In this document: piece by piece, positions 1 to 53,937 of the stretch
Position numbering within the stretch: position 1 is the stretch's first letter
Layout: every line of letters begins with the position of its first letter
Assembly (NCBI GenBank): GCA_026416035.1
Contig: JAOAFY010000003.1
Location: forward strand, 1 to 53,937
Source: Coriobacteriia bacterium
Lineage (GTDB): Bacteria > Actinomycetota > Coriobacteriia > Anaerosomatales > Anaerosomataceae
Direction of reading: 5' to 3'
Length of the DNA: 53,937 nucleotides
Translations under genes and position numbers: made by a program
Notes under the pieces: model-generated
The model's input: the letters and a program-made list of their open reading frames with translations, nothing else
Databases searched by the model: none
Told to the model about the DNA's origin: nothing

Positions 1-11
1 ATAAGAGACAG
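1..11. other. Probable Nextera/Tn5 mosaic-end adapter remnant (technical artefact)
   Basis: ATAAGAGACAG is the 3' 11 nt of the Tn5 mosaic end AGATGTGTATAAGAGACAG and sits at the very first base, where gltX is cut off. Confidence 0.8.
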
Positions 12-950
12 GTCGTGCCTTGAGGGAGAAGGCGAGACGGACCGGATGTCGAAGACGGCGAGCAGGTCTGCCGGCCCTCGCACAACGAGGTCTTCTGGCC
101 CTTGCCATCCCAGAGACGCAAGGTACTCGACTGCCGCTGATGGAAGGAACCCCTCGGCGCGCAGGTCGGCCACCGCCCAACCGCCCTTGGACTTGGAAAG
201 CGGCTCCCCCTCGGGTCCTATGACGAGCGGCAGATGTGCGAAGCGCGGCACACGCTCTCCGAGCGCCTGTGCGAGCAGGATCTGGCGTGGCGTGTTGGCG
301 AGGTGGTCGTCTCCGCGCACGACGAACGAGATGTCCATGGCCGCATCGTCCACCACGCACGCAAGGTCGTACGTCGCACGCCCGTCCGAGCGCAGCACCA
401 CGAAGTCGCCGATATCCTCTGTCGAGAAGCGCATCGCTCCGTGCACCGCATCGTCGAACGAGACGATGGCCGACTGCGGCACGGCGAATCGCCACGCCGC
501 CTTGCGTCCCTCGGCGTGCAGCCGAGCGCGCTGCGAGTCCGTAAGCGTGCGGCACCTGCCGGCGTACCGTGGCGCACGCCCCGCTGCCCGGTCCACCTCA
601 CGGTCGGCCGCCAGCTCCTCAGGCGTGCAGTAGCACGGGTACAGCGCACCGGCTTCTCGCAGTCGCTCCGCCGCCGCACGATACAGGGCGCTTCGCTCCG
701 ATTGGCGATAGGGCGCGTACGGGCCGCCGACGTCCGGACCCTCGTCCCAGTCGAGGCCGAGCCAACGCAAGTCCTCGAGCAGCGAATCCTCGGAGCCCGG
801 CACCGTGCGCCGGACGTCGGTGTCCTCTATGCGGATGACGAACTCGCCGCCGGCGCTACGTGCGACCAGCCAGCTGAAAAGCGCCGTACGGGCACCGCCC
901 AGGTGAAGCGCGCCGGTCGGTGCCGGTGCGAACCGTGTCCGCACGCTCAC
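12..950 (-). CDS. gltX: Glutamate--tRNA ligase, 3' truncated by window/contig edge
   Basis: Manual translation from GTG at 950: MSVRTRFAPAPTGALHLGGARTALF (HIGH motif), IRIEDTD, PYRQSER, YPCYCT, VVRGDDH, PLSKS (KMSKS-like). Not in the ORF track because it has no stop; start overlaps the ispF stop (GTGA). Confidence 0.93.
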
Positions 951-1441
951 CGCGAGGATCCTTCCAGGAGGACGACGGCGTACGCCGCGGCGCCCTCGCC
1001 GCGGCCGACGAAGCCGAGACCCTCTGTGGTCGTCGCCTTCACGCCGATCCGCTCCACGGCCACGCCCAGAGCGCCTGCGATGCGCTCGCGCATCTGGTCG
1101 CGATACGGCGCGATCTTGGGCGCTTCGAGAGCCAGCACGCAGTCCGCGTCGATGAGCTCGAATCCCCGCGCCCGCATCAGGTCGCCGACCCTGCTGAGCA
1201 GTCCGATGCTCGATGCCCCGGCGTACGCCGGATCGTCGTCCGGGAACAACCGGCCGATGTCTCCCTCACGAAGCGCGCCTACGATCGCGTCCATGAGCGC
1301 GTGCACGAGCACGTCCGCATCCGAGTGACCGGCAAGACCGCGGGTGCCAGGAAGGGTGACGCCGCCGATGACAAGAGGCCGGCCGTCTTCGAATGCGTGC
1401 GCATCGAATCCGATGCCGACGCGAAGGAAGCCCCCAGTCAC
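947..1441 (-). CDS. ispF: 2-C-methyl-D-erythritol 2,4-cyclodiphosphate synthase
   Basis: RVGIGFDAH, GHSDADVLVHALMDA, GDIGRLFPD, KATTTEGLGFVGRGEG; GTG start at 1441 overlaps the ispD stop. Confidence 0.96.
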   Translation of the reverse strand: MTGGFLRVGIGFDAHAFEDGRPLVIGGVTLPGTRGLAGHSDADVLVHALMDAIVGALREGDIGRLFPDDDPAYAGASSIGLLSRVGDLMRARGFELIDADCVLALEAPKIAPYRDQMRERIAGALGVAVERIGVKATTTEGLGFVGRGEGAAAYAVVLLEGSSR

Positions 1442-2145
1442 GACGGCGCTCCTTTCAGATCGGACGTCCGAGCGCTCAAGAGCGCTTCTGCGATCGCGAG
1501 GTCTTCGGCCACGGTCACCTTCAGGTTGTCCCGCGGTCCCAGGACGACACGCACCCGCCCCCCATACCGCTCGACGAGGGAAGCGTCGTCGGTCGCCTCG
1601 ATGCCTTCGCTCGATGCCTGCTCCAACGCGTGGCGAAGGATTCCCGTCCGGAACGCCTGCGGCGTCTGCACGAGCCACAGACCGGAACGGTCTTCGGTCC
1701 GCTCAACGAAGCCGTCATCTCTCACGCGCTTGACGGTGTCGTAGCACGGATGCCCCACGATGGCAGCATCCGCACCCTCGCCGAGGGCCTCGAGCACGCG
1801 CTCCAAAGTCTCCGTCGTCAGCAGCGGGCGCGCGCCGTCGTGCACGACGACGATCTCGGCCCCGTGCGGGACCGCCTCAAGCCCCCGCCGGATCGATTCC
1901 TGCCGCGTAGCCCCTCCAGGGACGACGCACAGGATGCGCGGCACGCTCCCCGTCAAGCGTCGGACGGCGGCGACGTCACGAGGATGGGCCACGACGACGA
2001 TTGCGTCGACCAGCGGACTCGACACGAAGGGACGCAATGCGTGCTCGAGCACCGTTGCGCCCGCCAGTGACACGAGCTGCTTCCCGCCCGGCCGGCCGAA
2101 GCGCTCGCCGACGCCGGCAGCCGCGATGATCGCGACGACGCGCAC
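1438..2145 (-). CDS. ispD: 2-C-methyl-D-erythritol 4-phosphate cytidylyltransferase
   Basis: AAGVGERFG, GGATRQESI, VHDGARP, VQTPQAF, TDDASLVE, NLKVT; directly upstream of ispF. Confidence 0.96.
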   Translation of the reverse strand: MRVVAIIAAAGVGERFGRPGGKQLVSLAGATVLEHALRPFVSSPLVDAIVVVAHPRDVAAVRRLTGSVPRILCVVPGGATRQESIRRGLEAVPHGAEIVVVHDGARPLLTTETLERVLEALGEGADAAIVGHPCYDTVKRVRDDGFVERTEDRSGLWLVQTPQAFRTGILRHALEQASSEGIEATDDASLVERYGGRVRVVLGPRDNLKVTVAEDLAIAEALLSARTSDLKGAPS

Positions 2146-2148
2146 GGT

Positions 2149-3183
2149 TCACACCGCCTTCGCGAAGATCATGCGTCCAGCGGAAGTCTGCAGGACCGAC
2201 GTCGCCTCGACTTCGACCTCTCTTCCGATCGCATCTCGGCCGTCGGCGACGACCACCATCGTGCCGTCGTCCAGATACCCGACTCCCTGGTCAGGCTCCT
2301 TCCCCGGCTTGGCGACCCGCAGCACGAACTTGTCGCCGGGAAGATACACGGGGCGCAACGCTTGAGCGAGCTCATTGATGTTCAAGACGTCTATCCCCTC
2401 CACGCGCGCCACCTGCGTGAGGTTGTGGTCCGCCGTGACGATCGCCCCGCCGGACCCGGCAGCCAGCCGGATCATCTTCGCATCGACCGTCGGAACGTCA
2501 GCAAAGTCGGTCTCGACCACCGTGACGACGTCTCCCCGCGCGGCGAGCGCAGTCAGCGCATCGAGCCCGCGTCGGCCGCGAGCGCGCTTGAGGTCGTCTG
2601 CGGAGTCAGCGAGCGTCTGCAGCTCGGCCAGCACGAACCGGGGCACTCTTAGCGGACCCTCGAGGAACCCCGACTCGACGATCGCCTCGAAGCGGCCGTC
2701 GATGACGGCGCTCGAATCGAGGAACTTGGGACGCTCCGGGGTGCGAGAGGCGCCTTGCAAGGACACCTGCCGAGCGACCTCGTGCCGGCGAAGCAGGAAC
2801 AACCGCATGGCCCCGTAGCCGAAGAACGCATAAATCCCGGATACCGCAAGGAATGCGAGCCACGCGGGCTTGAGCAACCGAAGCGGATCCGACACGAAGT
2901 ACGCGATCATGAGGCCGACAATCAGACCCAGCGCGCCGAAGACCAGCTCGGCCGGCTGGAACTCTGAGACCTGCTGCTCGATCCGGCGGAACTGGATGGC
3001 GATCTCCCGGCCGAGGATGCCGCCGAGCAGGTATCCCAAGCTGCTCCCGAGGATGATGAATAGGATGATGACGGATTCTTGGGAGAAGCCCGTTTGGGAC
3101 GGCCAGTCAGCCAGCCGTGCGACCGAGTACCCGCCGAACGCGCCCGCCGTCAGCAGCATGAACCGCATCAGCTGGACGATCAT
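2149..3183 (-). CDS. PIN/TRAM domain membrane protein (YacL-like)
   Basis: N-terminal TM helices, LDSSAVIDGR PIN motif, RGRRGLD, GVGYLDDGTMVVV TRAM; usual position between disA and ispD. Confidence 0.92.
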   Translation of the reverse strand: MIVQLMRFMLLTAGAFGGYSVARLADWPSQTGFSQESVIILFIILGSSLGYLLGGILGREIAIQFRRIEQQVSEFQPAELVFGALGLIVGLMIAYFVSDPLRLLKPAWLAFLAVSGIYAFFGYGAMRLFLLRRHEVARQVSLQGASRTPERPKFLDSSAVIDGRFEAIVESGFLEGPLRVPRFVLAELQTLADSADDLKRARGRRGLDALTALAARGDVVTVVETDFADVPTVDAKMIRLAAGSGGAIVTADHNLTQVARVEGIDVLNINELAQALRPVYLPGDKFVLRVAKPGKEPDQGVGYLDDGTMVVVADGRDAIGREVEVEATSVLQTSAGRMIFAKAV

Positions 3184-3334
3184 GCATCCGACGACCGGAG
3201 ACGGTGCATCTGCCGGTGCGCCCTCACCTCCCTCTCGCGCACGACGACACGAACGCTTCGTTTCAGTCTACCACAGCCCGATGGACGGGCGCTCCGGGAA
3301 GACGAGCGGGACCTAGGCGTCGGGTCGTCCGCCG

Positions 3335-4396
3335 TCAGGCGCCCGCGTGCTCGCGCATCCGTCGCAACCCGTCGATGATCGCAGCCGCCCGGCGCGTCCC
3401 CACGCCTTCCACGTCGTCAAGCTGCTGCTCCGAGGCGCCGAGCAGCGCAGAGAGCGTCTGGAAGCGATCGACGACCCGATTGGCGACCGATCCCGGGAGC
3501 GCAGGGATGTGCCGGAGCACGCGATATCCCCGCGGACGGACGCGCTGCTCGACCACGTCGGCACCCCCAGCGTGGCCGAGCGCGTGCACGATCGCGAGCG
3601 GATCGAGGAGCTGGTCGGGCTTCATCGCCGCGATACGCTGACGCGCACGCGCGGCAGTCCTCGGCGAGGGATCTGCGGCGTAGTCTCTCACGAGCATCGT
3701 GTAGTCCTCGTCGACGCCGGCGGTCAGCTCCTCGGACTGCATCCTGACGAGCCTGCCGTCCTCGCCGAGCTCCACCACATACCTGGTGACCTCGCGGGCC
3801 ACCCTGAGCACCATCTCGGAGCGCTGGACCACCGTCGCCACGTCCCGGAAGGTCGCGACGTTCTCGAACTCGAGCATCGTGAGGTGGGCAGCCACCTCGT
3901 CGAACCGCGCTCGATAGCGCTCGAGCGTCTGCAGCGCCTGATTCGCCTTCGCCAACACGACCTCGACGTCGTCCAGCACGATCTTCTGCCCGCGGCGGTA
4001 CAGGCTTACGACGTCCCGGCGCTGCGAGATCGAGATCACGAGGGCGTCGGTCTGGAGGCTGACTCGCTCGGCAGTACGATGCCGCATGCCGGTCTCAGAC
4101 GTGGGGATCGAAGGGTCAGGGACCAGGTGGACGTTCGCCTTGAGGATGTGGCGCATGTCCGCGTCGAGTGTGATGGCCCCATCCATCTTCGCAAGCTCGA
4201 AGAGGCGCTGGGGCGTGTACGGGACGCCTACGACGAACCCGCCGTTGCTGATGCTCTCCACGCCGCGCTCGTCGCCGATGACGATGAGCGCACCCGTCCG
4301 CGCAGAGATGACGTGGTCGAGGCCTTCGCGCAGCGGCGTGCCAGGCGCCACCGCCGCGAGCGCCTGCAACATGAGGTCGTCGTGTGAGGGGTCCAT
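3335..4396 (-). CDS. disA: DNA integrity scanning diadenylate cyclase
   Basis: DAC motifs DGA and GMRHRTAER, C-terminal HhH (VEGVG); follows radA. Confidence 0.95.
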   Translation of the reverse strand: MDPSHDDLMLQALAAVAPGTPLREGLDHVISARTGALIVIGDERGVESISNGGFVVGVPYTPQRLFELAKMDGAITLDADMRHILKANVHLVPDPSIPTSETGMRHRTAERVSLQTDALVISISQRRDVVSLYRRGQKIVLDDVEVVLAKANQALQTLERYRARFDEVAAHLTMLEFENVATFRDVATVVQRSEMVLRVAREVTRYVVELGEDGRLVRMQSEELTAGVDEDYTMLVRDYAADPSPRTAARARQRIAAMKPDQLLDPLAIVHALGHAGGADVVEQRVRPRGYRVLRHIPALPGSVANRVVDRFQTLSALLGASEQQLDDVEGVGTRRAAAIIDGLRRMREHAGA

Positions 4397-4462
4397 GGTG
4401 ACCTCCGACCGTCGCGTACCCAGATTGTGCCACGCGAGACCCTGCGGTGCCAGCGCGCGACG

Positions 4463-5812
4463 TCACGGCGCGGAGCGAAGAGCGGCCGCGTCGAGCGCTT
4501 CTGCGACCGTCTTGGATCGGACGATGCGGATGCCGTCCGCGCTCAGAGCCGCGCGGCTGGCCGGCGCCACCAGCGTCTGGACGCCCACCCGCGCGCACTC
4601 GCCCGCGCGCACCCCTGCGTGCGGGACGGCCCGGATCTCGCCCGTCAGCCCGACCTCTCCGAAAGCCGCGACCGAACCGGCCAGCGGCTTGTCCTCGCGA
4701 GCGGACACGAGCGCAAGGGCCAGCGGCAGGTCGACCGCAGGATCGGAGACGCGCACGCCGCCGACGACGGACACGTACACGTCGTGCTCGCCGAACCTCA
4801 CACCGGCGCGGCCTTCGAGCACGGCCAGCATCTGATGCACGCGCCCCGCGTCGACGCCCACCGCGTGCCGGCGCGGTGCGGGAAGCCACGTGCGGGTGAC
4901 GAGCGCCTGCACCTCCACGAGCACAGGCCTCGTGCCCTCGACCGTCGGGAACACGCACGTGCCTGCTGCGTCGTGGCGCCGTTGGGACAGCATCAGCCCC
5001 GAGGGATCCTGTATCCCTTCGAGGCCGCGGCCCGTCATCTCGAACACCCCGACCTCGCTCACGGAGCCGAACCTGTTCTTGACGGCTCGCACCACACGGA
5101 ATGCATGGTCTCGATCGCCCTCGAACGACAGCACTGCATCCACGACGTGCTCCAGCACGCGAGGACCTGCAACTGTGCCCTCCTTGGTCACATGACCGAC
5201 GAGGACGACGGCGATGCCAGTCGCCTTCGCGAGCGTCACGAGCGCTTGCGCGCAGGCCCGCACCTGCCCCACGCTGCCGGGTATGCCCGGCGCCTGCGAG
5301 TCGGACAGCGTCTGGATCGAGTCGACGATGAGCACCTCGACGCGCTCTGCGGCCGCTGTCGCAACGACCCCGGCCACATCGCTGTCGGGCAGCAGCAGCA
5401 CCTGGCCGTCCGCCCCGAGCCGGTCCGCCCTCAGCCGCACCTGCTCTGCCGACTCCTCGCCGCAGACATACAGGACACGGCGGCCCGCAGCCGCCAGTCG
5501 GCTCGCCGCCTGCAGAAGCAGGGTGGACTTGCCGATCCCTGGTTCCCCGGCGAGCAGCACCACCGAGCCGCGGACGATGCCTCCACCGAGCACACGGTCG
5601 AGCTCGTTGATGCCTGTGCGGATCCTTGCGGCGGCATCCGCGCGCACGTCCTCCAGCCGCACCGGCGTCCGGGGAACCGCGGCGGCCACGTCTTCGCGCG
5701 GGCGCTCCTCGACGAACGTCCCGTACTCACCGCACGAAGGGCACCTGCCGAGCCACTTGGGCGCCACCTGGCCGCACTGAGAGCACCGCCACTCCGTGCG
5801 TGCGCGCGGCAT
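4463..5812 (-). CDS. radA: DNA repair protein RadA/Sms
   Basis: C4 zinc finger (CSQC..CPSC), Walker A GEPGIGKST, KNRFG motif, Lon-like C-terminus. Confidence 0.97.
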   Translation of the reverse strand: MPRARTEWRCSQCGQVAPKWLGRCPSCGEYGTFVEERPREDVAAAVPRTPVRLEDVRADAAARIRTGINELDRVLGGGIVRGSVVLLAGEPGIGKSTLLLQAASRLAAAGRRVLYVCGEESAEQVRLRADRLGADGQVLLLPDSDVAGVVATAAAERVEVLIVDSIQTLSDSQAPGIPGSVGQVRACAQALVTLAKATGIAVVLVGHVTKEGTVAGPRVLEHVVDAVLSFEGDRDHAFRVVRAVKNRFGSVSEVGVFEMTGRGLEGIQDPSGLMLSQRRHDAAGTCVFPTVEGTRPVLVEVQALVTRTWLPAPRRHAVGVDAGRVHQMLAVLEGRAGVRFGEHDVYVSVVGGVRVSDPAVDLPLALALVSAREDKPLAGSVAAFGEVGLTGEIRAVPHAGVRAGECARVGVQTLVAPASRAALSADGIRIVRSKTVAEALDAAALRSAP

Positions 5813-5815
5813 CCG

Positions 5816-8371
5816 TCACTCGCCCGCCAAGCCGTCCGCCTGCGGAGCCCTCGCCCCGCTCGACCCGCCGCGCGGCGGCATGGTCGCCTTGCTGCGCTTC
5901 GGCCGAGCCGGCTGGACGACCGTCTCTGCGGTCAGCTCGCCGTGCGCGAACGCGATCGCGCCGTCTTCGACGCGCAGCTCGACCACGTCGCCCGGATGCC
6001 ATTCGCCCGCAAGGATGCGCTCAGAAAGCGGATCCTCGACCAGGCGCTGGATGGCCCGCCTCAGCGGACGCGCCCCGAGCGCAGGATCGAAACCTTCCTT
6101 CGCAAGCAGAGTGCGGGCCTCCGGCGTGAGCACAAGCCCGATCCCCTGCTCGGCGAGGCGCTCGCGCAGCCTCGACACCATCAGGTCCACGATCGCCTCG
6201 ATCTCCTCAGGCGTGAGGTCGTGGAACACGATGACTTCGTCCACGCGGTTCAAGAACTCCGGCCGGAAGATCTTCTTCAGCTCGCCGGTGACGCGCTCCT
6301 TGAGCGTCTCGTACGGCATCGCATCGGTGGTCTGCATCGTGAACCCGATGGTCTTGCCCTTGGCGATGTCACGCGCGCCGACGTTGCTCGTCATGATGAT
6401 GATGGTGTTCTTGAAGTCGACACGGCGTCCTTGCGCGTCAGTCAGCCGACCTTCCTCGAGTATCTGCAGCAAGACGTTGAAGACGTCCGGGTGGGCCTTC
6501 TCGATCTCGTCGAACAGGACCACCGAGTACGGCTTGCGCCGCACGGCCTCGGTGAGCTGCCCCCCTTCGTCGAAACCGACGTACCCGGGAGGAGAGCCGA
6601 TGAGCCGCGAGACGGTGTGCTTCTCCATGTACTCCGACATGTCGAGCTGGATGAGCGCGTCTTCGCTGCCGAACAGGAACTCAGCGAGTGCCTTGGCAAG
6701 CTCCGTCTTCCCGACACCTGAAGGTCCCAGGAAGATGAACGAGCCTGCGGGGCGCGACGGATCCTTCAGCCCGGCACGGGTGCGGCGGATGGCCTTGCTC
6801 ACAGCCGTGACCGCTTCGTCCTGCCCCACGATGCGCTCGTGCAGCGACGCCTCCATCCTGAGGAGCTTCTGCGTCTCCTCTTCGGTGAGCGAAGCCACCG
6901 GGATCCCCGTCCACATCGAGACGACCTCGGCGATCTCTTTCTCCGTCACCTCGACGACTCGGTTGTTGTCGGGACGTCGCCACTCCTCTTCCATGCGGCG
7001 CTTCTCCGCGAGGATCTGCTTCTCCTTGTCACGCAGCGCCGCGGCCTTCTCGAACTCCTGGGCCTCGATCGCGGCTTCCTTCTCCTGGCGGACCTGCTTG
7101 AGCCGCTCCTCGACCTCGCGGATGCCAGGCGGTGCAGTCATCGTCTTGATGCGCATCTTGGAGCCGGCCTCGTCGATCAGGTCGATCGCCTTGTCAGGCA
7201 AGAAGCGGTCCGAGATGTAGCGGTCGGCGAGCGTTGCGGCCGCGTCGATCGCCGCATCGGTGATCGACACCCTGTGGTGCGCCTCGTACCGGTCGCGCAG
7301 GCCGTACAGGATCGCCTTGGTCTCATCGACGCTCGGCTCTCCGACCATGATCGGCTGGAACCGCCGTTCGAGCGCCGGATCCTTCTCGACGTACTTGCGG
7401 TACTCGTCGAGCGTGGTCGCACCGATCGTCTGGAGCTCGCCGCGCGCCAGCGCTGGCTTGATGATGCTCGCCGCGTCGATTGCGCCTTCCGCCGCACCTG
7501 CACCGACGAGCGTGTGCATCTCATCCACGAACAAGATGATGTCTCCGCGCTCGCGGATCTCCTTCATGACCTTCTTCAGACGCTCTTCGAATTCGCCGCG
7601 GTACTTGCTCCCCGCCACCAAGGCAGCCAGGTCGAGGGTGTACAGCTGCTTGTCGCGCAGCGTCTCGGGCACCTCGTCGCGTGCAATCTTCTGAGCGAGC
7701 CCCTCGACCACCGCCGTCTTGCCCACACCTGGCTCTCCAATGAGCACGGGGTTGTTCTTGGTGCGGCGGGAGAGGATCTGCATGACCCGCTCGATCTCCT
7801 GCTGCCTGCCCACGACCGGGTCGAGCTTGCCTTCGATCGCTGCACGCGTCAGGTTGCGGCCGAACTCATCCAAGAGCGAACCGCCTTCGCCGCCACGGGA
7901 ACGCCGTTCTTCTCCGCCCTCGGCCTGACGTCCGTAGTAGCCTGACAGAAGCTGGATGACCGCCGAACGCACCTTCTCGAGGTCGGCTCCGAGGTTGATG
8001 AGCACCTGAGCGGCGACTCCCTCTCCCTCGCGGATCAGCCCGAGCAGGATGTGCTCAGTCCCGATGTAGTTGTGGCCGAGCTGCAGCGCCTCGCGCAACG
8101 ACAGCTCCAGCACCTTCTTCGCGCGCGGAGTGAAGGGGATGTGACCCGTCGGGACGTAGGTGCCCCTGCCGATGAGCTCCTCGACCTGCTGCCGGACGTC
8201 GTCGAGCGAGATCCGCAGTGATTCCAGCGCCTTTGCGGCCACGCCGTCTGGCTCGCGGATGAGCCCGAGCAGCAGGTGCTCGGTCCCGATGTAGTTCTGG
8301 TTGAGCATCCGCGCCTCTTCTTGCGCGTAGACGACGACGCGTCTGGCTTTTTCGGTGAATCGTTCGAACAT
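5816..8371 (-). CDS. clpC: ATP-dependent Clp protease ATP-binding subunit ClpC
   Basis: [11 protein letters not shown] double Clp-N repeats, two Walker A ([16 protein letters not shown]), UVR-like middle domain, IGF ClpP-docking loop. Confidence 0.97.
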
Positions 8372-8460
8372 GGCGTTTGGCCTCGCTATCTGTGATGTCG
8401 TCCTCTGCGACAGGGATCTTCGAGGATATTCTACCCCCGCCCGGCGACACCGCGGGAGCG

Positions 8461-8483
8461 CGCATCTCCTGCCAGGAGGTGCG
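8461..8483 (-). terminator. Stem-loop downstream of lysS (possible terminator)
   Basis: cgcatctcct-gcc-aggaggtgcg, 10-bp stem with one imperfect pair; no U-tract. Confidence 0.4.
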
Positions 8484-8492
8484 ACAGCGCCC

Positions 8493-9998
8493 CTACGCCT
8501 CCGGGCGCATGTGGGGGAACAGGATCACGTCGCGGATCGACGGGCTGTCCGTGAGCAGCATGGCGAGCCTGTCGATGCCCACACCGAGACCTCCAGCAGG
8601 CGGCATGCCATACTCCAGCGCCCGCAGGTAGTCTTCGTCGTATCCCATGGCCTCCTCGTCGCCGCCCGCTTTCGCACGGGCCTGCGCCTCGAACCGCTCG
8701 CGCTGGTCGATCGGGTCGATCAGCTCCGAGAAGGCGTTCGCAATCTCGCGGCCCACCACGATGACCTCGAACCGCTCGGTGAGTTCGGGCGCTCCTGGCT
8801 TCTTCCGAGCGAGAGGCGAGGTCTCCAGCGGGTAGTCTGTCACGAACATCGGGCCGATGATGGCGTGCTCCGCCAGCTTCTCGAACAGCTCCGTGATGAG
8901 CTTGCCCTTGCCCCATGAAGGCTCGAACGGCACGCCGTGCCGGTCGCACAGGCGCCGGAGGTCTTCGACGGAGCGCGCGAAGGAGACCTCCTCACCGGCC
9001 GCCTCGCTTGCCAGTTCGACGAGGGTCCTGCGAGGCCACGGGGGCGTGAGGTCGAGCTGCACGCCCTGGTACTCGATCTGGAGCGTGCCGCACGCCGCTT
9101 CCGCAGCCGCGACGACGATGCCTTCTGCGAGGCGCATCATGCCCTGGAGGTCCGTGAACGCCTCATACGCCTCGAGCATGGTGAACTCCGGGTTGTGACG
9201 CACCGAGATGCCCTCGTTGCGGAACGACCGGTTGATCTCGAAGACCCGTTCAAACCCGCCGACGAGAAGCCGCTTGAGGTACAGCTCGGGTGCGATCCGC
9301 AGATACAGGTCCATGTCGAGCGCATTGTGATGCGTCACGAACGGGCGCGCCGCTGCACCGCCCGGGATGGGATGCAGCATCGGCGTTTCGACCTCGAGGA
9401 AGCCCTGCGATTCCATGAACCGCCTGATCGCCGAGATGATTGCGAACCGCTTCTCGAACGTCTGCCGCACCTCAGGATTCGCGATCAGGTCCACGTACCG
9501 CTGACGGTAGCGCGTCTCGACGTCGGTCAGCCCGTGGAACTTCTCGGGAAGCGGCCTGAGCGACTTCGACAGAAGCACCACGTCGGCGGGGACCACCGAA
9601 AGCTCGCCTCGCCGGGTCCGGACGACCTCGCCCTCGGCGCCCACCCAGTCGCCGACGTCGATGCGGTCGACTGTCTCGCGGAAGCGCGCCTCGCCGAGCG
9701 CATCGGACCTCAAGAAGAGCTGGATCTCACCGCTGCCGTCCCGCAGCACGAGGAACGCGATCTTGCCCTGGTCACGCTTCGCCATGATCCGTCCGGCGAC
9801 AGACGCCGATACGCCTGAGCCCTCGCCGGCAGGCAGGTCTTTGTGCTCAGCGTGCAAGCCGGCTGCGAGGTGGGTGCGATCGTACCGGGCCTTGTACGGT
9901 TCGTCGCCAGAAGCACGCATCGCCGCGACCTTGACCAGGCGCGCCGCGAACGGGTCGTCTGGCTGCTCCTGGCCGAGGATGTCGCTCTCGTCCGGCAT
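8493..9998 (-). CDS. lysS: Lysine--tRNA ligase (class II)
   Basis: [60 protein letters not shown]. Confidence 0.98.
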
Positions 9999-10001
9999 GC
10001 G

Positions 10002-10475
10002 TCAGTTCTTGATGGAGAGGATCTCGTACTCGATGATCGCGCCGCGCGGCGTAGTCACGGTCGCGACCTCGCCCTTCTTCTTGCCCATGATGGCCTGGCC
10101 GACCGGTGACTCGTTGGAGATCTTGGCATGCGAGGGGTCGGCCTCGGCAGAACCTACCACCGTGAAGACCTGGATCTCGCCGGTCGACAGGTCCTTGAGC
10201 TCGACGCGTGATCCGAGCACGACCTTGCTGCTCTTCTTGGGCGACTCGATGATGGTGGCGTTGGAAAGGATGGCGTTGATCTCGGCGATCCGGCTCTCGA
10301 CCCAGGCCTGCTCGTTCTTGGCATCGTCGTACTCGGAGTTCTCGGAGATGTCGCCGAACTCCTTGGCTTCTTTGATGCGCTCGCCCACCTCGCGCCGGCG
10401 CACCGTCTCGAGGTGACGAAGCTCTGCTTCCAGACGCGCCTGGCCTTCGGGGGTGAGCACGACTTCCTTGTGCAT
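10002..10475 (-). CDS. greA: Transcription elongation factor GreA
   Basis: MHKEVVLTPEG, GDISENSEYDDAK, ISNESPVGQA; ATG at 10475 preferred over the longer ORF. Confidence 0.96.
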   Translation of the reverse strand: MHKEVVLTPEGQARLEAELRHLETVRRREVGERIKEAKEFGDISENSEYDDAKNEQAWVESRIAEINAILSNATIIESPKKSSKVVLGSRVELKDLSTGEIQVFTVVGSAEADPSHAKISNESPVGQAIMGKKKGEVATVTTPRGAIIEYEILSIKN

Positions 10476-10565
10476 GGCGGCTCCTGATCTGTCCTGCAGC
10501 CGTCGGGCATTGCGCCCATCGCCGGAAAAACGCTCGTGAGAGTATACATCATGCGGCACGACGCA

Positions 10566-10604
10566 CAAGCGCCCGCCCCGCCCGAAGGCGTCGGCGAGCG
10601 CTTG
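10566..10604 (-). terminator. GC-rich hairpin downstream of tatA
   Basis: CAAGCGC...GCGCTTG outer arms; on the minus strand the loop is a C(UUCG)G tetraloop. Confidence 0.5.
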
Positions 10605-10620
10605 CAGGTTTGACGCTCGC

Positions 10621-10842
10621 TTACTCGTCGGACCCGGAGTCCTTCTTCTCGGACTTGGCAGGCTCGCCCTTCGCGGCGTCCTCTTCCTCGCCGAGCCCCG
10701 ACTCCATGCCTTCCTTGAGCGCTTTGGCCGACTTGCCCACCATCTTGGCGAGCTTGGGCAGCTGCGAGGGCCCGAAGAGGACGAGCACGATCAGAAGAAT
10801 GAACAGCCACTCGCTACCGCCAGGCAGACCGAACACCGCCAT
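10621..10842 (-). CDS. tatA: Twin-arginine translocase TatA/TatE subunit
   Basis: MAVFGLPGGSEW..LIVLVLFGPSQLPKLAK..GK, single TM + amphipathic helix + acidic tail; AGGAGGAG RBS. Confidence 0.93.
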   Translation of the reverse strand: MAVFGLPGGSEWLFILLIVLVLFGPSQLPKLAKMVGKSAKALKEGMESGLGEEEDAAKGEPAKSEKKDSGSDE

Positions 10843-10937
10843 GTTGCCTCCTCCTGACTCTTTCCTCACCGGCGGGCACGAAGCCGCGCGGGCGTCCTCA
10901 TACAGTAGCACCGTGCAGGCAGTGATGCCACAACCCG

Positions 10938-11588
10938 CTAGACGCGCTCAGACCCGTCGGCCCGCGACAGGTAGTACAGCGTGTGGAGCAGCTCGAGCAC
11001 CGGGTCCGTGTTGTGGAGCGTGACCCCCTCGGGCACGTGGACGAGCGCCGGGGTGTAGTTCAAGATGATGCGCACCCCGGCGCTGCACACCAGGTCCGCC
11101 GCCGCCTGTGCCGCCTCCGGAGGAACTGCGAGCACCGCAATCCGGATGTTTTGGTCCGCCACTACCTGGGGCAGCTCGTCGACGTGCCGCACGATCACGT
11201 CGCCGATCCGCTTGCCGACTTTCTGCGGGTCGTTGTCGAAGACCGCCGTGACGTAGAACCCGTGCTGCCTCAGCCCGTCGTACCCCGCGATGGCCGATCC
11301 GAGATTCCCGGCGCCGACCAGAGCGAGGCGATGCACATGATCGGCTCCCAGGATTCGCTGGATGCTGTCGACGAGCAGTGCGATGTCGTATCCGACGCCG
11401 CGCTTCCCGAACGAGCCGAAGTGCGTCAGGTCGCGGCGGATCTGGGCCGGGTTGACACCGGTGAGCTCCCCGAGACGCGCAGACGACACAGTCGTCCGAC
11501 CCTCGTGACGGAGCTGGATCAGTGCACCGAGGTAGACGGGCAAGCGTTCGACGACGCCAGCCGGGATGTCGTGCTGCGTACCGGTCAT
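10938..11588 (-). CDS. rex: Redox-sensing transcriptional repressor Rex
   Basis: ERLPVYL, SSARLGE..G..PAQIRRDL, FGKRGVGY, VGAGNLG Rossmann, LNYTP. Confidence 0.96.
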   Translation of the reverse strand: MTGTQHDIPAGVVERLPVYLGALIQLRHEGRTTVSSARLGELTGVNPAQIRRDLTHFGSFGKRGVGYDIALLVDSIQRILGADHVHRLALVGAGNLGSAIAGYDGLRQHGFYVTAVFDNDPQKVGKRIGDVIVRHVDELPQVVADQNIRIAVLAVPPEAAQAAADLVCSAGVRIILNYTPALVHVPEGVTLHNTDPVLELLHTLYYLSRADGSERV

Positions 11589-11614
11589 CAGGGATCCAAT
11601 CGTAGCGGACCGAG

Positions 11615-11641
11615 GACATTGTTACTCAGAGTCACAATGTC
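11615..11641. promoter_or_regulatory. 13-1-13 inverted repeat upstream of rex (candidate autoregulatory operator)
   Basis: GACATTGTTACTC-A-GAGTCACAATGTC, one mismatch; core TTGT-N11-ACAA; next to -10-like TACGAT (11599-11604, minus). Confidence 0.7.
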
Positions 11642-11663
11642 GCGCAAGCAGCCGCCCCCGTCG

Positions 11664-12782
11664 TCATGCCTCGGGGAGGCTCCTCAGGACTCGGATGATG
11701 TCCGCACGCGTGACGATGCCCGCCAGACGGCCGTCTTCGACGACGAGCACCGCCCCTGGACCGTCCGGCTCCATCTTCGACAGCACGCTTTCGACCGTCG
11801 CCGCCGGCGCCGCAACCACCTGCGCCACATCGTGCATCGCGATGTCGCCGATCGTGGTCGTCGGCCAGGCGTCGCGGGGCACACGCCTCACGCTCTGAAG
11901 GTCCACCAGGCCGACGACGCGGCCGTCGGAGACGACGGGATACCGGGAGTGGCGACCGCCGAGCACGTACGCCTCCGCCACCTCGGAAAGCGGGGTGTCG
12001 GCGGGAACCGTCACCACCGGCGAGCTCATCACATCGGCCAGCACCACACGGGCGAGGCGGGCACGAACGAGCTGCTGGGCGTATGCGTTGGCCGCCAGGA
12101 TGGAGATGAACCAGCCCATGATCGCCAACCAGATCGCATCGAGCGCTCCGCGCAGGACCCCGAGAACAGCCGCCGCCACGAGCGCATAGCCGATGGCTTG
12201 GCCCATCCTCGACGCCCACCGTGTGGCCTTGAGCAGGTCTTTCGTGGCTCCCCAGAGAATCGCCCGCAGCACGCGGCCTCCATCCAGCGGAAAGCCTGGC
12301 AGCAGGTTGAACGCCGCCACCGAAAAGTTGATGAACGTCAGGTACTCGAGCGGGACGTGCAACGGACCCGGCATCCGGTCCCCGAACGCACGAAGCACGG
12401 CCAGACCTGCACACCCGAGCACGAAGCTGGTGGCTGGACCGGCCAGCGCCATCGCGAGCTCACGCAACGGGCTTCGCGGCTCCTCTTCCATCTGGGAGAC
12501 GCCGCCGAACATGAACAGCGTCACCCGTGCGATCCGCAACCCGCCCGCCCTCGCAACCAACGAATGCGCCAGCTCGTGCACGACGATCGATCCGAAGAAC
12601 GCCAGAGTCGTCGCGAACGCCAGCACCGCGTGCACGGATGCGGGAAGCTCCGGAAGAGCCGAAGGGAAGTAGCTCGTAGCGAGCCCCGCCGCCACGATGA
12701 AGAACACGAGGAACCAGCTCGCGTTCACTTCGATCGGTATGCCGAAGACGCGTCCGATCCGCAGCGACGGTGCGCCGAACAT
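11664..12782 (-). CDS. Site-2 protease (M50) with CBS pair
   Basis: HELAH zinc motif, FGG, AGP, NLLPGFPLDGG, C-terminal CBS domains. Confidence 0.95.
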   Translation of the reverse strand: MFGAPSLRIGRVFGIPIEVNASWFLVFFIVAAGLATSYFPSALPELPASVHAVLAFATTLAFFGSIVVHELAHSLVARAGGLRIARVTLFMFGGVSQMEEEPRSPLRELAMALAGPATSFVLGCAGLAVLRAFGDRMPGPLHVPLEYLTFINFSVAAFNLLPGFPLDGGRVLRAILWGATKDLLKATRWASRMGQAIGYALVAAAVLGVLRGALDAIWLAIMGWFISILAANAYAQQLVRARLARVVLADVMSSPVVTVPADTPLSEVAEAYVLGGRHSRYPVVSDGRVVGLVDLQSVRRVPRDAWPTTTIGDIAMHDVAQVVAAPAATVESVLSKMEPDGPGAVLVVEDGRLAGIVTRADIIRVLRSLPEA

Positions 12783-12817
12783 GGCGCCTCCTCCCAGAGT
12801 TGCCCGCGATCCCTCCC

Positions 12818-13612
12818 CTAGAATGCCGCGCCCTCAAGCGCGTGAGCGCACAGGCACTCGCGCTCCGACGGCAGCGCCGGGATCATGGCGTGGAGCAACG
12901 CCTTGAGCTTCTCGTTGTTCTGGTTGAAGACCCGGATGACCTCCTCGTTGGTGACCGGCTCGACGCCTTCGGTACCGGCGTCGTGGTCGGTGATGAGGGA
13001 GATGTTGCAGTAGCAGATCTCGAGCTCACGAGCCAGGTAGGCCTCCGGATACTGGGTCATGTTGATGACCTCCCAGCCTTGCGAGGCGAACCACTTCGAT
13101 TCGGCCCGAGTGGAGAACCGTGGACCCTGTATGACGACGACTGTGCCGCGCTCATGCACCGTGATGCCGAGCTCACGGGCCTTGTCGATGGCGACCTGGC
13201 GCATGACGGGACAGTAGGGGTCGGCTGAGGAGACGTGGGTCGTGGTCGGACCATCGTAGAAGGTGTCTTTGCGTCCCCAGGTCCGGTCGACGAACTGGTC
13301 GCAGATGACGAAGTCTCCAGGCTTCACGTGCGGCTGCAGCGATCCGCACGCGTTCGGGCCGATGATGCGACCCACGCCGAGGAGCTTCATCGCGTAGACG
13401 TTGGCTCGGTAGTTGATCATGTGCGGCGGGAATTGGTGAGCATTCCCGTGCCGCGGAAGGAAAGCGACCGTACGGCCGGCTATCGTCCCATAGGTCACCG
13501 GAGCCGAAGGCGCCCCGTACGGCGTGTCGACACGGATCTCCTCGGCGTCATCGAGCAACGAGTAGAACCCGCTGCCCCCGAAGACGCCGATCTCTGCCTG
13601 TGGATACCGCAT
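12818..13612 (-). CDS. mtnP: S-methyl-5'-thioadenosine/nucleoside phosphorylase (PNP family 2)
   Basis: IGVFGGSG, FLPRHG, INYRAN, QGPRFSTRAES, INMT..PEA.LARE, ITDHD. Confidence 0.9.
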   Translation of the reverse strand: MRYPQAEIGVFGGSGFYSLLDDAEEIRVDTPYGAPSAPVTYGTIAGRTVAFLPRHGNAHQFPPHMINYRANVYAMKLLGVGRIIGPNACGSLQPHVKPGDFVICDQFVDRTWGRKDTFYDGPTTTHVSSADPYCPVMRQVAIDKARELGITVHERGTVVVIQGPRFSTRAESKWFASQGWEVINMTQYPEAYLARELEICYCNISLITDHDAGTEGVEPVTNEEVIRVFNQNNEKLKALLHAMIPALPSERECLCAHALEGAAF

Positions 13613-13675
13613 GGCTGCTCCTCCTGGTGCTCGAATCGACTGCCTCTGCGATTGTAGAGCATCAGCGCACGAGGC

Positions 13676-14623
13676 TCAGGCGGTCCTCAGCCGTTCGGTG
13701 GCCGCAGCGTACAAAGGGCGGCCGAAGCGGTTCGACGAGTCCGTCCACTCCTCTTCGACACGCATCGCCCCCGTGAGCGCAGCGCTAAACGAGTCCGCGT
13801 CTCTGTCGGCTGCATCGATGTGGCTCAGCACCAGCGCTTCCAGCGTGCACGGGTGGGGTGCGCTCTGCTCGCCGTCTCTGTGGTGGCTCAGCACGAGGTG
13901 CGACAGGTGCGCCGCGATCTCCGGCCGGATGCCCGTACTCGCTTGTGTGAGCCGACGCTCACCGAGGACGGCGTGACCCAAGAGCCTTCCTTCTCGCGTG
14001 AGCTCGAACCCCGCCCCTACCCTGATCGCGTCGACTACGCCGATGTCGTGGAGAAGCGCTCCGGCTACAAGCAGGTCGCGATCGAGGCCCGGGCACACGC
14101 CCGCGTACGCCTCGCACACAGACGCGACGGCAACCGTGTGGTCGAGCAGCCCACCTACGTAGGCGTGGTGGTCGGCAACGGAGGCGGGCGACCGCGAGAA
14201 CGCCCGGAAGAAGCGTTTATCTGCGAAGACCGCCTTGACGACCGTTGCGATCGCCGGATCGCGGATCGCCTTCACCAGTTCGCGGAGCTGCTGCACTGCC
14301 TCGCTGGCCTCGCGCGTCGACCGAGGCAGCAGGTCGCCTACGTCGTAGTCCTCCGCGATCCGCATCTCCTCCACCGAGATCCGTCTCACGCCTCGGAAGC
14401 TGGTGACGACGCCTGAGACCCGCACGACCGTCCCAGCAGGAATGCCCTCGGCCGTCCTGGGCGGCTTGAACATCACACCCGGAACGATTCCCGAGCGGTC
14501 GGCGAGCTCCAGGGCGAGATAGGCCTCTCCGTGCCGCGTGGAACGCAGCTCACGGGCACGGATCGAAAACACGGTGTCGACGCGCTGGCCCTCCACGAGC
14601 GCTGCCGCAAGTTGCGTCTTCAT
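13676..14623 (-). CDS. OB-fold + HD-domain nuclease (YhaM/CBF-like 3'-5' exoribonuclease)
   Basis: N-terminal OB fold (YLALELADRSG), HHAYVGGLLDHT, GALLHDIG, GHAVLG, SHH; start set at MKTQL. Confidence 0.85.
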   Translation of the reverse strand: MKTQLAAALVEGQRVDTVFSIRARELRSTRHGEAYLALELADRSGIVPGVMFKPPRTAEGIPAGTVVRVSGVVTSFRGVRRISVEEMRIAEDYDVGDLLPRSTREASEAVQQLRELVKAIRDPAIATVVKAVFADKRFFRAFSRSPASVADHHAYVGGLLDHTVAVASVCEAYAGVCPGLDRDLLVAGALLHDIGVVDAIRVGAGFELTREGRLLGHAVLGERRLTQASTGIRPEIAAHLSHLVLSHHRDGEQSAPHPCTLEALVLSHIDAADRDADSFSAALTGAMRVEEEWTDSSNRFGRPLYAAATERLRTA

Positions 14624-14676
14624 CGTCCCTCCGCTCTGCCGCTGCACACCAACAGCATCGCAGGGGGATGTGACAT

Positions 14677-15477
14677 CTACTCGAAGCGCACCCTGAATGC
14701 GGCTCCCGGCTCGATGCCGTACCGATCGGCCGCGCTCCCCTTGAACACGGCGAGCGTGAGCCACCCGGACGAGTCGACCAGCGCGACCGGCTCGCCTTCG
14801 CCGACCTCCGAGAACGTCCTCCTGAACGGCACCGCCATCACGGTGTGGCCGAACGACATCTCCACGCGCTGTGGCGGTTCGCGGAACTGCAGGTCTTGCG
14901 ACGAGACCGAGATCCGCACCGAACCGAAGCGATCGATGTCCACCGCCTCTGCCACGTATACCTCCCCCTCGCGCCGAGCTGGCAGGAACGGCGGAGGCGC
15001 GAGCGCATCAGGATCGACGCGTTCTCCAAGCGCCGACGGCTCGATGCCGCACGCCAGAGCGGCCGCGGCTGGCGCGAGCACATCTCGCGCATGGAACGTG
15101 GCCAGCGGGCCTTCGAACTTCAGGACTTCTGGCTGTATGGCGTACGCTTCAGCGACTCCCCCGGCACGCCACGAGGCAGGAAGAAGGACGCCGTTATCGG
15201 GACCGACGAGCAAAGCGCCCGTCGTCGTCACGAGGCAGAGGTCTTTGCGCGGCCCGCCGACTCCCGGATCGACGACGACGAGGTGGATCGCGTCTGGAAG
15301 CTGCCAGACCCCAGCGGCAGCGACTGCTGCGGCCTTCCGGATGTCATAGGGCGGCACGTCGTGAGCGAGGTCCACGACGCGGGCCTGAGGGCAGGCCTTG
15401 TAGATCACCGCGTGGCAGATGCCGACCCAGGTGTCTCCGGTCCCGAAATCAGAGGTGAAGCAGATGATCGCCTGCAT
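14677..15477 (-). CDS. SAM hydrolase (SAM-dependent chlorinase/fluorinase superfamily, DUF62 type)
   Basis: FTSDFG, VDLAHDVPP, VVVDPGVGGPR, GPDNGVL, TFHARD, IDRFG, DSSGWL; Asp-Arg-His triad of the hydrolases present. Confidence 0.9.
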   Translation of the reverse strand: MQAIICFTSDFGTGDTWVGICHAVIYKACPQARVVDLAHDVPPYDIRKAAAVAAAGVWQLPDAIHLVVVDPGVGGPRKDLCLVTTTGALLVGPDNGVLLPASWRAGGVAEAYAIQPEVLKFEGPLATFHARDVLAPAAAALACGIEPSALGERVDPDALAPPPFLPARREGEVYVAEAVDIDRFGSVRISVSSQDLQFREPPQRVEMSFGHTVMAVPFRRTFSEVGEGEPVALVDSSGWLTLAVFKGSAADRYGIEPGAAFRVRFE

Positions 15478-15550
15478 ATGCTCTCCTCGACCGCGGTCGC
15501 GCCGCACCGCTCCTTGTCGTACGATGGCAGCACCAGGGAGGAGGTGCTCC

Positions 15551-16009
15551 ATGAAGCCTCGCATCGTCCACATGATACCCGTCGCCGTCGCGTGGGCGCT
15601 GCTCGCCGTGATCGCAACGGGCTGCGCATCGACCACGCTCAGATACCGCGACGGCAACCGAGCACTCACCCGCGAGAACGTCGTAGAGATCGCGCGCGAG
15701 ACTGACCTGGGCGAAGTCGGGAAGGCGTCAGCGAGCGAGGCACAAGATCTGCGGACACAGGCCCTGACTGAGCTGCGTTCCCATGGCCAGGACGCACAGA
15801 GGCTGGCAGACGCCCTTACTGCGCAACTCCCATCGGACTACGCCGGTGTCCCGGTGTATGTGGAAGCTGCGAACGTCGAGGGCCGCGCGTGTTGGATCGT
15901 CGTCGAGGCGCGTCCGGCCTCTGATTCCGAGAGCCGGCTCTCGTCCCGCAGATACTGGGTCTTCGACCGCGACGACTTCGCCGTCGTCGAGTCCGGAACG
16001 CTGCCGTAG
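15551..16009 (+). CDS. Predicted lipoprotein, unknown function
   Basis: Basic N-terminus, hydrophobic stretch, lipobox IATG-C; GAGG RBS before the ATG at 15551. Confidence 0.75.
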   Translation: MKPRIVHMIPVAVAWALLAVIATGCASTTLRYRDGNRALTRENVVEIARETDLGEVGKASASEAQDLRTQALTELRSHGQDAQRLADALTAQLPSDYAGVPVYVEAANVEGRACWIVVEARPASDSESRLSSRRYWVFDRDDFAVVESGTLP

Positions 16010-16018
16010 CGAGGCCCC

Positions 16019-16276
16019 TCAGCCCTGGGACTGCGTGTCGACGGGGAATATCGCCGTGATGGCGTCCCTGGCCACTGCGATGAACTCAGGCGCCGCGATC
16101 AGCGCGCCGTCGCAGACGTTGTAGATGCGCGCGCTCGTCAGTGCGTAGAAGTCCTTGCCCTTCGCATTCAGAGAATCAGTGAGCCGGCTGCCCTCGAGGA
16201 CGTACATGTCGCCCTCGATGCGATGGTCCTTGGTGATGATCATGACCCGAAGGGTGTCCTTCTTCGTGTACACCAT
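16019..16276 (-). CDS. Small conserved hypothetical protein (DUF6812-like)
   Basis: RVMIITKDHRIEGDMYV..GSRLTDSLN...FYALTSARIY pattern recalled for this family; GGGGAG RBS. Family name from memory. Confidence 0.65.
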   Translation of the reverse strand: MVYTKKDTLRVMIITKDHRIEGDMYVLEGSRLTDSLNAKGKDFYALTSARIYNVCDGALIAAPEFIAVARDAITAIFPVDTQSQG

Positions 16277-16342
16277 GGCATCTCCCCTGTCCGCCGCCCA
16301 CGCCATCATACGCCCCAGGTTGGGACGCAACAAGCAACGACA

Positions 16343-17020
16343 TCAGCCGATCGCATGCTCCAGCCACGACCGGAGCAAAGCGGCGCCCACGAGCTCAAGC
16401 CCGGTCAAGACCGCTGCAACCGCCACCTGCGGAGCGAGCGAGCGCACGCTTGAAGCCGACCGTTCGAACGCCGGTATCAGGCTGACGAACACGAGGTTCA
16501 CCACAGCGAGGGTCGCCAGGATCGCCACGCTCACGAGAAGCGGGAACATCACTCCAGCACGGGGCAACAACCAGTAGATGGCCGCGAAGGCGAGCGGCAG
16601 ACCAGCAAGCCACGCCGCCGCCTTCCTTCCCTCCAGCAGGCGGACATCGTCCCATCTCCGCCACAGCTGCCCATGGAGCATGGGGACGACCACGAGGGGC
16701 ATCGCCCATCCCGCAGCCAGGCCGGTCGCTAGCCGGATCGCGTTCGTCGTCTCGCGTACGCCCGCGTACGAGGTCACTCCGTCGACGACCATGGCGAGCA
16801 CCCCGGCCGAACCTGCGACGAGGAGCCATGGTGCAGGCAACCCTGCAGGCCGTCGGCCCCGTTCCAGGGCAGCGATGAGCGCGAGCGAGAGAGCGAACCC
16901 GGCGTAGATCCCGGTATCTCTGGCGCACACAGGCACCTGCCAGCCGCCCGCGAAGAAGGATCGGGATGGGAGCTGGTGGCACAGGCCATAGCCCAGCCAG
17001 TGGAAGAACGACCCGAGCAA
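16343..17020 (-). CDS. DUF2085-like membrane protein
   Basis: CHQLPSRSF and PVCARDTGIY motifs, several TM helices; TTG start. Confidence 0.82.
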   Translation of the reverse strand: MLGSFFHWLGYGLCHQLPSRSFFAGGWQVPVCARDTGIYAGFALSLALIAALERGRRPAGLPAPWLLVAGSAGVLAMVVDGVTSYAGVRETTNAIRLATGLAAGWAMPLVVVPMLHGQLWRRWDDVRLLEGRKAAAWLAGLPLAFAAIYWLLPRAGVMFPLLVSVAILATLAVVNLVFVSLIPAFERSASSVRSLAPQVAVAAVLTGLELVGAALLRSWLEHAIG

Positions 17021-17041
17021 GCCGCTCCCTCCTGACAGGAA

Positions 17042-17071
17042 GGCGGCAGGCTCCTAGCGGAGCCCGCCGCC
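17042..17071 (-). terminator. Stem-loop 3' of tRNA-Pro
   Basis: ggcggcaggctcc-tagc-ggagcccgccgcc, 13-bp arms with one imperfect pair. Confidence 0.6.
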
Positions 17072-17081
17072 CGGCTTCCGA

Positions 17082-17158
17082 TGGTCGGGATGGCGGGATT
17101 TGAACCCACGACCTCTGCGTCCCGAACGCAGCGCTCTACCAAGCTGAGCCACATCCCG
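17082..17158 (-). tRNA. tRNA-Pro (anticodon CGG)
   Basis: Reverse complement CGGGATGTGGCTCAGCTTGGTAGAGCGCTGCGTTCGGGACGCAGAGGTCGTGGGTTCAAATCCCGCCATCCCGACCA folds as a cloverleaf with TTCAA T-loop and encoded CCA. Confidence 0.97.
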
Positions 17159-17168
17159 GCGAGGACAC

Positions 17169-17197
17169 ATCATAGCGTGAGGCCAGCAGCGGGTAAA
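17169..17197 (-). promoter_or_regulatory. Sigma-A type promoter for tRNA-Pro
   Basis: TTTACC-N17-TATGAT ending 10 nt upstream of the tRNA 5' end. Confidence 0.6.
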
Positions 17198-17201
17198 GTG
17201 A

Positions 17202-17230
17202 GGCGCCCCCGGCGTCAAGCCGAGGGCGCC
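17202..17230 (-). terminator. Terminator-like hairpin after the multiheme cytochrome gene
   Basis: 12-bp stem, fully paired on the minus strand with one G-U, 5-nt loop, followed by TCACTTT. Confidence 0.6.
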
Positions 17231-17250
17231 AGTGGCTTCTTTGCCGACGA

Positions 17251-19326
17251 CTAGTGAATCAGCCGCACGTGGCAGTACGAGCACTCGGTCGGCTTGTGGC
17301 AGTCGAAGCAGGGCTCTGCGCCGGTCTTCTTGACGATGTTCGGGTGATACGTCCGCCACGCCTGGTTGGCCACCGCACCCTTGTGATGGCAGTTGTCGCA
17401 GAAGTACTGGCTGTGGCAGTTGACGCACACTGGCTTCGTCAGCTTCTTGGCCTGGAAGTCGGCCTTGTGGGTGTCCTTGAAGTCGGCCGGATGCGGCATC
17501 GGCAGCTTGTGGCAGTTCTTGCAGAACTTGGCCTCCACACCGCCCACCCCGTGGCAGTAGTCGCAGCTGTCGGTCTGCGCCTTGTAGGCAGCCGAGTGCT
17601 TCGCTGCCTTGCCGAGCGCAAGGTTGCGCGTCCAGTCAGCAGCCTTGTGCGAAGCTGGCAGCGCCTTGAGCTTCGTGTGGCAGTCCACGCAGAACTGCTT
17701 GTTCTCGTGGCACTTCTCGAAGCACGGTCCAGTGCCCTTGGCGGCCACAGCCTTCGGGTGCTGCTGCTGCCATGGCACGCCGTTGATGGCGCCAGCGTGA
17801 TGGCAGTCGGAGCAGACCTCCTTGAAAGTGTGGCAGTTGGCGCACAGCTGCGGAGTCTTGCGGCCGGACACGTGGTTCTTCTTGAAGGTGTCAGGGTGCG
17901 GCATCTCCATGCCGTGGCAGCCCTTGCAGAACTTGGCGTTCGTACCGCCTGGGCCGTGGCACACGTCGCAGCTGTCGATCGCCTTCATCGCAGACAGCGC
18001 GTGCTTGCCGGACGGCTCAGCCGCCTTCTCGCCGTACTTGGTCACGGTCAGCCTGTCGCGCAGCCACTTCGCATCCTTGTGCGAGCTCGGCAGGGGCTTG
18101 AGCCTGGTGTGGCACTCCACGCAGAACTTCTGATCGTGGCACGCGCCGAGGCACGGGCTCACGCCGTTCGTCGTGACCGCCTTGGCATGCTGCGTCCTCC
18201 AGGCCACCTTCGGATCGAACTTCCAGTTGACCTTCGTGCCGTGATGGCACTCGTTGCAGAACTGGTAGTTCGTCTTCTTGACCTGGTGGCACAGGTCGCA
18301 CTTGTCCATCTTCGTCTTAGCGACCTGCGGGTGCGTCTTCTCTTTGAATTCGGCCGGGTGCGGCATCTCCATGCCGTGGCAGCCCATGCAGAAGGTCGCC
18401 TTCACGTGGCAGGTGGCGCAGTAGTCGACCTTGTCGACTGCGACCAGGTGCAGCCCCTCGCCTTCGGCGCCCTCTTCAGCCTTCTCGCCCTCCGCGGCCT
18501 TCTCGCCCTCCGCGGCCTCTCCGCCTTCAGACGCTTCGGCTTCTCCCTCGACAGGCTTGCCGGTCGAGCGATCCACCTTGGCCATGGCAAGCTTCGCGTG
18601 GCCCTTCGGGTAGAAGTCCTTGGCCTTGTGCGACGGCGGCTTCAGATCGAAGTCGGCAGGATGGCATGCCGAGCACTTGCCCGGCGCCTTGATGCCGCCC
18701 GCGGGCGGCTCCGCCGTGAGCGTGTGGCACCGGAAGCACGCGGTCATCGACATGAAGTTCTGGTGCTTGACGCTCTTCTTCTTGGTCTTCGGGTCGGTCA
18801 GGACCGGTTCCCAGTCGCCGCTCTCGTTGTGAGCGACACGGTTGTGGCACGCGGTGCAGTGGATCTCCTTCTTCTCGTGCGCCTCGTGGTCGATCTTGAT
18901 CCCGGGGCTCGGGGTCACCTTGCGCGTGGCGAGGTTGTGGCACTGCGTGCACTGCCGCGAACCCATCTCCTCGGTGTTCATCGCGAGGTGGCTGTCGGGG
19001 TTCAGCGGAAGCTCGAAGTTGTTCGTCACGGTCAGCACGAGCTCGCCGAGCGCCTTGGCCTTCTTCAGGGTGAACGTGATGGGATCGGAGTTGACCGGCT
19101 CGTGGCACGACATGCACGAGACCATGTTGTGGGACGAACGGTCGTACGCGGCGATGGAGTCATCCTGGACCTTGTGGCACACGCTGGCGCAGAACCAGTA
19201 GGTCGACGTCGCGCCAAACGCGATCACGATGAACGCTGCAAGCGCCAGGACGACGACGCCGGTCCAGATGACGTACCGTGGTCGCCGCACCGGATCTTTG
19301 AACCCGGCCAGTGAGATCTTCGCCAT
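17251..19326 (-). CDS. Membrane-anchored 24-heme cytochrome c (NapC/NirT-like head + three hexaheme modules)
   Basis: Counted 21 CxxCH + 3 CX3CH (CASVCH, CLGACH, CFEKCH); one N-terminal TM helix followed by TYWFC..CH..Y..S.H...C.SCH as in NapC/NirT; RBS GAGGAG spacing favours ATG 19326 over 19332. Confidence 0.93.
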   Translation of the reverse strand: MAKISLAGFKDPVRRPRYVIWTGVVVLALAAFIVIAFGATSTYWFCASVCHKVQDDSIAAYDRSSHNMVSCMSCHEPVNSDPITFTLKKAKALGELVLTVTNNFELPLNPDSHLAMNTEEMGSRQCTQCHNLATRKVTPSPGIKIDHEAHEKKEIHCTACHNRVAHNESGDWEPVLTDPKTKKKSVKHQNFMSMTACFRCHTLTAEPPAGGIKAPGKCSACHPADFDLKPPSHKAKDFYPKGHAKLAMAKVDRSTGKPVEGEAEASEGGEAAEGEKAAEGEKAEEGAEGEGLHLVAVDKVDYCATCHVKATFCMGCHGMEMPHPAEFKEKTHPQVAKTKMDKCDLCHQVKKTNYQFCNECHHGTKVNWKFDPKVAWRTQHAKAVTTNGVSPCLGACHDQKFCVECHTRLKPLPSSHKDAKWLRDRLTVTKYGEKAAEPSGKHALSAMKAIDSCDVCHGPGGTNAKFCKGCHGMEMPHPDTFKKNHVSGRKTPQLCANCHTFKEVCSDCHHAGAINGVPWQQQHPKAVAAKGTGPCFEKCHENKQFCVDCHTKLKALPASHKAADWTRNLALGKAAKHSAAYKAQTDSCDYCHGVGGVEAKFCKNCHKLPMPHPADFKDTHKADFQAKKLTKPVCVNCHSQYFCDNCHHKGAVANQAWRTYHPNIVKKTGAEPCFDCHKPTECSYCHVRLIH
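17894..18385. repeat. 30-bp exact direct repeat inside the cytochrome gene (17894-17923 and 18356-18385)
   Basis: gggtgcggcatctccatgccgtggcagccc occurs twice, 462 bp apart, in the GCHGMEMPHP segment of modules 1 and 2. Confidence 0.9.
18479..18518. repeat. 18-bp tandem repeat encoding AEGEKA in the acidic linker
   Basis: gccttctcgccctccgcg twice plus a partial copy. Confidence 0.85.
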
Positions 19327-19404
19327 ACGCATCTCTCCTCGCTCGTCCCGGATCTCAGCGTCGCACGCGACAGAAGCGGCCCCTCGGCCCGCTGCATGCG
19401 CCTA

Positions 19405-19438
19405 ACTGTATCCGAACCCTTGTGACGCGACAATACAA
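19405..19438 (-). promoter_or_regulatory. Promoter of the cytochrome gene with overlapping TTGT-N11-ACAA site
   Basis: TTGTCG(19433-19428)-N17-TACAGT(19410-19405); TTGTGACGCGACAATACAA at 19420-19438 covers the -35. Confidence 0.55.
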
Positions 19439-19502
19439 GCCACGGACGCATTTCGCTCCAGTGCCTGAGATTCCTGCCTGGCGCCGGAGCACGCTGTCCG
19501 AA

Positions 19503-20648
19503 TCACTTCACGGCCATGGAATCGACGAGGCGGTTCAGCTCCGTGATCGCAGCCGCGACCTGGCGAGCCGCCTCGGCGGCCTGCTGCGAGACCGATGCGA
19601 TCTCCTTCATGGAGAGCACGACCTGGTCAGACGCGCTTCGCTGCTGCTGGGTCGCGATGGATATCTGCTTGGCTGCGTCGGTCGTCTCCTCGACTTGCGC
19701 CACGATGCGCTCGAGCGCGTCTTGCGTGCTTTCTGCCAGCCGCTTGCCCTCGTTCACCTTGTTCGCTGCCTTCTCCGTCTGCATGATGAGCGCCGAGGTC
19801 GATGCCTGGATCTCTCGCACGACCCTGCCAATCTCCTGGGTGGACTCGGTCACCGACTCGGCAAGCTTGCGAATCTCCTCGGCCACGACGGAGAATCCTT
19901 TCCCTGCTTCGCCCGCACGAGCGGCCTCGATGGCAGCGTTGAGCGCGAGGATCTTCGTCTGCTCGGCGATCTCGTCGATGATGGTGAGCACTCTGCCGAT
20001 CTCTTGGCTGCGCTCCCCCAGGGCGAGGATGCGGTCCGAGGACTGCTGGGTCGTCAGGCGGATCTCCTCGATGCCCTCAGCCGTATCGTGGACCGCCTGC
20101 AACCCTTCTTCGGCGCTCGCGAGCGTCCGCTCTGCGATGCGCACGACGGCGGACGAGTTTTCGGCTATCTGGCTGGAGGTCTGGGCAAGTTCCTCGACCG
20201 TCGCCGATGTCTCGGTCACCGCAGCAGCCTGCTCGGCAGCTCCGCTCGCCTGCTCCTCGGTCGCCGCCAGGACTTGCGCCGTGAGTGCCCGGATGTTCGT
20301 CGTCATCGCACGGATCTGATCCAGCAGCGTCGAGATGTTCGAGAACACCCGGTCTGCCTCGGAGGCCAGACCCTCAAGCCCCTTCGCATCGTGCACAGAG
20401 ATACCAAGCGTGCGTCCGGCTTTAGCCAACACCTCCCTGAACGGACGCTCGGAGATACGCTGCGCCAGGAAGTGGCACCCGATGCCCAGACCTACCCCCG
20501 CCCCAACACAGGCCAGCACGAAGAGAGCCAGCGCTATGCTGCTCTTCGGAGTGACGAAGAGCAGTGCGAAAGGCGGGAACAGAAGACCGACGACCATTCC
20601 CGCCACGACGAACGCGTACAGCTCCCGCTTCTTCACGCCGTTGCTCAT
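19503..20648 (-). CDS. Methyl-accepting chemotaxis protein, two TM helices, no extracellular sensor domain
   Basis: [38 protein letters not shown] signalling hairpin; start set at MSNGVKKR. Confidence 0.93.
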
Positions 20649-20756
20649 GTGCAACCCCGTTCCGCTGCGACTCCTCCGAACCGTGGCCGCCCCTCGCCCC
20701 GTTCGGACACATACTAGCAATTAGGGCGCTGCACCGCACTGGCAGCCTCAACACGC

Positions 20757-20786
20757 TTGCTAGACATACCCGTTGGGGTATATCAT
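20757..20786 (+). promoter_or_regulatory. Promoter with a CsoR/RcnR-family-like palindrome between -35 and -10
   Basis: TTGCTA(20757-62)-N18-TATCAT(20781-86); perfect ATACCC-GTTG-GGGTAT at 20766-20781. Confidence 0.65.
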
Positions 20787-20814
20787 GGTCTCGAACGAGT
20801 GCTGAGGAGGATCA

Positions 20815-21018
20815 ATGCGAGCATACTCTGTCGACCTGAACGTGTGCGACCGGTCGCCTGCCTGTCCGGCCCGACGCATCTGCCCGAAAGGCGCCATCGT
20901 CCCAAGGCCAGGCGGCCCATATCCGGGCTACAATGGGTACGAGGTTGACGAGAGCCTGTGTGCCGGATGCGGCGTGTGCGCACGCGTGTGCCCGACCGGC
21001 GCCGTCACGCTCGCGTGA
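20815..21018 (+). CDS. Small 4Fe-4S dicluster-type ferredoxin-like protein
   Basis: Canonical CAGCGVCARVCP plus atypical CDRSPACPARRICP; GAGGAGG RBS. Confidence 0.9.
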   Translation: MRAYSVDLNVCDRSPACPARRICPKGAIVPRPGGPYPGYNGYEVDESLCAGCGVCARVCPTGAVTLA

Positions 21019-21031
21019 GAAGGGAAGCGAC

Positions 21032-21367
21032 ATGTCAGAACCCATCGTGACGGTGCAGGTCTTCGACTTCCCCGTCGAGACGAACTGCTTCTCGGGAGGC
21101 TGAGGCCCATCGTGGTCTCCGGCGGAGATCACTGAGCTCGTACGCTCTGAGGTGCAGACCCGGTTCGGGGACGCCGCTCGCGTCGAGTACCTGGACACCT
21201 CACGGCCGGACGTGCTGACAGAGCATCGCGAGATGATCGATGCGATACGGGAGAACGGGTGGATCTACCCCGTGACCGTGATCGACGGCGAACCGGTCTA
21301 CGAGGGGGCGGTCTCGTACCCGGGCATCCTGCGCGCGATCCAGGCGAAGCTCCAGCAGCTCGCCTGA
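21032..21367 (+). CDS. Candidate selenoprotein, thioredoxin-like fold, C19-x4-U24, 111 aa
   Basis: ATG 21032 with AGGGAAG RBS; MSEPIVTVQVFDFPVETNCFSGG-UGA(21101-21103)-GPSWSPAEITELVRSEV continues in frame into the 21152..21367 ORF (YPVTVIDGEPV cis-Pro-like motif); SECIS-like hairpin follows the UGA. Confidence 0.85.
21104..21138 (+). promoter_or_regulatory. Bacterial SECIS-like stem-loop
   Basis: Upper stem GTGGTCTCC(21112-20)/GGAGATCAC(21124-32), 9 bp with one G-U; apical loop GGC starting 17 nt after the UGA; lower stem GGCCCA/TGAGCT with one mismatch; UC bulge. Confidence 0.8.
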
Positions 21368-21392
21368 AACGGCTTCGTCGAAGCGTCTCCCC

Positions 21393-21680
21393 TCATCGCG
21401 CGTAGCGACGATACAGGCCGACCAGCCCCGACTCCCAGAAGATCCGCGCGACCTCTGATACCGGGAGGCGCCGCCCGAGCGTCGCGTCGTAGGCAGCCCG
21501 CCTTCTTGGGTCACTGAGCACGGCATACGCCTCGTTGAGCGCGACCATGGCCTCGTGCGCGGCTTCGTCCCCAGCGTGCACGTCAGGGTGCCGCTTGCGC
21601 GCGAGCACGCGGTAGGCCTTCTCGATCACCTCGGGATCGGCGTCCCGGGAGACCTGAAGCACGGCGTAGTGGTCGCGCAC
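21393..21680 (-). CDS. Small J-domain (DnaJ-like) protein
   Basis: DHYAVLQV..A....IEKAYR.LARKRHPD...LNEAYAVLSDP.RR..YD with HPD motif. Confidence 0.92.
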   Translation of the reverse strand: MRDHYAVLQVSRDADPEVIEKAYRVLARKRHPDVHAGDEAAHEAMVALNEAYAVLSDPRRRAAYDATLGRRLPVSEVARIFWESGLVGLYRRYAR

Positions 21681-21681
21681 C

Positions 21682-23673
21682 TCAGTGCTCCCTGCACACG
21701 GCGGTCGGTGCGACGCCAGGGTCGAGGTAGAGCTCCATCACGTCCGGGCACCGTTCGTTCGCGAGCAGCATGGTCTGCGTGCACACCCGTACCCGCACGA
21801 GGCCGTCCGGGGCATCTCCAGCAGCCGGCTGCCCACCGTCAGACGGGCGGGCGCTCTTCGCCTGAACGGCCTTGCTCATGAAGCGTTGCCAGATACGGGC
21901 AGGATAGCTCCCTCCAGTGACCTTGATGCCGTGGACGTTCGTCATCGAGACCTGCCCTTGCCGATAGCCGACCCACACGGCGGTGCACAATCGACCCGAC
22001 CAGCCCACGAACCAGGCATCACGGTACGCCTGGGTGGTCCCCGTCTTGCCAGCGGCCCAGGTCTGGATCTTCGCGGCCTGTCCGGTTCCCTGCTCGATGA
22101 CGTCGTGCAGCATCGCCGCCGCAACGCTTGCGACGGCGGGCGGTATCACGCGGCGCTGGACGGACGCGGGTTCGAGCACCGCCTTGCCGCTGCTGTCCTC
22201 GACCTTCCTCACGGCAACCGGTTCGCGACGGATGCCGCCCGATGCGATGGTCCCGTAGGCGCTCGCCATCTCCAACGGAGAGACCCCTGTCGTCAGCCCG
22301 CCCAACGCGATCGCTGGATTCGCATCCAGCTTCGTGACGATGCCCATGTCCTGAGCGATCCGGACGACGTTCTGGGGACCGACCTTCATCACGAGCCGCG
22401 CGTACACGGCGTTCACCGACCAATTGGTCGCAGCAGCAAGCGTCATCGAGGGCGCCGTCTTGTCGTTCTCGTAGTTCTGCACCCGCCAGATCCCGTCCTT
22501 GACCCGCGTGGTGTACGGAGTCGCAGAGAACACGTCTGCTGGTTTCACTCCCTGTTGGAGCGCCGTGACGAGCACGAACGGTTTGAACGCTGAGCCAGGC
22601 TGCCGCTTGCCTTGGACTGCGAGGTTGAACTGCTCCTGGGAGAAGTCCCTGCCGCCGACCATCGCGAGGACCTCGCCGTTGCTGACATCTACGCACACGA
22701 GGGCGACTTCCGGGTCCTTGGGATCGGGAAGCAGCGCCTGCGCCGCCTCCTCAGCGTAACGCTGAAGGACCGGGTCGAGCGTCGTGAAGACGCGCAGCCC
22801 TCCTTCGAAGACCTCGCGAGACCCCAGCCGTTCTATCAGCTGCTGTTTGACGTGCTCGACGAAGTAAGGGGCCGCATTCGCGGACTCTGCCTTCCGTGGC
22901 GCGAGCCTGATGGCTGCGGCCTTGGCTTGCACGAGCTCCGCATCGCTTATGTATCCCAGCTCACGCATCCGCTCAAGGACCCGGTCGCGACGCTGCCGGG
23001 CAGCGTCGGGGTGCACGACGGGGTCGTATCGCCCTGGAGACGCGATGATGCCCGCGAGCAGCGCCGCCTCCGCGAGGTCCACGTCAGCGGCACGCTTGCC
23101 GAAGTACCGCTGCGCGGCGCTCTCGACACCGTATGCCCCCTCGCCGAAGTACACGAGGTTCAGGTAGGTCTCAAGGACCCGTTTCTTGTCGGTCCGGGCT
23201 TCGAGCTGATACGCGAGCAGGGCCTCCTTGATCTTCCTCGTGAGCGTGCGCTCGCCACCGGTGAACAGCAGCTTCACGACCTGCTGAGTGATCGTGCTGC
23301 CGCCTTGGGTCGCCTCTCCCGTGCTCGCGTTCTGCCGCAACGCCCGGGCGATCCCCTCGAAGTCGACGCCTTCATGCTGGTAGAAGCGATGGTCTTCGAT
23401 CGCGATGACGGCGTCTTGCAAGTGCTGTGGGACCTGCTCGAGCGGCACCACAGTCCTGTCCTGCTCCGCGTGCCACTCGGCGAGAACGGAGCCGTCAGCC
23501 GCATACACGACCGTCGTCTGGGCGGGCCGGAACGCGGGGCTGTCAGAGCTCAGATCCGGAAGCGTCTTGCTGAGGTTGTAGAGGTACACACCGGCCGCAG
23601 TGAACATCACGACGAGCAGACCGAGCACCGTCGCGATCGTCTTGAGCACCCGCTCGAAGGTCTTCGTGCGCAC
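21682..23673 (-). CDS. Class A penicillin-binding protein (PBP1A family)
   Basis: IEDHRFYQH, GGSTITQQ, RKIKE, YLNLVYFG transglycosylase motifs; RQPGSAFK (SxxK), SVN, KTG; start GTG 23673 after GGAGGA. Confidence 0.95.
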   Translation of the reverse strand: MRTKTFERVLKTIATVLGLLVVMFTAAGVYLYNLSKTLPDLSSDSPAFRPAQTTVVYAADGSVLAEWHAEQDRTVVPLEQVPQHLQDAVIAIEDHRFYQHEGVDFEGIARALRQNASTGEATQGGSTITQQVVKLLFTGGERTLTRKIKEALLAYQLEARTDKKRVLETYLNLVYFGEGAYGVESAAQRYFGKRAADVDLAEAALLAGIIASPGRYDPVVHPDAARQRRDRVLERMRELGYISDAELVQAKAAAIRLAPRKAESANAAPYFVEHVKQQLIERLGSREVFEGGLRVFTTLDPVLQRYAEEAAQALLPDPKDPEVALVCVDVSNGEVLAMVGGRDFSQEQFNLAVQGKRQPGSAFKPFVLVTALQQGVKPADVFSATPYTTRVKDGIWRVQNYENDKTAPSMTLAAATNWSVNAVYARLVMKVGPQNVVRIAQDMGIVTKLDANPAIALGGLTTGVSPLEMASAYGTIASGGIRREPVAVRKVEDSSGKAVLEPASVQRRVIPPAVASVAAAMLHDVIEQGTGQAAKIQTWAAGKTGTTQAYRDAWFVGWSGRLCTAVWVGYRQGQVSMTNVHGIKVTGGSYPARIWQRFMSKAVQAKSARPSDGGQPAAGDAPDGLVRVRVCTQTMLLANERCPDVMELYLDPGVAPTAVCREH

Positions 23674-23752
23674 GCGTCCTCCAAGCCGCTGCTGCCGGTC
23701 TACCCCTTCGTCAGGTATGCTGGCGGGGGCAGCGGGCGAGACGGTCGGGAGA

Positions 23753-24496
23753 ATGGTAGCACGGCAACCCAATGAGGTCGGAACGAGGCGTGCGCCGATC
23801 ACGGCACATGGCCTGTTCGTCTGGTGGAGGCGGTCCTTGTCGAAGGCCGTCGGGTTCGCAGGAGCCCTCTGCAGATCTGTAGCCCGCCCTCTCGCACGCA
23901 CCATCCGGGCCACGCAAGCAGCCACGGCAGCCACTGTGCGAATCTCGTTCGGGTGGTGGCGTCGAAGTCTGACACGAGCGGCGTCTGCGGCGAGGACCGC
24001 AGCTCCCTCGCCGCAGATCCTCGGGACGCTCGTCCGCACGACGAAGGCGTGGGTGCGGCCGTCGGCCGCAAGCAGCATCGCTCCCTCGGAAGTACCTCTG
24101 GCAGCCGCCGCCGGCATCGCCGCCCTCGCCGTTTCAGTAGCGGCCTCCGGCCTCACTGGCTTGCGTAGCGGATCTGCCCTGTGGTGGTACGTTGCACAGC
24201 TCGCCATCTGGTCAGCCACGAGGCTCGGCGTGCTCGCCGCGCTCTCTCGGACGTACGGAGTGACGCCCGCCGCGACGGCTGCCGCATGGGCCGTTTCGTT
24301 GCCACCGTTCGCGCTTGGCGCGGTTCCTGGAGCGGGCCTAGTGGCGTTTGTGGCGTCAGCGCTCGTCGCTCGAAGCGCGCTCGTCGCCCAAGGAGCTCAG
24401 CCTGCCCACGCCACACGGCTCGTAGCGTGGGCGTACCTTGGACACGCAGCCGGAGTCGCTGCCGCCACGGCGATCGGCGCGGTCGCCGCGCTGTGA
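23753..24496 (+). CDS. Hypothetical multi-pass membrane protein with Arg/Ala-rich N-terminus
   Basis: Fills the gap between divergent PBP and convergent EamA genes; several Ala/Leu-rich TM segments in the C-terminal half; start uncertain (23717 or 23753). Confidence 0.6.
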   Translation: MVARQPNEVGTRRAPITAHGLFVWWRRSLSKAVGFAGALCRSVARPLARTIRATQAATAATVRISFGWWRRSLTRAASAARTAAPSPQILGTLVRTTKAWVRPSAASSIAPSEVPLAAAAGIAALAVSVAASGLTGLRSGSALWWYVAQLAIWSATRLGVLAALSRTYGVTPAATAAAWAVSLPPFALGAVPGAGLVAFVASALVARSALVAQGAQPAHATRLVAWAYLGHAAGVAAATAIGAVAAL

Positions 24497-24501
24497 GCGC
24501 G

Positions 24502-25410
24502 CTACACGGAGGCGAGCTCGTCTGGCGCAGCTTCGCCCGCCTTCATCTCAGCAAGCACGACGCCCGCAAGGACGAGTGCGGCGCCCAAGGCCTGGGCCGC
24601 GGACAAGCGCTCCCCCAGCACCACGGCGGCGAAGCAGATGGTGAACAGCGGCTCGGTCGTCGAGACGATGGCGGCCTGCGAGGCTCCGAGCCGACGCATC
24701 CCTCCAAGGTACAGGAGCACCGCAGCCACCGTGGGAACAGCCACGATCGCCGCGAGCAGGACCCATCCTGCAGGAGTCCAACCCGCTGGCGAGAGGTCCT
24801 GGCCTGACGCCACGCACACGGCTGCGATCGCCATCGCAGACAGCGCGAACGTGTAGGTCATGATGACCAGCCGCGACCGACCCGGCAGCCATCTGTACGA
24901 GAGCACGTTGAACACGGCATAGCCGAGTCCCGCACCGACCCCCAGCGCCACGCCGGCGATGGAGGCGTGCGAGCCAGGAGCGAACGCCTCCACTACCAGG
25001 GCGCACCCTGCAGCCGTCAGCGCGATCGCTGCCACCCGCGCCGAGGTCATGCGCTCGCGGAACAGAATCGCGCTCAGAACGGACACGATGGCAGGGTAGG
25101 TGTACAGCAAGACTGCCACGATCGAGGCGCTGGCATGGGTGAGCGCGAAGAAGTAGCACACCGACGCTGCTCCGTAGCCGGTGATCGAGAGCGCCGCGTA
25201 TCGCCATAGGTCGGAGGCCCCTGCGACCAGAGCGGCGGGATCCTTGACCGCCTGGTACGCACCCATCAGCAGGGCCACGAGTGCGAACCGCCACACGAGG
25301 AGCGGCAGCGGCCGCATCCCCTCACCATAGGCAAGCGACGCCAGCACTCCCAGCGTGCCGAAACACGCCGCAGAGACGACGACCGTGACGAGAGCTGATG
25401 TCCGGCTCAC
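24502..25410 (-). CDS. EamA/DMT family transporter
   Basis: About 10 TM helices in two repeats, LLYTYPAIV, STTEPLFT..FA.VVLGERLS; GGAGGT RBS, GTG start. Confidence 0.92.
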   Translation of the reverse strand: MSRTSALVTVVVSAACFGTLGVLASLAYGEGMRPLPLLVWRFALVALLMGAYQAVKDPAALVAGASDLWRYAALSITGYGAASVCYFFALTHASASIVAVLLYTYPAIVSVLSAILFRERMTSARVAAIALTAAGCALVVEAFAPGSHASIAGVALGVGAGLGYAVFNVLSYRWLPGRSRLVIMTYTFALSAMAIAAVCVASGQDLSPAGWTPAGWVLLAAIVAVPTVAAVLLYLGGMRRLGASQAAIVSTTEPLFTICFAAVVLGERLSAAQALGAALVLAGVVLAEMKAGEAAPDELASV

Positions 25411-25553
25411 ATGACCTCCGCCGTTCCGACGGGAAACGGCAATCACGGTCGCACCGACGACGGCGCGCGTCAAGCGCGCTGCCTAGCAGCGACGTCCGTG
25501 GTACACTCGCTGCCCATATCGAACCCGCATCCCCCGAAAGGTCGACGAGGACA

Positions 25554-25907
25554 GTGTGGCCCCGGCTCGCACGATGGGTGCCGTCGCTCGCGTGGATGAG
25601 CGTCATCTTCTGGTTCTCTTCGCGTCCGGGTTCTGACGTCCCCGGCAAGATCGCGCCGTTGGCGCACTTCGCCGAGTACGCCATCCTCGGAGCGCTGCTG
25701 ATGTTCGCGGCTTCCGATCCAGCACGATGGCTCGATATGGCGCTCGTGGCCTCCACGTACGGCATCACCGACGAGATCCACCAGGCATTCGTGCCTGGTC
25801 GGACGCCTGACGTGGGCGACTGGGTCCTGGATACGGTCGGGGCGCTGGCAGGTGCCCTGATCGTCGCCCGAGTGCTGCAGAGGCGGCAACGGGCGGACAC
25901 CCGATAG
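25554..25907 (+). CDS. VanZ family membrane protein
   Basis: WMSVIFWFSS, AHFAEYAILG, YGITDEIHQAFVPGR...DWVLDTVG. Confidence 0.9.
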   Translation: MWPRLARWVPSLAWMSVIFWFSSRPGSDVPGKIAPLAHFAEYAILGALLMFAASDPARWLDMALVASTYGITDEIHQAFVPGRTPDVGDWVLDTVGALAGALIVARVLQRRQRADTR

Positions 25908-25937
25908 GGCGCCCGCCCGGTCTCGTGCCCCGAAGCG

Positions 25938-26453
25938 CTACAGCTCGCCGAGCCACTCCTGCAGACGCTCGGCCAAACGGAGCGCTACGCTCAGCACTCC
26001 ATCAGCAGGCTCCTCGTACCCGTCGAGCTGCCGCAGCCGTGCCTCTATGCGAGCGAGCGTCTGGACCGAGATCCTGCTCCGCACCTGGGCGACCGAGACT
26101 GCGCCAGCCCGGTTCTGGCTCGCATCAGCGGGGGACGCACCCCGCTTGCCGGCAGCAGCGCTCGCGGCCGACGCGGAGCCGACCTTGCTCCGCGTACGCG
26201 ATTGGGCACAGTCGGTCGAGCCGGCGTCGCACGAGCCATCCCGCAACCTGTCCTGCTCGCACAGCCTATCCCGCGTCGGCGACGCGGCGTCCGAGGGCGG
26301 GACCTGATCCCACCCCGACCGGGCCTCTGCCATTGCTGCGCCGCTTCCCGGCTGTCCAGAACCGGATCGCTGGCCGGACGCGAGCGCCGACGACGGCAGC
26401 CACACAAGAATGGCAGCAACAGCGAAAGCCGCTACCCTGGCGTACAAACGCAT
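25938..26453 (-). CDS. Hypothetical secreted protein
   Basis: Signal peptide ending ALA-S, Gly/Ser/Ala-rich body with RDRLCEQDRLRDGSC; GGGAGG RBS. Confidence 0.7.
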   Translation of the reverse strand: MRLYARVAAFAVAAILVWLPSSALASGQRSGSGQPGSGAAMAEARSGWDQVPPSDAASPTRDRLCEQDRLRDGSCDAGSTDCAQSRTRSKVGSASAASAAAGKRGASPADASQNRAGAVSVAQVRSRISVQTLARIEARLRQLDGYEEPADGVLSVALRLAERLQEWLGEL

Positions 26454-26546
26454 TCGTCTCACCTCCCGCATAGTGACCTTACGCCGACGAGAACGAAGGG
26501 CAGGTTGTCCGGGTGACGGCGCTCTCGTTAAGAGCGTGTTGCGACC

Positions 26547-27344
26547 TTACTGGCGGGATCCGGCCCCTTGCGTGCTCCCGTTCTGCCTGGGCTGCTCGTG
26601 AGCGCTGCTGGTGGCGTCGATCGACCCGCCGGGTCGGGGCGCCGAATCGCCCTGGCCGCCGTGTCCGGGAGAGGCCGGCGCCGACGGCTCCCGCGAACTG
26701 CCAGGAGCGCTGTCTGCAGGATCCGTGCGGTCATGCGGCTGCCGGGTCGCCGGACGCGACTGGTCGCCTTCAGGCTGTTCAGCGCCCGAGTCCGAACCGC
26801 TGCCGGTTCCGCTTCCAGGTGGAGTCCGCACCGGAGAGCCCTGGAGCCGGTCGAGCTCGCGTCGGATGATGTCGAAGGCCCGGTCGCTCTTCACACCGAA
26901 GCCTCCCGGCGGTTCCAGCCCCATCTCCCACAGCGCCTCCTCGAGCGCCGCCTCATCGAGTGCTTTGCCCGACACCCGGCGAAGCTCGACCGGCCGCCGC
27001 CGCTCGAACCGCGCTGCAAGGGGGTCCTCGACCGCCCCTGCGGGAAGGACCGACAGCGTCAACCGCTCCGCGGCTCGCTTCAGCCTGTAGCCTGGCTCCC
27101 CAGGAAGCGCCGTACCCGCGGCTGCACTCGCAGCCGCAGCAAAGAGCGATATCACGGCGAGCACGGTCGCAGCGCGTGCCGACAGCGTGCGATACGGCCT
27201 CCATCGCCTATCCCGGCGAGCCGCCGTGAGCACTGCCCGTCTGATCTCTCTGCGCGCCGATGGCGCCTGCTCGGTCAGCGCAGCGCGGAGCGCAGCCCTC
27301 AGAGCTTGCTCTGCGCGTTGCCCGATGTCGTCACGATGAGGCAT
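26547..27344 (-). CDS. Putative anti-sigma factor (TM + DUF5667-like domain + low-complexity tail)
   Basis: Overlaps the ECF sigma stop; one TM; ALPGEPGYRLKRAAERLTL resembles the DUF5667 ALPGDxLYxxKR motif. Confidence 0.75.
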   Translation of the reverse strand: MPHRDDIGQRAEQALRAALRAALTEQAPSARREIRRAVLTAARRDRRWRPYRTLSARAATVLAVISLFAAAASAAAGTALPGEPGYRLKRAAERLTLSVLPAGAVEDPLAARFERRRPVELRRVSGKALDEAALEEALWEMGLEPPGGFGVKSDRAFDIIRRELDRLQGSPVRTPPGSGTGSGSDSGAEQPEGDQSRPATRQPHDRTDPADSAPGSSREPSAPASPGHGGQGDSAPRPGGSIDATSSAHEQPRQNGSTQGAGSRQ

Positions 27345-27891
27345 CCTCGCCCTCCGACAGATATCGCGCAAGAGTCCGAACGGCTCGGTGCTGCATCGCT
27401 TTCACGGCACCCTCCGTCTTCCCGAGCGCGCTCGCCACATCAGCGACCGGCATGTCCCAGAAGAACCGCAGGACGACGACCGCTGCCTGTTCGTCCGTCA
27501 GCCGCCTCAGGGCCCGCCTCAGGTGCTCCGCATCGCACCGGGCCAACACCGTCTCATCGACCGCAACGATGTCCGCCACTTCGGCCGCATCGTCATCGCG
27601 CACGCGCTGCGGCTCGCGCGACGTGCGGCGGTACTCGTCGATGACAGCGTTCCGGGCTATGCGGAACAGCCAGGCAGCGAAGGGGATCCCTCGCGCGTCG
27701 TACGAAGGAAGCGCCTCCCACGCCCGCATGAACACGGTCGCAGTGAGGTCCTTCGCATCCTCGAAGTCGGCCACGCGCGCCCTGATGAACCCGTACACCC
27801 GGTCGTAGTGCGTCTCGTACAGCCGCTCGAACGCCCGGACGTCACCGCTTCGGGCCTTCCGGATCAGCCTCTCAACGTCCCGCTGCTGCAT
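27331..27891 (-). CDS. ECF RNA polymerase sigma factor
   Basis: AFERLYETHYDRVY, AKDLTATVFMRAW, FAAWLFRIARNAVID, LTDEQAAVVVLRF, EGAVKAMQHRA. Confidence 0.95.
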   Translation of the reverse strand: MQQRDVERLIRKARSGDVRAFERLYETHYDRVYGFIRARVADFEDAKDLTATVFMRAWEALPSYDARGIPFAAWLFRIARNAVIDEYRRTSREPQRVRDDDAAEVADIVAVDETVLARCDAEHLRRALRRLTDEQAAVVVLRFFWDMPVADVASALGKTEGAVKAMQHRAVRTLARYLSEGEDASS

Positions 27892-27966
27892 CGTGGCTCC
27901 ACAGACGGGCCACGCTGCCGCTACCAGCAGAAACGCGCCCGCCGCACATGAAGATACGCCTCGTCG

Positions 27967-27975
27967 TGCTAGAAT
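27967..27975 (+). promoter_or_regulatory. Extended -10 element (TGcTAGAAT) for the radical SAM gene
   Basis: TG-N-TAGAAT about 45 nt upstream of GTG 28020. Confidence 0.5.
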
Positions 27976-28019
27976 ATCCGCTCGAAGAACGCATCGCCGA
28001 CCCATCCGAGAGGACCATC

Positions 28020-29486
28020 GTGAGCCCTCGTGCCATTCGCCGCATCGCGTTGGTCACGCCACCGTACCACAGCGGCGTGGTGGAGACAGCAGGCTCCTGG
28101 CCGAACGCCGCGTTCGTCTACCTTGCCGGCTCACTGAGGGCCGCCGGTTACGAACCGGTCATCTACGACGCGATGACCGCCGACCACGACGCCGAGGCCA
28201 TCGCTCGCGAGCTGGAGCGGATTCGGCCCGACATGGTCGTCACGACCGCGTACACGTCGTCGTATCCGAAGGCGGTAGAGCTGCTCCGCCTGGCTAAGCA
28301 CACCGTACCGGGCGTAGTAACGGGCATCGGCGGCGTGCACGCGCACTTCATGTACGAAGAGGTGCTCTCTCGCGACGGCGATGCCGTCGACATCGTGTTC
28401 CGCGGAGAAGGCGAACGTACGCTGCCTGAGACGGTCGCCTGCCTCAACGCTGGCGATCGCCTGGACAAGGTGCCAGGTCTCGCCTTTCGCGACGAGAGCG
28501 GCTCGGTCGTGGCGACAGCGACGCGGCCCTTCATCGCAGACCTCGACTCCCTGCCGACCGCATGGGACCTCGTCGACTGGAGCCTGTACCGGTTCTACCC
28601 GATGCCCGACACGAAGCTCGCCATCATCTCCACGTCCAGGGGATGCGACCAAGCATGCACCTTCTGCAGCCAACAGGCGTTCTGGTGCAGGACGTGGCGC
28701 TCACGCTCCGCGGAGAACGTGGTGCAAGAGATGGAGATGCTGCGGGATCGGTTCGGGGTCGGCGTCGTGATGTTCTCCGACGAAACCCCGACGCTCGATC
28801 CCGTCCGGTGGCGCAGACTGCTCGACTTGCTGATCGAACGCGACGTCGGGCTGCACCTGCTCATGGAGACTCGGGTGGACGACATCCTGCGCGACCGCGA
28901 GCTCATGCCCCTGTATCACCAAGCAGGCGTGCGCCACATCTACGTTGGGGTGGAGCGAACAGACCAGGCGACTCTGGACCTGTTCAAGAAGAACACCGAG
29001 GTCTCCATGGGCAAGGAGGCCATAGACCTGATCAACTCGCACGACATGATCTCGGAGACCTCGCTCGTGCTCGGGCTGCCGGACGACACGCACGAAACCA
29101 TCGAGACGACCTTCCAACTCGCCCAGCACTACGACCCGGATCTGGCGTTCTTCCTCACGATCGCGCCGTGGCCGTACGCCGACATGTACAAGGACCTCGA
29201 GCCATACATCGTCAGCCACGACTACGAGGATTACAACCTCGTCGCGCCCGTCGTGAAGCCCAAGGCCATGACGACCGACGAGCTGATGAAGGAGATCATC
29301 GGCTGCTACCGACGCTTCTACATGGGCAAACTCAAGCGCATTCCCACGATGTCGCCGTTCAAACGCGAGTATTTCCTGGTCACCATGAAGCTCCTCATGG
29401 AGAACTCGTATCTCAGACAGTACATGGGCGGCCTCGGGGAGATGCCCGCAGAAGTCGCAGCGCTGTTTTCTGCTCGCAAGCCGTAG
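28020..29486 (+). CDS. Cobalamin-dependent (class B) radical SAM protein
   Basis: N-terminal B12-binding domain (GGVHAHF, VFRGEGE), SRGCDQACTFC CxxxCxxC, YVGVE; start GTG 28020. Confidence 0.92.
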   Translation: MSPRAIRRIALVTPPYHSGVVETAGSWPNAAFVYLAGSLRAAGYEPVIYDAMTADHDAEAIARELERIRPDMVVTTAYTSSYPKAVELLRLAKHTVPGVVTGIGGVHAHFMYEEVLSRDGDAVDIVFRGEGERTLPETVACLNAGDRLDKVPGLAFRDESGSVVATATRPFIADLDSLPTAWDLVDWSLYRFYPMPDTKLAIISTSRGCDQACTFCSQQAFWCRTWRSRSAENVVQEMEMLRDRFGVGVVMFSDETPTLDPVRWRRLLDLLIERDVGLHLLMETRVDDILRDRELMPLYHQAGVRHIYVGVERTDQATLDLFKKNTEVSMGKEAIDLINSHDMISETSLVLGLPDDTHETIETTFQLAQHYDPDLAFFLTIAPWPYADMYKDLEPYIVSHDYEDYNLVAPVVKPKAMTTDELMKEIIGCYRRFYMGKLKRIPTMSPFKREYFLVTMKLLMENSYLRQYMGGLGEMPAEVAALFSARKP

Positions 29487-29523
29487 CCGGCCTCTTCGAA
29501 AGCGACCTTGGCTCGCGTCGCTC

Positions 29524-30627
29524 CTAGTAGATGCCGCTCTCGGCCGCCTGCTGCGGCGTGATGCCGAGCTGCCGCACCTTGATCTTGAAGTCGTGGGCGT
29601 TCGCGGCCATCGAAGTCGCGTCGTCGAGCGTGATCTTGCCCTGTTGATACAGCGTGAGCAGACTCTTGTCGAAGGTCTGCATGCCGTAGTACTCGCCGTC
29701 TTCCATCGCGTCCCGGATCAGGTAGGTCTTGTCCGGATCGATGATGTACTCACGGATGGTGCCGGTCATCACCAACACCTCGACCGCTGGGACCAGCCCG
29801 CCGTTGATCGACGGGATGAGCCTGAGCGAGATGATGCCCTTGAGCGTCGAAGCGAGCATCAGTCGCACCTGCTTCTGCTGATACGGCGGGAAGAAGTCGA
29901 TGATGCGGTTGATCGTCTCGGTCGCATCGATGGTATGAAGAGTAGACAACACGAGGTTGCCGATCTCGGCTGCGGTCAGCGCGGCGGAGACGGTCTCGTG
30001 GTCGCGCATCTCCCCGATGAGGATGACGTCCGGGTCTTGGCGGACCACGTGCCGGAGCGCATCAGCGTAGCTCTCGGTGTCGATACCGATCTCACGCTGG
30101 TTGATGATGCACTTGACGTCCTGATGTAAGACCTCGATGGGGTCCTCGATGGTGATGATGTGCCCCTCGCGTGTGTGGTTGATGTGGTCGATCATCGCTG
30201 CCAGTGTCGTCGTCTTGCCAGACCCCGCAGTGCCCGTCACCAGGACAAGGCCGCGTGGCTCGTCAGCGAGACGCCGAACGACGGGCGGGAGCCCCAGCTC
30301 CTCGATGCTCGCGCGCTCGGTCGAGACCCGCCGCAGGGTCATCCCGACGCTGCCGCGCTGGTGGAAGACGTTCACGCGGAAACGGCCCACGCCCGGAACC
30401 GAGTACGCGAAGTCGATCTCGCGGTGGTTCTCGAAGGACTGCCGCTGCCGCTCGTCCATCATGCCAAGCGCCAGCGCTTTCGTCGCCTCTGGCGTCAACA
30501 CAGGCAGCTCACGCAAGACGACGAGCTTGCCGTTCAGCCGGATGGCCGGAGGGCTGCCGACTTTCAGATGAAGGTCGGAGCTGCCGCGGTCTGACATCAG
30601 CTTCAGCAGTGCGTCGATCTCGGCCAT
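29524..30627 (-). CDS. pilT: PilT/PilU-family type IV pilus retraction ATPase
   Basis: SSDLHL, GRFRVNVF, GTAGSGKTTT, TIEDPIE, QREIG, RQDPDVILIGEMRD, STLHT, GMQTFD. Confidence 0.93.
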   Translation of the reverse strand: MAEIDALLKLMSDRGSSDLHLKVGSPPAIRLNGKLVVLRELPVLTPEATKALALGMMDERQRQSFENHREIDFAYSVPGVGRFRVNVFHQRGSVGMTLRRVSTERASIEELGLPPVVRRLADEPRGLVLVTGTAGSGKTTTLAAMIDHINHTREGHIITIEDPIEVLHQDVKCIINQREIGIDTESYADALRHVVRQDPDVILIGEMRDHETVSAALTAAEIGNLVLSTLHTIDATETINRIIDFFPPYQQKQVRLMLASTLKGIISLRLIPSINGGLVPAVEVLVMTGTIREYIIDPDKTYLIRDAMEDGEYYGMQTFDKSLLTLYQQGKITLDDATSMAANAHDFKIKVRQLGITPQQAAESGIY

Positions 30628-30698
30628 GGCTCCTCACCAGATGAACGCGACCTCGTGCAGTACGAGGATACCGCGTTTCGACGCCGCTGGCACGCAGC

Positions 30699-31907
30699 CT
30701 AGGCGTGACGAAGCGGTTCCTGCGTCCAACCCGCGATGGACACGCACACCATCGAGGTGCCGATCACGGCAAGGGACGCAGGGACCCCGATCCGCTGCAC
30801 GAGGATGCCTGCCAGCACGTAGCCAGTCGCAAGCGCTGCCCCAGCGAGCATCCTCTGGACGGCGTAGATCCTGCCCAGGTGGCGTGCGGAAGCGTGCGCC
30901 TGCACCATGGCGCGCGCCGGCACGTAGAACCACATGTTCGCGAAGCCCACGAGAAAGACGAACGGCAGCGCCATGACCAGGCTCCTGGAGGTCGCCGTCG
31001 CAGCGATGAACACGCCAGCAGCAGCCAGGCCGATGATGTACTTGATGCCGGAACGCTCTGATCCGCTCTGACCTACAGCGACGCTTCCGACGAGCAAGCC
31101 GACCGTGATCGCAGCGTCGAGCGCCGCCAGCCCGACGGCTCGACCATCCACCGGTCCTGAGCCGAAGTGCTTGAGCGCAAGACCATGCATGGCCGTGTTC
31201 GCCGCAGCGATGGGCACTGCAGCGAGGGCATACGTCGCGGTAAGCGGTCGGATCAGCGCGTTGTCACGAATGCCCCGGAGGCCATCGGCGATCTGTGCGA
31301 GCATCGGCCCGGCCGCCGATGCCTCACCAGCCGCCCGTCGAGGTACCCGCATGCTGGCGATGACCAGCGCCGAGACCGCGAAGGTGGAGGCGTCGATGAA
31401 GAAGGCGTTCGACGCACCGAGCCTCGCGACCAGGCCCGCGCCAATGGCCAGACCAGCAATCTCCGACACGGACATCGTGGCTTGGTCCAGCGAGTTCGCT
31501 GCCACTAGGTCGTCTTCCGCGACGATCTCTGGGACGAGCGAGAATCGCGCCGGCTCGAAGAACAGCGAGGCAGTCGAAACGACGAAAGCAGCGGCGTAGA
31601 AGAACGCGATGTTGCGCTGCGCCAGGAAGGGGATCGCGCACACGAGCACAGCTCGGATGACGTCCGCTCCCACCATGACCCGCTTGCGGTCCGACCTGTC
31701 TACCGCAGCACCGATGGGAAGAGCGAACAGCACCGCCGGGAGGGTAGTGACCGCCAGCATCGCGCCGACGTGGACCACCGAACCTGTGAGCTTGTAGACG
31801 AGGATGCTTGCGCCGATCTGATGGATCTTGTCTCCGAGCACCGAGACAAGCTGAGCGATCCACAACGCTCGATACTGCCGGCTCCTGAGCGGCTGGATGA
31901 TGCGCAC
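30699..31907 (-). CDS. MFS transporter (DHA3/macrolide-efflux-like)
   Basis: About 12 TM helices, GAAVDRSDRKRVMV motif A, LVAANSL. Confidence 0.9.
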   Translation of the reverse strand: MRIIQPLRSRQYRALWIAQLVSVLGDKIHQIGASILVYKLTGSVVHVGAMLAVTTLPAVLFALPIGAAVDRSDRKRVMVGADVIRAVLVCAIPFLAQRNIAFFYAAAFVVSTASLFFEPARFSLVPEIVAEDDLVAANSLDQATMSVSEIAGLAIGAGLVARLGASNAFFIDASTFAVSALVIASMRVPRRAAGEASAAGPMLAQIADGLRGIRDNALIRPLTATYALAAVPIAAANTAMHGLALKHFGSGPVDGRAVGLAALDAAITVGLLVGSVAVGQSGSERSGIKYIIGLAAAGVFIAATATSRSLVMALPFVFLVGFANMWFYVPARAMVQAHASARHLGRIYAVQRMLAGAALATGYVLAGILVQRIGVPASLAVIGTSMVCVSIAGWTQEPLRHA

Positions 31908-31964
31908 GACGAAGCCTCTCCCCCTCTGCCACCCGTCCGCGGCCAGCGGAGCGGGCGGTGTACG

Positions 31965-32993
31965 TCATGGACGGCACGCGCCGACGTAGTCGGCCCTGTC
32001 CAAACTCGAGATCCGAACCACGTCCCCCGTGTGCGGCGCGTGCACGTAGCGGTTCCCGCCGATGTAGATTCCGACGTGGTGTATCCGGCTCCTGCCGAAG
32101 AACACCAGGTCGCCCGGCCGAAGGTCCGCACGCGATACGCGCTCTCCGCAGTCGTATTGGGCTCTGGAGCTGTGAGGGAGGCTCACGCCCACCTGGGAGT
32201 AGACCCACATCGTGAATCCGCTGCAGTCGAAGGCGTCCGGCCCATCGGCGCCCCACTGATACGGAGCGCCAAGCTTGCTCAGGGCGATCTGCACCACCGA
32301 TCCGCGCGGCGCACGCACCGGGTCCCCGAGGCCGGCGGGCGGGGTCCAGCTGCGACGCTCGCGCTCGCGCTCCTCCGCTTGAATGCGCTCGATCTCGTCC
32401 TCGAGCCCGGCCAGCCGTCTCTTGCGTTCGGCGATCTGCGCTTCGATGCTGCGCTTGCGCGCGAGCATGATGTCCCGATTCCGCTTCGCGTCGGCCTGCT
32501 GCGATGCGAGCGCCGCACGCGCCTTGGCGAGCTCAGCTCTCGTCGACTTGAGCGCCGCGACCGCATCCGCGTCCTGTTGGTTCATCGACTTGAGCAGGTC
32601 CCACGCCGTGACGAACTCCTCGAAGGTGGTCGCACCGAACAGAAGGTCGAGAGTCCCGAGGGGGCCCTTTCGGTACATCTCCCTCGCTCGGACGCTCAGC
32701 CGCGCCTGGAGCTTGGCCTGTTCAGCCGTCAGTCCGCTCAAGCGCCGCTCCGTCTTCTTCAACTTGGCGGTTACTGCGTCATACGCGATCTGGGCGTCGT
32801 TGTACTCTTCAGCGGCGATTTCGATCTTCTCGTCGAGCTGCGCGATCTCGGCCCGGACCCGCTCGGCCTGCTGCCGCTTCGACGCTGCTGGAGTGCCAAC
32901 GGCCGACGCAGGCATCAGCACGATGGCGAGCGCCACGATCAAAGCCGCGGACGCTTTCGAGATGGAGAGCGACAACCGCACTATCCGCTCCAC
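31965..32993 (-). CDS. Secreted coiled-coil NlpC/P60 peptidoglycan endopeptidase (CwlO/RipA-like)
   Basis: Signal peptide, long coiled coil, LGAPYQWGA..FDCSGF, PGDLVFF, HVGIYIG. Confidence 0.94.
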   Translation of the reverse strand: MERIVRLSLSISKASAALIVALAIVLMPASAVGTPAASKRQQAERVRAEIAQLDEKIEIAAEEYNDAQIAYDAVTAKLKKTERRLSGLTAEQAKLQARLSVRAREMYRKGPLGTLDLLFGATTFEEFVTAWDLLKSMNQQDADAVAALKSTRAELAKARAALASQQADAKRNRDIMLARKRSIEAQIAERKRRLAGLEDEIERIQAEERERERRSWTPPAGLGDPVRAPRGSVVQIALSKLGAPYQWGADGPDAFDCSGFTMWVYSQVGVSLPHSSRAQYDCGERVSRADLRPGDLVFFGRSRIHHVGIYIGGNRYVHAPHTGDVVRISSLDRADYVGACRP

Positions 32994-33019
32994 TGACGAG
33001 ACGACAGGACAACCGGCGG

Positions 33020-33028
33020 ATTATACCA
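33020..33028 (-). promoter_or_regulatory. Consensus extended -10 (TGgTATAAT) for the NlpC/P60 gene
   Basis: Perfect TATAAT with TG extension, 27 nt upstream of the start. Confidence 0.6.
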
Positions 33029-33040
33029 TCGGCCGGCCGA

Positions 33041-33931
33041 TCACCCAAGGGCGGCAGCCAGGGCATCGACGAGCAGCACGGCCAGCCGCTGCGCCTCCTC
33101 TTCGCCGCGCGGTGCAGGCATGGATGCCGCGATTCGTGCGGGCCTCCCTTCGACAGAGGCCAGCGCGGTCACCATGCGTGCCGCAGAGCGCACCGGGTCG
33201 TCGAGGTCGAGCCGAACCGTCGGCACCGGTATCGCGCCTTGGGAAACCAAGCCTACCAGCACCTCTACGTCTTCCTCGCCGGAGCCCACAGGGTCCCAAG
33301 CCCGGACAGCAACGCGCGCGTCGTCGGAGACGGCCTTCACGAGATTCGCCGCGCGCCTGCACACCGGCTCAAGCGCAGAATCGCACCACGCAAGGCAGAC
33401 GGTCGCGTCCGCGAACGCAGCCCCGGTGCGCGCCGGGCCAGGCGTCAGCGCTGCGGGGACCGCCGGATCCTTGCCCGACCATACGTGGCGTAGCCGCTCG
33501 ATCGCACGCAAGGTCTCATCTCCCGCGACCCCGTCAGCCGGAAGCCCCGCGTTGAACTGGAATTCCCGAACCGCGCCTTCCGTGCAGGGACCGAAGATGC
33601 CATCGACCTCACCGCACGGGAATCCGAGGACGTTGAGGGCCGTTTGGAGCGTCGCGACGTCCGCGCCATGAAGGTAGGGATAGCGCAGGTACAGGATCCG
33701 GTCGCCCAGGGTGAAGGTGGCGTCGACCAGTGCGGCCCAGGTCCGAGGACCGACGACCCCGTCCTCGACGAGCCCGTGCTCCCGCTGGAACCTCCGGACG
33801 GCTTCCAGCGTCGCGCCCATGAAGACGCCATCGACGCCGGCCCGACCGAGGTCATACCCGAGCTTGAGCAAGCGCTTCTGGACGTCTTCGACTGCCGGGC
33901 CTCGTGCGCCCCGTTGTATCCGGACGGTCAT
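33041..33931 (-). CDS. Peptidoglycan-binding protein (two PG_binding_1 domains, CwlM-like N-terminus)
   Basis: RGARGPAVEDVQKRL..DGVF...T.EAVRRFQ...GL..DGVVGPRTW, then LGDRILY..GADVATLQ; C-terminus not recognisable as an amidase. Confidence 0.85.
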   Translation of the reverse strand: MTVRIQRGARGPAVEDVQKRLLKLGYDLGRAGVDGVFMGATLEAVRRFQREHGLVEDGVVGPRTWAALVDATFTLGDRILYLRYPYLHGADVATLQTALNVLGFPCGEVDGIFGPCTEGAVREFQFNAGLPADGVAGDETLRAIERLRHVWSGKDPAVPAALTPGPARTGAAFADATVCLAWCDSALEPVCRRAANLVKAVSDDARVAVRAWDPVGSGEEDVEVLVGLVSQGAIPVPTVRLDLDDPVRSAARMVTALASVEGRPARIAASMPAPRGEEEAQRLAVLLVDALAAALG

Positions 33932-33963
33932 GACGATCGCTCCATGCCCCGGTGCTGGGCGGC

Positions 33964-34302
33964 TCAGTAGCGGTCTCGGTTCAGCCGGAAGCGCACTACG
34001 TTCCCCTGCAGATGCTCGCGATGCGCGCGAAGCCTGTCGCTGAGCGAACGCAGCTCCAGCTCCACGGCGACGTCGCGTTCGTACCGGTAGCTCCCGACAT
34101 CAGTGCAGTCTAGCACGAGGGCCGCCGAAAGCGCGTCGAGGACCCTCTTGGCCCGATCGCACGGAATCCCGGTCCGACGGCTGAGGTCCTCGACGCAGAA
34201 CGCCTCGCCGGGGTGCCGCGCAAGAACGGCCATGATCGCCACCACGTCCTCATCGGACTCAGGACGCGAGGGAAGCAGTGCGAGCGCTCGGGCAAGCGTC
34301 AC
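33964..34302 (-). CDS. Small hypothetical protein, probable winged-helix
   Basis: VEDLSRRTGIPCDRAKRVLDAL helix-turn-helix-like segment; GGGAAGAGG RBS; co-oriented after the DGC. Confidence 0.6.
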   Translation of the reverse strand: MTLARALALLPSRPESDEDVVAIMAVLARHPGEAFCVEDLSRRTGIPCDRAKRVLDALSAALVLDCTDVGSYRYERDVAVELELRSLSDRLRAHREHLQGNVVRFRLNRDRY

Positions 34303-34333
34303 GGCGCCTCTTCCCTCGGGAGCATCGGCCCTG

Positions 34334-35830
34334 TCACCTCGCCAGGACCACCTTGTTCTTGCCCTGGCGCTTCGCCTCGTACATCGCACGGTCCGCTGCC
34401 TCGACCAGCCTCGCGACGGTCTGGCCGTGGATGGGATACGTCGCCACGCCAAGCGACACGGTCCGACGATCACGGAGGCCGGCGCCGTCCACCTCGATCT
34501 CGAATGCCTCCATCGTCTCACGGATGCGCTCCGCCACACGCATCGCGCCAGCTGAGTCCGTCTCCGGCAGGACCAGGACGAACTCCTCGCCTCCGTAGCG
34601 GGCAGCGACGTCTATCTCGCGCAAGTTCTGACGGATGACCGCGCTGACCGCCTTCAGCACCTGGTCTCCGCGCGGATGTCCGTAGGTGTCGTTGAACTGC
34701 TTGAAGTCGTCGATGTCCATCATGATGACCGAGAGGCGGTGCCCGAACCGCGTCGCACGCCCGAGCTCCTCCTCCAGCCGCTGCAGCAGATACCCGTGGT
34801 TGTACAGGTCAGTGAGCCGATCGGTCACCGACAGCCGCTCGAGCTCCTCGTGGAGCAGGGCGTTCTGAAGCGAAAGCGACGACTGGTTCGCAATGACCTG
34901 GAGCCGGTCCCGTTCCGCCACTCCTAGCTCGCGATAGGTGGTCCACGCCACGACCAGCACTCCCAGGATCGCGTCACCAGCACGGAGGGGAACTGCGGTC
35001 TGGGAGCGGACGTCGTCTGGCTCCTTGACCCAGTTCGCGAGCTCGCTGCCGTGAGGGACATCGGCTTGCTGCGTGAAGCCGTCGCGGAAGGCGGCACCGA
35101 GAATCGTCTCGGAGACAGGAACGACGGCCCTGAACCACTCGTCCGGCCGTCCCTGGCACGCACGCAGCCGCAAGGTCCAGGTGTCCTGGTCGAACAGATA
35201 CACGCACGAGATTTCCGCACCTAGGATGCCGTTCGCGCCATCCACGACAAGAGACGCGACGTCATCCACGGACGAGAACACGGTCAGCGCCTTGAAGAAC
35301 TCGTGGGTGAAGAAGATCTCGGCAAGGCGGTTCTCCAGCTCGGCATTGGCGCGCTCCAGCGCCTCCTTGCTCGCCTGAAGCTTCCGCTCGTGGCTGCGGA
35401 TCTTGTCGTACGCAACCTGGAGCTCGACGAATATCTTCTCCTGCTCTTCGCTGCGTTTCTTGGCTACCAGCAGGTCCCAGACGAGCTCGGTTCCCGCGCC
35501 AGTGATGATGTCGACGCCCGCAGGGCATCGCTCTCCGATGCTCCTCGAGACCAGGGGGTCGTCCGACAGGTCCAAGATCAGGTCGAGCCCTTCGATCTGT
35601 GCGAGATCGTCGGCCTCGGTAGTCACGAAGATGCCAAGGTCCTCGGCCAGCCGCATCGCCGGGGCGCTGCGGCTCGAGTCGTACACTCCGACGACCCGGA
35701 GGTCCTCGACCTCGGACAGCAGCCGAAGCACCGAGGTCGCCCGGAGGCCCCCTCCCGCAATCACGACGCCGACGGGACCCGACCGTCGTCGGGTCGTCGT
35801 GCCGGTCGCGTCTAGGCCGTCGACAACCAT
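34334..35830 (-). CDS. Diguanylate cyclase: Rossmann-like N-domain, coiled coil, GAF, GGDEF
   Basis: VIAGGG N-terminus, GAF (RSQTAVPL..LGVL), TDRLTDLYN, DIDDFKQFNDTYGH, I-site REID, active site GGEEF. Confidence 0.93.
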   Translation of the reverse strand: MVVDGLDATGTTTRRRSGPVGVVIAGGGLRATSVLRLLSEVEDLRVVGVYDSSRSAPAMRLAEDLGIFVTTEADDLAQIEGLDLILDLSDDPLVSRSIGERCPAGVDIITGAGTELVWDLLVAKKRSEEQEKIFVELQVAYDKIRSHERKLQASKEALERANAELENRLAEIFFTHEFFKALTVFSSVDDVASLVVDGANGILGAEISCVYLFDQDTWTLRLRACQGRPDEWFRAVVPVSETILGAAFRDGFTQQADVPHGSELANWVKEPDDVRSQTAVPLRAGDAILGVLVVAWTTYRELGVAERDRLQVIANQSSLSLQNALLHEELERLSVTDRLTDLYNHGYLLQRLEEELGRATRFGHRLSVIMMDIDDFKQFNDTYGHPRGDQVLKAVSAVIRQNLREIDVAARYGGEEFVLVLPETDSAGAMRVAERIRETMEAFEIEVDGAGLRDRRTVSLGVATYPIHGQTVARLVEAADRAMYEAKRQGKNKVVLAR

Positions 35831-35843
35831 CGTCCTTCAGACC

Positions 35844-36374
35844 TCACAGTTCACGGATACCGTATAGGTAGCTCCGAACGATAACCAACCCTGTGTCGAG
35901 ATGAAACTCCATGGTGCGCGCGTGGCTTCCCCCCGTATCTTCGGCAAGCACGGGTATCCGCAACAGTGCGAGCTGCCTCTTGACCTCCTCTACGTTGCGA
36001 TCGCCGATGGATGCCATCGCGGTATCGCCCTTGAACATCGCTGCGCCACCGGCGATCTTCGCAACGTACCGCCTGAGCCCGCCGCCTTGGGCGAGCATGT
36101 CGACCATCTTCGGCAGGGCGACGGTCGCGAAGCGGTCGGGGTTGCCGTCTGCAAGCGCGTTTTGCGGGGAGGGCAGCATGACGTGTGCGAGAGCTCCACG
36201 CCGCTTCGCCGCGTCCCAGACCGCCACGCCGACGCAGGAACCCAGCGCGGGCGTGAGCAGCACCTGGGGGTGCTCCGCCACGGCCACCTCGCCGGTGGTC
36301 ACCATGACGACGTGCGGCTCGCCCCCCGTGACGGGGCCCTCTGTGGCATCGTTCAACACGCTTCCCCCAGTCAC
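35844..36374 (-). CDS. cheD: Chemoreceptor glutamine deamidase CheD
   Basis: LGSCVGV, AHVMLP, AKIAGGAAMF, IGDRN, EDTGG..ART. Confidence 0.95.
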   Translation of the reverse strand: MTGGSVLNDATEGPVTGGEPHVVMVTTGEVAVAEHPQVLLTPALGSCVGVAVWDAAKRRGALAHVMLPSPQNALADGNPDRFATVALPKMVDMLAQGGGLRRYVAKIAGGAAMFKGDTAMASIGDRNVEEVKRQLALLRIPVLAEDTGGSHARTMEFHLDTGLVIVRSYLYGIREL

Positions 36375-36982
36375 ACGACGCCGAGCTTGCCCAGCATGAC
36401 CTCGAGGCTGTCAGGGTCCGGCATGTACAGCACGACCGCGTCGATCCGCTCCTCCTCGGTTGCGAACGCCGTCTTGACGAGGACGGCCGTGTCCGCCTTC
36501 ATGCCCACCTCTGCGGCGACCGAATCCAGGACTGCGCCGGTCATGTCGAAGGCGAACATGGGCTTCGACGGGAGCACGGTGAGGTCGGTCAGGCGACCGA
36601 TGGCCGTGAGGTACGCTGTGATCAGCACGAATCCGGTCTGGGCGATGATGCTTTCCTCAGCAGAGCCCAGCGACTTCGTCGAGCCCACCGGCCTGTTGTG
36701 AAGCAGGTCGACGAGCCCGAGGAGCGCTTCGCGACCGCCCACGAACAGGACGCTCCCCTCGACGTTCCCGTACAGTCGCGCGAAGACGGCGCCGACCAGC
36801 GTCTCTGCTCCTCCGAGGACCTGCGGCACCTCGACCACCGGGACAAGCCGGACCTCCGGCACCTCGACCCCGACGGGTCTGCCGGTGATCTGCGCGAGCG
36901 CGGTGGCGGCATGTCCGGCACCGATGTTGCCGAGCTCGCGTATAGCGTCGAGCTGCAGGTCGGAAAGCGATTCGGGTCTCAC
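36371..36982 (-). CDS. cheC: CheY-P phosphatase CheC
   Basis: DAIRELGNIGAGHAATAL, DMTGAVL, YMPDP. Confidence 0.93.
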   Translation of the reverse strand: MRPESLSDLQLDAIRELGNIGAGHAATALAQITGRPVGVEVPEVRLVPVVEVPQVLGGAETLVGAVFARLYGNVEGSVLFVGGREALLGLVDLLHNRPVGSTKSLGSAEESIIAQTGFVLITAYLTAIGRLTDLTVLPSKPMFAFDMTGAVLDSVAAEVGMKADTAVLVKTAFATEEERIDAVVLYMPDPDSLEVMLGKLGVV

Positions 36983-36995
36983 CGCCCCTACCCCC

Positions 36996-38933
36996 TTAGC
37001 CGAAAAGCGTCCGCGGATCGAGGATCAGCGCCACGCTTCCGTCGCCGAGCACGGTCGCTCCGCCGAGCCCCTTGATACCCCTGAACAGCGGCGAGAGCGG
37101 CTTGATGACGACCTCCTGCCGCGACACCAACCGCTGCACCGCTAAAGCGTTCCTCGTGCCAGCCACGTCGACCAGCACGACGTGGTCTTTCTTCCGCGGC
37201 CGACCGCGGCGCCCGTCAGACTCGCCCACCAGCTGGTCAAGCCGCCACGCGGGGACGACCGAGCCATCGCGCAGAACGACGCACGGGCTCCTGTCGACCG
37301 TAGTGACTCGAACCTCATCGGTGGGCAGCACCTCTGCGACCGCCGAGAGAGGGAGTGCGAACGTCTGGTTGGCGGTGCCGACGAGCAGCGCAGGCACGAT
37401 GGCGAGCGTGAGCGGCAGGCTGAGCGTGACTTCGAGCCCGGCTCCGACCTCCGTCTTGAGCGAGACCGTGCCACCGAGGTACTCGATCTTGCCCTTCACG
37501 ACGTCCATCCCGACACCGCGGCCGGAGACTTTGGTGGCGCGCTCCGCCGTGGAGAAGCCCGGGGTACAGGTGAGCATGAGGACGTCTTCGTCGGTGTATG
37601 CTTCGCGGTCGGACGCCGAGACCAGGCCTCGAGCGCACGCCTTCTCCCAGATCCGTTCCACGTCGATGCCGCGTCCATCGTCGGCGACCGTGACGCGCAC
37701 CTGATCGCGTTCTCGCTCAGCGCTCAGGCGTATCCACCCCCTCGGTGGCTTGCCCGCAGCCACCCGCTCCTCGACGCTCTCGATGCCGGGGTCTCCCGCG
37801 TTGCGCCGCAGGGGGACGATGGGGGGGCCGAGCTCGGCGAGCGCGGTCCGATCGAGCTCGATGTCCAAACCGGCCATCTCGAAGTCGACCTGCTTGCCGA
37901 GATCCCGTGCGAGGTCTCTGACCATGCGCGGGAACCGGTTGAAGATGTTGCCGACCGGCACCATCCTCGTCTGCATGACTTCGTGCTGAAGCTCAGAGGT
38001 CACCTGCTGCAACCCGGAGACCGCCTCGACGAGCTCGTGGTCGTCCCTGTCCCGGGCGATGCGTTCCAGCCGCGCACGCAGGATGACGAGCTCCCCGACC
38101 AGGTTGACCATCGCGTCGAGGTGACCGATGGACACTCGAACCGTCTGGGTCTCGGCGAGCTTCGGAACGATGCGCCTGCTGCGAGATTCGCGGCCCTCCT
38201 CGTCACGCGCCACCGTCGGCCGTGCAACATCGGATTCCACGTTGACTGATGCGATCTCACTGATGCCGAGGAGCGCCCGCTCGATAGCGTCGGGAGGCTC
38301 TGCCGTCTGCACCACCACGACGAAGCTGCGGTCGAACCGCTCGTCCTCGATGTCCCTCGCGCTCGGCTCTGTGTCGAGCACCGACCCCATGTGCCCGAGC
38401 CGCTTGATGGCCATGTAGGCCCGGACCGCCTTCAAGACGCTCGTCTCGTCGATCGTCACCGTGACCCGGTAGACCGCTCCCTCCGGCTCCGGTCCGCGCT
38501 CCGGCTCAGACGAGAGCGCGCCCTCATCCGCCGGAGCCGCCTGGCGAGCACCCGGCTCGGCACTCGCGACGAGATCGGCCACGATGGCGCTCGCATCGTA
38601 TCGGCTTCCGCCCTCGCTTTCGTCGCTGATCAGCTCCCGGACGGCGTCGACGGCGCGAAGCATGAGGTCGATCAGCCCGGCGTCCACGGCCCTCTCGCGT
38701 TTCCGCACCGTGTCCATGAGGCTTTCCATCTTGTGGGTGAGGTCGGCGGTGCGCTCGTATCCCATCGCCGCCGCCATGCCTTTCAAGCTGTGCGCGCCGC
38801 GGAAGATCGTCTCGACGGGCTCGAGGTCGTGCGGGTCGGCTTCCAGCGAGAGCAGCCCGTCGGTGATGGCTTGGAGGTACTCCGCGCTCTCAGACAGGAA
38901 GACCTCCCGGTAGGCGGACATGTCGTCGCTCAC
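36996..38933 (-). CDS. cheA: Chemotaxis histidine kinase CheA
   Basis: P1 IFRGAHSLKG, P2, dimerisation VRV..LDAMVNLVGEL, DDGRGID, GFST, GRGVGMDVV, C-terminal CheW-like domain; N-box region anomalous (see findings). Confidence 0.95.
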   Translation of the reverse strand: MSDDMSAYREVFLSESAEYLQAITDGLLSLEADPHDLEPVETIFRGAHSLKGMAAAMGYERTADLTHKMESLMDTVRKRERAVDAGLIDLMLRAVDAVRELISDESEGGSRYDASAIVADLVASAEPGARQAAPADEGALSSEPERGPEPEGAVYRVTVTIDETSVLKAVRAYMAIKRLGHMGSVLDTEPSARDIEDERFDRSFVVVVQTAEPPDAIERALLGISEIASVNVESDVARPTVARDEEGRESRSRRIVPKLAETQTVRVSIGHLDAMVNLVGELVILRARLERIARDRDDHELVEAVSGLQQVTSELQHEVMQTRMVPVGNIFNRFPRMVRDLARDLGKQVDFEMAGLDIELDRTALAELGPPIVPLRRNAGDPGIESVEERVAAGKPPRGWIRLSAERERDQVRVTVADDGRGIDVERIWEKACARGLVSASDREAYTDEDVLMLTCTPGFSTAERATKVSGRGVGMDVVKGKIEYLGGTVSLKTEVGAGLEVTLSLPLTLAIVPALLVGTANQTFALPLSAVAEVLPTDEVRVTTVDRSPCVVLRDGSVVPAWRLDQLVGESDGRRGRPRKKDHVVLVDVAGTRNALAVQRLVSRQEVVIKPLSPLFRGIKGLGGATVLGDGSVALILDPRTLFG

Positions 38934-39991
38934 GCGCCCACCCCCTCACGGACCGACCGCCGTATCTCTGCCGGGATCTTGTCCAGCGGGACGACCCTGT
39001 CGACCGCCCCGGCTTTCAGGGCCGCCTTCGGCATCCCCCACACGACGCTCGTGGCCTCATCCTGGGCGATCGTGGTACCTCCGCAGTTCTTGATCGCCTT
39101 GAGCCCGGCAGCCCCGTCGGAGCCCATGCCGGTAAGCACGACGCCTACTGCATGCTCTCCGTACGCGTGCGCAACGCTCTCGAACAACGGGTCGGCTGCC
39201 GGCCGCACGCCGTGCAGCGGCGAGCCCGACTCCAGGCGCACGCGATGCGTCGCACCACGCTCGACCACCATGTGCGTTCCGTGCGGCGCAACGTACCCCT
39301 TGCCAGGAACCAGACGCGCCCCGTCAGAGGCCTCAGCGAAGTCGATCCTCGACGCCTTCGTCAGGCGTTTCGCGAGAGAAGCGGAGAAGCCGGACGGGAG
39401 GTGCTGCACCACCAGGTACGAGCACGGCAGACCAGGCCCGATCGCTGCAAACAGCCGCTCGAGAGCTGGAGGGCCCCCTGTCGAGGCAGCCACGGCTACG
39501 ACGCTGCGCAGAATCGTCGATCCGGAACCCCCCGCAGAGCCAGCGGCGGGCCCGCCAGGCTCGGCCGGACCTAGAGGCACTCGCTTCGCAGGATCCACGC
39601 GATACGCAGTCTTGATCTTCTTGAGCATGACTTCAGAGAGCTCGGTAAGCGAGGTGGCCACTCCGCTCCTCGGCTTCACGACGAAGTCAGAGGCCCCTGC
39701 CGAGAGAGCCTGGTACGTCGTGTCTGGATCGTCCAGGCTCGACAGCATCACCACGCGAGACTTGGTCGACTTCATCAGCACCGGCAGCGCCTCAAGGCCG
39801 GTGAGATCCGGCATCTCGATGTCGAGCGTGATGACGTCCGGCTCGAGCTCGATTGCTCGCTCGATCGCCTCGACCCCAGTCTTCGCCGTTCCGACGACCT
39901 CGATCCGCGGATCGACTGACAGCGCCCGCGACAGCATCTGCCGGATGAGCGCTGAGTCGTCGACGATGAGGACCTTGATCGTCGGCAGCAT
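38930..39991 (-). CDS. cheB: Chemotaxis response regulator methylesterase CheB
   Basis: REC (IVDDS, TLDIEMP), catalytic ASTGG, QHLP, RPAAD, LTGMGSDG, QDEATSVVWGMP. Confidence 0.96.
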   Translation of the reverse strand: MLPTIKVLIVDDSALIRQMLSRALSVDPRIEVVGTAKTGVEAIERAIELEPDVITLDIEMPDLTGLEALPVLMKSTKSRVVMLSSLDDPDTTYQALSAGASDFVVKPRSGVATSLTELSEVMLKKIKTAYRVDPAKRVPLGPAEPGGPAAGSAGGSGSTILRSVVAVAASTGGPPALERLFAAIGPGLPCSYLVVQHLPSGFSASLAKRLTKASRIDFAEASDGARLVPGKGYVAPHGTHMVVERGATHRVRLESGSPLHGVRPAADPLFESVAHAYGEHAVGVVLTGMGSDGAAGLKAIKNCGGTTIAQDEATSVVWGMPKAALKAGAVDRVVPLDKIPAEIRRSVREGVGA

Positions 39992-40000
39992 CGGCGCTCA

Positions 40001-40372
40001 TCACCGTGGGGAGGACTGAAGGCACTTCTTGACCGTCTCGAGCACCTTGGTCGGCTGGAAGGGCTTCACCAGGAAATCCATCGCACCGGCCTCCAGCGCC
40101 TCCACGATGAGCTTCTGCTGACCCATCGCGCTGACCATGAGCACCCGTGCGTGAGGGTCGTGCTCCCGGATCTTCCTCAGGGCCTCGATGCCATCCATCT
40201 CCGGCATCGTGATATCCATGGTGGTGAGGTCTGGCCGCACCTCCAAGTACTTCTCCACGGCGTCCCTGCCGTTCACGGCCTCGTGGATGACGTAGCCCTC
40301 CTTGGACAGGATGTCGCGGATCATCATCCGCATGAATGCTGCGTCGTCGACGACGAGCACCGACCTAGACAT
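40001..40372 (-). CDS. cheY: Chemotaxis response regulator CheY
   Basis: LVVDDAAFMR, TMDITMPEMDG, VSAMGQQ, KPF. Confidence 0.95.
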   Translation of the reverse strand: MSRSVLVVDDAAFMRMMIRDILSKEGYVIHEAVNGRDAVEKYLEVRPDLTTMDITMPEMDGIEALRKIREHDPHARVLMVSAMGQQKLIVEALEAGAMDFLVKPFQPTKVLETVKKCLQSSPR

Positions 40373-40856
40373 CTGCGCTCGCCTCCTCTGCATCCGTCAC
40401 GGAGACGAATACCGCAGGTGGAACCAGTTTGTCGGGCACGAGCAGCATCACTAGCCGCCCTTCATGGTCCGCAACTCCCTCAAAAGCGTCGGCAAGCTCG
40501 CTGGACGCAAGCGACTCGGGAGTCTGCATAACCGCAGCAGCCGACATGCGGGCGACCTCGTGCGCTGAGTCGACGGCGAACCCCACGAGCCCGGCAGTGG
40601 TCTCCGTCACGATCACGCGAGAGCTTCCTGAGCGCGAGGAGCCTTCGCCGAACAGCCGACGGCCAAGATCCACAACGGGCACGATCTGCCCGCGCAGGTT
40701 TATGACGCCTTCCACGAAGTCGGGAGCGTGCGGCACGGGAGTCGGCTTCTCATACCTGATGATGCTCGTGACGCGCTCGACCGGCAGCCCGAACTCCTCT
40801 TCACCGAGCGTGAAGAGCACCACCTGACGGACGGCGTCGCTCGAGGTGCCTTCCAT
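40365..40856 (-). CDS. cheW: Chemotaxis coupling protein CheW
   Basis: VLFTLGEEEFG, PHAPDFVEGVINLRGQIVPVVDL, GFAVDS. Confidence 0.95.
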   Translation of the reverse strand: MEGTSSDAVRQVVLFTLGEEEFGLPVERVTSIIRYEKPTPVPHAPDFVEGVINLRGQIVPVVDLGRRLFGEGSSRSGSSRVIVTETTAGLVGFAVDSAHEVARMSAAAVMQTPESLASSELADAFEGVADHEGRLVMLLVPDKLVPPAVFVSVTDAEEASADV

Positions 40857-40865
40857 GACGAGCTC

Positions 40866-42194
40866 CTACTCCACCTTGAAGCGGCGGACGGACTCTTCGA
40901 GCCGCCTGGCCATCTCGGCGAGCTCCTGCGCGGACGACGAGATCTCCTGCATGCAGGCCGTTTGCTGCTGGGCCGCAGCAGCGGTCTCCTCGGCGGACGC
41001 CGCGTTCTCCTCGACGACCGCCGCGATGTCGTGCATCGCCTTGTCCACTTCCATGGTGCGCTGCGCCTGCTCAGCCATCGCGGCAGCGATCTCCTCTGCA
41101 AGCGTCGCGGTCTTCGTGACCGCCTCCGTGATGCTGCGCAGCGCCTCGCCCGTCCGGCCGACGACCTCGCTGCCGATGACGACCTCGTTCGCGCCGCGCT
41201 CCATGTACTTGAGCGCCTTGGCCGTCTCGGCCTGCACGTCTTTGATCAGCTCCCCGATCTGCTGGGCCGCCTTGCCAGAACCTTCTGCGAGCTTGCGGAC
41301 TTCCTCGGCCACGACCGAGAAGCCACGGCCTGACTCTCCGGCACGCGCTGCCTCGATCGCCGCGTTCAGAGACAGCAGGTTCGTCTGGTCGGCGATCGAC
41401 GTGATGACATCGACGATGTGGCCGATCTCCTCTGAACGCTTGCCGAGCATCTCGACCGACTCGGCGAGCGTCTCGATGGCGTTGCGAACATCGGCGATCT
41501 TCTCGATGGCCTCGGCGGTCGCCTGCTCGCCTTGCAACGCAGCCTTGGCCGCTTCTTCGCTGGTCTTGCTCGCCTCCTCGGCGCGCCGCGCCACGGCATT
41601 CACCGTTCCGGTGATCGACTCCATGGCCGAGGTCGTCTCCTCGACCTTGCGAGACTGGAGCTCCGCGCCATGCGCGATCTGCTGCACCGAGGAGGAGATC
41701 TCCATCGAAGACGAGTTGATTTCCTCAGATGACGCCGAAAGCTGGGTCGCCGCGTTCGTGACCTGCTCGGAGGAGCGGCGCACACCGGCTGCGATCTCGC
41801 CGAGCGATGCGATGAGGTGGTTGCAGTCCTCCGTCAGCCTGCCGATCTCGTCATCGTGCAGCTTCTCGGCCCGCACCGTGAGATCGCCGTCTGCGGCCCT
41901 CGCCATGACTGCACCGAGGTCTTGCAGCGGCTGGAGGACGCGTCGCCGGAAGGCGCGCCACCAGGCGAGCTGGCCCGGAACGGCGCAGATCAGCATGGCG
42001 ATGGCGCCGAACAGGGCCGTGTACAGGAGCTTGTCGCCATGGATGCCGAGCACGGCCACCGCGAACACCCCGGTGAGCGTCAACCCGATCGCTACCGCCG
42101 GACCGATCGTGGCCCAGGTCCAGAGCGTGAACGTGAGCAGCAGCCCCTTGCGAGCGTCCGAACCCGGCTGGAACATGCTGTCTCGCGCCATCAA
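40866..42194 (-). CDS. Methyl-accepting chemotaxis protein (2 TM, minimal loop, HAMP)
   Basis: Two TMs, HAMP (QPLQDL..GDLTVR..DEIGRL), [38 protein letters not shown]. Confidence 0.95.
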
Positions 42195-42276
42195 CGACCC
42201 CTCCTCGGAACGGTCTTCCGCCTCGCACCCGCCTAAGGATACTACACGCCCTCGGACGCGACTCCTCAGACCCGCC

Positions 42277-43119
42277 CTAACGCTCGTACGGCTTCCTGTA
42301 CACCCGCTCCCGGCCGTTCACCAGTTCGAAGCTCGGCTTGGTCCCGGGCGGTATACGCTCGCTCCTTCCCAACACCAGGTAGCCCCCGCGCGCGAGGGCG
42401 GACCAGAACACCCCAAGAAGCCGGTCCTGCTCCTGCCGGTTGAAGTAGATGAACACGTTCCGGCAGAACACCACGTCCACGACGTGTATCGGCGAATCGG
42501 TGAGCAAGTTGAGCTGCTGGAACTTGCATAGACGCGCAACCTCGGGCTTGATGACGAAGGTGTCCTCGCGCTCCTCGATGAAGCGACGCCTGTCTGCGGC
42601 AGGGATGTGGGCCAGCTGTTGCAGAGGGTATTCGGCTCGGCGCGCGATCTCGAGCGCCTTCGGATCGATGTCGGTCCCGAGGACAGACAGCAGGAATCCG
42701 CCGTGGTCGGGTCCCATGCCCGCGAGGAACGACATGGCGATCGAGTACGCCTCCTGACCGGTCGAACAGCCGGCTGACCAGACACGGATCATCCGCTGGT
42801 GGCGCCGCCGCTTCTCTTCGAGGAGCTGCGGCACGATCTGAGAGCGGAAGACATCGAACACCGTCGGGTCGCGGAAGAACTGCGTCACGTTAATCGTCAG
42901 CGTGTCGATGAGCTTCGAGTACTCTTCCGGATGCTCATCGAGGTACGCAGCGTACTGACGGTAGCTGTGGAGGCCGAGCGCGTTGAGCCGCGTGGCCAGC
43001 CGACGCTCGACGTAGCGCGTCCGGTATTGCGCCAGGTCCAAGCCCCGTTCATCGCGGATCTTCGCGATGATGCGATCGAGGTTGCCCCGGTAGACCGTCT
43101 CCGCCGCGTGGGGATCCAT
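42277..43119 (-). CDS. cheR: Chemotaxis methyltransferase CheR
   Basis: [51 protein letters not shown]; start MDPH after GGGAGG. Confidence 0.95.
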
Positions 43120-43150
43120 TCGCCTCCCGACTGCCGAGCTGCCACCCTCC

Positions 43151-43160
43151 ATTGTAGAAT
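43151..43160. promoter_or_regulatory. Overlapping divergent -10 hexamers (TACAAT minus, TAGAAT plus)
   Basis: attgtagaat in the 74-nt gap between divergent cheR and L,D-transpeptidase genes. Confidence 0.5.
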
Positions 43161-43193
43161 ACGCGTACCACTCCTCCGTGCGACAGGAGCCGC

Positions 43194-44231
43194 ATGCACC
43201 GAGCACCGACGCACCTGCGCATCCTCGCGTGCATCGCCGCCTGCGCCTGCTTCGTGCTGAGTGCGGGTGCGGCAGCGGCGATCGCTCAGGACTACGTCTC
43301 CCGCGACGTCCTCGCGCCCGGGTCGGCGGTAGCGACCACCTCGGTGGGCGGCATGAGGCTCAGCGAGGCCAAGCAGGCGATCGAACGAGATCTCGCTGCC
43401 TCGTTCGGGCAGACCATGACCGTGATGGCCGGACAGCGCACCGTGCAGGTGCAGCCGTCACAGTTCCTGCGCGTAGACCTCGCCCGGACGTTGGGAAGCC
43501 TCGCGCAAGCCAAGGGCCGGACGCCTACGGCGCGCAGGCTGCTGGCTCAGGCCACCGGCGCACCGTACGGTACCAAGGTCCCTCCGCAGATCGCCGTCGA
43601 CCGCGCCGCACTCGATGCGTGGGTGGCTACCCTCGCGGCGTCGGTGGGGACCCCGGCTTCCGATGCCACACTCACGGTACAGGACCGTCAGCTCGTGGCG
43701 ATCCCTGAACGGGTAGGCTTCTCCATCGACCCTCGCAAGGCCGCAGACGCAGTGGCTGTGGCACTGGCACGCGGAGACGACAGCGTCCGTCTCCCCGTCA
43801 CCCGGATCGAGCCGAAGGTCACGCGCGAGGACCTCGGCATGGCGATCCTCGTCAGACGGGCCGACCGTCGGCTCTTCCTCTACGAAGACGGCAGGCTCGT
43901 GAAGGTCTATCGCGTTGCGGTCGGCGCGCCTGGCTTCCCGACGCCTCGAGGTCGCTGGACGATCGTCCGAAAACGCTACATGCCGACGTGGGGAAACCCG
44001 GGGTCGGACTGGGCGAAGGACATGCCTCGGTTCATCCCGCCCGGACCGAACAACCCCCTCGGCACGCGCGCTTTGGACCTGAGCGCGCCGGGAATCCGCA
44101 TCCACGGCACGAACAAGGACTACTCGATCGGTCAAGCGGCCTCGCACGGTTGCATGCGGATGCACCGCTGGGACATCGAAGACCTCTACGACCGAGTGCC
44201 GGTCGGCACACCCGTGTTCATCATCGACTGA
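43194..44231 (+). CDS. L,D-transpeptidase family protein with N-terminal PG-binding region
   Basis: Signal peptide; RRLFLYE..YRVAVG..TPRG, NPLGTRAL, IRIHGT, SHGCMRM. Confidence 0.93.
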   Translation: MHRAPTHLRILACIAACACFVLSAGAAAAIAQDYVSRDVLAPGSAVATTSVGGMRLSEAKQAIERDLAASFGQTMTVMAGQRTVQVQPSQFLRVDLARTLGSLAQAKGRTPTARRLLAQATGAPYGTKVPPQIAVDRAALDAWVATLAASVGTPASDATLTVQDRQLVAIPERVGFSIDPRKAADAVAVALARGDDSVRLPVTRIEPKVTREDLGMAILVRRADRRLFLYEDGRLVKVYRVAVGAPGFPTPRGRWTIVRKRYMPTWGNPGSDWAKDMPRFIPPGPNNPLGTRALDLSAPGIRIHGTNKDYSIGQAASHGCMRMHRWDIEDLYDRVPVGTPVFIID

Positions 44232-44475
44232 GATCGCCCGGGACGCGATCCTCGATCTCGACGCGACCCGTCCACGCGATGCCGGACGCCGAAAGGACCG
44301 ACTCCGTACGCTCCGCGTCTTCCAGCGCCGTCCTGACGGCGATGCCGCACAGCGCCCCCAGAGACTTCGGGGTAGGCACGGCCGCAACGGGAATCCCCGC
44401 ATCGGCAAGCGCCTTCTCGGCAGCCAGAGCATCGTGGGTCGTCCCGAACCCATACACGACGAAGCGGAGCATCAC
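44221..44475 (-). CDS. DUF3343 protein (putative S/Se carrier)
   Basis: F.TTHDALAAEK.L...I....VPTP..L...CGIAVR; start overlaps the desulfurase stop. Confidence 0.85.
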   Translation of the reverse strand: MMLRFVVYGFGTTHDALAAEKALADAGIPVAAVPTPKSLGALCGIAVRTALEDAERTESVLSASGIAWTGRVEIEDRVPGDLSR

Positions 44476-45626
44476 GCCTGGCACACCTCGCGCACGGCCT
44501 CGACCGCCCGCTCCACGTCGTCTTCGGTCACACCACGGCCCACGCTGAAACGGACCGCGCCCGTCTCAAGCGTTCCAGCCGAAGCGTGTGCCGCTGGCGC
44601 GCAGTGCAGTCCTGAGCGGACTGCGATGCCGAAGCGCGAATCGAGTTCGTATGCGATCCGGTCCGGTTCGACCGACTCGTGGATGATGCTGACGACCGGG
44701 GCCCGCTCTTCGCCGGGAGCCGGTCCGAGCACGGCAATCCCGGGGACTTCGAGCAGTCCGTCCACGAGCCTCTGCACGAGACGCCGCTCGTGCGCCATGA
44801 TCGCATCCAGCTCGCGCGCGAGCACTCCCACGCCTGCCGCGAGTCCCGCGATGGCGGGGACGGGAGGGGTGCCTGCTTCGTAGCGATCCGGGCGTGCGTC
44901 AGGCATGGCAGGCGAGACCGACTCCCCTCCGCTTCCGCCCTGGACCAGCTCGGGCAGCTCAAGACCCGGTGCAAGGTACACCACGCCGACGCCCTGGGGT
45001 CCCAGCAGCCCCTTGTGGCCGGACGCCACGTAGACGTCCGCGCCGAGAGCTCGCACGTCGACACGCAGGTGTCCGGCCGCCTGGGCTCCGTCGACCACGA
45101 GCACGGCACCGTGCTCGTGGGCGATGTCGGCCAGGTCGGCCACGGGCTGGATCGCGCCGGTGACGTTCGACGCGTGCTGGCACACGACCGCCTTGGTCTT
45201 GCCTGCCGCGATGATCGCCTCGGCCGCATCGAGGTCCACGCGCCCAGCGCCATCGACGGGCATGCGCACCACCTCCACGCCGTGTGCTTCGAGCACCGCC
45301 AGGGGCCGCATCACTGCGTTGTGTTCCACGCTGGAGATGACGACGCGATCACCGGCGCCAAGCAGGCCCTTGAGCGCCATGTTCAGGCCGAAGGTGCATC
45401 CCGGCACGAACAACAGGTCGCGAGCATCGCCCGCTCCGAGGAACGACGCCACTGCGCTTCGGGCCTCCAAGACGAGCCGCGCCGCCTCCAGTGCCAGCCG
45501 GTGCGCACTGCGATGGGGGTTGCCGCCCGCTGGTCCGAGCGCCCGCTTAACCGCCGCGAACACCTCGGGCGGCTTCGGCCACGACGTCGCTGCGTGGTCG
45601 AGGTAGATGATTCCATCGTGTGGCAT
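44472..45626 (-). CDS. Class V PLP enzyme, cysteine desulfurase/selenocysteine lyase-like
   Basis: YLDHAATSWPKP, GNPHRS, EHNAVMRPL, HASNVTG, DGAQAAG, GHKGLLGPQG (PLP Lys), YEAGT, RSGLHCAP (catalytic Cys). Confidence 0.92.
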   Translation of the reverse strand: MPHDGIIYLDHAATSWPKPPEVFAAVKRALGPAGGNPHRSAHRLALEAARLVLEARSAVASFLGAGDARDLLFVPGCTFGLNMALKGLLGAGDRVVISSVEHNAVMRPLAVLEAHGVEVVRMPVDGAGRVDLDAAEAIIAAGKTKAVVCQHASNVTGAIQPVADLADIAHEHGAVLVVDGAQAAGHLRVDVRALGADVYVASGHKGLLGPQGVGVVYLAPGLELPELVQGGSGGESVSPAMPDARPDRYEAGTPPVPAIAGLAAGVGVLARELDAIMAHERRLVQRLVDGLLEVPGIAVLGPAPGEERAPVVSIIHESVEPDRIAYELDSRFGIAVRSGLHCAPAAHASAGTLETGAVRFSVGRGVTEDDVERAVEAVREVCQA

Positions 45627-45629
45627 CCG

Positions 45630-46109
45630 CTATCCGTGCCCCCCGCCGGCCATCATCTCGACCGCGTGCTCCAACTGGTCCGCGACGATAGCGAATGCCT
45701 GCCGAACCGCTTTCTCGCTGCCAGGGAAGTTGATGATGAGCGTCTTGCCCCGCTGGGCCGCGACGCCGCGGGACAGCATCGCGCGCCTCGTCGTTGCAAG
45801 GCTCTCGGCGCGGATCGTCTCCGCGATTCCCGGCACTGCCCGCTGCGCGAGCGACATCGTCACCTCCGGGCACACGTCCCGTGGCCCAAGGCCGGTGCCG
45901 CCCGTCGAGAACAGGACGTCCACCTCGTCCACGTCGCACATCTCCGTGATGGCGAGCGCGATCGCCTCCGCTTCGTCCGGCACGACGTGGTATGCAGCCA
46001 CGAGCCATCCGCGGCTCTCCGCGAGCTCGATCAGCGCCTTGCCGGACGTGTCTTCAGCTTCGCCGGCTGCACGCGTGTCAGAACACGTGAGCACCCCGAT
46101 CCTGAGCAC
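45630..46109 (-). CDS. mogA: Molybdopterin adenylyltransferase MogA/MoaB
   Basis: LTCSD, EDTSG, STGGTGLGPRDVCPE, LSRGVA, NFPGS. Confidence 0.92.
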   Translation of the reverse strand: MLRIGVLTCSDTRAAGEAEDTSGKALIELAESRGWLVAAYHVVPDEAEAIALAITEMCDVDEVDVLFSTGGTGLGPRDVCPEVTMSLAQRAVPGIAETIRAESLATTRRAMLSRGVAAQRGKTLIINFPGSEKAVRQAFAIVADQLEHAVEMMAGGGHG

Positions 46110-46583
46110 CTAGGCCTCCCCAAGACGTTCGACCGCAACCGTGTCACCGACGCGCACCGTACCACCACGCCTGACCACTGCGAAGATGCCCTCCCGGGGC
46201 ATCACGCAGTCGCCTGCCTGGTAGAAGATCGCGCACTTCGTGTGGCAGACCTTCCCGATCTGGCTCACTTCGAGCACCGCGTCCTCGCCGATCCGGAGAA
46301 CCGTTCCCACCGGAAGTGAAACCAGGTCGATGCCCTCAGTCGTGATGTTCTCCGCAAAGTCGCCGGCATCCACGTCCAAGCCTTTGGCCCGCATGTAGTC
46401 GATCGACTCCCGGGCAAGCAGGCTCACTTGGCGGTGCCAGTCGCCTGCGTGCGCATCGCCTTCGAAGCCGTGGCCTTCACGCAGCACGCCTTCTTCTCCC
46501 CGCGACTTACGGACCGTCTTGCGTTCCGAGAGGTTGACTGAGACGACGGTCCCTCTGGGGAGCGCATGTGCCGTCTCGCTCAC
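46110..46583 (-). CDS. Stand-alone MOSC-domain protein
   Basis: [49 protein letters not shown]; GTG start overlaps the moaC stop. Confidence 0.92.
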
Positions 46584-47065
46584 CTCGACTCCTCTCTGAC
46601 GAAGCGGCCGGATGCGCCGCCTTCCTTCTCCAGAAGCATGACGTCCGTGACGACCATGCTGCGGTCGACGGCCTTGCACATGTCGTACACCGTGAGCCCC
46701 GCGACGGCGGCCGCCGTCAGCGCTTCCATCTCGACGCCTGTCTTGCCGTCCGTCTCGGCGGTCGCAGTGATGACGATGGCAGAGTACTCGGGCTCGAGGT
46801 CGACTGCGACGTGCGTCAGCGACAGCGGGTGGCACATCGGGATGAGGGCCGCAGTCTGCTTGGCCGCCATGATGCCCGCTATCCTCGCCGTGGCCAGCAC
46901 GTCGCCCTTCGGAGCCGTGCCGCCGAGGATCATCTCCAGGGTCGAGGGCTCCATCAACACCTTCGCCTGTGCGACTGCCCGTCTGTGCGTCACCGGCTTG
47001 CCGGACACATCCACCATGCGCGCCGCTCCGCGCTCGTCGATGTGCGTGAGCTTCTTGTCTTCCAT
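46580..47065 (-). CDS. moaC: Cyclic pyranopterin monophosphate synthase MoaC
   Basis: [47 protein letters not shown]. Confidence 0.96.
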
Positions 47066-47066
47066 C

Positions 47067-48092
47067 TCACCCTCCGATCTGCGACATGCGCCGGATGGTG
47101 CCGACGCGCATGTTGTGGTGCTCTGGCTTCGCAGCCAGCGCACGCTCGATCAGCGCCCGCACTGCGTCGTCGTCGCCGGTACGCAGAACGCTGCGGGCAT
47201 CCAGCTCGTCGTCCGAGAACAGACAGGTGCGAAGCCGGCCGTCCGCCGTCAGACGCAGACGGTTGCACTCACCGCAGAAGTGGTGCGAGAGCGGCGAGAT
47301 GACGCCGAGCGTGCCCGCCGCGCCGTCGAACCGATAGTACCGCGCAGGCCCCCATCCGCCGGGCGCCTCCTCGCGGGAGACCGCCTTCAGCTCGCCGAAT
47401 CCCGCTGCAGCACCCTCTGCGGCGAGGCGTGCAAGGATCTCGTCCGAGGGAACCTCGTCTTCGATCGTCCAGCCGTCTGCCTCCGCGCCGCCGCACACGG
47501 TCCCATCGTCCGCACCGCCGACGGGCATGTATTCGATGAACCGCACGTGGACGGGCCGCTCGAACGTCATCCGAGCGAAAGCCGCGAGGTCCTGATGCAA
47601 GCGCCGCACGACCACGACGTTGAGCTTCACCGGATCCATGCCGGCATCGAACGCCGCGTCAAGCCCTGCGAGCACCTCCGACAGCCGGCCCCCTCGGGTG
47701 ATGCGGGCGAAGACGTCGGGGTCGAGGGTGTCGAGCGAGACGTTCACCCGTCGGAGCCCCGCAGCGGCGAGTTCGTGCGCGTAGCGCGCAAGGAGCGTGC
47801 CGTTGGTCGTGAGCGCAATCGCCTCGATGCCAGTGACCTCCAGCAGGCGCCGCACGTGGCCGACCAAACCTCGCCTGACGAGCGGCTCGCCCCCCGTCAG
47901 CCTGATCTTCGAGATTCCCTGCCCTGCCGCAACGGCAGCGAACCGCTCGATCTCCTCGTACGTGAGCAGCTCGTCGTGAGGCTTCCAGGCGACGCCGCCT
48001 TCCGGCATGCAGTACACGCACCGCAGGTTGCACCGGTCCGTGACCGAGATGCGCAGGTAGTCGATCCGTCTGCCGAAGGAGTCAGTCGCCAT
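47067..48092 (-). CDS. moaA: GTP 3',8-cyclase MoaA
   Basis: [50 protein letters not shown]-terminal MSQIGG. Confidence 0.97.
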
Positions 48093-48612
48093 CTCGGACT
48101 CCTCGGAGGAACTCGCGCTCGACGAAGTCGGCGAGAGCGACGCGGTCGCCGAGCGAGAAGCGCGGCACGCCTGGCGCGTCGATGCCTTCATCGTCGGTCA
48201 CGATAGCGACGAGCTCGGACGGGGCGCTGATGAGCTCGCGCGAACGCGCGCGCCGCACGACCTCGATACGCACGCGCGCCGTGCGCTTGAAGCCCTCGGT
48301 CACGAGGAGGTCGCATCCTGCACGCTCGGCCTCCGCCGCGATATCGTCGAGCGAGAGCTCCTCCTCGAGGCGCCGAATCGTCACCAGCTGCGAGGGCGAC
48401 GCGACCATCACGACGCGCGCCCCGGCGCGTGCGTGACGCCACGAGTCCTTGCCCGCCACGTCGATGTCGACTTCGTGTGCGTGATGCTTGCATGTGGCGA
48501 CCACGTACCCGCGCGCAGCGAGCTCGGCGACCACGCCTTCGAGCACGGTGGTCTTGCCGACATCGCTCTTGCCGACGATCGACACGACCGGTATGCCTGG
48601 TGCGCTGCTCAC
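48082..48612 (-). CDS. mobB: Molybdopterin-guanine dinucleotide biosynthesis protein MobB
   Basis: GKSDVGKTT, KHHAHEVDID..GKDSWRH, LVTEGFK. Confidence 0.92.
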   Translation of the reverse strand: MSSAPGIPVVSIVGKSDVGKTTVLEGVVAELAARGYVVATCKHHAHEVDIDVAGKDSWRHARAGARVVMVASPSQLVTIRRLEEELSLDDIAAEAERAGCDLLVTEGFKRTARVRIEVVRRARSRELISAPSELVAIVTDDEGIDAPGVPRFSLGDRVALADFVEREFLRGVRDGD

Positions 48613-48613
48613 C

Positions 48614-48835
48614 TCAGAAGCACCCGAGGTCGCAGTTGACGACCTTCGCGCCCACCATGTCCGCGGCAGCCCCGGCGACCTTGTACGGCACGCCGAAGTC
48701 CTCTGCCAGCTTGCGCAGCACCGGGCAGGTGATGCGACCGTCGGCGGCCTTCTCGCGCACCGCAGCTTCAAGCTCCGGCGTCACCCGTTCCGCCCAGCGC
48801 GGATCGATCTGCTTCGCTCCTTTGTCGGTGCTCAT
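48614..48835 (-). CDS. Small conserved Cys-motif protein ending in CDLGCF
   Basis: 73 aa, ITCP...LAE..GV....AG..AD..G.KV..CDLGCF; ATG overlaps the moeA stop (ATGA). Confidence 0.85.
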   Translation of the reverse strand: MSTDKGAKQIDPRWAERVTPELEAAVREKAADGRITCPVLRKLAEDFGVPYKVAGAAADMVGAKVVNCDLGCF

Positions 48836-50061
48836 GGCGTCCCTTCCTCCATGTCGAGACGGATGCACTCCACCACGCTTCCCTGCTCGAATCGCGACTC
48901 GCCCTCCGGAAGCACCAGCAGTGCGTTCGCACGATGCATCGAGGTGAGCATCGCGGACGACTGCGCGCCAGACAGGCGCGCCACGTACCCGCCCTTCCCG
49001 TCCCGTTCGACCCGGGCACGCAGGAAGTACCGGCGGTCCGGCTTCTTGTGCACGTCGTGGGCGAGCGTCACAGGATGGCGGGGGCGGTCGAGCGCCGTGT
49101 GTCCAGCCATCTTCCGCACGACCGGCCGCACGAACAGTTCGAAGCCCACCATCGTCGAGGTGGGATTCCCCGGCAGGCCGAAGAACGGCGTCGTGCCGAT
49201 GCGCCCGTGAGTCTGCGGTGCACCGGGACGCATCGCCACCTTCCAGAAGTCCATCTCGCCCAGGCGCTCGAGCACGCCCTTGACGACGTCGTAGTCGCCC
49301 ATGCTCACGCCGCCGGTGGTCACCATCAGGTCGAACTCCGGCGCCCGGGACAACAGCGCCTCGGTCGCGGCCGCATCATCGCGCGCGACGCCGAGCACGT
49401 GCGGCTCGCCGCCCGCAGCGATCACCTGCGCCGACAGCGAGTACGAGTTCGAGTTGCGGATCTTGCCCGGCCCGGGCTTCTCACCCACGTCTACCAGCTC
49501 GTCGCCGGTGGCGACGATTGCAACGCGCGGCTTCCGGTACACGAGCGGCTCGGAGCAGCCGACCGACGCCAGCAGCCCGACGGCGGCTGGCCCCACGACC
49601 TCGCCAGCGGACAGCACGACCTCGCCTGCGCGAACGTCCTCGCCCTTGCGCCTCACGTTCTCGCCCGGCCGCACCGCAGCGAAGATGACCGCCGTCGCTC
49701 CCCCGTCCTCCGCCCGCGTCCGCTCGACCATCACGACCGCATCCGCGCCGTCCGGGATCGGGGCGCCCGTCATGATGCGCGCTGCCTGACCAGGGCCGAT
49801 CTCACGCGAGGGGAAGACCCCTGCCGGCACGTGCTCGACCACCTCGAGCCGGACGGGCGTCGCCTCGCTCGCGTCGTGCACGTCAGCGGCTCGAACCGCG
49901 TAACCATCCATGGCCGAGTTGTCGAACGGCGCGACGTCGATGTCCGACACCACGTTCTCGGCAAGCACGCGACCGAGCGCCTCGACCAGCCCGACGCGTT
50001 CGGTCCCGAGGGGCACGATGCCGGCGAGCACGCGCTCGCGAGCCTCATCGACCGTGATCAT
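48832..50061 (-). CDS. moeA: Molybdopterin molybdo/tungsto-transferase MoeA
   Basis: PFDNSAMDGYA, RIMTGAPIP, TGDEL, NSNS, TTGGVSMGDYD, PGNP, SSAML; ATG 50061 overlaps the mobA-fdhD stop. Confidence 0.96.
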   Translation of the reverse strand: MITVDEARERVLAGIVPLGTERVGLVEALGRVLAENVVSDIDVAPFDNSAMDGYAVRAADVHDASEATPVRLEVVEHVPAGVFPSREIGPGQAARIMTGAPIPDGADAVVMVERTRAEDGGATAVIFAAVRPGENVRRKGEDVRAGEVVLSAGEVVGPAAVGLLASVGCSEPLVYRKPRVAIVATGDELVDVGEKPGPGKIRNSNSYSLSAQVIAAGGEPHVLGVARDDAAATEALLSRAPEFDLMVTTGGVSMGDYDVVKGVLERLGEMDFWKVAMRPGAPQTHGRIGTTPFFGLPGNPTSTMVGFELFVRPVVRKMAGHTALDRPRHPVTLAHDVHKKPDRRYFLRARVERDGKGGYVARLSGAQSSAMLTSMHRANALLVLPEGESRFEQGSVVECIRLDMEEGTP

Positions 50062-51464
50062 CTGGCATCCCGCCCTTCGACGACGCGATACGGGTTCGTG
50101 TACACGACCAACTTGCCTCCCCGCGCGTAGCCCACGAGTGTGAGCCCCACCGCTTCCGCGACGTCGGCGGCGAGGTCGGTCACCGCCGTGCGCGACACCA
50201 CCACGGGCACCTTCGCTTTTGCCGCCTTCACCGCCATCTCGTAGGAGATGCGCCCGGTCGTGAGCAGCACCGCGCCTTCGGTGCTCACGCGGTCGAGCCA
50301 CGCCCTGCCGAGCACCTTGTCGACCGCGTTGTGACGCCCCACGTCCTCTCGCACCAGCAGGACCCGCCCCTCTCGCGCGAGTGCGCACGCATGCACGCCG
50401 CCCGTGTCGCGATACAGCGCTGCTCCACGCGCCATCTGCCCGACGAGGTCGTACAGCTCGTCAGCAGTCACCACGGTACCGTCTGTCACCGCCTCCAGCC
50501 CGAGGGTGTGGCCGAGCGACGCGAAGGTCACCCCCTTGCCGCAGCCGGCGGTGATGTAGCGGCGCCGGTACACGAGGTCCTCGGGGACCGCTTCCGCGCT
50601 GCGGACGTAGACGAGTCCTCGCTTGTGATCGACGTCGATGCCCTGCAAAGCGTCCCGAACAGCGAGCAGCCCCTCGGAGACGAGGAATCCGACCGCCAGC
50701 TCCTCCAAATCCGCAGGCGTGGCCTGCACGGTCGCGATCTCGGCATCATTCATGTTGATCGTGACGGCCCGCTCGGCAGGCATGCGGCGGCCGCGTCGCG
50801 TCCCCACCTCGATCACGGCCGCGGGCGAGGTCGCCTGCAGCTCCTCGTGAGCTGACTCGCGCACCTCAGCGAGGTCCTCCGGCGTGTTCACATTCACGAA
50901 GCTCAGCAGGCCCGGGTCGACGGCGCGCAGCGTCTCGGCGTCGACCTCCCGAACGGCGAGGGCCGGGAACATGGCAACGAGGCGCCGCCGACCAGTCTCG
51001 AGCACGCGGCGGGCGTGCGGGAGGCAATCACGGTGGTACAGGGCGAGCAGCGGCTCCACGCCCTTCTCGGTGCGCGGGACCACGACCTGTGCGCCCTCGC
51101 GCGCGTCCCACAGGGCGCGCACGACCTCAGGGTTGAGCCACGGCATGTCGGCGGCGAGCGCGAGCACCCACTCGTCGGGAGCGTTCTTCAAGGCGGTGGC
51201 AAGCCCGCCGAGCGGTCCCTGGTACGCGACCTCGTCGATCCACACCTCCACGCCGGCAGGCAGCCCCGCGTCTGCCAGAGCCTCGGGACGGTTCGTGACG
51301 ACGGCGACGCGCTCGCACACCGCCGCAGCGGCTTCGGCGACCCGTGAGATCAGCGGCTCGCCGTCCACGAGCAGCAGCGTCTTGTCGACCCCCATGCGCA
51401 TCGAACGACCGCCGGCCAGCACTGCCGCGGTGGCCGGGATCCTCGCTTCTGACGCTCCCATCAT
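50058..51464 (-). CDS. MobA-FdhD fusion (Moco guanylyltransferase + formate dehydrogenase sulfurtransferase)
   Basis: N-half LAGGRSMRMGVDK, GPLGG, ADMP, EPLLALY, NVNTPED; C-half TPADLEELAVGFL.SEG, TAGCG, TGGVHA, EDVGRHNAVDKVLG, TGRISYEM; one continuous frame. Confidence 0.92.
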   Translation of the reverse strand: MMGASEARIPATAAVLAGGRSMRMGVDKTLLLVDGEPLISRVAEAAAAVCERVAVVTNRPEALADAGLPAGVEVWIDEVAYQGPLGGLATALKNAPDEWVLALAADMPWLNPEVVRALWDAREGAQVVVPRTEKGVEPLLALYHRDCLPHARRVLETGRRRLVAMFPALAVREVDAETLRAVDPGLLSFVNVNTPEDLAEVRESAHEELQATSPAAVIEVGTRRGRRMPAERAVTINMNDAEIATVQATPADLEELAVGFLVSEGLLAVRDALQGIDVDHKRGLVYVRSAEAVPEDLVYRRRYITAGCGKGVTFASLGHTLGLEAVTDGTVVTADELYDLVGQMARGAALYRDTGGVHACALAREGRVLLVREDVGRHNAVDKVLGRAWLDRVSTEGAVLLTTGRISYEMAVKAAKAKVPVVVSRTAVTDLAADVAEAVGLTLVGYARGGKLVVYTNPYRVVEGRDAR

Positions 51465-52570
51465 CCCGATGCCCCTTCGTGCGACGACGGCTCTTCCGCG
51501 ACGCGGACCGCCGTGGCCTTGAAGACTGCCAGCACCTCAGCACCCGGCGCAAGCCTGAGCTCCCGCGCCGCTGCCCTGGACACGCGCGCTGCAATCCGGA
51601 CGCCGGCGCACTCAAGGATCGCCCGGAACGTCACCCCCGCTGGCTCCAGCTCGCGCACTACGCAGGCAAGCCTGTTGCGCGCCGAGCTCGCAGGGACGTT
51701 CGCGCCCGCCTCGAACAGCACGACGTCTTCGGGACGGACCCCGAGGCGCACTCGCGCGCCCGGCTCGACCGGAGCGACGGCGAAGAGATCGACGCCCTCG
51801 CACACGATGCGCGCCACGCCTTCTTCGACCTCCGCGACGACCCCCGCCACTGGCGCCTCCAGCCCGAGGAAGCCGGCGGCCCACGGATCGCCGGGCACGA
51901 GGAACACGTCGTCCGCCGGCCCGCTCGCGACGATGCGTCCCTCTCGCATCACGGCGACGTCGTCGGCGACGAGCGCGGCTTCGTCGTGGTCGTGCGTGAC
52001 CCACAGCACCGTCATGCCGTCCTCGTGCAGCAGCCGCGCGAAGTCCTGCGCAAGACGCAGCTTGACGACCGGGTCGAGGGACGCGAGCGGTTCGTCCAGC
52101 AGCAGCACGCGCGGCCGCACGGCGAGCGCCCGAGCCAGCGCAACCCGCTGCGCCTCCCCACCCGAGAGCGCAAGCGCCGAGCGGTCTTCCCATCCGCCAA
52201 GGCCGACCCGTTCGAGCGCCTCGGCCACGCGGCATCGCCAATCCGCGGTCGGAAGCCCCCTGAGCGCGAGCCCGTATCCGACGTTCTCGCCGACGGTACC
52301 CTTGAACAGCCAGGGGCGCTGGAACGCAGCCGCGATCTGCAGACGGGCCTTCCGATCGCCCGCGCTGACCTCGCGGCCGTCGAACACGATGCGGCCCGCA
52401 TCAGGCCGCTCCAGGAGCCCGAGCACCGCGAGGAGCGTCGACTTGCCTGCGCCGGAGGGGCCGAGCAGCGCCACCGTCCGGCCGGCTTCGAGCGCAAGCC
52501 GGTCGACTGCGAGCACTTCTCGCCGCCGGTAGGACTTCCGGATGCCTTGCGCTTCGAGCACCGCGCTCAT
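51461..52570 (-). CDS. tupC: Tungstate/molybdate ABC transporter ATPase with TOBE domains
   Basis: GPSGAGKST, LSGGEAQR, LLLDEP, VTHD, C-terminal TOBE; ATG 52570 overlaps the permease stop. Confidence 0.88.
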   Translation of the reverse strand: MSAVLEAQGIRKSYRRREVLAVDRLALEAGRTVALLGPSGAGKSTLLAVLGLLERPDAGRIVFDGREVSAGDRKARLQIAAAFQRPWLFKGTVGENVGYGLALRGLPTADWRCRVAEALERVGLGGWEDRSALALSGGEAQRVALARALAVRPRVLLLDEPLASLDPVVKLRLAQDFARLLHEDGMTVLWVTHDHDEAALVADDVAVMREGRIVASGPADDVFLVPGDPWAAGFLGLEAPVAGVVAEVEEGVARIVCEGVDLFAVAPVEPGARVRLGVRPEDVVLFEAGANVPASSARNRLACVVRELEPAGVTFRAILECAGVRIAARVSRAAARELRLAPGAEVLAVFKATAVRVAEEPSSHEGASG

Positions 52571-53274
52571 GATCGCTCGAACCTCTCGGCAGAACGCTGG
52601 ACGCGCGCCAGCACAGCGTTGACCGCTACGACCAGGGCGAGCAGCACCGCCGAGAGCGCGAGCGCCGGTCCGTAACGGCCCATGCGCGTGTACTGCACGA
52701 TCGCCGTGGTCATCACGCGAGTCGAACCCTCGAGGTTGCCGCCGACCATCATGACGGCTCCGACCTCGGAGATCACCGCGCCGAAGCCCGCAGCGACGGC
52801 GGCGACCACACCCATGCGCGCCTCCTTGAGGACCAAGACCGCCTCGTGCCATCGCGATGCCCCGAGCGAACGGGCCTGCAGCCGCAGCTCGACCGGAACC
52901 GATGCGACCGCCGTGGCCGTGACGGCCGCCACCACCGGCATGGCGATGACCGCCTGGGCGATGACCATCGCCGGACGCGTGTAGAGCAAGCCGAGCGATC
53001 CGAGGGGTCCACGGCGCGACAGAAGCATCGCCACCACCAGGCCGACCACCACCGGCGGCAGACCCATCCCCGCGTTCGCCAGAACCAGGAAGACGTTCCG
53101 GGCGGCCCCGCGACGCATGCCCAGGTACAGACCAGCAGGGACACCGAGCACGAGCGCGACCGCGACCGCCGCGCCCGACACGCGAAGCGAGGTCGCCACT
53201 ACCTCCCACACGTCGACGCCGCCCGATGCAAGCGCCTGCACGCCCTCGCCGATCGCATCCAAGAACAGGTTCAC
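52567..53274 (-). CDS. tupB: Tungstate ABC transporter permease
   Basis: SLRVSG, MGLPPVVVGL, LSRRGPLG, LLYT..AMVIAQ, FGAVISEVGAVMMVGGN, TRVMTTAI. Confidence 0.9.
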   Translation of the reverse strand: MNLFLDAIGEGVQALASGGVDVWEVVATSLRVSGAAVAVALVLGVPAGLYLGMRRGAARNVFLVLANAGMGLPPVVVGLVVAMLLSRRGPLGSLGLLYTRPAMVIAQAVIAMPVVAAVTATAVASVPVELRLQARSLGASRWHEAVLVLKEARMGVVAAVAAGFGAVISEVGAVMMVGGNLEGSTRVMTTAIVQYTRMGRYGPALALSAVLLALVVAVNAVLARVQRSAERFERS

Positions 53275-53937
53275 GACCCGCCCCCTTCGGCATCCGGCAC
53301 GAACAGCGGTGCGCCGAATCGGTCGACTCCGAACCTGCCGATGAGCCGCTGGCCTTGCGGGCCGCATATCCACTCGACGAAGTCCCGTGCCCCGCGCTCG
53401 TTGCGCGCCCCCGCGACGGGGATGACCCCGTACTGGTTTCGCAGGGCCGGATCGCCCGAGAAGAGCACCGCCAGGTCGAGGGCGTCGCGCATCGCGGCGA
53501 ACGTCGCTTCGTCCGTCAGGGCGTACGCCTGCTTCTCTGACGCGATCTTGAGCGTCTCGCCCATGCCCTGTCCCGTGATGAGGTACCAGTCCCCCGCAGG
53601 CTCGCCCCCAGCCGCGGCCCACACCGCCCGCTCCTTCGCGTGCGTCCCTGAGCCGTCGCCCCGTGAGACGAACGCCAAGCGTGCGTCGCGGATGCGCTTG
53701 AACGCTTCTGCAGCCGACCGCGCCTGGCGGGTCCTGGCCGGGTCGTCTTGAGGGCCGACGATCACGAAGCGGTTGTAGCAGACCTGGCGTCGCTCCAGCC
53801 CGTGACCGTCTGCGACGAACGCGGCCTCCTGGTCCGGCGCGTGCACCAGCAAGACGTCGGCGTCCTTCTGACGGCCGAGGCGAAGCGCCTCGCCCGTACC
53901 GACGGCGACCACCTCGACCGACCACGCAGGATACGCC
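53271..53937 (-). CDS. tupA: Tungstate-binding protein TupA, 5' truncated by window edge
   Basis: VAVGTGEAL..DADVLLVHAP, YNRFVIVGP..DPA, FVSRGDGSGTH.KE, GQGMGETL, Y.LTDEATF, L.NQYGV. Confidence 0.9.
   Translation of the reverse strand, partial: AYPAWSVEVVAVGTGEALRLGRQKDADVLLVHAPDQEAAFVADGHGLERRQVCYNRFVIVGPQDDPARTRQARSAAEAFKRIRDARLAFVSRGDGSGTHAKERAVWAAAGGEPAGDWYLITGQGMGETLKIASEKQAYALTDEATFAAMRDALDLAVLFSGDPALRNQYGVIPVAGARNERGARDFVEWICGPQGQRLIGRFGVDRFGAPLFVPDAEGGGS

Follow-up and report, generated by a model that had tools for sequence, protein, structure and literature searches.

The DNA analysed here (the window) is a stretch of 53,937 nt that was obtained from a hot spring and belongs to a Coriobacteriia bacterium. 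On its minus strand, an open reading frame extends over positions 17251-19332 and codes for 693 aa if read from the first ATG at 19332. A second ATG at 19326 (MAKISL...) had served as end coordinate in an earlier interpretation of this DNA (the sequence-only reading), and this start agrees with the family consensus in the homolog alignment. As M3 is invariant and the second ATG is preceded, at a distance of 6 nt, by the Shine-Dalgarno sequence GGAGAG (19333..19338, minus strand), which is kept across orthologs, the product is taken to have 691 aa. The coding sequence of this 24-heme cytochrome thus covers positions 17251..19326 (minus strand) and ends with TAG as stop codon (17251-17253). Residues are numbered from the first ATG at 19332.

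The neighbouring genes in the window code for MCP, tRNA-Pro, DUF2085, DnaJ and PBP1A. This gene neighbourhood is stable and of housekeeping character. There is no second multiheme ORF in the 54-kb window. Genes for porin-cytochrome conduits (MtrCAB/Pcc type), none of which had been seen next to the gene in the sequence-only reading, are absent from the window and, over a distance of 10 kb, from 16 orthologous loci. The 24-heme gene is solitary in these 16 loci, the same 10 kb being free of any partner cytochrome. The assumption of a monoderm host is in line with its assignment to a Gram-positive lineage, the Coriobacteriia. A search for cultured hosts among the cluster members returned only MAG-derived names. 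Cultured relatives from the Anaerosomatales are Gram-positive, reduce Fe(III) and have 17-18 multiheme cytochromes.

An ortholog is encoded in Coriobacteriaceae EMTCatB1 (gene 1d0898), as identified by 90% sequence identity and by the common gene order mrcB-dnaJ-MCP-cytochrome-membrane protein; it has the same 24 motifs. Comparison between orthologs also allowed us to recognise two flanking signals which had been picked up by neither the sigma-70 nor the terminator consensus scan. The first is a promoter-like block (19405..19439, minus strand), consisting of TTGTCG (19433-19428), a 17-nt spacer and TACAGT (19410-19405). It precedes the ATG by about 78 nt, is conserved in 5 orthologous loci and matches the sigma-70 consensus at 8 of 12 positions, which is under the threshold of the scan. 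We consider it a probable candidate promoter. The second is a hairpin (17202..17230, minus strand) with a predicted 12-bp GC stem and a 5-nt loop, which begins 20 nt past the stop codon. A GC hairpin is found 3′ of the stop codon in all 13 orthologous loci compared, though the sequences are unrelated, and the RNA contigs of the EMTCatB1 ortholog stop at the hairpin in three of four runs, so that a terminator at the 3′ end of the cytochrome gene is well supported. Together with a TPM of the ortholog that is 16-25 times that of either neighbouring gene, these signals bear out the earlier proposal that the gene has its own transcription unit. Regulation by Rex was considered, as a Rex-type repressor is encoded 5.7 kb away and TCACAA occurs inside the conserved upstream block. 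It is rejected for now because the canonical operator TTGTGAAN4TTCACAA is absent upstream when up to 3 mismatches are allowed.

The count of 24 hemes made previously proved correct. The protein has 21 CXXCH and three CX3CH motifs (C48, C394, C537), and all of its 48 cysteines are located inside these motifs. When the protein was shuffled 2000 times as a chance control, a mean of 0.47 and a maximum of 4 motifs were obtained. From a set of 64 full-length homologs (53-89% identity), 62 retain all 24 motifs while the remaining two lack only C305. In the hexaheme repeats described below, the heme density is about one per 22 residues, and the holoprotein has a mass of about 91 kDa.

The protein has a single transmembrane anchor (residues 20-42; 19207..19275, minus strand), as had been stated in the sequence-only reading. 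The assignment is based on hydrophobicity (Kyte-Doolittle values up to 2.78, with no comparable segment elsewhere in the protein), on conservation and on AF2, which predicts a helix at residues 17-42. On its N-terminal, cytoplasmic side lies a conserved basic stretch (GFKDPVRRPRY). The first 19 residues have a net charge of +5 and thus an N-in, C-out topology is predicted.

The anchor is followed by a six-heme head (residues 43-249; 18586..19206, minus strand), which was delimited by profile match, alignment to NrfH, repeat comparison and a histidine census. Its six motifs, all of which had been noticed before, are found at residues 48-224; hemes 1-4 are NapC/NirT/NrfH-like while hemes 5-6 are c7-like, and the head ends in an LKPPSH235 tail and a junction histidine (H245). 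The NapC/NirT-like start that had been assumed for the protein was confirmed by an HMM scan: residues 26-169 match positions 17-170 of the 174 positions of Pfam PF03264 (NapC/NirT) with 54.6 bits (cutoff 24.1). A precomputed match to PF03264 also exists for most homologs. In a profile search against the PDB, all four heme motifs of NrfH (2J7A_C) align in register with the head. The head is thus a member of the NapC/NirT superfamily. It scores well below the cutoffs of the more specific models, the NrfH equivalog TIGR03153 (41.1 bits, cutoff 134.2) and the NapC subfamily TIGR02161 (25.8 bits, cutoff 310.6), and neither nrfA or another cytochrome gene in the window nor nap genes nearby were found. 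Heme 1 is attached at C48, right after the transmembrane helix, by a CX3CH motif (CASVCHKV) that is invariant in the clade and is not followed by the methionine of the NrfH motif CXXCHXM. Lys91, which lies in the helix behind heme 2, is invariant as well, and we take its position to be equivalent to that of the quinol-site lysines K82 of NrfH and K91 of CymA. By homology, the head may exchange electrons with quinol/quinone.

The remaining 18 motifs, which the sequence-only reading had placed beyond an acidic linker, are carried by three hexaheme repeats. R1 (residues 299-440; 18013..18438) comprises the SH418 tail and the first part of the R1-R2 junction, R2 (residues 441-580; 17593..18012) opens with the junction helix H444-x10-C455, and the terminal repeat R3 (residues 581-693; 17254..17592) is devoid of a histidine-supplying tail (all on the minus strand). 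The three are homologous to each other, at 38-46% identity and with an hhalign probability of 99.8-100%. The head resembles them only weakly (hhalign 70-94%), perhaps just because both carry CXXCH motifs, and no use was made of this similarity. No other match than that of the head to NrfH was obtained in the PDB profile search, and the repeats match nothing. Likewise, Foldseek returned no match for either of the two AF2 models (pTM 0.53 and 0.42).

The family is modular, with 8, 12, 18 or 24 hemes on one type of head. Junctions between modules have a fixed length (H-x10-CxxCH). Conserved histidines number 47 in the 24-heme protein, and a census of the 8-, 12- and 24-heme classes revealed that conserved non-motif histidines always amount to one less than the number of hemes. 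A conserved histidine is thus available as sixth ligand for 23 of the 24 hemes. In 8-heme proteins, only the equivalents of H235 and H245 are on offer for hemes 7 and 8. This suggests that one heme in the head is not bis-His ligated and that the chain of hemes is continuous.

Among the family members, expression data exist only for the EMTCatB1 ortholog, and no RNA run was found that covers the window itself. According to the accessible part of a 2021 study (PMC7943316), EMTCatB1 stems from an electrode enrichment, a current-consuming methanogenic biocathode. The ortholog reached 2347 TPM under closed circuit versus 137 with inhibitor and 130 under open circuit (about 17-fold); these values come from a single study with duplicates for each condition and from an organism different from that of the window. 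It was placed in a differentially expressed cluster and the authors proposed cathodic electron uptake; the domain architecture, the NapC/NirT head, the repeats and the heme ligation are not described in that part of the paper. Because the ortholog is upregulated about 17-fold on a working electrode, the protein probably wires the membrane to the outside. The sequence-only reading had proposed that electrons are passed from menaquinol to minerals or partner cells. While the strong induction on an electrode favours the general idea, the direction is less clear: as the expression evidence comes solely from a cathode, electron flow may be inward or bidirectional.

We consider it somewhat favoured, with a probability of roughly 55%, that the protein serves this monoderm Coriobacteriia bacterium as a multiheme "extension cord", all of c-type and anchored in the membrane. 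After Sec export, hemes would be attached outside the membrane. The head would exchange electrons with the menaquinone pool at its non-bis-His heme, as in NrfH and CymA, while the other 23 hemes would be bis-His ligated and form a single continuous chain. Of the six distal histidines in each module, two are proposed to be supplied by the tail of the preceding module, and such donation would stitch the head and the three repeats into one rigid chain, with the acidic segment as a loop-out at the first junction that leaves the chain unbroken. If confirmed, this histidine-donation rule would make it easier to interpret other proteins with poly-heme repeats by sequence alone. The elongated shape is assumed; a chain that is roughly linear would reach about 18 nm into or through the wall, and a rule of thumb states that a packed wire of 18 nm needs about 24 hemes and 85-125 kDa (PMC11520253). 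At its outer end, the chain would trade electrons with an electrode, a mineral or additional cytochromes of the wall or surface. Electrons might flow either way, but in the sole condition measured the cell probably drew them in from the cathode. The number of repeats (8, 12, 18 or 24 hemes with the same head) would set the reach.

A more ambitious version of this model seems doubtful. The protein would then be a self-sufficient conduit, a quinone-pool oxidoreductase with a rigid wire of about 18 nm that is tuned to the thickness of the envelope in hexaheme steps and runs in reverse on cathodes, where menaquinone reduction would power the production of H2/formate for methanogens. The sequence-only reading had also suggested that one polypeptide could provide the complete path. 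This part may not hold, as EMTCatB1 encodes 18 c-type cytochromes (PMC7943316) and a packed row of 24 hemes covers no more than about 18 nm. This may be too short for a thick Gram-positive wall, and the 17 other c-type cytochromes of EMTCatB1 could be obligatory partners.

Alternatively, the protein may be compact or folded back near the membrane, acting as a hub or capacitor in the wall space that stores or distributes electrons like CymA and does not provide the link to the outside. The many other multiheme proteins of EMTCatB1 would fit such a role, as would the large charge capacity of 24 low-potential hemes and the situation in related MAGs, where the 12-heme version is accompanied by MtrA-like 15-heme and MtrC-like 19- to 44-heme proteins. 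However, the 24-heme gene is solitary in all 16 loci. Growth by whole hexahemes is better explained by reach than by storage, and the dense spacing of hemes together with the fixed junctions favours a chain. We thus consider a hub or capacitor rather unlikely.

It is also unlikely that the head is a quinone-independent anchor which only tethers the chain, with electrons being transferred by contact with a membrane-bound hydrogenase, formate dehydrogenase or cytochromes. In favour of this view, quinones were "not detected" in both cultured Anaerosomatales isolates, the head stays under the NrfH and NapC cutoffs and is devoid of the CXXCHXM methionine, and the hydrogenase and formate dehydrogenase genes of EMTCatB1 are highly co-expressed under closed circuit, as reported in the biocathode study. 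Yet EMTCatB1 encodes ubiA, ubiE and complex I (nuo) genes, and in other lineages the same repeat module is found behind both NrfH-type and cytochrome b-type membrane heads, the latter being quinone-binding domains. The histidine census, which points to one non-bis-His heme in the head, also argues against a mere tether. So do two features that presumably are hallmarks of a quinol site: heme 1 sits at the membrane face, directly behind the transmembrane helix, and Lys91 is invariant.

The head and R1 are separated by an acidic, low-complexity and disordered insertion (residues 250-298; 18439..18585, minus strand; pI 4.3, net charge -9), which interrupts the head-to-R1 junction helix. If this were a flexible tether, the 18-heme module might swing as a diffusing shuttle, for which PgcA provides a precedent (PMC11520253). 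Residues 264-291 are indeed predicted to be disordered (AF2, pLDDT <50), and the insert is of low complexity and varies in length from about 0 to 109 aa across the family. However, the natural variants P0081 and L038 have no insert and keep the plain H-x10-C junction that also occurs between repeats. The AF2 model of P0081, made with the rigidity of this junction in mind, shows it as helical (pLDDT about 70-76) at a modest global confidence (pTM 0.42), which is no higher than that of the insert-bearing protein (0.53), and speaks neither for nor against rigidity. In the insert-bearing protein, prediction confidence is high on both sides of the insert. Furthermore, H235 and H245, which are invariant and precede the insert, most simply ligate two hemes after it, and both sides would then be clamped together. 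In contrast to PgcA-type proteins, with their obligatory flexible linkers and no packed hemes, the insert is optional and the repeats are packed. We consider the shuttle quite improbable: the acidic segment itself was described correctly in the sequence-only reading, but it is a variable insertion in a presumably rigid junction and not a conserved tether.

A catalytic multiheme reductase (e.g. for nitrite, sulfite or hydroxylamine) in place of a conduit is highly improbable; EMTCatB1 has nitrite-respiration homologs (PMC7943316) and one heme is left without a conserved sixth histidine, but the protein has neither CXXCK nor another catalytic heme motif, 23 of 24 hemes have such a histidine available, there is no match to the NrfA, HAO or MccA families, and the head resembles NrfH, which is the non-catalytic partner subunit.

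Like NrfH, CymA and NapC, the window protein has heme 1 directly behind the transmembrane helix, four motifs in register (NrfH, 2J7A) and one heme that is probably not bis-His ligated. It differs in that these proteins have 4 hemes whereas the window protein has 24, in its CX3CH motif at heme 1 and in having no adjacent reductase gene. The Geobacter "nanowire" cytochromes GSU1996 (12 hemes) and GSU0592 (27 hemes) are polymers of c7-type domains; they are soluble, periplasmic, built from triheme units and lack a membrane quinol-dehydrogenase head. Tandem small multiheme modules with dense and mostly bis-His hemes (as predicted for the window protein) are common to both, and the single long chain of hemes that such repeats make up in the Geobacter proteins is also proposed here. 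No sequence match to proteins of this type was obtained in the PDB profile search. Filaments of the OmcS/OmcE/OmcZ type, which also gave no match in the PDB sequence search, are formed from secreted subunits that polymerise by ligating hemes of their neighbours, unlike the window protein with its membrane anchor.

For monoderm thermophiles, it has been proposed that quinol is oxidised by multiheme proteins with an anchor of the NrfH/NapC type (PMC7829351). Thermincola potens (ImdcA/CwcA/OcwA) and Carboxydothermus ferrireducens (OmhA/SmhA-C) are such thermophiles, with multiheme cytochromes leading from the membrane to the surface (PMC7829351). Their chains consist of separate proteins with 6-10 hemes, whereas a head and an 18-heme extension are combined in the window protein in one polypeptide that is encoded alone. 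How electrons pass a thick Gram-positive wall when there is no outer-membrane conduit has still only been sketched, and the same holds true for microbial uptake from cathodes. The family described here offers a testable design, with one gene, one anchor, a probably quinone-interacting head and a chain that changes in six-heme steps. It provides hundreds of natural variants, one ortholog being linked to a methanogenic biocathode, and is of interest for structural work and for the engineering of electrode-coupled Gram-positive hosts.

GAH_01256 from Geoglobus ahangari, which was compared with the window protein by description only, is similar in having a putative NapC/NirT head with extra hemes, in the lack of an outer membrane and in a proposed role in Fe(III) respiration (PMC8280799), but it is a decaheme protein and archaeal. 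PgcA from Geobacter resembles the window protein in that its heme domains are separated by a flexible segment of low complexity; it covers 18 nm, a distance stated to be that of a packed wire of 24 hemes (PMC11520253). It has 3 hemes, carried on (PT)n tethers, and operates by diffusion, in contrast to the packed hemes and the family-optional insert of the window protein. The EMTCatB1 protein 1d0898 is alike in its 24 motifs and in gene order and differs in its origin, an electrode enrichment versus a hot spring.

The cytochrome ORF extends from 19332 to 17251 on the minus strand and codes for 693 aa from its first ATG (19332), from which residues are counted. The family consensus starts at the second Met (MAKISLAGF), with M3 invariant among 64 homologs, and a GGAGAG Shine-Dalgarno sequence is found 6 nt ahead of the second ATG. 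Thus 17251-19326 (691 aa), as chosen in the sequence-only reading, is the better gene model. The protein carries 21 CXXCH and 3 CX3CH motifs, 24 in total, which contain all of its 48 Cys; upon shuffling, a mean of 0.47 and a maximum of 4 motifs are obtained. All 24 motifs are kept in 62 of 64 full-length homologs (53-89% identity), and the remaining two lack only C305, the first motif of repeat R1. The 24-heme count initially proposed is therefore real and under selection. The holoprotein mass is ~91 kDa.

The basic N-terminus (residues 1-19, net +5) is highly conserved (GFKDPVRRPRY) and is followed by the sole hydrophobic segment (residues 20-42, Kyte-Doolittle up to 2.78), with a helix at residues 17-42 in the AF2 prediction. 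The predicted topology places the N-terminus inside and the heme domains outside, as is demanded by c-type heme attachment. The six-heme head (residues 43-249) has a Pfam NapC/NirT match (PF03264, residues 26-169, 54.6 bits vs a cutoff of 24.1) and a c7-type match over residues 147-224. A family profile search retrieved the quinol dehydrogenase NrfH (2J7A chain C, E = 5e-5) as the single solved relative, and its four heme motifs are all in register with those of the head. The curated equivalog models for NrfH (41 vs 134 bits) and NapC (26 vs 311 bits) remain far under their cutoffs on the head, and heme 1 (CASVCHKV) is devoid of the CXXCHXM methionine. The head is thus a NapC/NirT superfamily member, but neither NrfH nor NapC.

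Three homologous hexaheme repeats, R1 to R3, make up residues 299-693 (38-46% identity, hhalign probability 99.8-100%). The region is basic (net +22, heme propionates not counted) and, with 21.9 residues per heme, extremely dense. Both repeat junctions have the form H-x10-CxxCH (H444...C455 for R1-R2, H579...C590 for R2-R3), and their length is nearly fixed among 64 homologs (25-37 and 24-28 residues, respectively). The head-R1 junction reads KGH245-AKLAMAKVD, then an insert, then VDKVDY-C305. This acidic segment (residues 250-298, pI 4.3; predicted disorder at residues 264-291) ranges from 5 to 109 residues across homologs (median 61.5) and is unconserved in sequence, with a composition of 28% Asp/Glu, 6% Lys/Arg and 42% Ala/Gly/Ser/Thr/Pro. 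Two natural relatives have an ordinary junction without the insert: P0081 (24 hemes, KGH-AELKKEEPKY-C) and L038 (12 hemes, NGH-SDLAQEDPEY-C). The acidic linker suspected earlier is indeed acidic, but from these comparisons it appears to be an insertion within a rigid junction. Foldseek returned no match for either AF2 model.

This head is shared, down to a nearly identical N-terminus, by proteins with 8 (~300 aa), 12 (~385 aa), 18 (~550 aa) and 24 hemes. Conserved His outside the motifs number one less than the hemes: 7, 11 and 23 in the 8-, 12- and 24-heme classes. As 8-heme proteins stop right after hemes 7 and 8 and have no later His, the simplest assignment is that the distal ligands of these hemes would be the equivalents of H235 (LKPxPSH tail) and H245 (junction helix). 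Each hexaheme module would then have four distal His of its own and receive two from the tail of the preceding module; the absence of such a tail from the terminal repeat would thereby be explained. With such donation, head and repeats would be clamped as one continuous chain from which the acidic segment loops out. Since this would leave only five distal His for six head hemes, one head heme is probably not bis-His, and the conserved Met194, Met196 and Lys91 could be alternative ligands. NrfH and CymA likewise have a heme at their quinol site that is not bis-His.

More than 450 proteins were matched in the databases, the full-length ones mostly from MAGs of uncultured Coriobacteriia/Anaerosomatales with 'NapC/NirT family cytochrome c' as their sole label. 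Several MAGs code for 12-heme and 24-heme copies together. The 12-heme genes directly follow a 15-heme MtrA-like gene (Paired_CXXCH) and are close to 19- to 44-heme giants with MtrC/F-type domains, in sharp contrast to the 24-heme gene, which is always alone. These 12-heme paralogs (head plus one repeat) were found at database loci L023, L026, L027, L029-L033, L037 and L039 (for example L033, 8494-15511). The upstream MtrA-like gene consists of seven Paired_CXXCH units, and the giants have 19 hemes/1081 aa, 38 hemes/1799 aa and 44 hemes/1494 aa. The arrangement looks like a porin-less Mtr-like cluster of monoderm Coriobacteriia.

Out of 1.84 billion cluster representatives, 906 matched a profile of the repeat at E ≤ 1e-3. 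Among them are single-transmembrane proteins that have 26-32 hemes and a canonical NrfH-type head (FCxSCHEM), and also fusions to cytochrome b-type membrane domains, so that the design of a quinone-interacting membrane head with poly-heme repeats is widespread; no characterised example of it was found in literature and database searches. In P0172 and P0174, the CxxCH...MPHP-type repeat of this family follows cytochrome b-like polytopic membrane domains. Related repeats also form giants with 49 (P0142, 1313 aa) and 68 heme motifs (P0169, 1832 aa); P0181 is a further representative grouped with these four.

The gene neighbourhood (PBP1A, DnaJ, MCP, cytochrome, tRNA-Pro, DUF2085, in some cases DUF6812, lipoprotein, SAM hydroxide adenosyltransferase, HD/OB protein, phosphorylase) is kept in 14-16 of 16 loci, even at 52% cytochrome identity, and is of housekeeping character, with no genes for cytochrome maturation, porins or reductases. 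The cytochrome is the only multiheme ORF of the 54-kb window and, save one 6-heme ORF in L009, also has no multiheme neighbour within 10 kb in the orthologous loci, which agrees with the earlier claim that no porin-cytochrome conduit is adjacent. The window DNA is present in a 2014 hot-spring metagenome.

In 14 of 16 orthologous loci the gene immediately upstream of the cytochrome is the MCP (19503-20720, minus strand), which has two transmembrane helices separated by a loop of ~5 residues; Pfam detected no sensor or HAMP domain. It could be an energy/redox-taxis sensor, or the adjacency could be mere synteny. A conserved ORF (15419-16009, plus strand), present in 14 loci, lies divergently oriented near the cytochrome region; its likely start yields a lipoprotein signal peptide with a lipobox (…LLAVIATGC), and it has no Pfam match. 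A Rex-type repressor (10938-11588, minus strand; Put_DNA-bind_N and CoA_binding) is conserved in the syntenic block. A canonical Rex operator is absent upstream of the cytochrome within 3 mismatches, and the sole match in the window (9440-9457) is at chance level.

The closest genome is that of Coriobacteriaceae bacterium EMTCatB1 (90% identity), which dominated the bacteria on a thermophilic electromethanogenic biocathode (PMC5347234, PMC7943316). Its gene order (1d0895 mrcB, 1d0896 dnaJ, 1d0897 MCP, 1d0898 multiheme cytochrome, 1d0899 membrane protein) is exactly that of the window, which identifies 1d0898 as the ortholog.

A 12-bp GC hairpin begins 20 nt past the stop codon, and hairpins of 10-15 bp with unrelated stem sequences occur at the same place in all 13 orthologous loci examined. 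RNA-seq contigs of the EMTCatB1 ortholog, the ends of which approximate transcript ends only, terminate in the 3' arm of the hairpin in three of four biocathode metatranscriptomes, and one run reads through; in one run, the following contig begins exactly at the 5' end of tRNA-Pro. In the window, the tRNA has its own promoter (TTTACC-17 nt-TATGAT). A terminator after the cytochrome gene is thus well supported. The block TTGTCG-17 nt-TA[C/G]AGT, ~78 nt before the ATG and conserved in five orthologous loci, is the probable promoter; it was not picked up by a generic promoter scan, the threshold of which was 9 of 12. Cytochrome TPM in EMTCatB1 are 16x those of the upstream MCP and 25x those of the downstream DUF2085 gene. 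Hairpin, upstream block and neighbour TPM together support the view that the gene has its own promoter and terminator. At locus L001 (12202, run X9), an RNA contig has a 26-nt loose end, TTCTCCCTATAGTGAGTCGTATTACC, which is the reverse complement of the T7 promoter and hence a library-preparation artefact, not biology.

Expression of 1d0898 averaged 2347 TPM in closed circuit (replicates 1347, 3348), 137 TPM with the methanogenesis inhibitor BrES (108, 167) and 130 TPM in open circuit (136, 123). The authors assigned it to differentially expressed cluster B1-II and proposed that 1d0898 and 1c0642 accept electrons straight from the cathode for delivery to membrane oxidoreductases (PMC7943316). 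The MCP ortholog 1d0897 is ~3-fold up on the working cathode (143 TPM vs 40 and 51). The DUF6812 protein (16019-16333, minus strand) probably corresponds, by gene order only, to 1d0900, which like the next gene 1d0901 is strongly cathode-induced (1249 and 1127 TPM in closed circuit vs 151-348); the DUF2085 gene between these and the cytochrome shows no cathode induction.

Anatomy and conservation of the protein, its gene context, the transcription unit and the induction of the ortholog are observed facts; as to mechanism, we consider a membrane-anchored, bidirectional heme wire most likely. The head would provide the coupling to the quinone pool, and the further 18 hemes, if the chain is continuous, would extend into or through the cell wall, where the protein might be surface-exposed and conduct in either direction. 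As to length, by a published rule of thumb ~24 hemes and 85-125 kDa make up a packed wire of 18 nm (PMC11520253), and the holoprotein here has ~91 kDa. Parvivirga and Anaerosoma, cultured relatives in the order Anaerosomatales, are Gram-positive, respire Fe(III)/sulfur compounds with H2 or formate, and have 17-18 multihemes, some termed putative quinol oxidisers. Respiratory quinones were detected neither in Parvivirga nor in Anaerosoma; ubiA, ubiE and complex I genes are encoded by EMTCatB1. A competing reading is that the head serves only as anchor and is fed by hydrogenase or formate dehydrogenase. The protein might also remain close to the membrane as a hub or capacitor, or be a true tethered shuttle. 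A catalytic reductase is very unlikely.

Each ingredient of such a heme wire has a precedent: NapC/NirT quinol dehydrogenases, tandem-module nanowire cytochromes of Geobacter, a putative decaheme NapC/NirT protein in Geoglobus, and the proposed NrfH/NapC-type quinol-oxidising multihemes of Carboxydothermus. The ortholog 1d0898 had itself been flagged as cathode-induced (PMC7943316). In the literature we found no description of a six-heme head with three hexaheme modules in one stand-alone gene, of an 8/12/18/24-heme series on one head, or of the junction insert or the histidine-donation rule. We regard the 24-heme cytochrome as a finding of solid interest for work on extracellular electron transfer.

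ARAGORN calls a 95-nt tRNA-Pro(agg) at 30643-30737 (minus strand) that scores below gathering with the Rfam tRNA model; a false positive is likely, or else a tRNA that is atypical or contains an intron. Genes for chemotaxis (CheA, CheB, MCP with HAMP, CheR) and for the molybdenum cofactor (MoaA, MoeA, a MobA-FdhD fusion, a ModC-like ABC ATPase) form clusters in 36996-43206 and 47067-53293, which suggests a motile organism reliant on molybdoenzymes such as formate dehydrogenase.

Follow-up and report, generated by a model that had tools for sequence, protein, structure and literature searches.

The window analysed here, a 53,937-nt stretch of a Coriobacteriia genome (family Anaerosomataceae), carries a complete gene for a multihaem cytochrome c (Table 1). 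A motif scan of the 693-aa translation revealed 24 haem motifs, 21 of the CXXCH and three of the CX3CH type, the latter at aa 48, 394 and 537. Topology was assigned from the positive-inside rule: the stretch N-terminal to the transmembrane (TM) helix, KDPVRRPRY, is basic, conserved and predicted to be cytoplasmic, and AF2 places a helix at aa 17-42. One N-terminal TM segment (hydrophobic aa 21-43 after the basic stretch) with the haem domain outside is the anchor arrangement of the NapC/NirT family. As part of the conduit reading that we favour below, the product would be a single-pass, membrane-anchored, outward-facing multihaem cytochrome c composed of a six-haem head, a linker (10 to 115 aa long among orthologues) and three hexahaem modules.

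Table 1. Features of the 24-haem cytochrome gene and its surroundings (positions in the window)
Feature	Positions	Strand	Details
24-haem cytochrome c gene, complete	17251..19332	-	693 aa by ORF translation; last codon ends at nt 17254; stop codon 17251-17253
Signal-anchor TM helix, N-terminal, aa 21-43	19204..19272	-	Read from the sequence; kept in orthologues
Six-haem head, NapC/NirT-like tetrahaem plus c7-like part, aa 44-250	18583..19203	-	PF03264, PF14522
First head motif, CX3CH (CASVCH), aa 48-53	19174-19191	-	Motif scan
Acidic Glu/Ala/Gly-rich low-complexity linker, aa 251-295	18448..18582	-	pLDDT <50 at aa 265-289 (AF2)
Hexahaem module 1, aa 296-443	18004..18447	-	Fifth site CX3CH (CLGACH), nt 18136-18153
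Hexahaem module 2, aa 444-578	17599..18003	-	Fifth site CX3CH (CFEKCH), nt 17707-17724
Hexahaem module 3, aa 579-693, protein end	17254..17598	-	Fifth site canonical (CFDCH), nt 17296-17310
30-bp exact repeat, module 1 copy	18356..18385	-	Encodes GCHGMEMPHP; exact-repeat search
30-bp exact repeat, module 2 copy	17894..17923	-	Exact-repeat search
TTGT-N11-ACAA palindrome, candidate Rex-type operator	19420..19438	.	~88-106 nt upstream of the ATG
Upstream neighbour, MCP-signalling-domain protein	19503..20720	-	Syntenic in 56/80 loci
Downstream neighbour, DUF2085 membrane protein	16343..17020	-	Syntenic in 67/80 loci
tRNA-Pro	17082-17158		Between the DUF2085 gene and the cytochrome gene

Profile searches placed the head in the NapC/NirT superfamily. 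PF03264 matched aa 26-169 with 54.6 bits (cut-off 24.1), covering profile positions 17-170 of 174, and PF14522 matched aa 147-224, also in the head, with 41 bits. The NapC/NirT quinol dehydrogenases of PF03264 (NrfH, CymA, NapC) resemble this protein in having a tetrahaem domain after an N-terminal membrane anchor, but they carry 4-5 haems in ~160-200 aa, whereas the gene described here adds a c7-like pair, the linker and 18 haems. Neither the NrfH equivalog model (TIGR03153, 41.1 versus a cut-off of 134.2 bits) nor that of NapC (TIGR02161, 25.8 versus 310.6 bits) was reached. Concerning the modules, PF14537 scored 34 bits, its best stretch (aa 400-473) running across modules 1 and 2. The protein belongs by these profiles to the cytochrome c3/c7 superfamily (PF14537, PF14522, PF02085); the matches are generic and not diagnostic of the module. 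Paired_CXXCH_1 (PF09699), a tandemly repeated unit of ~40 aa with two CXXCH motifs and in this respect similar to the module sub-repeats, was rejected as their identity: on this gene it scored 16.9 and 15.8 bits, below its cut-off of 20.6, and its register differs from that of the module sub-units. The same profile is strong in another cytochrome of the source genome (C60, up to 54 bits), and other genes pass the cut-off.

A phmmer search of the PDB with the whole protein returned no match at E<=1, and the best PDB match of the module profile was a non-cytochrome (E 0.064). Foldseek searches of the PDB with models of the module (pLDDT 83.6) and of the full protein (pLDDT 83.1) returned no matches either, a null that carries no information, since these searches did not recover even the NapC/NirT head. 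The earlier note had not recognised a named family here; this holds for the module, which Pfam, NCBIfam and the PDB leave uncovered, but not for the whole protein, which is a member of the NapC/NirT superfamily and has a 90%-identical orthologue with published expression data. Resemblance was also found to ImcH (GSU3259) of Geobacter, an inner-membrane cytochrome with a role in extracellular electron transfer, which likewise has a NapC/NirT-like region, a CX3CH first motif next to the membrane and a monocistronic gene (PMC4251993, PMC6295460). Compared by description, ImcH has three TM helices, seven haems and no hexahaem modules, against one TM helix and 24 haems here; one-TM ImcH homologues exist, and a CX3CH motif beside the TM helix also occurs in some CymA homologues (PMC6295460).

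The three tandem hexahaem modules that the earlier note had delimited were recovered, with their first Cys at aa 305, 455 and 590 (nt 18420, 17970 and 17565), as was the series of fifth-site motifs, two of six residues followed by a canonical one (Table 1). Pairwise protein identity between modules was 46-51%, and across the three the haem motifs (six per module) and the His residues of MPHP, CHH and W...H do not vary. Each module consists of three dihaem sub-repeats, overlooked previously, with the pattern CxxCH-x4-9-CxxCH and, after it, two distal His, and hhalign gave a probability of 93-95.5% for the similarity of one sub-unit to another. The module HMM also matched distant NapC/NirT-headed proteins of 26-32 haems in registers offset by one dihaem unit, and module 2 resembles m3 in its N-terminal part and m1 in its C-terminal part. 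A long haem chain made of tandem small multihaem modules, with a copy number that differs among paralogues, is a concept shared with the GSU1996-type modular 'nanowire' cytochromes, which consist of tandem c7-type trihaem domains (PDB 3OV0). In that type, however, the unit is the trihaem c7 and the protein is soluble, whereas here a hexahaem unit of three dihaem sub-units is combined with a membrane head; the module profile gave no sequence match to the GSU1996 PDB entry at E<=10.

Comparative analysis bore out the proposal that CX3CH is a real haem site, to which a third case that had escaped notice, CASVCH in the N-terminal head, can be added. All 24 haem motifs, including the three CX3CH, were invariant in 121 orthologues. 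At the fifth site, which occupies a homologous position in each module, the spacing toggled between CX3CH and CXXCH in 11, 4 and 7 of these 121 in modules 1, 2 and 3, respectively, and the Cys and His were never lost. Because 23 invariant His outside the motifs, together with Met196, provide 24 distal-ligand candidates for 24 haems, the CX3CH motifs are very probably genuine haem sites. All 24 sites would then bind haem, nearly all of them with bis-His ligation, and attachment would proceed through the System II machinery of the source genome, which encodes ResB/CcsA pairs (contigs C60 and C74). Taken together, this adds strong comparative support for CX3CH as a normal haem c site that can interchange with CXXCH in System II organisms.

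Regarding copy number, three modules and 24 haems were present in all 120 full-length protein homologues (49-87% identity) and in the intact genome loci; in about 200 orthologues the copy number is three. The idea that wire length varies between strains did not survive this comparison: variation is absent among the strains and genera covered and is confined to comparisons of deep lineages and of paralogues. Joined to the same head (51-57% identity), one module is found in P0265, P0270 and a 395-aa paralogue of EMTCatB1, and two modules in P0134, a positional orthologue in the same syntenic slot, and in P0136, which lies in tandem with a three-module gene, giving haem totals of 12, 18 and 24 in steps of six. 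No four-module form was found, and no representative among 1.84e9 scored above the three-module proteins. The hexahaem unit is thus a reusable building block, as had been suggested, but its expansion is ancient and fixed. Several apparent short forms were discarded. The 'headless' 18-haem ORFs in G013 and G107 and the '2-module' ORF in G038 are frameshifts inside otherwise complete 24-haem genes, probably assembly errors in these large-contig MAGs, and the 518-aa and 411-aa frames of G076 and G015 are cut by contig ends.

The gene was found in 109 of 121 genomes of the order, in a slot with conserved synteny across 80 loci. It is a core gene, inherited vertically, of the entire order, whose members are Coriobacteriia associated with the subsurface, hot springs and electrodes. 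The adjoining genes encode neither a partner reductase nor a surface cytochrome. In Coriobacteriaceae sp. EMTCatB1, the positional orthologue is 1d0898, which is 90% identical, likewise has 24 haem motifs and lies among the same neighbours; it was assigned by the gene order mrcB-dnaJ-tar-1d0898-membrane protein in Table S5 of PMC7943316. In that paper, 1d0898 reached a TPM of 2347 on the current-consuming cathode versus 137 (BrES) and 130 (open circuit), an increase of ~17-fold in two replicates of a mixed biofilm, and was named by its authors as a candidate for electron uptake; the head-plus-three-module anatomy, the CX3CH sites and the copy-number relatives are not described in the portion consulted. 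The orthologue is switched on when the cathode supplies current. Cultured Anaerosomatales reduce Fe(III) and have 17-18 multihaem cytochromes (PMC9686372); the source genome has more than 10.

The likely role of the protein is electron transfer across the envelope of these iron-reducing, electrode-dwelling Coriobacteriia. On balance, we favour with moderate confidence an electron conduit that is linked to the quinone pool, crosses the Gram-positive envelope and has a three-module chain of ancient, fixed form. The architecture, its conservation, the series of copy numbers and the synteny are shown by the present analysis and the expression of the orthologue by the literature, whereas quinol coupling, haem occupancy, the direction of electron flow and the physical length of the chain are inferred. 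The six-haem NapC/NirT-like head, a quinol-oxidase-like unit and putative quinol dehydrogenase, would exchange electrons with the membrane quinone pool, and the flexible acidic linker would join it to the C-terminal 18-haem chain. This chain would relay electrons across the periplasm-like zone and the wall, a distance of ~15-20 nm, to partners that could be other cytochromes or extracellular acceptors or donors such as Fe(III) minerals and electrodes. Both the length and the linearity of the wire are estimates taken from other cytochromes, since the AF2 models are haem-free and have a pTM of just 0.51; MtrA spans ~8 nm with 10 haems and GSU1996 ~12 nm with 12. With respect to the head, the source genome encodes MqnA/D and UbiA for menaquinone, but respiratory quinones were undetected in two cultured Anaerosomatales (PMC9686372), which weakens the quinol-coupling step. 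The low scores with the NrfH and NapC equivalog models and the failure to find a partner reductase or surface cytochrome among the adjoining genes also count against the conduit.

A second possibility, with which the NapC/NirT head is also in line, is that the protein remains near the membrane as a hub for distributing electrons or as a capacitor, storing them or feeding several periplasmic-side reductases without spanning the wall. CymA and TorC/NapC pass electrons to several such reductases, the monocistronic gene has no dedicated partner among its neighbours, the source genome encodes more than 10 multihaem cytochromes that might include its clients, and the flexible linker would allow the 18-haem part to swing. 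We nevertheless consider a hub unlikely, given that a spacer or length function suits relatives that step by six haems at least equally well, and that the orthologue is induced specifically under current flow from an electrode. Much less probable is a catalytic multihaem reductase, in which one haem with open coordination, located for example in the head or at one of the CX3CH motifs, would act on a soluble substrate such as nitrite, sulfite or hydroxylamine while the others feed it. Weak NrfH-like matches and the nitrite respiration that EMTCatB1 is said to encode point in this direction, and an unusual motif is often the sign of a catalytic haem (CXXCK in NrfA). However, the invariant candidates for distal ligands number 24, as many as the haems, which leaves little room for an open site, the protein has no CXXCK, CX3CH and CXXCH swap freely at one position, unlike a specialised active site, and PDB sequence searches revealed no similarity to NrfA, ONR, HAO or MccA.

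The favoured conduit includes a three-module chain of ancient origin. The 30-bp exact match between modules 1 and 2 is present, and had been noted alongside the idea of a building block expanding by tandem duplication. When synonymous codons were resampled with the gene's own usage (GC3 = 0.90), 7.6% of the 5000 trials contained an exact run of 30 nt or more (P = 0.076), as expected by chance given the peptide and its codons; the repeat is explained by the conserved peptide and codon bias. In a module tree of the 121 orthologues, m1 and m3 were each monophyletic (support 1.0 and 0.98) and the triplication therefore predates the whole group. On the codon simulation and the module tree, recent duplication or gene conversion was rejected as the origin of the repeat. 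An array evolving at present, with ongoing gene conversion or recent duplication and a copy number unstable between strains, would fit the exact match, the excess of same-codon pairs between m1 and m2 in the conserved stretch (460/612 versus 397 expected from own usage in 77 genes, uncorrected for shared ancestry) and the tandem whole-gene duplicates in G074 and L107, but it is scarcely tenable and already largely refuted by the resampling result, by a DNA identity between modules of merely 60-66%, by m1 and m3 clades that cover all orthologues and by the three modules of every intact orthologue. The three-module form would instead have arisen long ago from a shorter one and been fixed since in the lineage, most likely from one module to two and then, through a single unequal crossover, to three.

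To our knowledge, electron transfer across the thick Gram-positive wall is known in outline for few Firmicutes. A broader proposal, which we regard as possible though rather doubtful, is that these proteins form a family of single-polypeptide, length-graded conduits for Gram-positive envelopes, in which a quinone-coupled head bears one to three modules (12, 18 or 24 haems). How far such a conduit reaches across periplasm and wall would then depend on the number of modules, itself altered by unequal crossover, and the module would represent an as yet undescribed haem-packing fold, built from dihaem units and with CX3CH tolerated or needed at the sub-unit junction. A membrane-anchored head with a haem chain growing in steps of six offers a simple natural experiment for asking what determines the length of a conduit, and the architecture a compact scaffold for bioelectrochemical engineering.

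Finally, the palindrome upstream of the gene is one of two TTGT-N11-ACAA sites in the window, versus 0.11 expected. The second site lies upstream of rex, and the palindrome is kept at about -105 in loci L017, L018, L022 and L027-29.

The focal cytochrome is encoded by a single ORF of 693 codons (GC3 0.90) in which a motif scan counted 21 CXXCH and three CX3CH, making 24 c-type haem motifs in all. The head scored 54.6 bits with PF03264 (NapC/NirT; cut-off 24.1) and 41 bits with PF14522 (cytochrome c7); scores of the NrfH and NapC equivalog models were far under their cut-offs. The linker has a pLDDT <50 in the AF2 model and is 10 to 115 aa long across orthologues. Three tandem modules follow; their first Cys residues and the final codon of the gene fall exactly on the coordinates given in the earlier note, made from the sequence alone. 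The modules are 46-51% identical to each other, and all their haem motifs plus four additional His are invariant in the alignment.

Features of the cytochrome gene and its surroundings (window positions in nt; protein positions in aa)
Feature	Position	Strand	Remark
Cytochrome gene	17251..19332	-	final codon 17254-17256
Basic cytoplasmic stretch	aa 1-20		conserved
TM helix	aa 21-43		
6-haem head	aa 44-250		PF03264 + PF14522 matches
Acidic linker	aa 251-295		Glu/Ala/Gly-rich; disordered in AF2 model
Three hexahaem modules	aa 296-693		
First Cys of modules 1, 2, 3	18420, 17970, 17565	-	mapped from protein
CX3CH sites	CASVCH aa 48; CLGACH aa 394; CFEKCH aa 537		motif scan
30-bp exact repeat	17894-17923 = 18356-18385		modules 2 and 1, respectively; encodes GCHGMEMPHP
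TTGT-N11-ACAA, cytochrome side	19420-19438		~100 nt upstream of cytochrome gene
TTGT-N11-ACAA, rex side	11619-11637		upstream of rex
rex	10938-11588	-	
MCP-signalling-domain protein	19503-20720	-	
DUF2085 membrane protein	16343-17020	-	
DUF6812 protein	16019-16333	-	
tRNA-Pro (agg)	30643-30737	-	ARAGORN call

Haem sites were compared in an alignment of 120 homologues (49-87% identity, 610-768 aa), mainly from Coriobacteriia MAGs and annotated for the most part as 'NapC/NirT family cytochrome c' or as 'cytochrome c3 family protein'. In these and the focal protein, the Cys and His of 24/24 motifs were essentially all invariant, and the invariant residues outside the motifs, 23 His and Met196, offer one candidate distal ligand for each of the 24 haems. 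The focal spacing pattern at the fifth site of the modules was present in 97 of 121 orthologues; this site is CXXCH in module 1 of 11 and in module 2 of four, and CX3CH in module 3 of seven, its Cys and His being kept in all 121. Because the spacing toggles without any loss of Cys or His, comparison strongly supports the earlier proposal that the CX3CH sites genuinely bind haem. In its CX3CH adjoining the membrane anchor, the focal head resembles ImcH and some CymA homologues, of which this arrangement is typical (PMC4251993; PMC6295460), and a switch from CXXCH to CX3CH has been inferred in an MtrA branch (bioRxiv 10.1101/2025.05.29.656830).

The 1.58-Mb MAG from which the window derives encodes more than 10 multihaem cytochromes, one with 37 motifs, and a haem-attachment toolkit unusually rich for its size: two ResB/CcsA pairs, three further CcsA/CcmC-family genes and a CcmE-like gene. 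Five Cytochrom_C_asm-family, 2-3 ResB-like and one CcmE-like genes were seen on contigs C74, C60, C85, C87 and C78. A cluster at C60:1-8536 combines a 1371-aa cytochrome (33 CXXCH and 4 CX4CH), a 505-aa cytochrome (14 CXXCH and 1 CX3CH, with strong Paired_CXXCH_1 repeats) and a ResB/CcsA pair of its own, which is a candidate for a dedicated maturation system serving non-canonical motifs.

A 117-position module profile, searched against 1.84e9 representative proteins, matched 1989 at E<=1e-3, of which 74 reached E<=1e-30. In four distant matches (P0124, P0132, P0141 and P0243), which share the N-terminal TM helix, NapC/NirT and c7 parts and carry 26-32 haems, the profile registers overlapped with an offset of ~40-45 aa, revealing a regular dihaem unit, CxxCH-x4-CxxCH-x3-5-P.(S)H-xxW-xxxHG. 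Sub-units a, b and c inside the focal module matched one another at 93-95.5% probability in profile-profile comparison, the hexahaem module being in its turn composed of repeated dihaem units. Paired_CXXCH_1 (PF09699) reached 16.9 and 15.8 bits on the focal gene, under its cut-off of 20.6, and was strong on another cytochrome of the same genome. PDB sequence searches with the focal protein or the module profile gave no match, nor did Foldseek with either AF2 model; since Foldseek missed the NapC/NirT head too, its null result is no evidence for a new fold.

The earlier note had regarded the hexahaem unit as a building block expanding by tandem duplication, so that wire length could vary between strains. 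The building block itself holds: the same head (aa 1-250 at 51-57% identity; 38% in P0270) carries one module and 12 haems in P0265, in P0270 (with P0272, RJQ51966.1, in its cluster) and in a paralogue of 395 aa from Coriobacteriaceae bacterium EMTCatB1, two modules and 18 haems in P0134, P0136 and P0142, and three in the focal protein. P0134 occupies the same syntenic slot (DnaJ ... cytochrome-DUF2085-SAM_HAT-HD-PNP-M50-Rex), and P0136 has a three-module gene of 705 aa as its tandem neighbour. No four-module form was found with the module profile, and none is known, as nothing among the 1.84e9 representatives scores above the three-module proteins. We found no literature description of a hexahaem module built from dihaem units, nor of a 12/18/24-haem series. 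The EMTCatB1 paralogue (L124, G019:C1:1288800-1291200), whose head has CTQPCH as its first motif, had no tblastn counterpart in the contigs of the source MAG and may fall in the ~8% of the genome missing from it. Whole-gene tandem duplications were seen at L117 (G074:C4:1-6000; two near-identical three-module copies) and L107 (a two-module beside a three-module copy).

Variation between strains did not bear out. All 120 homologues have 24 motifs and exactly three CXXCHH, 80 genome loci are full length at 40-90% identity, and in the order Anaerosomatales 109 of 121 genomes, from 69 of 71 genera, carry the module. Shorter frames were rejected as genuine length variants, being contig ends or frameshifts within otherwise complete genes. 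Orthologue length is thus constant across strains and genera, module number varying only among deep lineages and paralogues. Three orthologues are split by a frameshift, all on very large contigs (L112, G013:C4; L113, G107:C6; L115, G038:C6), in two of these genomes at the identical place directly past haem 6; these are likely assembly indels, though they may reflect a genuine slippery site.

A recent duplication is likewise contradicted. In a tree of 363 modules, the m1 and m3 clades each hold all 121 orthologues (support 1.0 and 0.98), which makes the triplication older than the whole orthologue group, without concerted evolution; DNA identity among modules is 60-66%. The exact repeat noted earlier as a sign of duplication is present but carries little weight. 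When synonymous codons were redrawn from the gene's own usage with the protein held fixed, the longest exact run was >=30 nt in 7.6% of trials, and close relatives conserve GCHGMEMPHP in both modules with similarly near-identical DNA there. The repeat thus follows from peptide conservation combined with strong codon bias. Around CHGMEMPHP, same-codon pairs between m1 and m2 numbered 460/612 against 397 expected (own usage, 77 genes, kinship ignored), a mild excess that could be due to micro-conversion or position-specific codon selection. At L020, both module copies use the rare GGT. The N-terminal end of module 2 is like that of module 3, and its C-terminal end like that of module 1. A single unequal crossover, starting from an ancestor with two modules, would generate this pattern; differing functional constraints on internal and terminal modules could yield the same. 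Overall, the earlier reading was partly right, its observation being confirmed.

The best genome match, at 90% identity, was in EMTCatB1, whose gene order (1d0895 mrcB, 1d0896 dnaJ, 1d0897 tar, 1d0898 multihaem cytochrome, 1d0899 predicted membrane protein; Table S5, Kobayashi et al. 2021, PMC7943316) reproduces the synteny, identifying 1d0898 as the orthologue. Its TPM was 2347 on a current-consuming biocathode versus 137 in BrES and 130 at open circuit, and it was proposed as a cathode electron-uptake route (PMC7943316). Anaerosomatales in culture carry 17-18 multihaem cytochromes, and Parvivirga hydrogeniphila depends on Fe(III) reduction (PMC9686372). The focal cytochrome is most likely a quinone-pool-linked, membrane-anchored, bidirectional electron conduit, of the known kind of NapC/NirT-anchored multihaem wires. 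The source MAG has MqnA/D and UbiA genes; the main caveat on quinol coupling is that quinones were not detected in two Anaerosomatales isolates (PMC9686372).

The gene is a vertically inherited core gene within a conserved block, EamA-PBP1A-DnaJ-(DUF1462, ferredoxin)-MCP-cytochrome-DUF2085-DUF6812-orf-SAM_HAT-HD/OB-PNP-M50; no partner reductase adjoins it in the locus. The window holds two TTGT-N11-ACAA palindromes where 0.11 are expected. The cytochrome-side copy matches the rex-side one and is kept at about -105 in several closer-relative loci, which fits redox control through a candidate Rex-type palindrome, its 19-bp spacing being the canonical Rex box plus one. The MCP-signalling-domain protein lies directly upstream in 56/80 loci. 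Isolates of the order have been described as non-motile, and the protein might conceivably sense redox state or an electrode. The DUF2085 and DUF6812 genes are downstream in most loci, and their products may work with the cytochrome. EMTCatB1 1d0899-1d0901, next on the same strand as the cytochrome, had higher TPM on the closed-circuit cathode. Elsewhere in the window, the tRNA-Pro is, at 95 nt with its anticodon at position 38, unusually long for bacteria and may represent an insertion, an intron or a miscall.

Follow-up and report, generated by a model that had tools for sequence, protein, structure and literature searches.

The operators bound by CsoR, CstR and RicR have ATAC/GTAT dyads with C/G tracts as their hallmark (PMC3902906, PMC8643695). 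In the CsoR-family type-2 operators used here for comparison, those of S. lividans CsoR (ATATACCCCTNAGGGGTATAT), S. mitis CstR (ATATACCCTTATGGGGTATAT) and M. tuberculosis RicR (ATACCCCGCTGGGGTAC), nine positions (X9) separate the TAC and GTA dyads, as published for S. lividans and S. mitis (PMC3902906, PMC8643695) and as read directly from the ricR promoter DNA (locus L038). Spacing varies among CsoR subfamilies, with TTHA1953 reading an inner TAC-N4-GTA, and a 1-bp change of spacing made the affinity of one family member 10-15-fold lower (PMC10318464). RicR-type regulons take in small genes that are distant from the regulator gene (PMC3944814). The RicR operator as given in PMC3944814 (14 nt) has one G fewer than the real DNA upstream of ricR, which is X9, and was consequently ruled out as a precedent for a spacing of eight (X8).

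Several described thioredoxin-fold proteins are also relevant. YuzD (S. aureus SA0798, PDB 1xg8), which has a CxxC motif, is named 'disulfide oxidoreductase YuzD', a name with no tested function behind it. ArsD (PF06953) has a thioredoxin-like fold but no classical CxxC; its metal-binding cysteines form the triad Cys12-Cys13-Cys18, in which the last two are spaced as Cys13-x4-Cys18. The known bacterial selenoproteins with a thioredoxin fold (thioredoxin, glutaredoxin, SelW-like and Prx-like, of the CxxU type) carry a Cys/Sec motif at the N-terminus of helix 1 and have Cys homologues and a SECIS hairpin just past the UGA. In the FTR/FFTR-thioredoxin systems, low-potential electrons of ferredoxin are delivered to a thioredoxin-fold dithiol.

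The window analysed here, a 53.9-kb stretch of DNA, contains a locus that is best read as a repressor-controlled bicistronic operon on the plus strand. Its promoter, with a -35 hexamer TTGCTA (20757-20762) and a -10 hexamer TATCAT (20781-20786) at a spacing of 18, is the sole promoter-like site that a promoter scan found within 20500-21800. It is followed by the ribosome-binding site GAGGAGG, read from the sequence (20804-20810), a ferredoxin-like gene encoding 67 aa with 7 Cys (20815-21018) and a selenoprotein gene of 111 codons (21032-21367), whose translation and match to Pfam DUF1462 place it with the DUF1462/YuzD-like thioredoxin folds. The first-pass annotation had described a perfect ATACCC-N4-GGGTAT between the -35 and -10 hexamers. 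The inverted repeat, ATACCC-GTTG-GGGTAT at 20766-20781, is present and perfect, but its last base is also the first base of the -10 hexamer, and with the alternative -10 hexamer TATATC (20779-20784) the right arm is overlapped by three bases. The gene order that had been given, a ferredoxin and then, 13 nt after its stop, a Sec-containing thioredoxin-fold gene, agrees with the coordinates and the Pfam assignments. The downstream gene on the minus strand (21393-21680), previously called dnaJ, is indeed convergent but encodes a 95-aa, J-domain-only protein that scores 75 bits with TIGR02349 against a cut-off of 377.

The core of the inverted repeat, ATACC-N6-GGTAT or TAC-X8-GTA, occurs in a single copy in the window, and none of 100 shuffles has it. 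Exactly one copy is found in each of 30 related loci among the 41 loci compared, always at the operon's promoter; its carriers include Parvivirga hydrogeniphila Es71-Z0120 and Coriobacteriaceae bacterium EMTCatB1 (BDLO01), and the operon also occurs on the 535-kb contig Ga0209100_1000002 and in GCA_027345605.1. The site is also present at locus L034, on a contig of 47% GC that is probably from a Firmicute, and at L031, where the downstream gene has the Cys form. Among the orthologous loci the arms ATACC and GGTAT do not vary, unlike the flanks and the centre, a TTGC(A/T/G)N hexamer lies 1-5 nt 5' of the palindrome without exception, and a TATAAT-like hexamer begins inside or directly after GGTAT, so that the spacer stays at 17-18 nt. 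Co-occurrence and site-conservation checks confirm that in about 30 loci the two genes, the TGA and the palindrome have been kept together, and this conservation of layout is far above chance expectation. The constant partner of the palindrome is the Sec gene, rather than the ferredoxin. Judged by these comparisons, the 16-bp palindrome over a sigma-70-type promoter behaves like a protein-binding operator. MerR-type activation would call for a promoter spacer of 19-20 nt and was rejected, the spacer here being 17-18 nt. A gene for Rex is found in the window at 10938-11588; the Rex box is TTGTGAA-N4-TTCACAA, which is unrelated to ATACC-N6-GGTAT, and Rex was ruled out as the regulator for that reason.

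The in-frame TGA of the second gene is codon 24 (21101-21103), and with TGA translated as Sec the active-site motif reads C19-FSGG-U24, followed by GPSW. TGA is found at the same codon in every orthologue (24 distinct sequences), with pN/pS of 0.37 over the 19 codons 5' of it and of 0.12-0.53 3' of it; these ratios show purifying selection on the codons ahead of the TGA. Cys takes the UGA position in the homologues P0014 (CCSSGC-C-GPAW), P0020, P0037 and P0047, the first of which is encoded in the same operon and behind the same operator as in the window, and Cys22 of PDB 1xg8 is aligned with U24. A SECIS-like hairpin (21112-21132, plus strand), with a 9-bp stem, GUGGUCUCC/GGAGAUCAC, and a GGC triloop, begins 8 nt past the UGA and has the form UCUC-N-GGC-N'-GAGA in the window. 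Among the loci, its apical loop is GGC or GGA, its loop-closing pair is C-G, A-U or U-A, and three pairs are altered on both sides, giving a covariation score that was reached by 0 of 500 shuffles. Synonymous sites within the hairpin are frozen, with TCT or ACT in 24/24 sequences and CCG in 24/24, while TCT use in the window's genes is 8%. At L034 the stem differs in sequence and has 11 bp, with the GGC loop kept (z = -3.5), and in the Cys form the hairpin is degraded. Codon 24 is UGA and is predicted to be decoded as selenocysteine with the aid of the hairpin, so that helix 1 would begin with a C-x4-U active site.

That the TGA is instead a true stop, leaving a 23-codon leader and a separate protein of 71-79 aa, or a decaying pseudogene, is very improbable. 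Such a reading could draw on the facts that every database entry begins 3' of the TGA, that selA, selB, selC, selD and tRNA-Sec are absent from the 53.9-kb window and that the Rfam scan of the window at gathering thresholds returned only a tRNA-Pro and no SECIS family, a miss that weighs little given Rfam's poor coverage of SECIS elements from bacteria. However, the downstream starts annotated in those entries differ (ATG, GTG or TTG) and lack a ribosome-binding site, and a protein without the N-terminal part would, according to the structural model, miss strand 1 and the active site of the fold. The retention of TGA in 24 distinct sequences, flanked by coding-type conservation both 5' and 3' of it, the full-length homologues with Cys at this codon and the covarying, structured hairpin at SECIS distance all argue against a stop. 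A scan of the window for a second TGA-interrupted gene found none that was convincing, and it has little power because the known selenoprotein gene also escaped it. The only hint of Sec machinery in the window is a pair of genes for a Se/S-carrier (PF11823) and a cysteine desulfurase at 44.2-45.6 kb, 23 kb from the operon; genes for molybdenum cofactor sulfuration are also found within the window.

Residues 24-103 of the selenoprotein match Pfam DUF1462 (PF07315) with 35.4 bits against a cut-off of 25. Its database homologues are all fragments of 71-79 aa, and their precomputed Pfam assignments agree with DUF1462. A search among representative proteins was made with the 87 residues that follow the UGA and with P0014, a Cys homologue. 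P0021, a protein of 2852 aa with nine 'matches', is repetitive and adhesin-like and was discarded as a false positive. The sole sequence match in a profile search of the PDB is 1xg8. The same structure is the top Foldseek match (E = 6e-5) of the AF2 model of P0014 (pLDDT 88.6), which stands in for the window protein, followed by ArsD (3ktb, 3mwh and 3kgk) and then by thioredoxins. On the evidence of this model, the selenoprotein is a member of the DUF1462/YuzD family with a thioredoxin-like fold, ArsD being next closest. In the alignment with YuzD, Sec24 is matched to the second Cys of the CxxC. As in the known thioredoxin-fold selenoproteins, the Cys/Sec motif is at the N-terminus of helix 1; unlike YuzD, the motif is C-x4-U with selenium in the second position, and the gene is predicted to be co-transcribed with genes of Fe-S proteins behind a conserved operator. 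Cys homologues and a hairpin just past the UGA are shared with the CxxU selenoproteins, from which the protein differs in belonging to DUF1462 and in the spacing of its motif, which is C-x4-U in the window's clade, C-x3-U at L034 and C-x2-U at L037. NCBI annotation fails to recognise the selenoprotein. The literature search found no paper that ties DUF1462 or YuzD to selenoproteins, the one paper on DUF1462 dealing with peroxiredoxin-like domains, and no ArsD-like selenoprotein. It also returned no description of this selenoprotein or of the gene pair, in agreement with the first-pass annotation, which knew of none for the pairing.

The ferredoxin scores 35.8 bits with Pfam Fer4, the cut-off of which is 21.1, and also exceeds the cut-off of Fer4_7. 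Whereas a 2[4Fe-4S] ferredoxin has two CxxCxxCxxxCP motifs, the 7 Cys of the window protein form one canonical motif (C49-C59) and one atypical motif, C11-x5-C17-x5-C23-P (CDRSPACPARRICP). Its 56 homologues are each at least 48% identical, and their named hosts are nearly all Coriobacteriia; in several of the compared records the small ferredoxin gene is left unannotated. An Fe-S partner, either a small ferredoxin or a DUF362-2[4Fe-4S] protein, is encoded in 22 of the 22 distinct palindrome operons, with the small ferredoxin in 20 of them and a DUF362-Fer4 gene or its start in the remaining two. A distant relative of the Sec gene, at L036, is monocistronic and lacks an Fe-S partner. The ancestral operon consists of three genes, the third encoding DUF362 fused to a 2[4Fe-4S] domain, and this gene is absent from the operon in the window's own clade. 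The two-gene view of the first-pass annotation holds for the window, but it missed the ancestral third gene and the Sec gene as the constant partner.

To judge from its sequence, the operator looks like a copper/persulfide-sensor (CsoR-type) site with unusual spacing. As in the type-2 operators, TAC/GTA dyads flank C- and G-tracts and the core promoter is overlapped, so that much of the initial description as a CsoR/RcnR-like operator stands; the spacing differs, as the window and 30 loci have TAC-X8-GTA and all verified CsoR-family operators have X9. A gene of the CsoR family (PF02583) was absent from the window and about 300 kb of related flanks in regex and tblastn searches, the latter with four family sequences (CsoR, RcnR and FrmR) as queries, which for the window bears out the claim that no regulator gene is there. 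As in CsoR-family systems, small target genes may occur without an adjoining regulator gene. A protein search seeded with RicR was uninformative on Coriobacteriia, since the best 120 of 8000 candidates were all mycobacterial. Because of the X8 spacing and the absence of a PF02583 gene near related loci, the family of the regulator, its inducer and a 'detoxification' role are matters of inference.

Based on these comparisons, we propose, with a probability of roughly 0.45, that the operon encodes an inducible, ferredoxin-driven Cys/Sec oxidoreductase under repression by a CsoR-family protein. A tetrameric repressor of this family, encoded elsewhere in the genome, would sit on the operator and block RNA polymerase, and it would be released upon binding or reacting with a thiophilic signal, most likely Cu(I) or persulfide/reactive sulfur. 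The ferredoxin would then pass low-potential electrons to the Cys19-Sec24 selenenylsulfide, with the DUF362-2[4Fe-4S] protein also participating in the ancestral three-gene form, and the reduced selenol/thiol pair would repair disulfide-, persulfide- or metal-thiolate-type damage in strict anaerobes. In outline this would be a thioredoxin system that draws its electrons from ferredoxin and has selenium as the attacking atom. It is from gene linkage only that we infer the passage of electrons between the ferredoxin and the selenoprotein. A redox role, which the first-pass annotation had also suggested, fits with the thioredoxin-like fold and with the Cys homologue P0047 (L039), whose gene is translationally coupled to that of a thioredoxin-disulfide reductase (TIGR01292, 363 bits versus a cut-off of 343); a ferredoxin gene also lies upstream of the gene for P0037, a further Cys homologue. 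The proposed route of electrons resembles that of the FTR/FFTR-thioredoxin systems, but the operon has no homologue of FTR or of the flavin reductase, and the Fe-S proteins that accompany the selenoprotein, namely a 7-Cys mini-ferredoxin and a DUF362-2[4Fe-4S] protein, are functionally uncharacterised. A more specific version, which we regard as distinctly doubtful, is that a new CsoR subfamily acting on the 8-spaced operator controls a ferredoxin-powered Cys/Sec reductase that clears persulfide or Cu(I)-thiolate damage, with the DUF362-2[4Fe-4S] protein as its dedicated reductase; the hosts concerned would be strictly anaerobic Actinomycetota and some Firmicutes.

The proposal has two parts, regulator and chemistry, to each of which there are alternatives. 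The regulator may lie outside the CsoR family, or in an uncharacterised subfamily of it, and respond to a signal other than Cu, persulfide, Ni or formaldehyde, such as redox state, oxygen or selenium supply, a possibility that we hold to be rather unlikely. An X8 spacing is unlike every verified CsoR-family operator, no PF02583 gene was found near any locus searched, six variants of the 14-nt operator core are all absent from the searchable literature, and the 5-6-5 geometry is also found with other dimeric regulators. Nevertheless, ATACC(C) beside a G/C tract is the exact CsoR type-2 half-site, and the relative at L036 has a canonical X9 site, TACCCTACAGGGGTA, upstream of the same gene, the sole X9 case among the related loci. 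The variable spacing of CsoR subfamilies, as in the TAC-N4-GTA of TTHA1953, and the reach of RicR-type regulons to small genes far off (PMC3944814) also count against a regulator from elsewhere.

With regard to the chemistry, it is unlikely that the Sec protein is an ArsD/CopZ-like carrier that binds Cu(I), As(III) or another soft metal via Cys19 and Sec24 and sequesters it or passes it to an exporter encoded elsewhere, while the ferredoxin is only induced alongside, for instance as a reserve Fe-S protein during metal stress. In fold, ArsD ranks second, and it gives weak sequence matches, the C19-x4-U24 spacing equals that of ArsD Cys13-x4-Cys18, and the operator resembles Cu(I)-sensor operators; in P0014, four cysteines arranged as CC-x3-CC look more like a metal site than a simple redox pair. 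The ArsD models, however, remain far under their cut-offs (PF06953, 17.0 bits versus 27; NF033727, 15.6 bits versus 90), and the Sec forms lack the vicinal Cys pair and the third Cys of ArsD, with only C19 and U24 at two of the three triad positions. Neither arsA, arsB nor arsR was present at any related locus compared, none of about 35 loci has a gene for an ATPase or exporter, and the operon is almost always linked with Fe-S redox proteins and, in one lineage, with thioredoxin reductase. Still less probable is a carrier function for sulfur, selenium or Fe-S clusters, in which the Cys/Sec pair would hold a persulfide or perselenide or aid cluster assembly on the partner proteins. The Fe-S partner in all 22 operons would suit such a carrier, as would the PF11823 and cysteine desulfurase pair and the molybdenum cofactor sulfuration genes of the window and the Bacillus yuzD gene, which adjoins a NifU-like gene. 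Against it, a tightly repressed promoter is unusual in housekeeping cofactor assembly, the Se/S-carrier genes are 23 kb off and unlinked to the operon at other loci, and the thioredoxin reductase coupling at L039 suggests plain redox cycling.

These comparisons add a Sec-containing DUF1462/YuzD-like family of selenoproteins that is now annotated as pieces of 71-79 aa, and they give DUF1462, DUF362-Fer4 and the 7-Cys ferredoxin, three uncharacterised proteins, a common and testable context. ATACC-N6-GGTAT is a very clean operator and is usable for finding the regulator via genome scans. If the regulator belongs to the CsoR family, the 8-bp spacing would constitute a new specificity class within it, and copper/persulfide sensing would be joined to selenium-based redox chemistry in anaerobes; it would also place a selenoprotein within a CsoR-type regulon, of which we found no description. 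The more specific version with a new CsoR subfamily would, if true, provide the first functions for DUF362, DUF1462 and the atypical 7-Cys ferredoxin. Work on induction and binding is feasible because Parvivirga hydrogeniphila, which carries the selenoprotein gene, is in culture. The hosts are anaerobic Coriobacteriia of hot springs and the subsurface, and in a search of sequencing runs the window sequence was found in one DNA run only, a hot-spring metagenome.

The region under study (20757–21367, plus strand), as read from the sequence, lies behind the only sigma-70-like promoter that a promoter scan found in 20500–21800, with the −35 hexamer TTGCTA at 20757–20762 and the −10 hexamer TATCAT at 20781–20786 (both plus strand) separated by an 18-nt spacer. 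The perfect inverted repeat ATACCC-GTTG-GGGTAT (20766–20781) is found within this spacer; its last base is the first of TATCAT, and it has three bases in common with an alternative hexamer, TATATC. A ribosome-binding site, GAGGAGG (20804–20810, plus strand), precedes gene 1, which is ferredoxin-like and has 67 codons (20815–21018, plus strand), while gene 2 (21032–21367, plus strand) starts 13 nt past the gene 1 stop and on translation contains a sole in-frame TGA, codon 24, at 21101–21103 (plus strand). Palindrome, ferredoxin gene and selenocysteine (Sec) gene are as the first-pass annotation had described them, but the convergent downstream neighbor that it called dnaJ (21393–21680, minus strand) encodes a protein of 95 aa with a J-domain alone rather than DnaJ.

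Gene 2 is very likely (probability about 0.9–0.95) a genuine selenoprotein gene, because its TGA is conserved, the codons upstream of it are of coding type, Cys homologs exist and a frozen, covarying hairpin follows. In the DNA fetched for orthologs (three genome loci, 22 metagenome loci and several contigs), TGA occupies the same codon in every ortholog, among 24 distinct nucleotide sequences, and the 19 codons upstream of it are coding-like (pS 0.58, pN 0.22, pN/pS 0.37). Full-length homologs P0014 (CCSSGC-C-GPAW), P0020, P0037 and P0047 have Cys at this position; the W in database entries P0027 and P0039 is attributed to a gene caller with another code, as the underlying DNA is TGA. The hairpin begins 8 nt past the UGA and has a 9-bp stem and a GGC loop. 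Its codons are fixed at synonymous sites (TCT or ACT in 24 of 24; CCG, GAG and ATC each in 24 of 24), TCT making up only 8% of serine codons among the window genes, and the choice of serine codon two places 5′ of the stem TCT is free; pS is 0.24 in the hairpin stretch versus 0.48–0.58 in its flanks. Distant relatives retain the fold while its sequence differs: the loop-closing pair C-G is replaced by U-A in locus L036, where the 3′ change is synonymous, and in L034 the stem is 11 bp long, differs in sequence and is closed by an A-U pair beneath an unchanged GGC loop (z = −3.5). Across an alignment of 12 sequences, pairing in the helix amounts to 92.6%, both partners have changed in three pairs, and the covariation score was reached by none of 500 shuffles. 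The hairpin has decayed in the Cys form (z = +1.4). A scan of the window gave no match to Rfam SECIS models, and no tRNA-Sec was found in its 53.9 kb. The 95-nt "tRNA-Pro(agg)" called by ARAGORN at 30643–30737 (minus strand) overlaps the start of ORF 30699–31907, lacks Rfam confirmation and is probably a false positive; agg is in any case not the tRNA-Sec anticodon.

Read through the TGA, the protein begins MSEPIVTVQVFDFPVETNCFSGG-U-GPSWSPAEITELV and passes the DUF1462/YuzD gathering threshold (35.4 versus 25 bits), with weak resemblance to ArsD (17 versus 27 bits; NCBIfam, 15.6 versus 90 bits). It is predicted to adopt a thioredoxin fold of the YuzD/ArsD branch, because a profile of six full-length orthologs matched a single PDB chain, 1xg8 (the YuzD-like SA0798 of S. 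aureus, whose Cys22 aligns with U24), and because Foldseek against the PDB ranked 1xg8, 3ktb, thioredoxins and then 3mwh and 3kgk for a model (pLDDT 88.6) made not from the window protein but from the full-length Cys homolog P0014, 42% identical after the UGA. The ArsD structures among these matches are from Bacteroides vulgatus (3ktb) and E. coli (3mwh, 3kgk). The C-x4-U motif falls at the start of helix 1. NCBI labels the product as a truncated "DUF1462 family protein," and 12 of 12 database homologs are annotated as fragments of 71–79 aa that start after the TGA. The selenoprotein of the low-GC relative L034 has C-x3-U. A distant member on a biogas-fermenter contig (L037, 991–1347) has C-x2-U (KCRG-U-GPR), with a hairpin of its own past the UGA, so the family has Sec forms in several lineages that differ in Cys–Sec spacing. 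No palindromic operator is visible on that contig, where an inverted repeat upstream resembles a terminator.

Gene 1 matches Pfam Fer4 (35.8 bits; cut-off 21.1) and has seven cysteines, in a canonical CxxCxxCxxxCP and an atypical C-x5-C-x5-CP motif (CDRSPACPARRICP); its 56 database relatives each show 48% identity or more, and those that carry a name are almost exclusively Coriobacteriia. The pairing of ferredoxin and Sec gene holds in 20 of the 22 distinct operons carrying the palindrome and fails in L011 and L024, in which the operator is directly 5′ of the Sec gene and a DUF362 domain fused to a 2[4Fe-4S] domain (383–391 aa; only the start on the short L011 contig) is encoded 3′ of it. The same fusion is the third gene in L003, L019, L021, L025, L027 and L035 and is missing from the window's own clade (window, L001, L002, L004 and L006); DUF362 is an uncharacterized member of the LarA clan (PMC11770544). 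The Sec gene stands alone only on L036, a short contig. Between the ferredoxin and selenoprotein genes of L034 lies an additional gene for a 79-aa coiled-coil protein without a Pfam match (6543–6782).

Gene linkage favors a redox-cycling thioredoxin-like protein, the reductant here being a ferredoxin-type Fe-S protein, since at least one Fe-S protein is encoded beside the selenoprotein in all 22 operons with the palindrome, the stop codon of the distant Cys-type homolog P0047 overlaps the beginning of a gene for a bona fide thioredoxin-disulfide reductase (TIGR01292, 363 bits; cut-off 343), another such homolog, P0037, has a ferredoxin gene upstream, and no exporter, P-type ATPase, ars gene or sulfurtransferase was found in any fetched locus. 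These observations argue against an ArsD/CopZ-like chaperone; given the CC-x3-CC motif of P0014, metal binding is still conceivable. For the redox-cycling protein, we propose from fold and gene linkage that the ferredoxin may reduce the Cys/Sec pair, which would in turn reduce an oxidized thiol, persulfide or metal-thiolate substrate.

The palindrome is highly likely to be a real operator. ATACC-N6-GGTAT occurs once in the window and in none of 100 dinucleotide-preserving shuffles, and the full pattern with two mismatches allowed still gives a single match. The scan for further sites found it exactly once per locus in 30 fetched loci, invariably in this operon's promoter; the 11 others comprise three orthologous contigs too short upstream, five distant-relative contigs, two contigs duplicating two of these and one mycobacterial ricR control. 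Since its half-sites are invariant, its six central bases and flanks variable (GTTG, CCAT, CATG, TATG, CTAGGG and others) and its promoter position fixed, it behaves as expected of a site where a bound repressor blocks RNA polymerase; its distance from the −35 shifts by 1–5 nt, with the spacer constant at 17–18 nt. It is retained in the Cys-form locus L031 and in L034, probably of Firmicute origin because a Spore_YtfJ sporulation gene is nearby on this 47% GC contig.

The first-pass annotation regarded the operator as CsoR/RcnR-like, and the literature agrees that CsoR-family repressors bind such palindromes: the consensus of Streptomyces CsoR sites is ATATACCCCTNAGGGGTATAT, with a TAC-X9-GTA dyad that CsoR sites share and binding requires (PMC3902906), and CstR of S. 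mitis has the site ATATACCCTTATGGGGTATAT (PMC8643695). The half-sites are equal to these, but the spacing here is X8, and in T. thermophilus TTHA1953, with an inner TAC-N4-GTA, a change of one base either way costs 10–15-fold in affinity (PMC10318464). RicR was ruled out as an X8 precedent: its operator as given in the Methods section of PMC3944814, TACCCCGCTGGGTA, has one G fewer than the genomic one (TACCCCGCTGGGGTA, L038, 1410–1430), and genomic DNA upstream of ricR, from a source with a 99%-identical RicR, reads GATACCCCGCTGGGGTAC, which is X9, so that spacing comparisons from that text alone would mislead. The Sec-gene relative on L036 lies directly behind TTGACT-ACCCTACAGGGGTATGG-TATATT, a canonical X9 site. 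As already noted in the first pass, the window has no regulator gene of this kind, and the search for PF02583 genes found none in the related flanks that it covered either. The window also encodes CheY-type receivers and, beside GreA and TatA genes, a Rex-type redox-sensing repressor (Put_DNA-bind_N + CoA_binding; 10938–11588, minus strand). Known sites of Rex and of CheY-type receivers are unrelated to the palindrome. The X8 spacing and the lack of a PF02583 gene in the window and these flanks leave some probability for a regulator of another family or an uncharacterized subfamily with a different signal, the less probable choice given the CsoR half-sites and the X9 site of L036. A CsoR-family repressor has an even to slightly better than even chance, and the assignment of the operator to this family, with atypical spacing, is reasonable but unproven.

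The window originates from a hot-spring metagenome, and the relatives belong to the OPB41/Anaerosomatales Coriobacteriia, one of them being Parvivirga hydrogeniphila (P0003). They live strictly anaerobically, growing on H2 or formate together with Fe(III) or sulfur compounds (PMC9686372). A literature search turned up no account of a DUF1462/YuzD protein containing Sec or, as the first pass had supposed, of its pairing with a ferredoxin. Thioredoxin-fold selenoproteins and CsoR-like operators are known kinds, and what appears new is this variant; its interest lies mainly in direct testability, as a cultured relative has the selenoprotein gene and the operator is very clean.

The conserved synteny runs from a multihaem cytochrome through an MCP, the operon and the J-domain protein to a penicillin-binding protein, and it does not look functionally informative. 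The cytochrome (17251–19332, minus strand), a 693-aa c-type protein that has many CxxCH motifs and an N-terminus of NapC/NirT type, stays syntenic with the operon across Anaerosomatales loci. The MCP gene (19503–20720) is divergent from the operon and additional to a chemotaxis cluster of CheY-like receiver, CheW, HAMP-MCP and CheR genes (40001–43206, minus strand); PMC9686372 describes the two Anaerosomatales strains in culture as non-motile. A putative Se/S carrier (PF11823, 87 aa) is encoded at 44221–45626 (minus strand) beside a class-V aminotransferase of the cysteine desulfurase or selenocysteine lyase type, followed up to 53293 by MOSC, MoaA, MoeA, a MobA-FdhD fusion and a ModC-like ABC ATPase with TOBE domains. 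Together, the genes in 44221–53293 make up a cluster for molybdenum cofactor and for sulfur/selenium delivery, with a possible bearing on how this organism uses selenium.

Follow-up and report, generated by a model that had tools for sequence, protein, structure and literature searches.

A probable selenoprotein of the DUF1462/YuzD family, read across an in-frame UGA in a Coriobacteriia bacterium

Here we analyzed a 53,937-nt stretch of DNA (the window; JAOAFY010000003.1 of GCA_026416035.1) from a Coriobacteriia bacterium, and found that positions 21032-21367 very probably encode a selenocysteine (Sec)-containing small thioredoxin-fold protein that gene callers cut short at a UGA codon. Taken in full, our reading is of a single gene for a 110-residue DUF1462/YuzD selenoprotein, with a redox site formed by Cys19 and Sec24 and a ferredoxin as partner, and we hold this reading with good confidence. 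The window, with a GC content of 67%, derives from the metagenome of a hot spring. Gene content and protein identity place the source organism among the close relatives of Parvivirga hydrogeniphila (Anaerosomatales/OPB41, Coriobacteriia). For example, the tungstate permease in the window is 88% identical to its Parvivirga hydrogeniphila counterpart.

The complete gene lies on the plus strand (21032..21367) and comprises 110 amino acids and a stop, with Sec at codon 24, as judged from its translation, Pfam matches, and relatives. Its ATG at 21032 follows, at a distance of 4 nt, a Shine-Dalgarno-like purine-rich stretch read directly from the sequence (GAAGGGAAG; 21019..21027, plus strand), and relatives carry GGAG- or AGGAG-like stretches at the equivalent site. 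The first 23 codons (21032..21100, plus strand), which gene callers miss, encode MSEPIVTVQVFDFPVETNCFSGG, with ETNCFSGG as the last residues. They contain the predicted strand β1 (VTVQVFDFP) and an invariant Cys19 (21086-21088, plus strand), which falls opposite the first Cys of the PDB 1XG8 CxxC in an alignment. The in-frame TGA at 21101-21103 (plus strand) is codon 24 and, given its invariance in relatives, is probably read as selenocysteine within the motif C-F-S-G-G-U-G-P-S-W. The 87 open codons that follow (21104..21364, plus strand) are predicted from Pfam and a structural model to form helix α1 (SPAEITELV...) and the remainder of a thioredoxin-like fold, and YPVTVIDG...GAVSYP is invariant within them. 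The terminal stop is a TGA at 21365-21367. The original prediction had described this arrangement of ribosome-binding site, ATG, 23 codons, TGA, and 87 open codons, and every element of it is present. A scan of the window for further in-frame TGAs in coding-like frames returned gene boundaries and antisense frames only.

Comparison with relatives indicates that the reading frame runs through the UGA at codon 24, the coding sequence being conserved before and after it. When the DNA upstream of the database stumps was read in the first relatives examined, TGA was found at the equivalent codon in 8/8, and a scan of one genome per species found it in all 40 species-level genomes with the gene, in addition to the window. 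We also scanned metagenomes with the pattern C-x-x-G-G-TGA-G-P-x-W-x3-E-I, which matched at least 120 contigs, and all listed matches were full family members; the scan required the residues named in its pattern, and their conservation in this set is therefore by construction. The 46 genome-derived versions were not selected in this way, and all 46 have a Cys at position -5. In total, 166 complete genes with TGA at codon 24 gave 146 distinct proteins, the most divergent being 34% identical to the window protein, and the family motif is V-x-V-[FY]-D-x-P...C-x-[SG]-G-G-U-G-P-[ST]-W-[ST]-P-x-E-I-T. The check originally proposed, that homologs should share the TGA and be conserved on either side of it, thus came out in its favor. 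For 17 codons before the TGA, pN/pS was 0.34, compared with 0.15-0.49 downstream, which indicates that the codons 5' of the TGA are under purifying selection. Terminal stops in the 166 family genes are TGA in 79, TAG in 74, and TAA in 13, and therefore UGA serves as an ordinary stop in these genes and is not reassigned.

A SECIS-type hairpin lies just 3' of the UGA (21112..21132, plus strand), identified by its fold energy and by frozen synonymous sites. In the window it reads GUGGUCUCC-GGC-GGAGAUCAC, with a 9-bp stem, a 3-nt loop (GGC, 21121-21123), and a calculated energy of -13.4 kcal/mol. The loop starts with a G located 17 nt after the A of the UGA. A small apical loop containing G is the common feature of bacterial SECIS elements in the literature (PMC1088965), and the window sequence has it, in a stem-loop directly 3' of the UGA. 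Taken from the window sequence only, this hairpin is unremarkable: the folding z-score of the 71-nt region against shuffles is 0.18, and among 401 stems of 8 bp or more in the window, 28 have a TGA 15-30 nt upstream and an early-loop G. The hairpin in a single sequence is no better than chance, and therefore its significance comes entirely from the comparison of relatives. The SECIS-like geometry proposed at the outset is present, and the weight placed on it in one sequence was overstated.

The conserved core of the hairpin is 8 bp, pairing U21113-C21120 with G21124-A21131, and it begins 9-10 nt past the UGA (9 nt for the core, 8 nt for the 9-bp form in the window). The outer pair, G21112-C21132, is found in 8/33 sequences and is specific to the window beyond the conserved core, so that the 9-bp stem with its G-first loop 17 nt downstream is real in the window and conserved in eight of its pairs. 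The bulge and lower stem that were also proposed are not supported, as synonymous sites at these positions change freely. In a set of 47 distinct genome-derived sequences, codons +4 to +9 almost always read TGG TCT CCG GAG GAG ATC, with Ser+5 encoded by TCT in 45/45 and Pro+6 by CCG in 46/47. Gly-2, Gly-1, Gly+1, Pro+2, and Thr+10 are as conserved at the protein level, yet all of their codons are used. Pooled synonymous divergence (pS) is 0.026 in the six hairpin codons and 0.59-0.69 in other blocks, an approximately 25-fold suppression of synonymous change, which indicates that the hairpin is under strong selection at the RNA level. Seven stem pairs are invariant across 153 distinct sequences. 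The loop-closing C-G pair is replaced by a compensatory A-U in four divergent sequences (TGGTCTCA-GGC/GTC-TGAGATCA), and in others the closing pair opens to give a 5-nt loop. The loop is mostly GGN, with a few instances of TGA, CGA, AGA, or GTC. A covariation count over 33 sequences found none; covariation is nearly absent because the stem does not vary. No Rfam family matches the hairpin, and a permissive scan gave chance matches only.

With Sec set to Cys, the window protein matches Pfam DUF1462 (PF07315) at 35.4 bits against a cut-off of 25 (E = 1.3e-8). The match spans residues 24-103 and profile positions 12-92 of 93, beginning exactly at residue 24. No model in NCBIfam 20.0 claims the protein. 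The family profile also matches PDB 1XG8 (DUF1462; S. aureus SA0798) over nearly its full length with E = 5.5e-4, and with these two matches the resemblance to YuzD/DUF1462 noted at the outset was borne out. In this alignment, the C-A-S-C of 1XG8 corresponds to Cys19...Sec24 plus a GG insertion, with its second Cys opposite Sec24; Sec24 also aligns with Cys18 of ArsD. Protein databases hold only C-terminal stumps of 71-79 aa, named "DUF1462 family protein" or "YuzD", just as expected if gene callers shorten the gene.

A profile search run exhaustively over 1.84 billion representatives returned only 55 clusters, mostly truncated. Those that are full-length have Cys motifs at the Sec site, and seven Cys-form clusters are close relatives, some of which also match Pfam ArsD. 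In P0140, for example, the region reads VDVFDIPAAAACCSSGC-C-GPAWSSEEIT, and P0140 and P0201-P0205 share ...CCSSGC-C-GPAWSSEEIT, placing a Cys at the position of residue 24 as the original prediction had anticipated for homologs. P0142 and P0173 have C-x4-C, and the other full-length clusters have CxxC or C-x3-C. All of these Cys forms are single uninterrupted ORFs. The Cys motif SGG-C-GP[ST]W was found in none of 185,579 species genomes. Cys forms are abundant in most selenoprotein families, and their scarcity here is unusual.

An AlphaFold2 model of the Cys-form P0140 (pLDDT 79) has a β-α-β-α-β-β-α topology, with the Cys motif in a flexible β1-α1 loop where confidence is low. Structural matches to this model (Foldseek) were led by ArsD (3KTB), followed by 1XG8 (TM 0.56/0.62) and then thioredoxins. 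Membership in DUF1462/YuzD is supported by the profile matches, and a thioredoxin-like fold is predicted from the Cys-form model together with the match to 1XG8. The CxxC of DUF1462 is itself absent; C-x4-U with its GG insertion appears to be a variant at the same location.

We next consider the machinery for Sec insertion. Neither ARAGORN and Rfam searches nor a comparison of about 60 ORFs with Pfam/NCBIfam found a sel gene or a tRNA-Sec in the window; a 95-nt "tRNA-Pro(agg)" called there by ARAGORN was set aside, having no Rfam support. Syntenic sequence of Parvivirga and two further relatives (L053-L055; approximately 60 kb), reached via orthologs of the tungstate permease at the end of the window, likewise held no sel, tRNA-Sec, or fdh genes. 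The NiFe hydrogenase encoded in the syntenic stretch of the relatives is of the Cys type (DPCIACAVH). Papers on Anaerosomatales/EMTCatB1 and the BSepDB supplements contain no statement on sel genes, and selD was seen in none of the sequences examined.

The machinery was found beside an ortholog. A contig of 48% GC (L149, OBID01000354.1) carries the 3' part of selA, selB (TIGR00475, 372 bits against a cut-off of 242), and a tRNA-Sec called by ARAGORN and matched by Rfam (68.7 bits against 47), located 9.6 kb from a family member. This member is 34% identical to the window protein and is a syntenic ortholog, lying between a PBP1A/EamA gene and a gene for a 699-aa multiheme cytochrome, which is the neighborhood seen in the window; the two cytochromes are 42% identical. 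In three further loci (L065, L101, and L154), a PDO_seleno_TRX gene (TIGR02187) is located about 1 kb from the family member and has its own in-frame TGA that gene callers do not read through (VTPT-U-PYC). PDO_seleno_TRX is a known selenoprotein family. Because of the L149 machinery and these neighbors, organisms carrying the family appear to decode Sec, and for the genome of the window itself we infer Sec decoding from the contigs of its orthologs.

Other readings of the UGA account less well for these observations. The codon could be a true stop, separating a 23-residue leader peptide from a second protein of roughly 71-87 residues, with the hairpin serving in regulation or coupling rather than as a SECIS. 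Every gene caller reads the gene in this way, a hairpin could in principle pause the ribosome, and the case for Sec is made from sequence. However, the most conserved residues (G-P-S-W-S-P-E-E-I-T) fall between the TGA and the candidate starts, no start codon is conserved downstream (gene callers choose starts giving 71, 73, 76, or 79 aa), and the DUF1462 match has already begun at residue 24. The downstream product would also be deprived of β1 and the active-site loop, which are present in YuzD, ArsD, and the Cys forms, the last of these with no interruption in their ORFs. We consider termination at codon 24 very improbable. The same low probability applies to read-through that inserts an ordinary residue, namely near-cognate Trp, Cys, or Arg, under stimulation by the hairpin. 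Stem-loops are able to stimulate read-through, and the database protein P0206 has Trp at the Sec position, although this Trp most likely comes from gene calling under genetic code 4 because P0206 matches a TGA locus (L051). Against this reading, the site is the catalytic Cys of relatives, a selA-selB-tRNA-Sec cluster adjoins an ortholog, and the hairpin position and small G-containing loop suit SelB-type elements.

A last reading, in which the TGA arose through faulty sequencing or assembly or marks a pseudogene, has nothing but the bare stop codon in its favor, and we regard it as negligibly probable. A miscall had been named as a risk from the start, yet an independent assembly of the source hot-spring metagenome run reproduces the TGA, and TGA is found at 166 independent loci, with purifying selection on either side. 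Four metatranscriptome (RNA) runs over the EMTCatB1 copy, a relative, also confirm the TGA in a region extending from the 3' part of the ferredoxin gene to past the stop, and DNA carry-over is possible in some of the RNA contigs because of their length.

The ferredoxin gene (20815..21018, plus strand) encodes 67 aa with seven conserved Cys and matches Pfam Fer4 families. Its TGA stop is 13 nt 5' of the selenoprotein ATG, and therefore the two genes probably form one operon. An alignment of 44 upstream ORFs gave the Cys pattern C-D-R-S-P-x-C-P-x4-C-P, then CxxCxxCxxxC[P/A]. The ferredoxin is directly upstream in 120 of 154 loci (78%), with a gap of 5-21 nt to the start codon; the L149 clade is without it. 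The same ferredoxin domain is fused to thioredoxin in L056, a distant lineage of 55% GC, and similarly in L101. The L056 thioredoxin is bona fide, with WCAPC and a TIGR01068 score above cut-off, and the operon order is ferredoxin-thioredoxin fusion, DUF302, Sec-DUF1462, and thioredoxin reductase, the last identified as a thioredoxin-disulfide reductase (TIGR01292, 389 bits against 343). No arsA, arsB, acr3, or other metal-resistance gene was found in the window or in the neighborhoods examined. Gene order suggests a partnership with ferredoxin and, together with motif and fold, a redox function for the selenoprotein.

By analogy with known systems, SelB carrying Sec-tRNA(Sec) would bind the hairpin on the mRNA and bring selenocysteine to the ribosome at the UGA. 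In the folded protein, Sec24 and Cys19 would sit in the flexible loop between β1 and α1, which is the location of the CxxC site of thioredoxins, YuzD, and ArsD, and there they may form a reversible selenylsulfide. The protein would most likely be a small thiol/selenol oxidoreductase or redox carrier, and its partner in electron exchange would be the 7-Cys ferredoxin, whose gene ends 13 nt upstream. This redox reading is favored because of the ferredoxin, thioredoxin, and reductase neighbors and the absence of arsenic-resistance genes from the neighborhoods examined.

The main functional rival is metal binding. Here the selenoprotein would act as an ArsD-like metal or metalloid chaperone, in which Cys19 and Sec24 capture a soft metal such as As(III), Sb(III), or Hg for delivery to a partner and do not cycle electrons. 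The VFD strand and the C-x4-[C/U]-G spacing that follows it can be aligned with Cys13...Cys18-Gly of ArsD, and ArsD is the second Pfam match of the window protein, at 17 bits. The CCSSGCCG of the Cys forms is near the CCSTGVCG of ArsD, precomputed ArsD Pfam matches exist for such forms, and ArsD structures top the Foldseek list for the P0140 model. Several newly described selenoproteins have also been proposed as metal binders (PMC13188914). However, both ArsD models score below their cut-offs (Pfam PF06953, 17 against 27; NCBIfam NF033727, 15.6 against 90), the hhalign probability is 3.5%, and the motif region alone aligns. The equivalent of ArsD Cys12 is absent in 145 of the 146 Sec forms, which have A, S, N, T, E, or D instead. 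Moreover, the genes that recur beside the family encode ferredoxin, thioredoxin, and thioredoxin reductase, and no arsA, arsB, acr3, or other metal-resistance gene was seen in the neighborhoods examined. Membership in the ArsD family itself is ruled out by the HMM cut-offs, the Cys triad, and the gene context, and we judge an ArsD-like chaperone role unlikely relative to a redox role.

A more specific form of the redox reading, which we put forward as speculation of low probability, is that Sec-DUF1462 and its dedicated ferredoxin are a so far undescribed two-component system in which an Fe-S cluster with incomplete ligands (C-x5-C-x5-CP) meets the Cys19-Sec24 selenylsulfide directly. If so, this would be a ferredoxin-driven, flavin-independent reduction of selenols and thiols, analogous to that of ferredoxin:thioredoxin reductase. 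It would also imply a near-obligate dependence on Sec in subsurface Anaerosomatales, and possibly a tie to the neighboring multiheme-cytochrome electron-transfer machinery.

Within the literature and databases searched, Sec-DUF1462 is an undescribed selenoprotein family using standard bacterial Sec insertion. A May 2026 review lists 119 prokaryotic selenoprotein families and subfamilies with domain accessions and motifs (PMC13188914). PF07315, PF06953, and any C-x4-U motif are absent from that inventory, in keeping with the suggestion that the family was unannotated. Neither deep-Sep nor BSepDB mentions a Sec-DUF1462 family, and full-text searches of the literature returned no paper linking DUF1462, YuzD, or ArsD to selenoproteins. 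The family stands out for its rare Cys forms, a SECIS that is near-invariant across lineages, and a dedicated ferredoxin. It adds to the known selenoproteins one that catalogues and annotation pipelines had missed, the database copies found being all truncated.

DUF1462/YuzD has a solved structure and, to our knowledge, no known role. The present family may provide a first functional handle on it, as at least 146 distinct sequences retain Sec at the active site, and gene neighborhoods link it to ferredoxin, thioredoxin, and thioredoxin reductase. The results also imply that Anaerosomatales (OPB41), an actinobacterial order widespread in the subsurface, decodes Sec. Cultured relatives of the window organism exist (PMC9686372), and because Anaerosomatales has two cultured strains, the Sec prediction is directly testable. 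The near-invariant SECIS could in turn serve as a lineage-specific probe for more selenoprotein genes.

Among known systems, the closest likeness is to YuzD/DUF1462 (PF07315, 1XG8), with which the window protein shares a predicted thioredoxin-like fold, a redox motif in the β1-α1 loop, and a length of about 110 aa. YuzD has CxxC, whereas in the window clade two inserted residues (GG) widen the motif to C-x4-U and Sec stands in place of the second Cys. The window clade occurs in Anaerosomatales/Coriobacteriia and some other anaerobe lineages, not in Bacillales, and, unlike YuzD, has a 7-Cys ferredoxin as its partner. ArsD (PF06953; 3MWH, 3KGK, 3KTB) is similar in its thioredoxin fold and in having a VFD strand followed by C-x4-C-G in the same loop; the window family differs in having Sec for Cys18, no equivalent of Cys12, and no ars operon.

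The pairing of an Fe-S protein with a thioredoxin-fold dithiol or selenothiol protein, here by genetic coupling, resembles ferredoxin:thioredoxin reductase (FTR). Neither partner is homologous to the catalytic subunit of FTR, and direct electron transfer would be hypothetical in the present case. The partner ferredoxin is itself distinctive, with C-x5-C-x5-CP replacing the first CxxCxxCxxxCP motif. In L056 and L101, the ferredoxin-thioredoxin fusion adjoins a thioredoxin-reductase-type flavoprotein, which recalls ferredoxin-dependent thioredoxin systems. Finally, the thioredoxin-fold selenoproteins with CxxU or UxxC (SelW-like, Trx, Grx, and PDO_seleno_TRX, among others) likewise have Sec and a nearby Cys at the active site, and a SECIS hairpin immediately 3' of an in-frame UGA. 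The window family is set apart from these by its PF07315 domain, its C-x4-U spacing, and the rarity of its Cys forms.

In the window, the multiheme cytochrome gene (17251-19332, minus strand) is a conserved neighbor of the selenoprotein gene, including in the 48% GC lineage represented by contig L149. It encodes a 693-aa protein with 21 CxxCH and 3 CxxxCH motifs and an N-terminus resembling NrfH/NNT proteins, and the L149 ortholog shares 42% identity with it. In the window an MCP gene lies between the cytochrome and selenoprotein genes, and a tRNA-Pro (17085-17158) is listed with the cytochrome gene. In three related loci, the new selenoprotein gene lies approximately 1 kb from a PDO_seleno_TRX gene (TIGR02187) with an in-frame TGA of its own (L065, 2395-3063; L101, from 4130 up to the end of its contig; L154, 5147-5824). 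The TGA context is VTPT-U-PYC, and gene calling shortened all three.

A long cofactor cluster occupies 44221-53925 on the minus strand, with synteny kept in Parvivirga hydrogeniphila and other relatives. It comprises an 87-aa Se/S-carrier-like ORF, an SclA-like cysteine desulfurase (TIGR01977, 365 bits, slightly below the cut-off), MogA, MOSC, MoaA, MobB, MoeA, a MobA-FdhD fusion, and tungstate ABC transporter genes. This cluster suggests a maturation pathway for a W/Mo formate dehydrogenase with a dedicated S/Se relay; an fdhA gene was not found near it. Elsewhere in the window, ARAGORN predicted a 95-nt "tRNA-Pro (agg)" at 30643-30737 on the minus strand. Since this call partly overlaps the ORF of a 402-aa MFS transporter and Rfam shows no tRNA at the same position, it probably represents a false positive. 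The element is not a tRNA-Sec.

The JGI database protein P0206 carries a Trp at the Sec position (CFSGG-W-GPSW) and is probably a genetic code 4 translation of a short contig. Its N-terminus matches locus L051 (3001-3307), which has a TGA at that position. L051 also contains a frameshift in the C-terminal half of the gene, near 3200, where it switches frame, and L063 has one downstream of the TGA, where the frame runs on. Because the remainder of the gene is intact, both are probably assembly errors. MAGs titled "Slackia sp.", "Aeromicrobium sp." and "Eubacteriales" (L013, L018, L040, L041) carry the selenoprotein gene with a typical family sequence. Their taxon labels look doubtful, as nearly all other records are Coriobacteriia or Anaerosomatales.

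On the downstream side, the selenoprotein gene is convergent with a gene for a 95-aa J-domain-only (DnaJ) protein (21393-21680, minus strand), which lies 25 nt from the selenoprotein stop codon. This gene directly adjoins the PBP1A gene and is kept in most relatives. The EamA transporter and PBP1A are encoded by two separate genes in the window, whereas in the low-GC lineage they form a single frame of 1008 codons (L149, 8897-11923).

Follow-up and report, generated by a model that had tools for sequence, protein, structure and literature searches.

The window, by which we mean the whole 53,937-nucleotide stretch of Coriobacteriia bacterium DNA analyzed here, contains a tungsten/molybdenum-cofactor operon whose last two genes encode a cysteine desulfurase (csd) and a DUF3343 protein. 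This arrangement raises the question of what the pair mobilizes, and for which target. A preliminary description had suggested that it might deliver either selenium or sulfur to W/Mo enzymes such as formate dehydrogenase (FDH).

The operon and its last two genes

All genes of the operon lie on the minus strand. At its head are a TOBE-domain ABC transporter ATPase and a permease, of the tungstate/molybdate uptake type (51461-53925, approximate limits). Profile matches then identify a MobA-FdhD fusion (50058-51464), moeA (48832-50388), mobB (48082-48771), moaA (47067-48191), moaC (46580-47143), a stand-alone MOSC-domain protein of ~157 aa (46110-46583) whose start overlaps the moaC stop in GTGA, and a mogA/moaB-type molybdopterin adenylyltransferase (45630-46109) directly upstream of csd. 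A longer MOSC reading frame, up to 46835, was discarded as an artefact of high GC. In the fusion, which shares its operon with csd, the FdhD half scored 249.9 bits and has a loop (TAGCGKG) with a single cysteine: the first is present and the second absent, whereas E. coli FdhD has two.

The csd gene (44472-45626, 384 aa) starts 3 nt past mogA, as previously described, since the junction reads TAG-CGG-ATG. The adjoining DUF3343 gene (44221-44472; PF11823, Se_S_carrier) encodes a small carrier-like protein of 83 aa from an ATG that shares an A with the csd TGA stop (TGATG), in agreement with the translational coupling noted earlier. This ATG is a more likely start than the alternative GTG at 44484 (ORF 44221-44484, 87 aa). 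GC3 is 0.80, and the gene order is kept in ~60 related genomes, which together argue for real genes rather than chance ORFs. An Rfam scan of the operon found no riboswitch, and a promoter/terminator scan of it gave nothing over background.

Family and phylogenetic position of the desulfurase

By family and catalytic residues, csd is a class-V, group II (SufS-type) PLP-dependent cysteine desulfurase of Sec-lyase-like kind, its activity being predicted. PF00266 matched over its full length (307.9 bits, E=1.2e-91, model positions 1-370 of 371). The top-scoring model was TIGR01977 (am_tr_V_EF2568), with 365.4 bits, just below the curated cut-off of 377; selenium-linked relatives of csd reach 368-471 bits on the same model. 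The score was also below cut-off for the SclA model NF040779 (314.3 versus 525) and for all housekeeping models, namely SufS (TIGR01979; 254.7 versus 475), CsdA (169 versus 494), NifS (190 versus 531) and IscS (131 versus 643). The TIGR01977-type assignment proposed in the preliminary description therefore holds, also by tree placement within that family, and grouping with the SufS/IscS housekeeping clades was not observed. Csd is, as judged from its sequence, distinct from SufS, IscS and NifS; the best-matching PDB relatives are SufS and CsdA (SufS-type fold, E=4e-53).

The PLP lysine is K205 (SGHK), the active-site histidine is H102 and the catalytic cysteine is C342, in the sequence RSGLHCAP that fits the RxGxHCA motif. 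SGHK205, EH102 and RSGLHC342AP showed no variation across a 13-sequence clade alignment. Group II desulfurases usually accept both Cys and Sec as substrate. The H99-H100 pair of SclA is not matched in csd, where the equivalent residues are H102-N103. H100/D146 was considered as a Cys/Sec specificity position and found uninformative: Asn occurs in the clades linked to the molybdenum cofactor (Moco) and to selenium alike, and since the selenium-linked Coriobacteriia clade has it too, the H100-equivalent position does not discriminate.

The Moco-linked enzymes form a single clade (SH-aLRT 96 and 100), apart from the enzymes linked to selD, yedF or yedE. This clade is found in Coriobacteriia only and is nested, in a tree rooted on SufS-like outgroups, among TIGR01977-scoring sequences of several phyla, whose other members adjoin selD, yedF, yedE or selA-selB. 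From this position, the csd lineage originates in a selenium-linked family, and the present branch has moved into a cofactor operon. In the order (Anaerosomatales), the gene lies 0.7-2.3 kb from moaC in ~60 of the 64 enzyme-carrying genomes (adjacency counts were read by eye from tables and are approximate), and the order moaA-moaC-MOSC-mogA-csd recurred in most of 25 fetched loci. In family f19 (loci L055 and L057), the enzyme gene directly follows mobA-fdhD. Placement in the Moco operon and the separate clade, both apparent from gene order and sequence comparison, are new findings of this analysis. Whether the pair is also a specialized sulfur-mobilizing module, fixed as the 3'-terminal part of the tungstate-uptake/pterin-cofactor operon of Anaerosomatales, we regard as evenly balanced.

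Four genomes (G007, G031, G033, G103) have both paralogs, each in its matching context. In G113, the second family copy could stem from contamination, its contig having 38% GC.

Sulfur or selenium

Relatives hold a separate housekeeping nifS-nifU-mnmA cluster, so that csd is an extra desulfurase. We give about an even chance to a relay in which csd, DUF3343 and MobA-FdhD form, in this sequence, a dedicated sulfur donor for the sulfido ligand of FDH. The first step would be the transfer of L-cysteine sulfur by csd to its own C342 as a persulfide. As with other group II enzymes, csd probably requires a dedicated acceptor, a task that likely falls, together with that of carrier, to DUF3343 through its C42. 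From there the sulfur would most probably go to the FdhD half of MobA-FdhD, which is put forward as both last sulfur acceptor and cofactor sulfurase. FdhD would add the terminal sulfido ligand to W/Mo-bis-PGD for the only molybdopterin oxidoreductase of the genome, the Sec-containing FDH (a single PF00384 enzyme of 1171 aa with one in-frame TGA). MoaD thiocarboxylation is a second possible sink. We infer both transfers, from csd to DUF3343 and from DUF3343 to FdhD, as well as the use of Cys rather than Sec as substrate. Desulfurase-to-chaperone sulfuration of Moco has precedents in IscS-FdhD, NifS4-XdhC and ABA3 (PMC13653126, PMC2997495).

The DUF3343 protein matched PF11823 with 60.7 bits (cut-off 25) and has one cysteine (C42) and one histidine (H13). 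Both had been described as conserved. This was true of C42, which is invariant in an alignment of 26 sequences, as are F9, A15 and P35; H13 is conserved solely among partners of Moco-linked enzymes. Two points speak against the relay: the FdhD loop has the single cysteine noted above, and DUF3343 is next to the enzyme gene in no more than 16 of 31 Moco-clade loci. Its fold was confidently modeled as beta-alpha-beta-beta-alpha-beta (pLDDT 91.5), and structure searches with the model returned only generic ferredoxin-like, ACT, PII, HMA and UreE-type matches (Foldseek E ~1e-3, TM 0.55; VIA Z <8), a resemblance of the modeled fold that goes no further than a shared arrangement. A TusA-like match was absent among the structures listed, and a sequence match to L7Ae (E=0.57) was taken as chance. 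For no member of the DUF3343 family has carriage of a persulfide or perselenide been demonstrated (PMC5322559).

Selenium use in this genome is evident from a Sec-containing SelD, SelA, SelB and YedE. Csd could instead be a selenocysteine lyase, with selenium passing from free Sec to a DUF3343 perselenide and on to SelD, which would make selenophosphate for the Sec-containing FDH. We consider this unlikely, and find it similarly doubtful that the operon site reflects only the fact that both processes mature one enzyme, FDH. In favor of a selenium role, ~38 of 47 sampled Coriobacteriales-type genomes carry a member of the family 0.3-2.5 kb from selD, members in other phyla adjoin selA-selB, yedE or yedF, and the family and selD were lost together inside genera. 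Genes of the Sec-lyase type are known to be partnered by DUF3343 (PMC5322559), and the Enterococcus faecalis member SclA favors Sec (bioRxiv 10.1101/2020.02.07.939272). The previously noted recurrence of this subfamily and DUF3343 near selD/yedF was indeed seen in the loci of relatives and is documented in the same literature (PMC5322559), though here selD is on another contig (C18), with no desulfurase adjoining it. No second member of the csd family is present in this genome, and since most Anaerosomatales likewise have selD and no other enzyme of the family, csd could serve SelD.

Against a Sec lyase, genes of the csd clade never adjoin selD, from which they are 25-73 kb away in genomes of the order; in two-paralog genomes it is the other copy that adjoins yedE; and csd falls far short of the SclA model (314 bits, cut-off 525). 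Profiling against selD, as the preliminary description had advised, gave a divided answer. The family is present in 111 of 120 selD-positive genomes versus 3 of 31 selD-free ones, but the Moco-linked clade is kept in a selD-free relative (G030; 99% complete, ten Mo enzymes without TGA), where the gene has a xanthine-dehydrogenase-family enzyme on one side and a MobA/MocA-like gene on the other. Conversely, a selD-positive genome without MoaC or any PF00384 enzyme (G039, 100% complete) lacks the enzyme. The phylogenetic signal is nevertheless mixed, because a third genome (G093, 99% complete) keeps the csd-DUF3343 pair although MoaC and PF00384 enzymes were not found in it, which favors a selenium role. 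Two further genomes (G139 and G147, each only 90% complete) have moaC-MOSC without csd, so that csd appears dispensable for Moco in some relatives. Another candidate for a selD-free genome that keeps csd, G129, was rejected: its only FDH carries an in-frame TGA, and its selD is therefore probably merely unassembled.

Of the two options in the preliminary description, we favor sulfur for the FDH cofactor over the Sec lyase because of the distinct Moco-operon clade, the coexistence of paralogs in four to five genomes, and retention in the selD-free relative.

Instead of FdhD, the stand-alone MOSC protein could hold the cofactor that receives the sulfur, as in a split bacterial version of ABA3/MOCOS; in ABA3, a NifS-like domain and a MOSC domain are joined in one protein (PMC2997495). 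The MOSC gene is two genes upstream of csd, Anaerosomatales conserve the gene order MOSC-mogA-csd, and the protein has cysteines at positions 113, 117 and 126. This reading is nonetheless quite improbable in our view. Pairs of moaC and MOSC are widespread in Coriobacteriia without the csd clade (for example in G086, G098, G106, G139 and G147), and MoaC/MOSC fusions exist (NF011069), so that MOSC tracks moaC and not csd, and its candidacy as a specific csd partner is weakened. A target of the xanthine-oxidase family (PF02738) gave no match in this 92%-complete genome. The selenium-dependent Mo-hydroxylase trait was likewise set aside, as no xanthine-dehydrogenase-family enzyme was found in the genome.

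Least probable of all, and very unlikely, is a general housekeeping role for csd in Fe-S cluster assembly, tRNA thiolation and other sulfur needs: csd is the sole strong Aminotran_5 match in the 92%-complete assembly, and the SUF genes are a bare sufC-sufB pair without desulfurase on another contig, but a complete genome of the same genus (G003, strain EMTCatB1) has nifS-nifU-mnmA, both enzymes are present in 5/5 relatives checked, and the absence of nifS here is an assembly gap, because contig C64 starts exactly at the end of the nifS-nifU-mnmA block of G003, so that csd was rejected as the only desulfurase of the genome.

Comparison with known systems and implications

Csd resembles SclA in length, in the RxGxHCA motif and in the near-equal positions of the PLP lysine and catalytic cysteine (K202/C341 in SclA, K205/C342 in csd), and TIGR01977-type enzymes are, like csd, often partnered with DUF3343. 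It differs in having Asn for H100 and in belonging to a clade located in Moco operons, not next to selD, yedF or yedE. The Sec lyase-DUF3343-YedF-SelD clusters of Slackia heliotrinireducens (Shel_25430/25440; Lin et al., 2015) contain the same two families in the same bacterial class. There, however, the pair is inside the selenium cluster, whereas here a paralogous branch is in the cofactor operon, and selD retains only a half-size YedF.

With the E. coli IscS-FdhD system, the proposed relay shares a cysteine desulfurase and an FdhD that serve a Sec-containing bis-PGD FDH, here with csd and FdhD in one operon. The donor would be a dedicated group II enzyme and not the housekeeping IscS, a DUF3343 carrier may intervene, and FdhD is fused to MobA, with one loop cysteine instead of two. 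The SufS-SufE, SufS-SufU and CsdA-CsdE pairs are comparable in the SufS-type fold and in having a small partner, translated together with the enzyme, whose one cysteine looks essential; DUF3343 is unrelated to SufE, SufU and CsdE by predicted fold, and there is no sufBCD near csd. ABA3/MOCOS and the NifS4-XdhC system of R. capsulatus have a desulfurase devoted to sulfuration of the Mo cofactor before insertion, as proposed for csd. Further parallels are the MOSC gene in the csd operon and the xanthine-dehydrogenase-family neighbor of the enzyme in G030. As differences, csd is not fused to MOSC, XdhC is absent, and the genome shows no xanthine-oxidase-family enzyme.

Together, these observations are most likely explained by csd and DUF3343 supplying sulfur for the FDH cofactor. 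Somewhat more tentatively, a Sec-lyase-type lineage may have been recruited in a Coriobacteriia ancestor into a relay of csd, DUF3343 and (MobA-)FdhD, as a non-fused counterpart of the eukaryotic Moco sulfurase. What is known of sulfido-ligand delivery to FDH cofactors comes mainly from E. coli IscS-FdhD, and the mechanism is still called unproven (PMC13653126). An operon combining MobA-FdhD with a small carrier and a dedicated desulfurase would offer a clean, reconstitutable system, of relevance to the engineering of CO2-reducing W/Mo formate dehydrogenases. The selenium-linked and Moco-linked sister paralogs provide a natural comparison for the choice between sulfur and selenium, and the relay, if true, would be the first defined biochemical role, and a testable function, for the DUF3343 family.

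Operon layout and identity of the desulfurase

The genes from the transporter to DUF3343 are closely packed on the minus strand. They encode an ABC transporter with a TOBE domain (~51461-53925), a MobA-FdhD fusion (50058-51464), MoeA (48832-50388), an 84-aa ORF without NCBIfam match (48614-48868), MobB and MoaA, MoaC (46580-47143), a stand-alone MOSC protein (46110-46583), MogA (45630-46109), the 384-aa class-V PLP enzyme Csd (44472-45626) and a PF11823/DUF3343 protein (44221-44472, or to 44484 if an upstream GTG is used). Junctions read GTGA (moaC/MOSC), TAG-GTG (MOSC/mogA), TAG-CGG-ATG (mogA/csd) and TGATG (csd/DUF3343), in agreement with the csd-DUF3343 arrangement of the preliminary description. 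The DUF3343 gene overlaps a convergent L,D-transpeptidase gene tail-to-tail by 11 nt (44221-44231), which leaves no space for a terminator. The L,D-transpeptidase is a conserved downstream neighbour within the organism's family.

Csd carries the group II (SufS-type) hallmarks SGHK205, RSGLHC342AP and H102, and its closest solved structures are SufS and CsdA. The top NCBIfam model was TIGR01977 (365.4 bits, cut-off 377), ahead of SclA (314, cut-off 525), SufS (255, cut-off 475), NifS (190, cut-off 531) and IscS (131, cut-off 643).

Phylogeny, distribution and the DUF3343 partner

In two trees rooted with SufS-like outgroups (61 and 85 sequences), the enzymes from molybdenum cofactor (Moco) operons formed a single clade (SH-aLRT 96 and 100). 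It comprises all enzymes of the order and those of three further families of the class (f17, f19 and f21); in f19, the csd-type gene directly follows mobA-fdhD. Of 565 relatives found, the 80 best included no Moco-linked member from outside Coriobacteriia. The clade sits inside a multi-phylum family whose other members, where the context is visible, adjoin selD, yedF, yedE or selA-selB, for example in Sporomusa, Symbiobacterium, Fermentibacteraceae and Fischerbacteria. Four genomes (G007, G031, G033 and G103) combine one Moco-linked with one selenium-linked paralog, and each copy lies in the context of its kind. A fifth case, G113, is less clear, as its second copy lies on a 38%-GC contig (L053, G113:C26:1-8182) of an otherwise high-GC genome, probably due to bin contamination or recent transfer. 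The desulfurase of this contig is very long-branched and was excluded from the second tree.

Among 151 genomes of the class, a TIGR01977-type enzyme was present in 111 of the 120 with selD and in 3 of the 31 without, and the two were lost jointly within several genera. In Coriobacteriales-type families, enzyme and selD are 0.3-2.5 kb apart in ~38/47 cases, usually in the order yedF-csd-DUF3343-selD, which bears out the link of enzyme family and DUF3343 to selD/yedF named in the preliminary description; the association of the enzyme family with selenium genes has been published (Lin et al., PMC5322559). In the organism's own order, the enzyme (64/68 genomes) is found 0.7-2.3 kb from moaC in ~60 of 64, as part of moaA-moaC-MOSC-mogA-csd, and selD is 25-73 kb away.

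DUF3343 directly follows csd at 16 of 31 Moco-clade loci; the remaining genomes encode a copy elsewhere. Divergence among the Moco-clade partners parallels that of their enzymes. F9, A15, P35 and C42 are invariant, and H13 is conserved in partners of the Moco clade only, so that of the "conserved His and Cys" proposed earlier, the cysteine holds generally and the histidine does not. AlphaFold (pLDDT 91.5) predicts a sandwich of beta-alpha-beta-beta-alpha-beta order in which strand 3 begins with the cysteine; the structural matches of this model are generic (ACT, PII, HMA and UreE-like folds, Z below 8).

Genome background and informative relatives

The source assembly (1.58 Mb, 92% complete, Anaerosomatales) belongs to a genus that also holds Coriobacteriaceae bacterium EMTCatB1. 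Its selD has an in-frame TGA and is followed by a 112-aa YedF-half gene (L015:5932-6270, minus strand), then selA and selB. Its product matches TIGR03527 only at positions 86-194, the DsrE-like C-terminal half of YedF, and lacks the TusA-like N-terminal half. A YedE transporter gene (L016:9119-10423, minus strand; TIGR04112, 363 bits) lies directly upstream of a second DUF3343 gene (L016:8350-8922, minus strand), whose 190-aa product has a Cys-containing C-terminal extension of ~100 aa without Pfam match.

Exactly one PF00384 enzyme was found, a formate dehydrogenase of 1171 aa with one TGA, and no enzyme of the xanthine dehydrogenase family was found in the 92%-complete assembly. On a short contig (L021, G000:C80:1-2131), the gene for an aldehyde:ferredoxin oxidoreductase precedes moaD (ThiS family) and a ThiF/MoeB gene; moaE is on another contig (C65, L019:4857-5234), where it comes after genes for MetH and MTHFR. 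The genome thus has a conventional gene set for converting cPMP to MPT, evidence against an alternative route of dithiolene synthesis in the window's operon.

Csd is the only desulfurase visible in the assembly. We reject it as the sole desulfurase of the organism and consider this an assembly artefact: same-genus genomes have a nifS-nifU-mnmA housekeeping cluster (L025, G003:C1:1276000-1292000), and contig C64 of the source genome starts precisely beside the position of this block. Because of this gap, Fe-S or thiolation genes that seem to be missing from this genome are no safe basis for conclusions.

Five relatives within the order favour a Moco-related, selenium-independent role, although the signal is not clean. 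G030 (99% complete) has no selD and ten Mo enzymes, all without TGA, and has kept the Moco-clade enzyme and one DUF3343. The enzyme gene (L048, G030:C1:128014-137135) lies between genes for a 970-aa xanthine-dehydrogenase-family enzyme (Fer2, Fer2_2, MoCoBD_1/2) and a MobA/MocA-like nucleotidyltransferase, a neighbourhood typical of sulfurated MCD cofactor enzymes. G039 (100% complete) has selD and lacks MoaC, PF00384 enzyme and csd-type enzyme. Csd-DUF3343 was kept in G093 (99% complete), where Moco genes were not found, and moaC-MOSC is present without csd in G139 and G147 (90% complete each). The G093 pair (L049, G093:C45:4551-13065), which has genes for a LysR regulator and a cytochrome b561-type protein on its two sides, is an exception to the operon rule.

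A possible sulfur route and its alternatives

Type II desulfurases require a dedicated persulfide acceptor, and DUF3343, a co-translated one-Cys protein, fits this role. For formate dehydrogenases, sulfur is known to travel from a cysteine desulfurase to bis-PGD by way of the sulfurtransferase FdhD (PMC13653126). In the window, FdhD is fused to MobA in the same operon as csd and retains the first loop cysteine (a single Cys, TAGCGKG, versus the two-Cys motif of E. coli FdhD). The acceptor need, the single DUF3343 cysteine and the role, operon and loop cysteine of FdhD lead us to favour a relay. Csd would take sulfur from cysteine to form a persulfide on C342; the sulfur would then move to C42 of DUF3343 and on to the FdhD half of MobA-FdhD, ending as W/Mo=S in the cofactor of formate dehydrogenase. 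We give this route as a whole an even chance. MoaD thiocarboxylation is a possible second sulfur sink.

The preliminary description had left open whether the pair mobilises selenium or sulfur. That it is a Sec lyase supplying SelD would match the selenium context of the wider family, and is rather unlikely in view of the relatives. An ABA3-like sulfur route via the MOSC protein encoded nearby is improbable, as moaC-MOSC is widespread without a csd-type enzyme. Least probable of all is a housekeeping role. TIGR01977 is the best model and the others are far under their cut-offs, so Csd is not a housekeeping SufS or IscS, the grouping that the preliminary description had named as refuting its proposal.

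The desulfurase-DUF3343 pair and its selenium association are already published. Our analysis adds that the csd enzyme belongs to a distinct paralogous clade, that Moco-linked and selenium-linked forms occur together in single genomes, and that selenium-free and Moco-free relatives are available as test cases.
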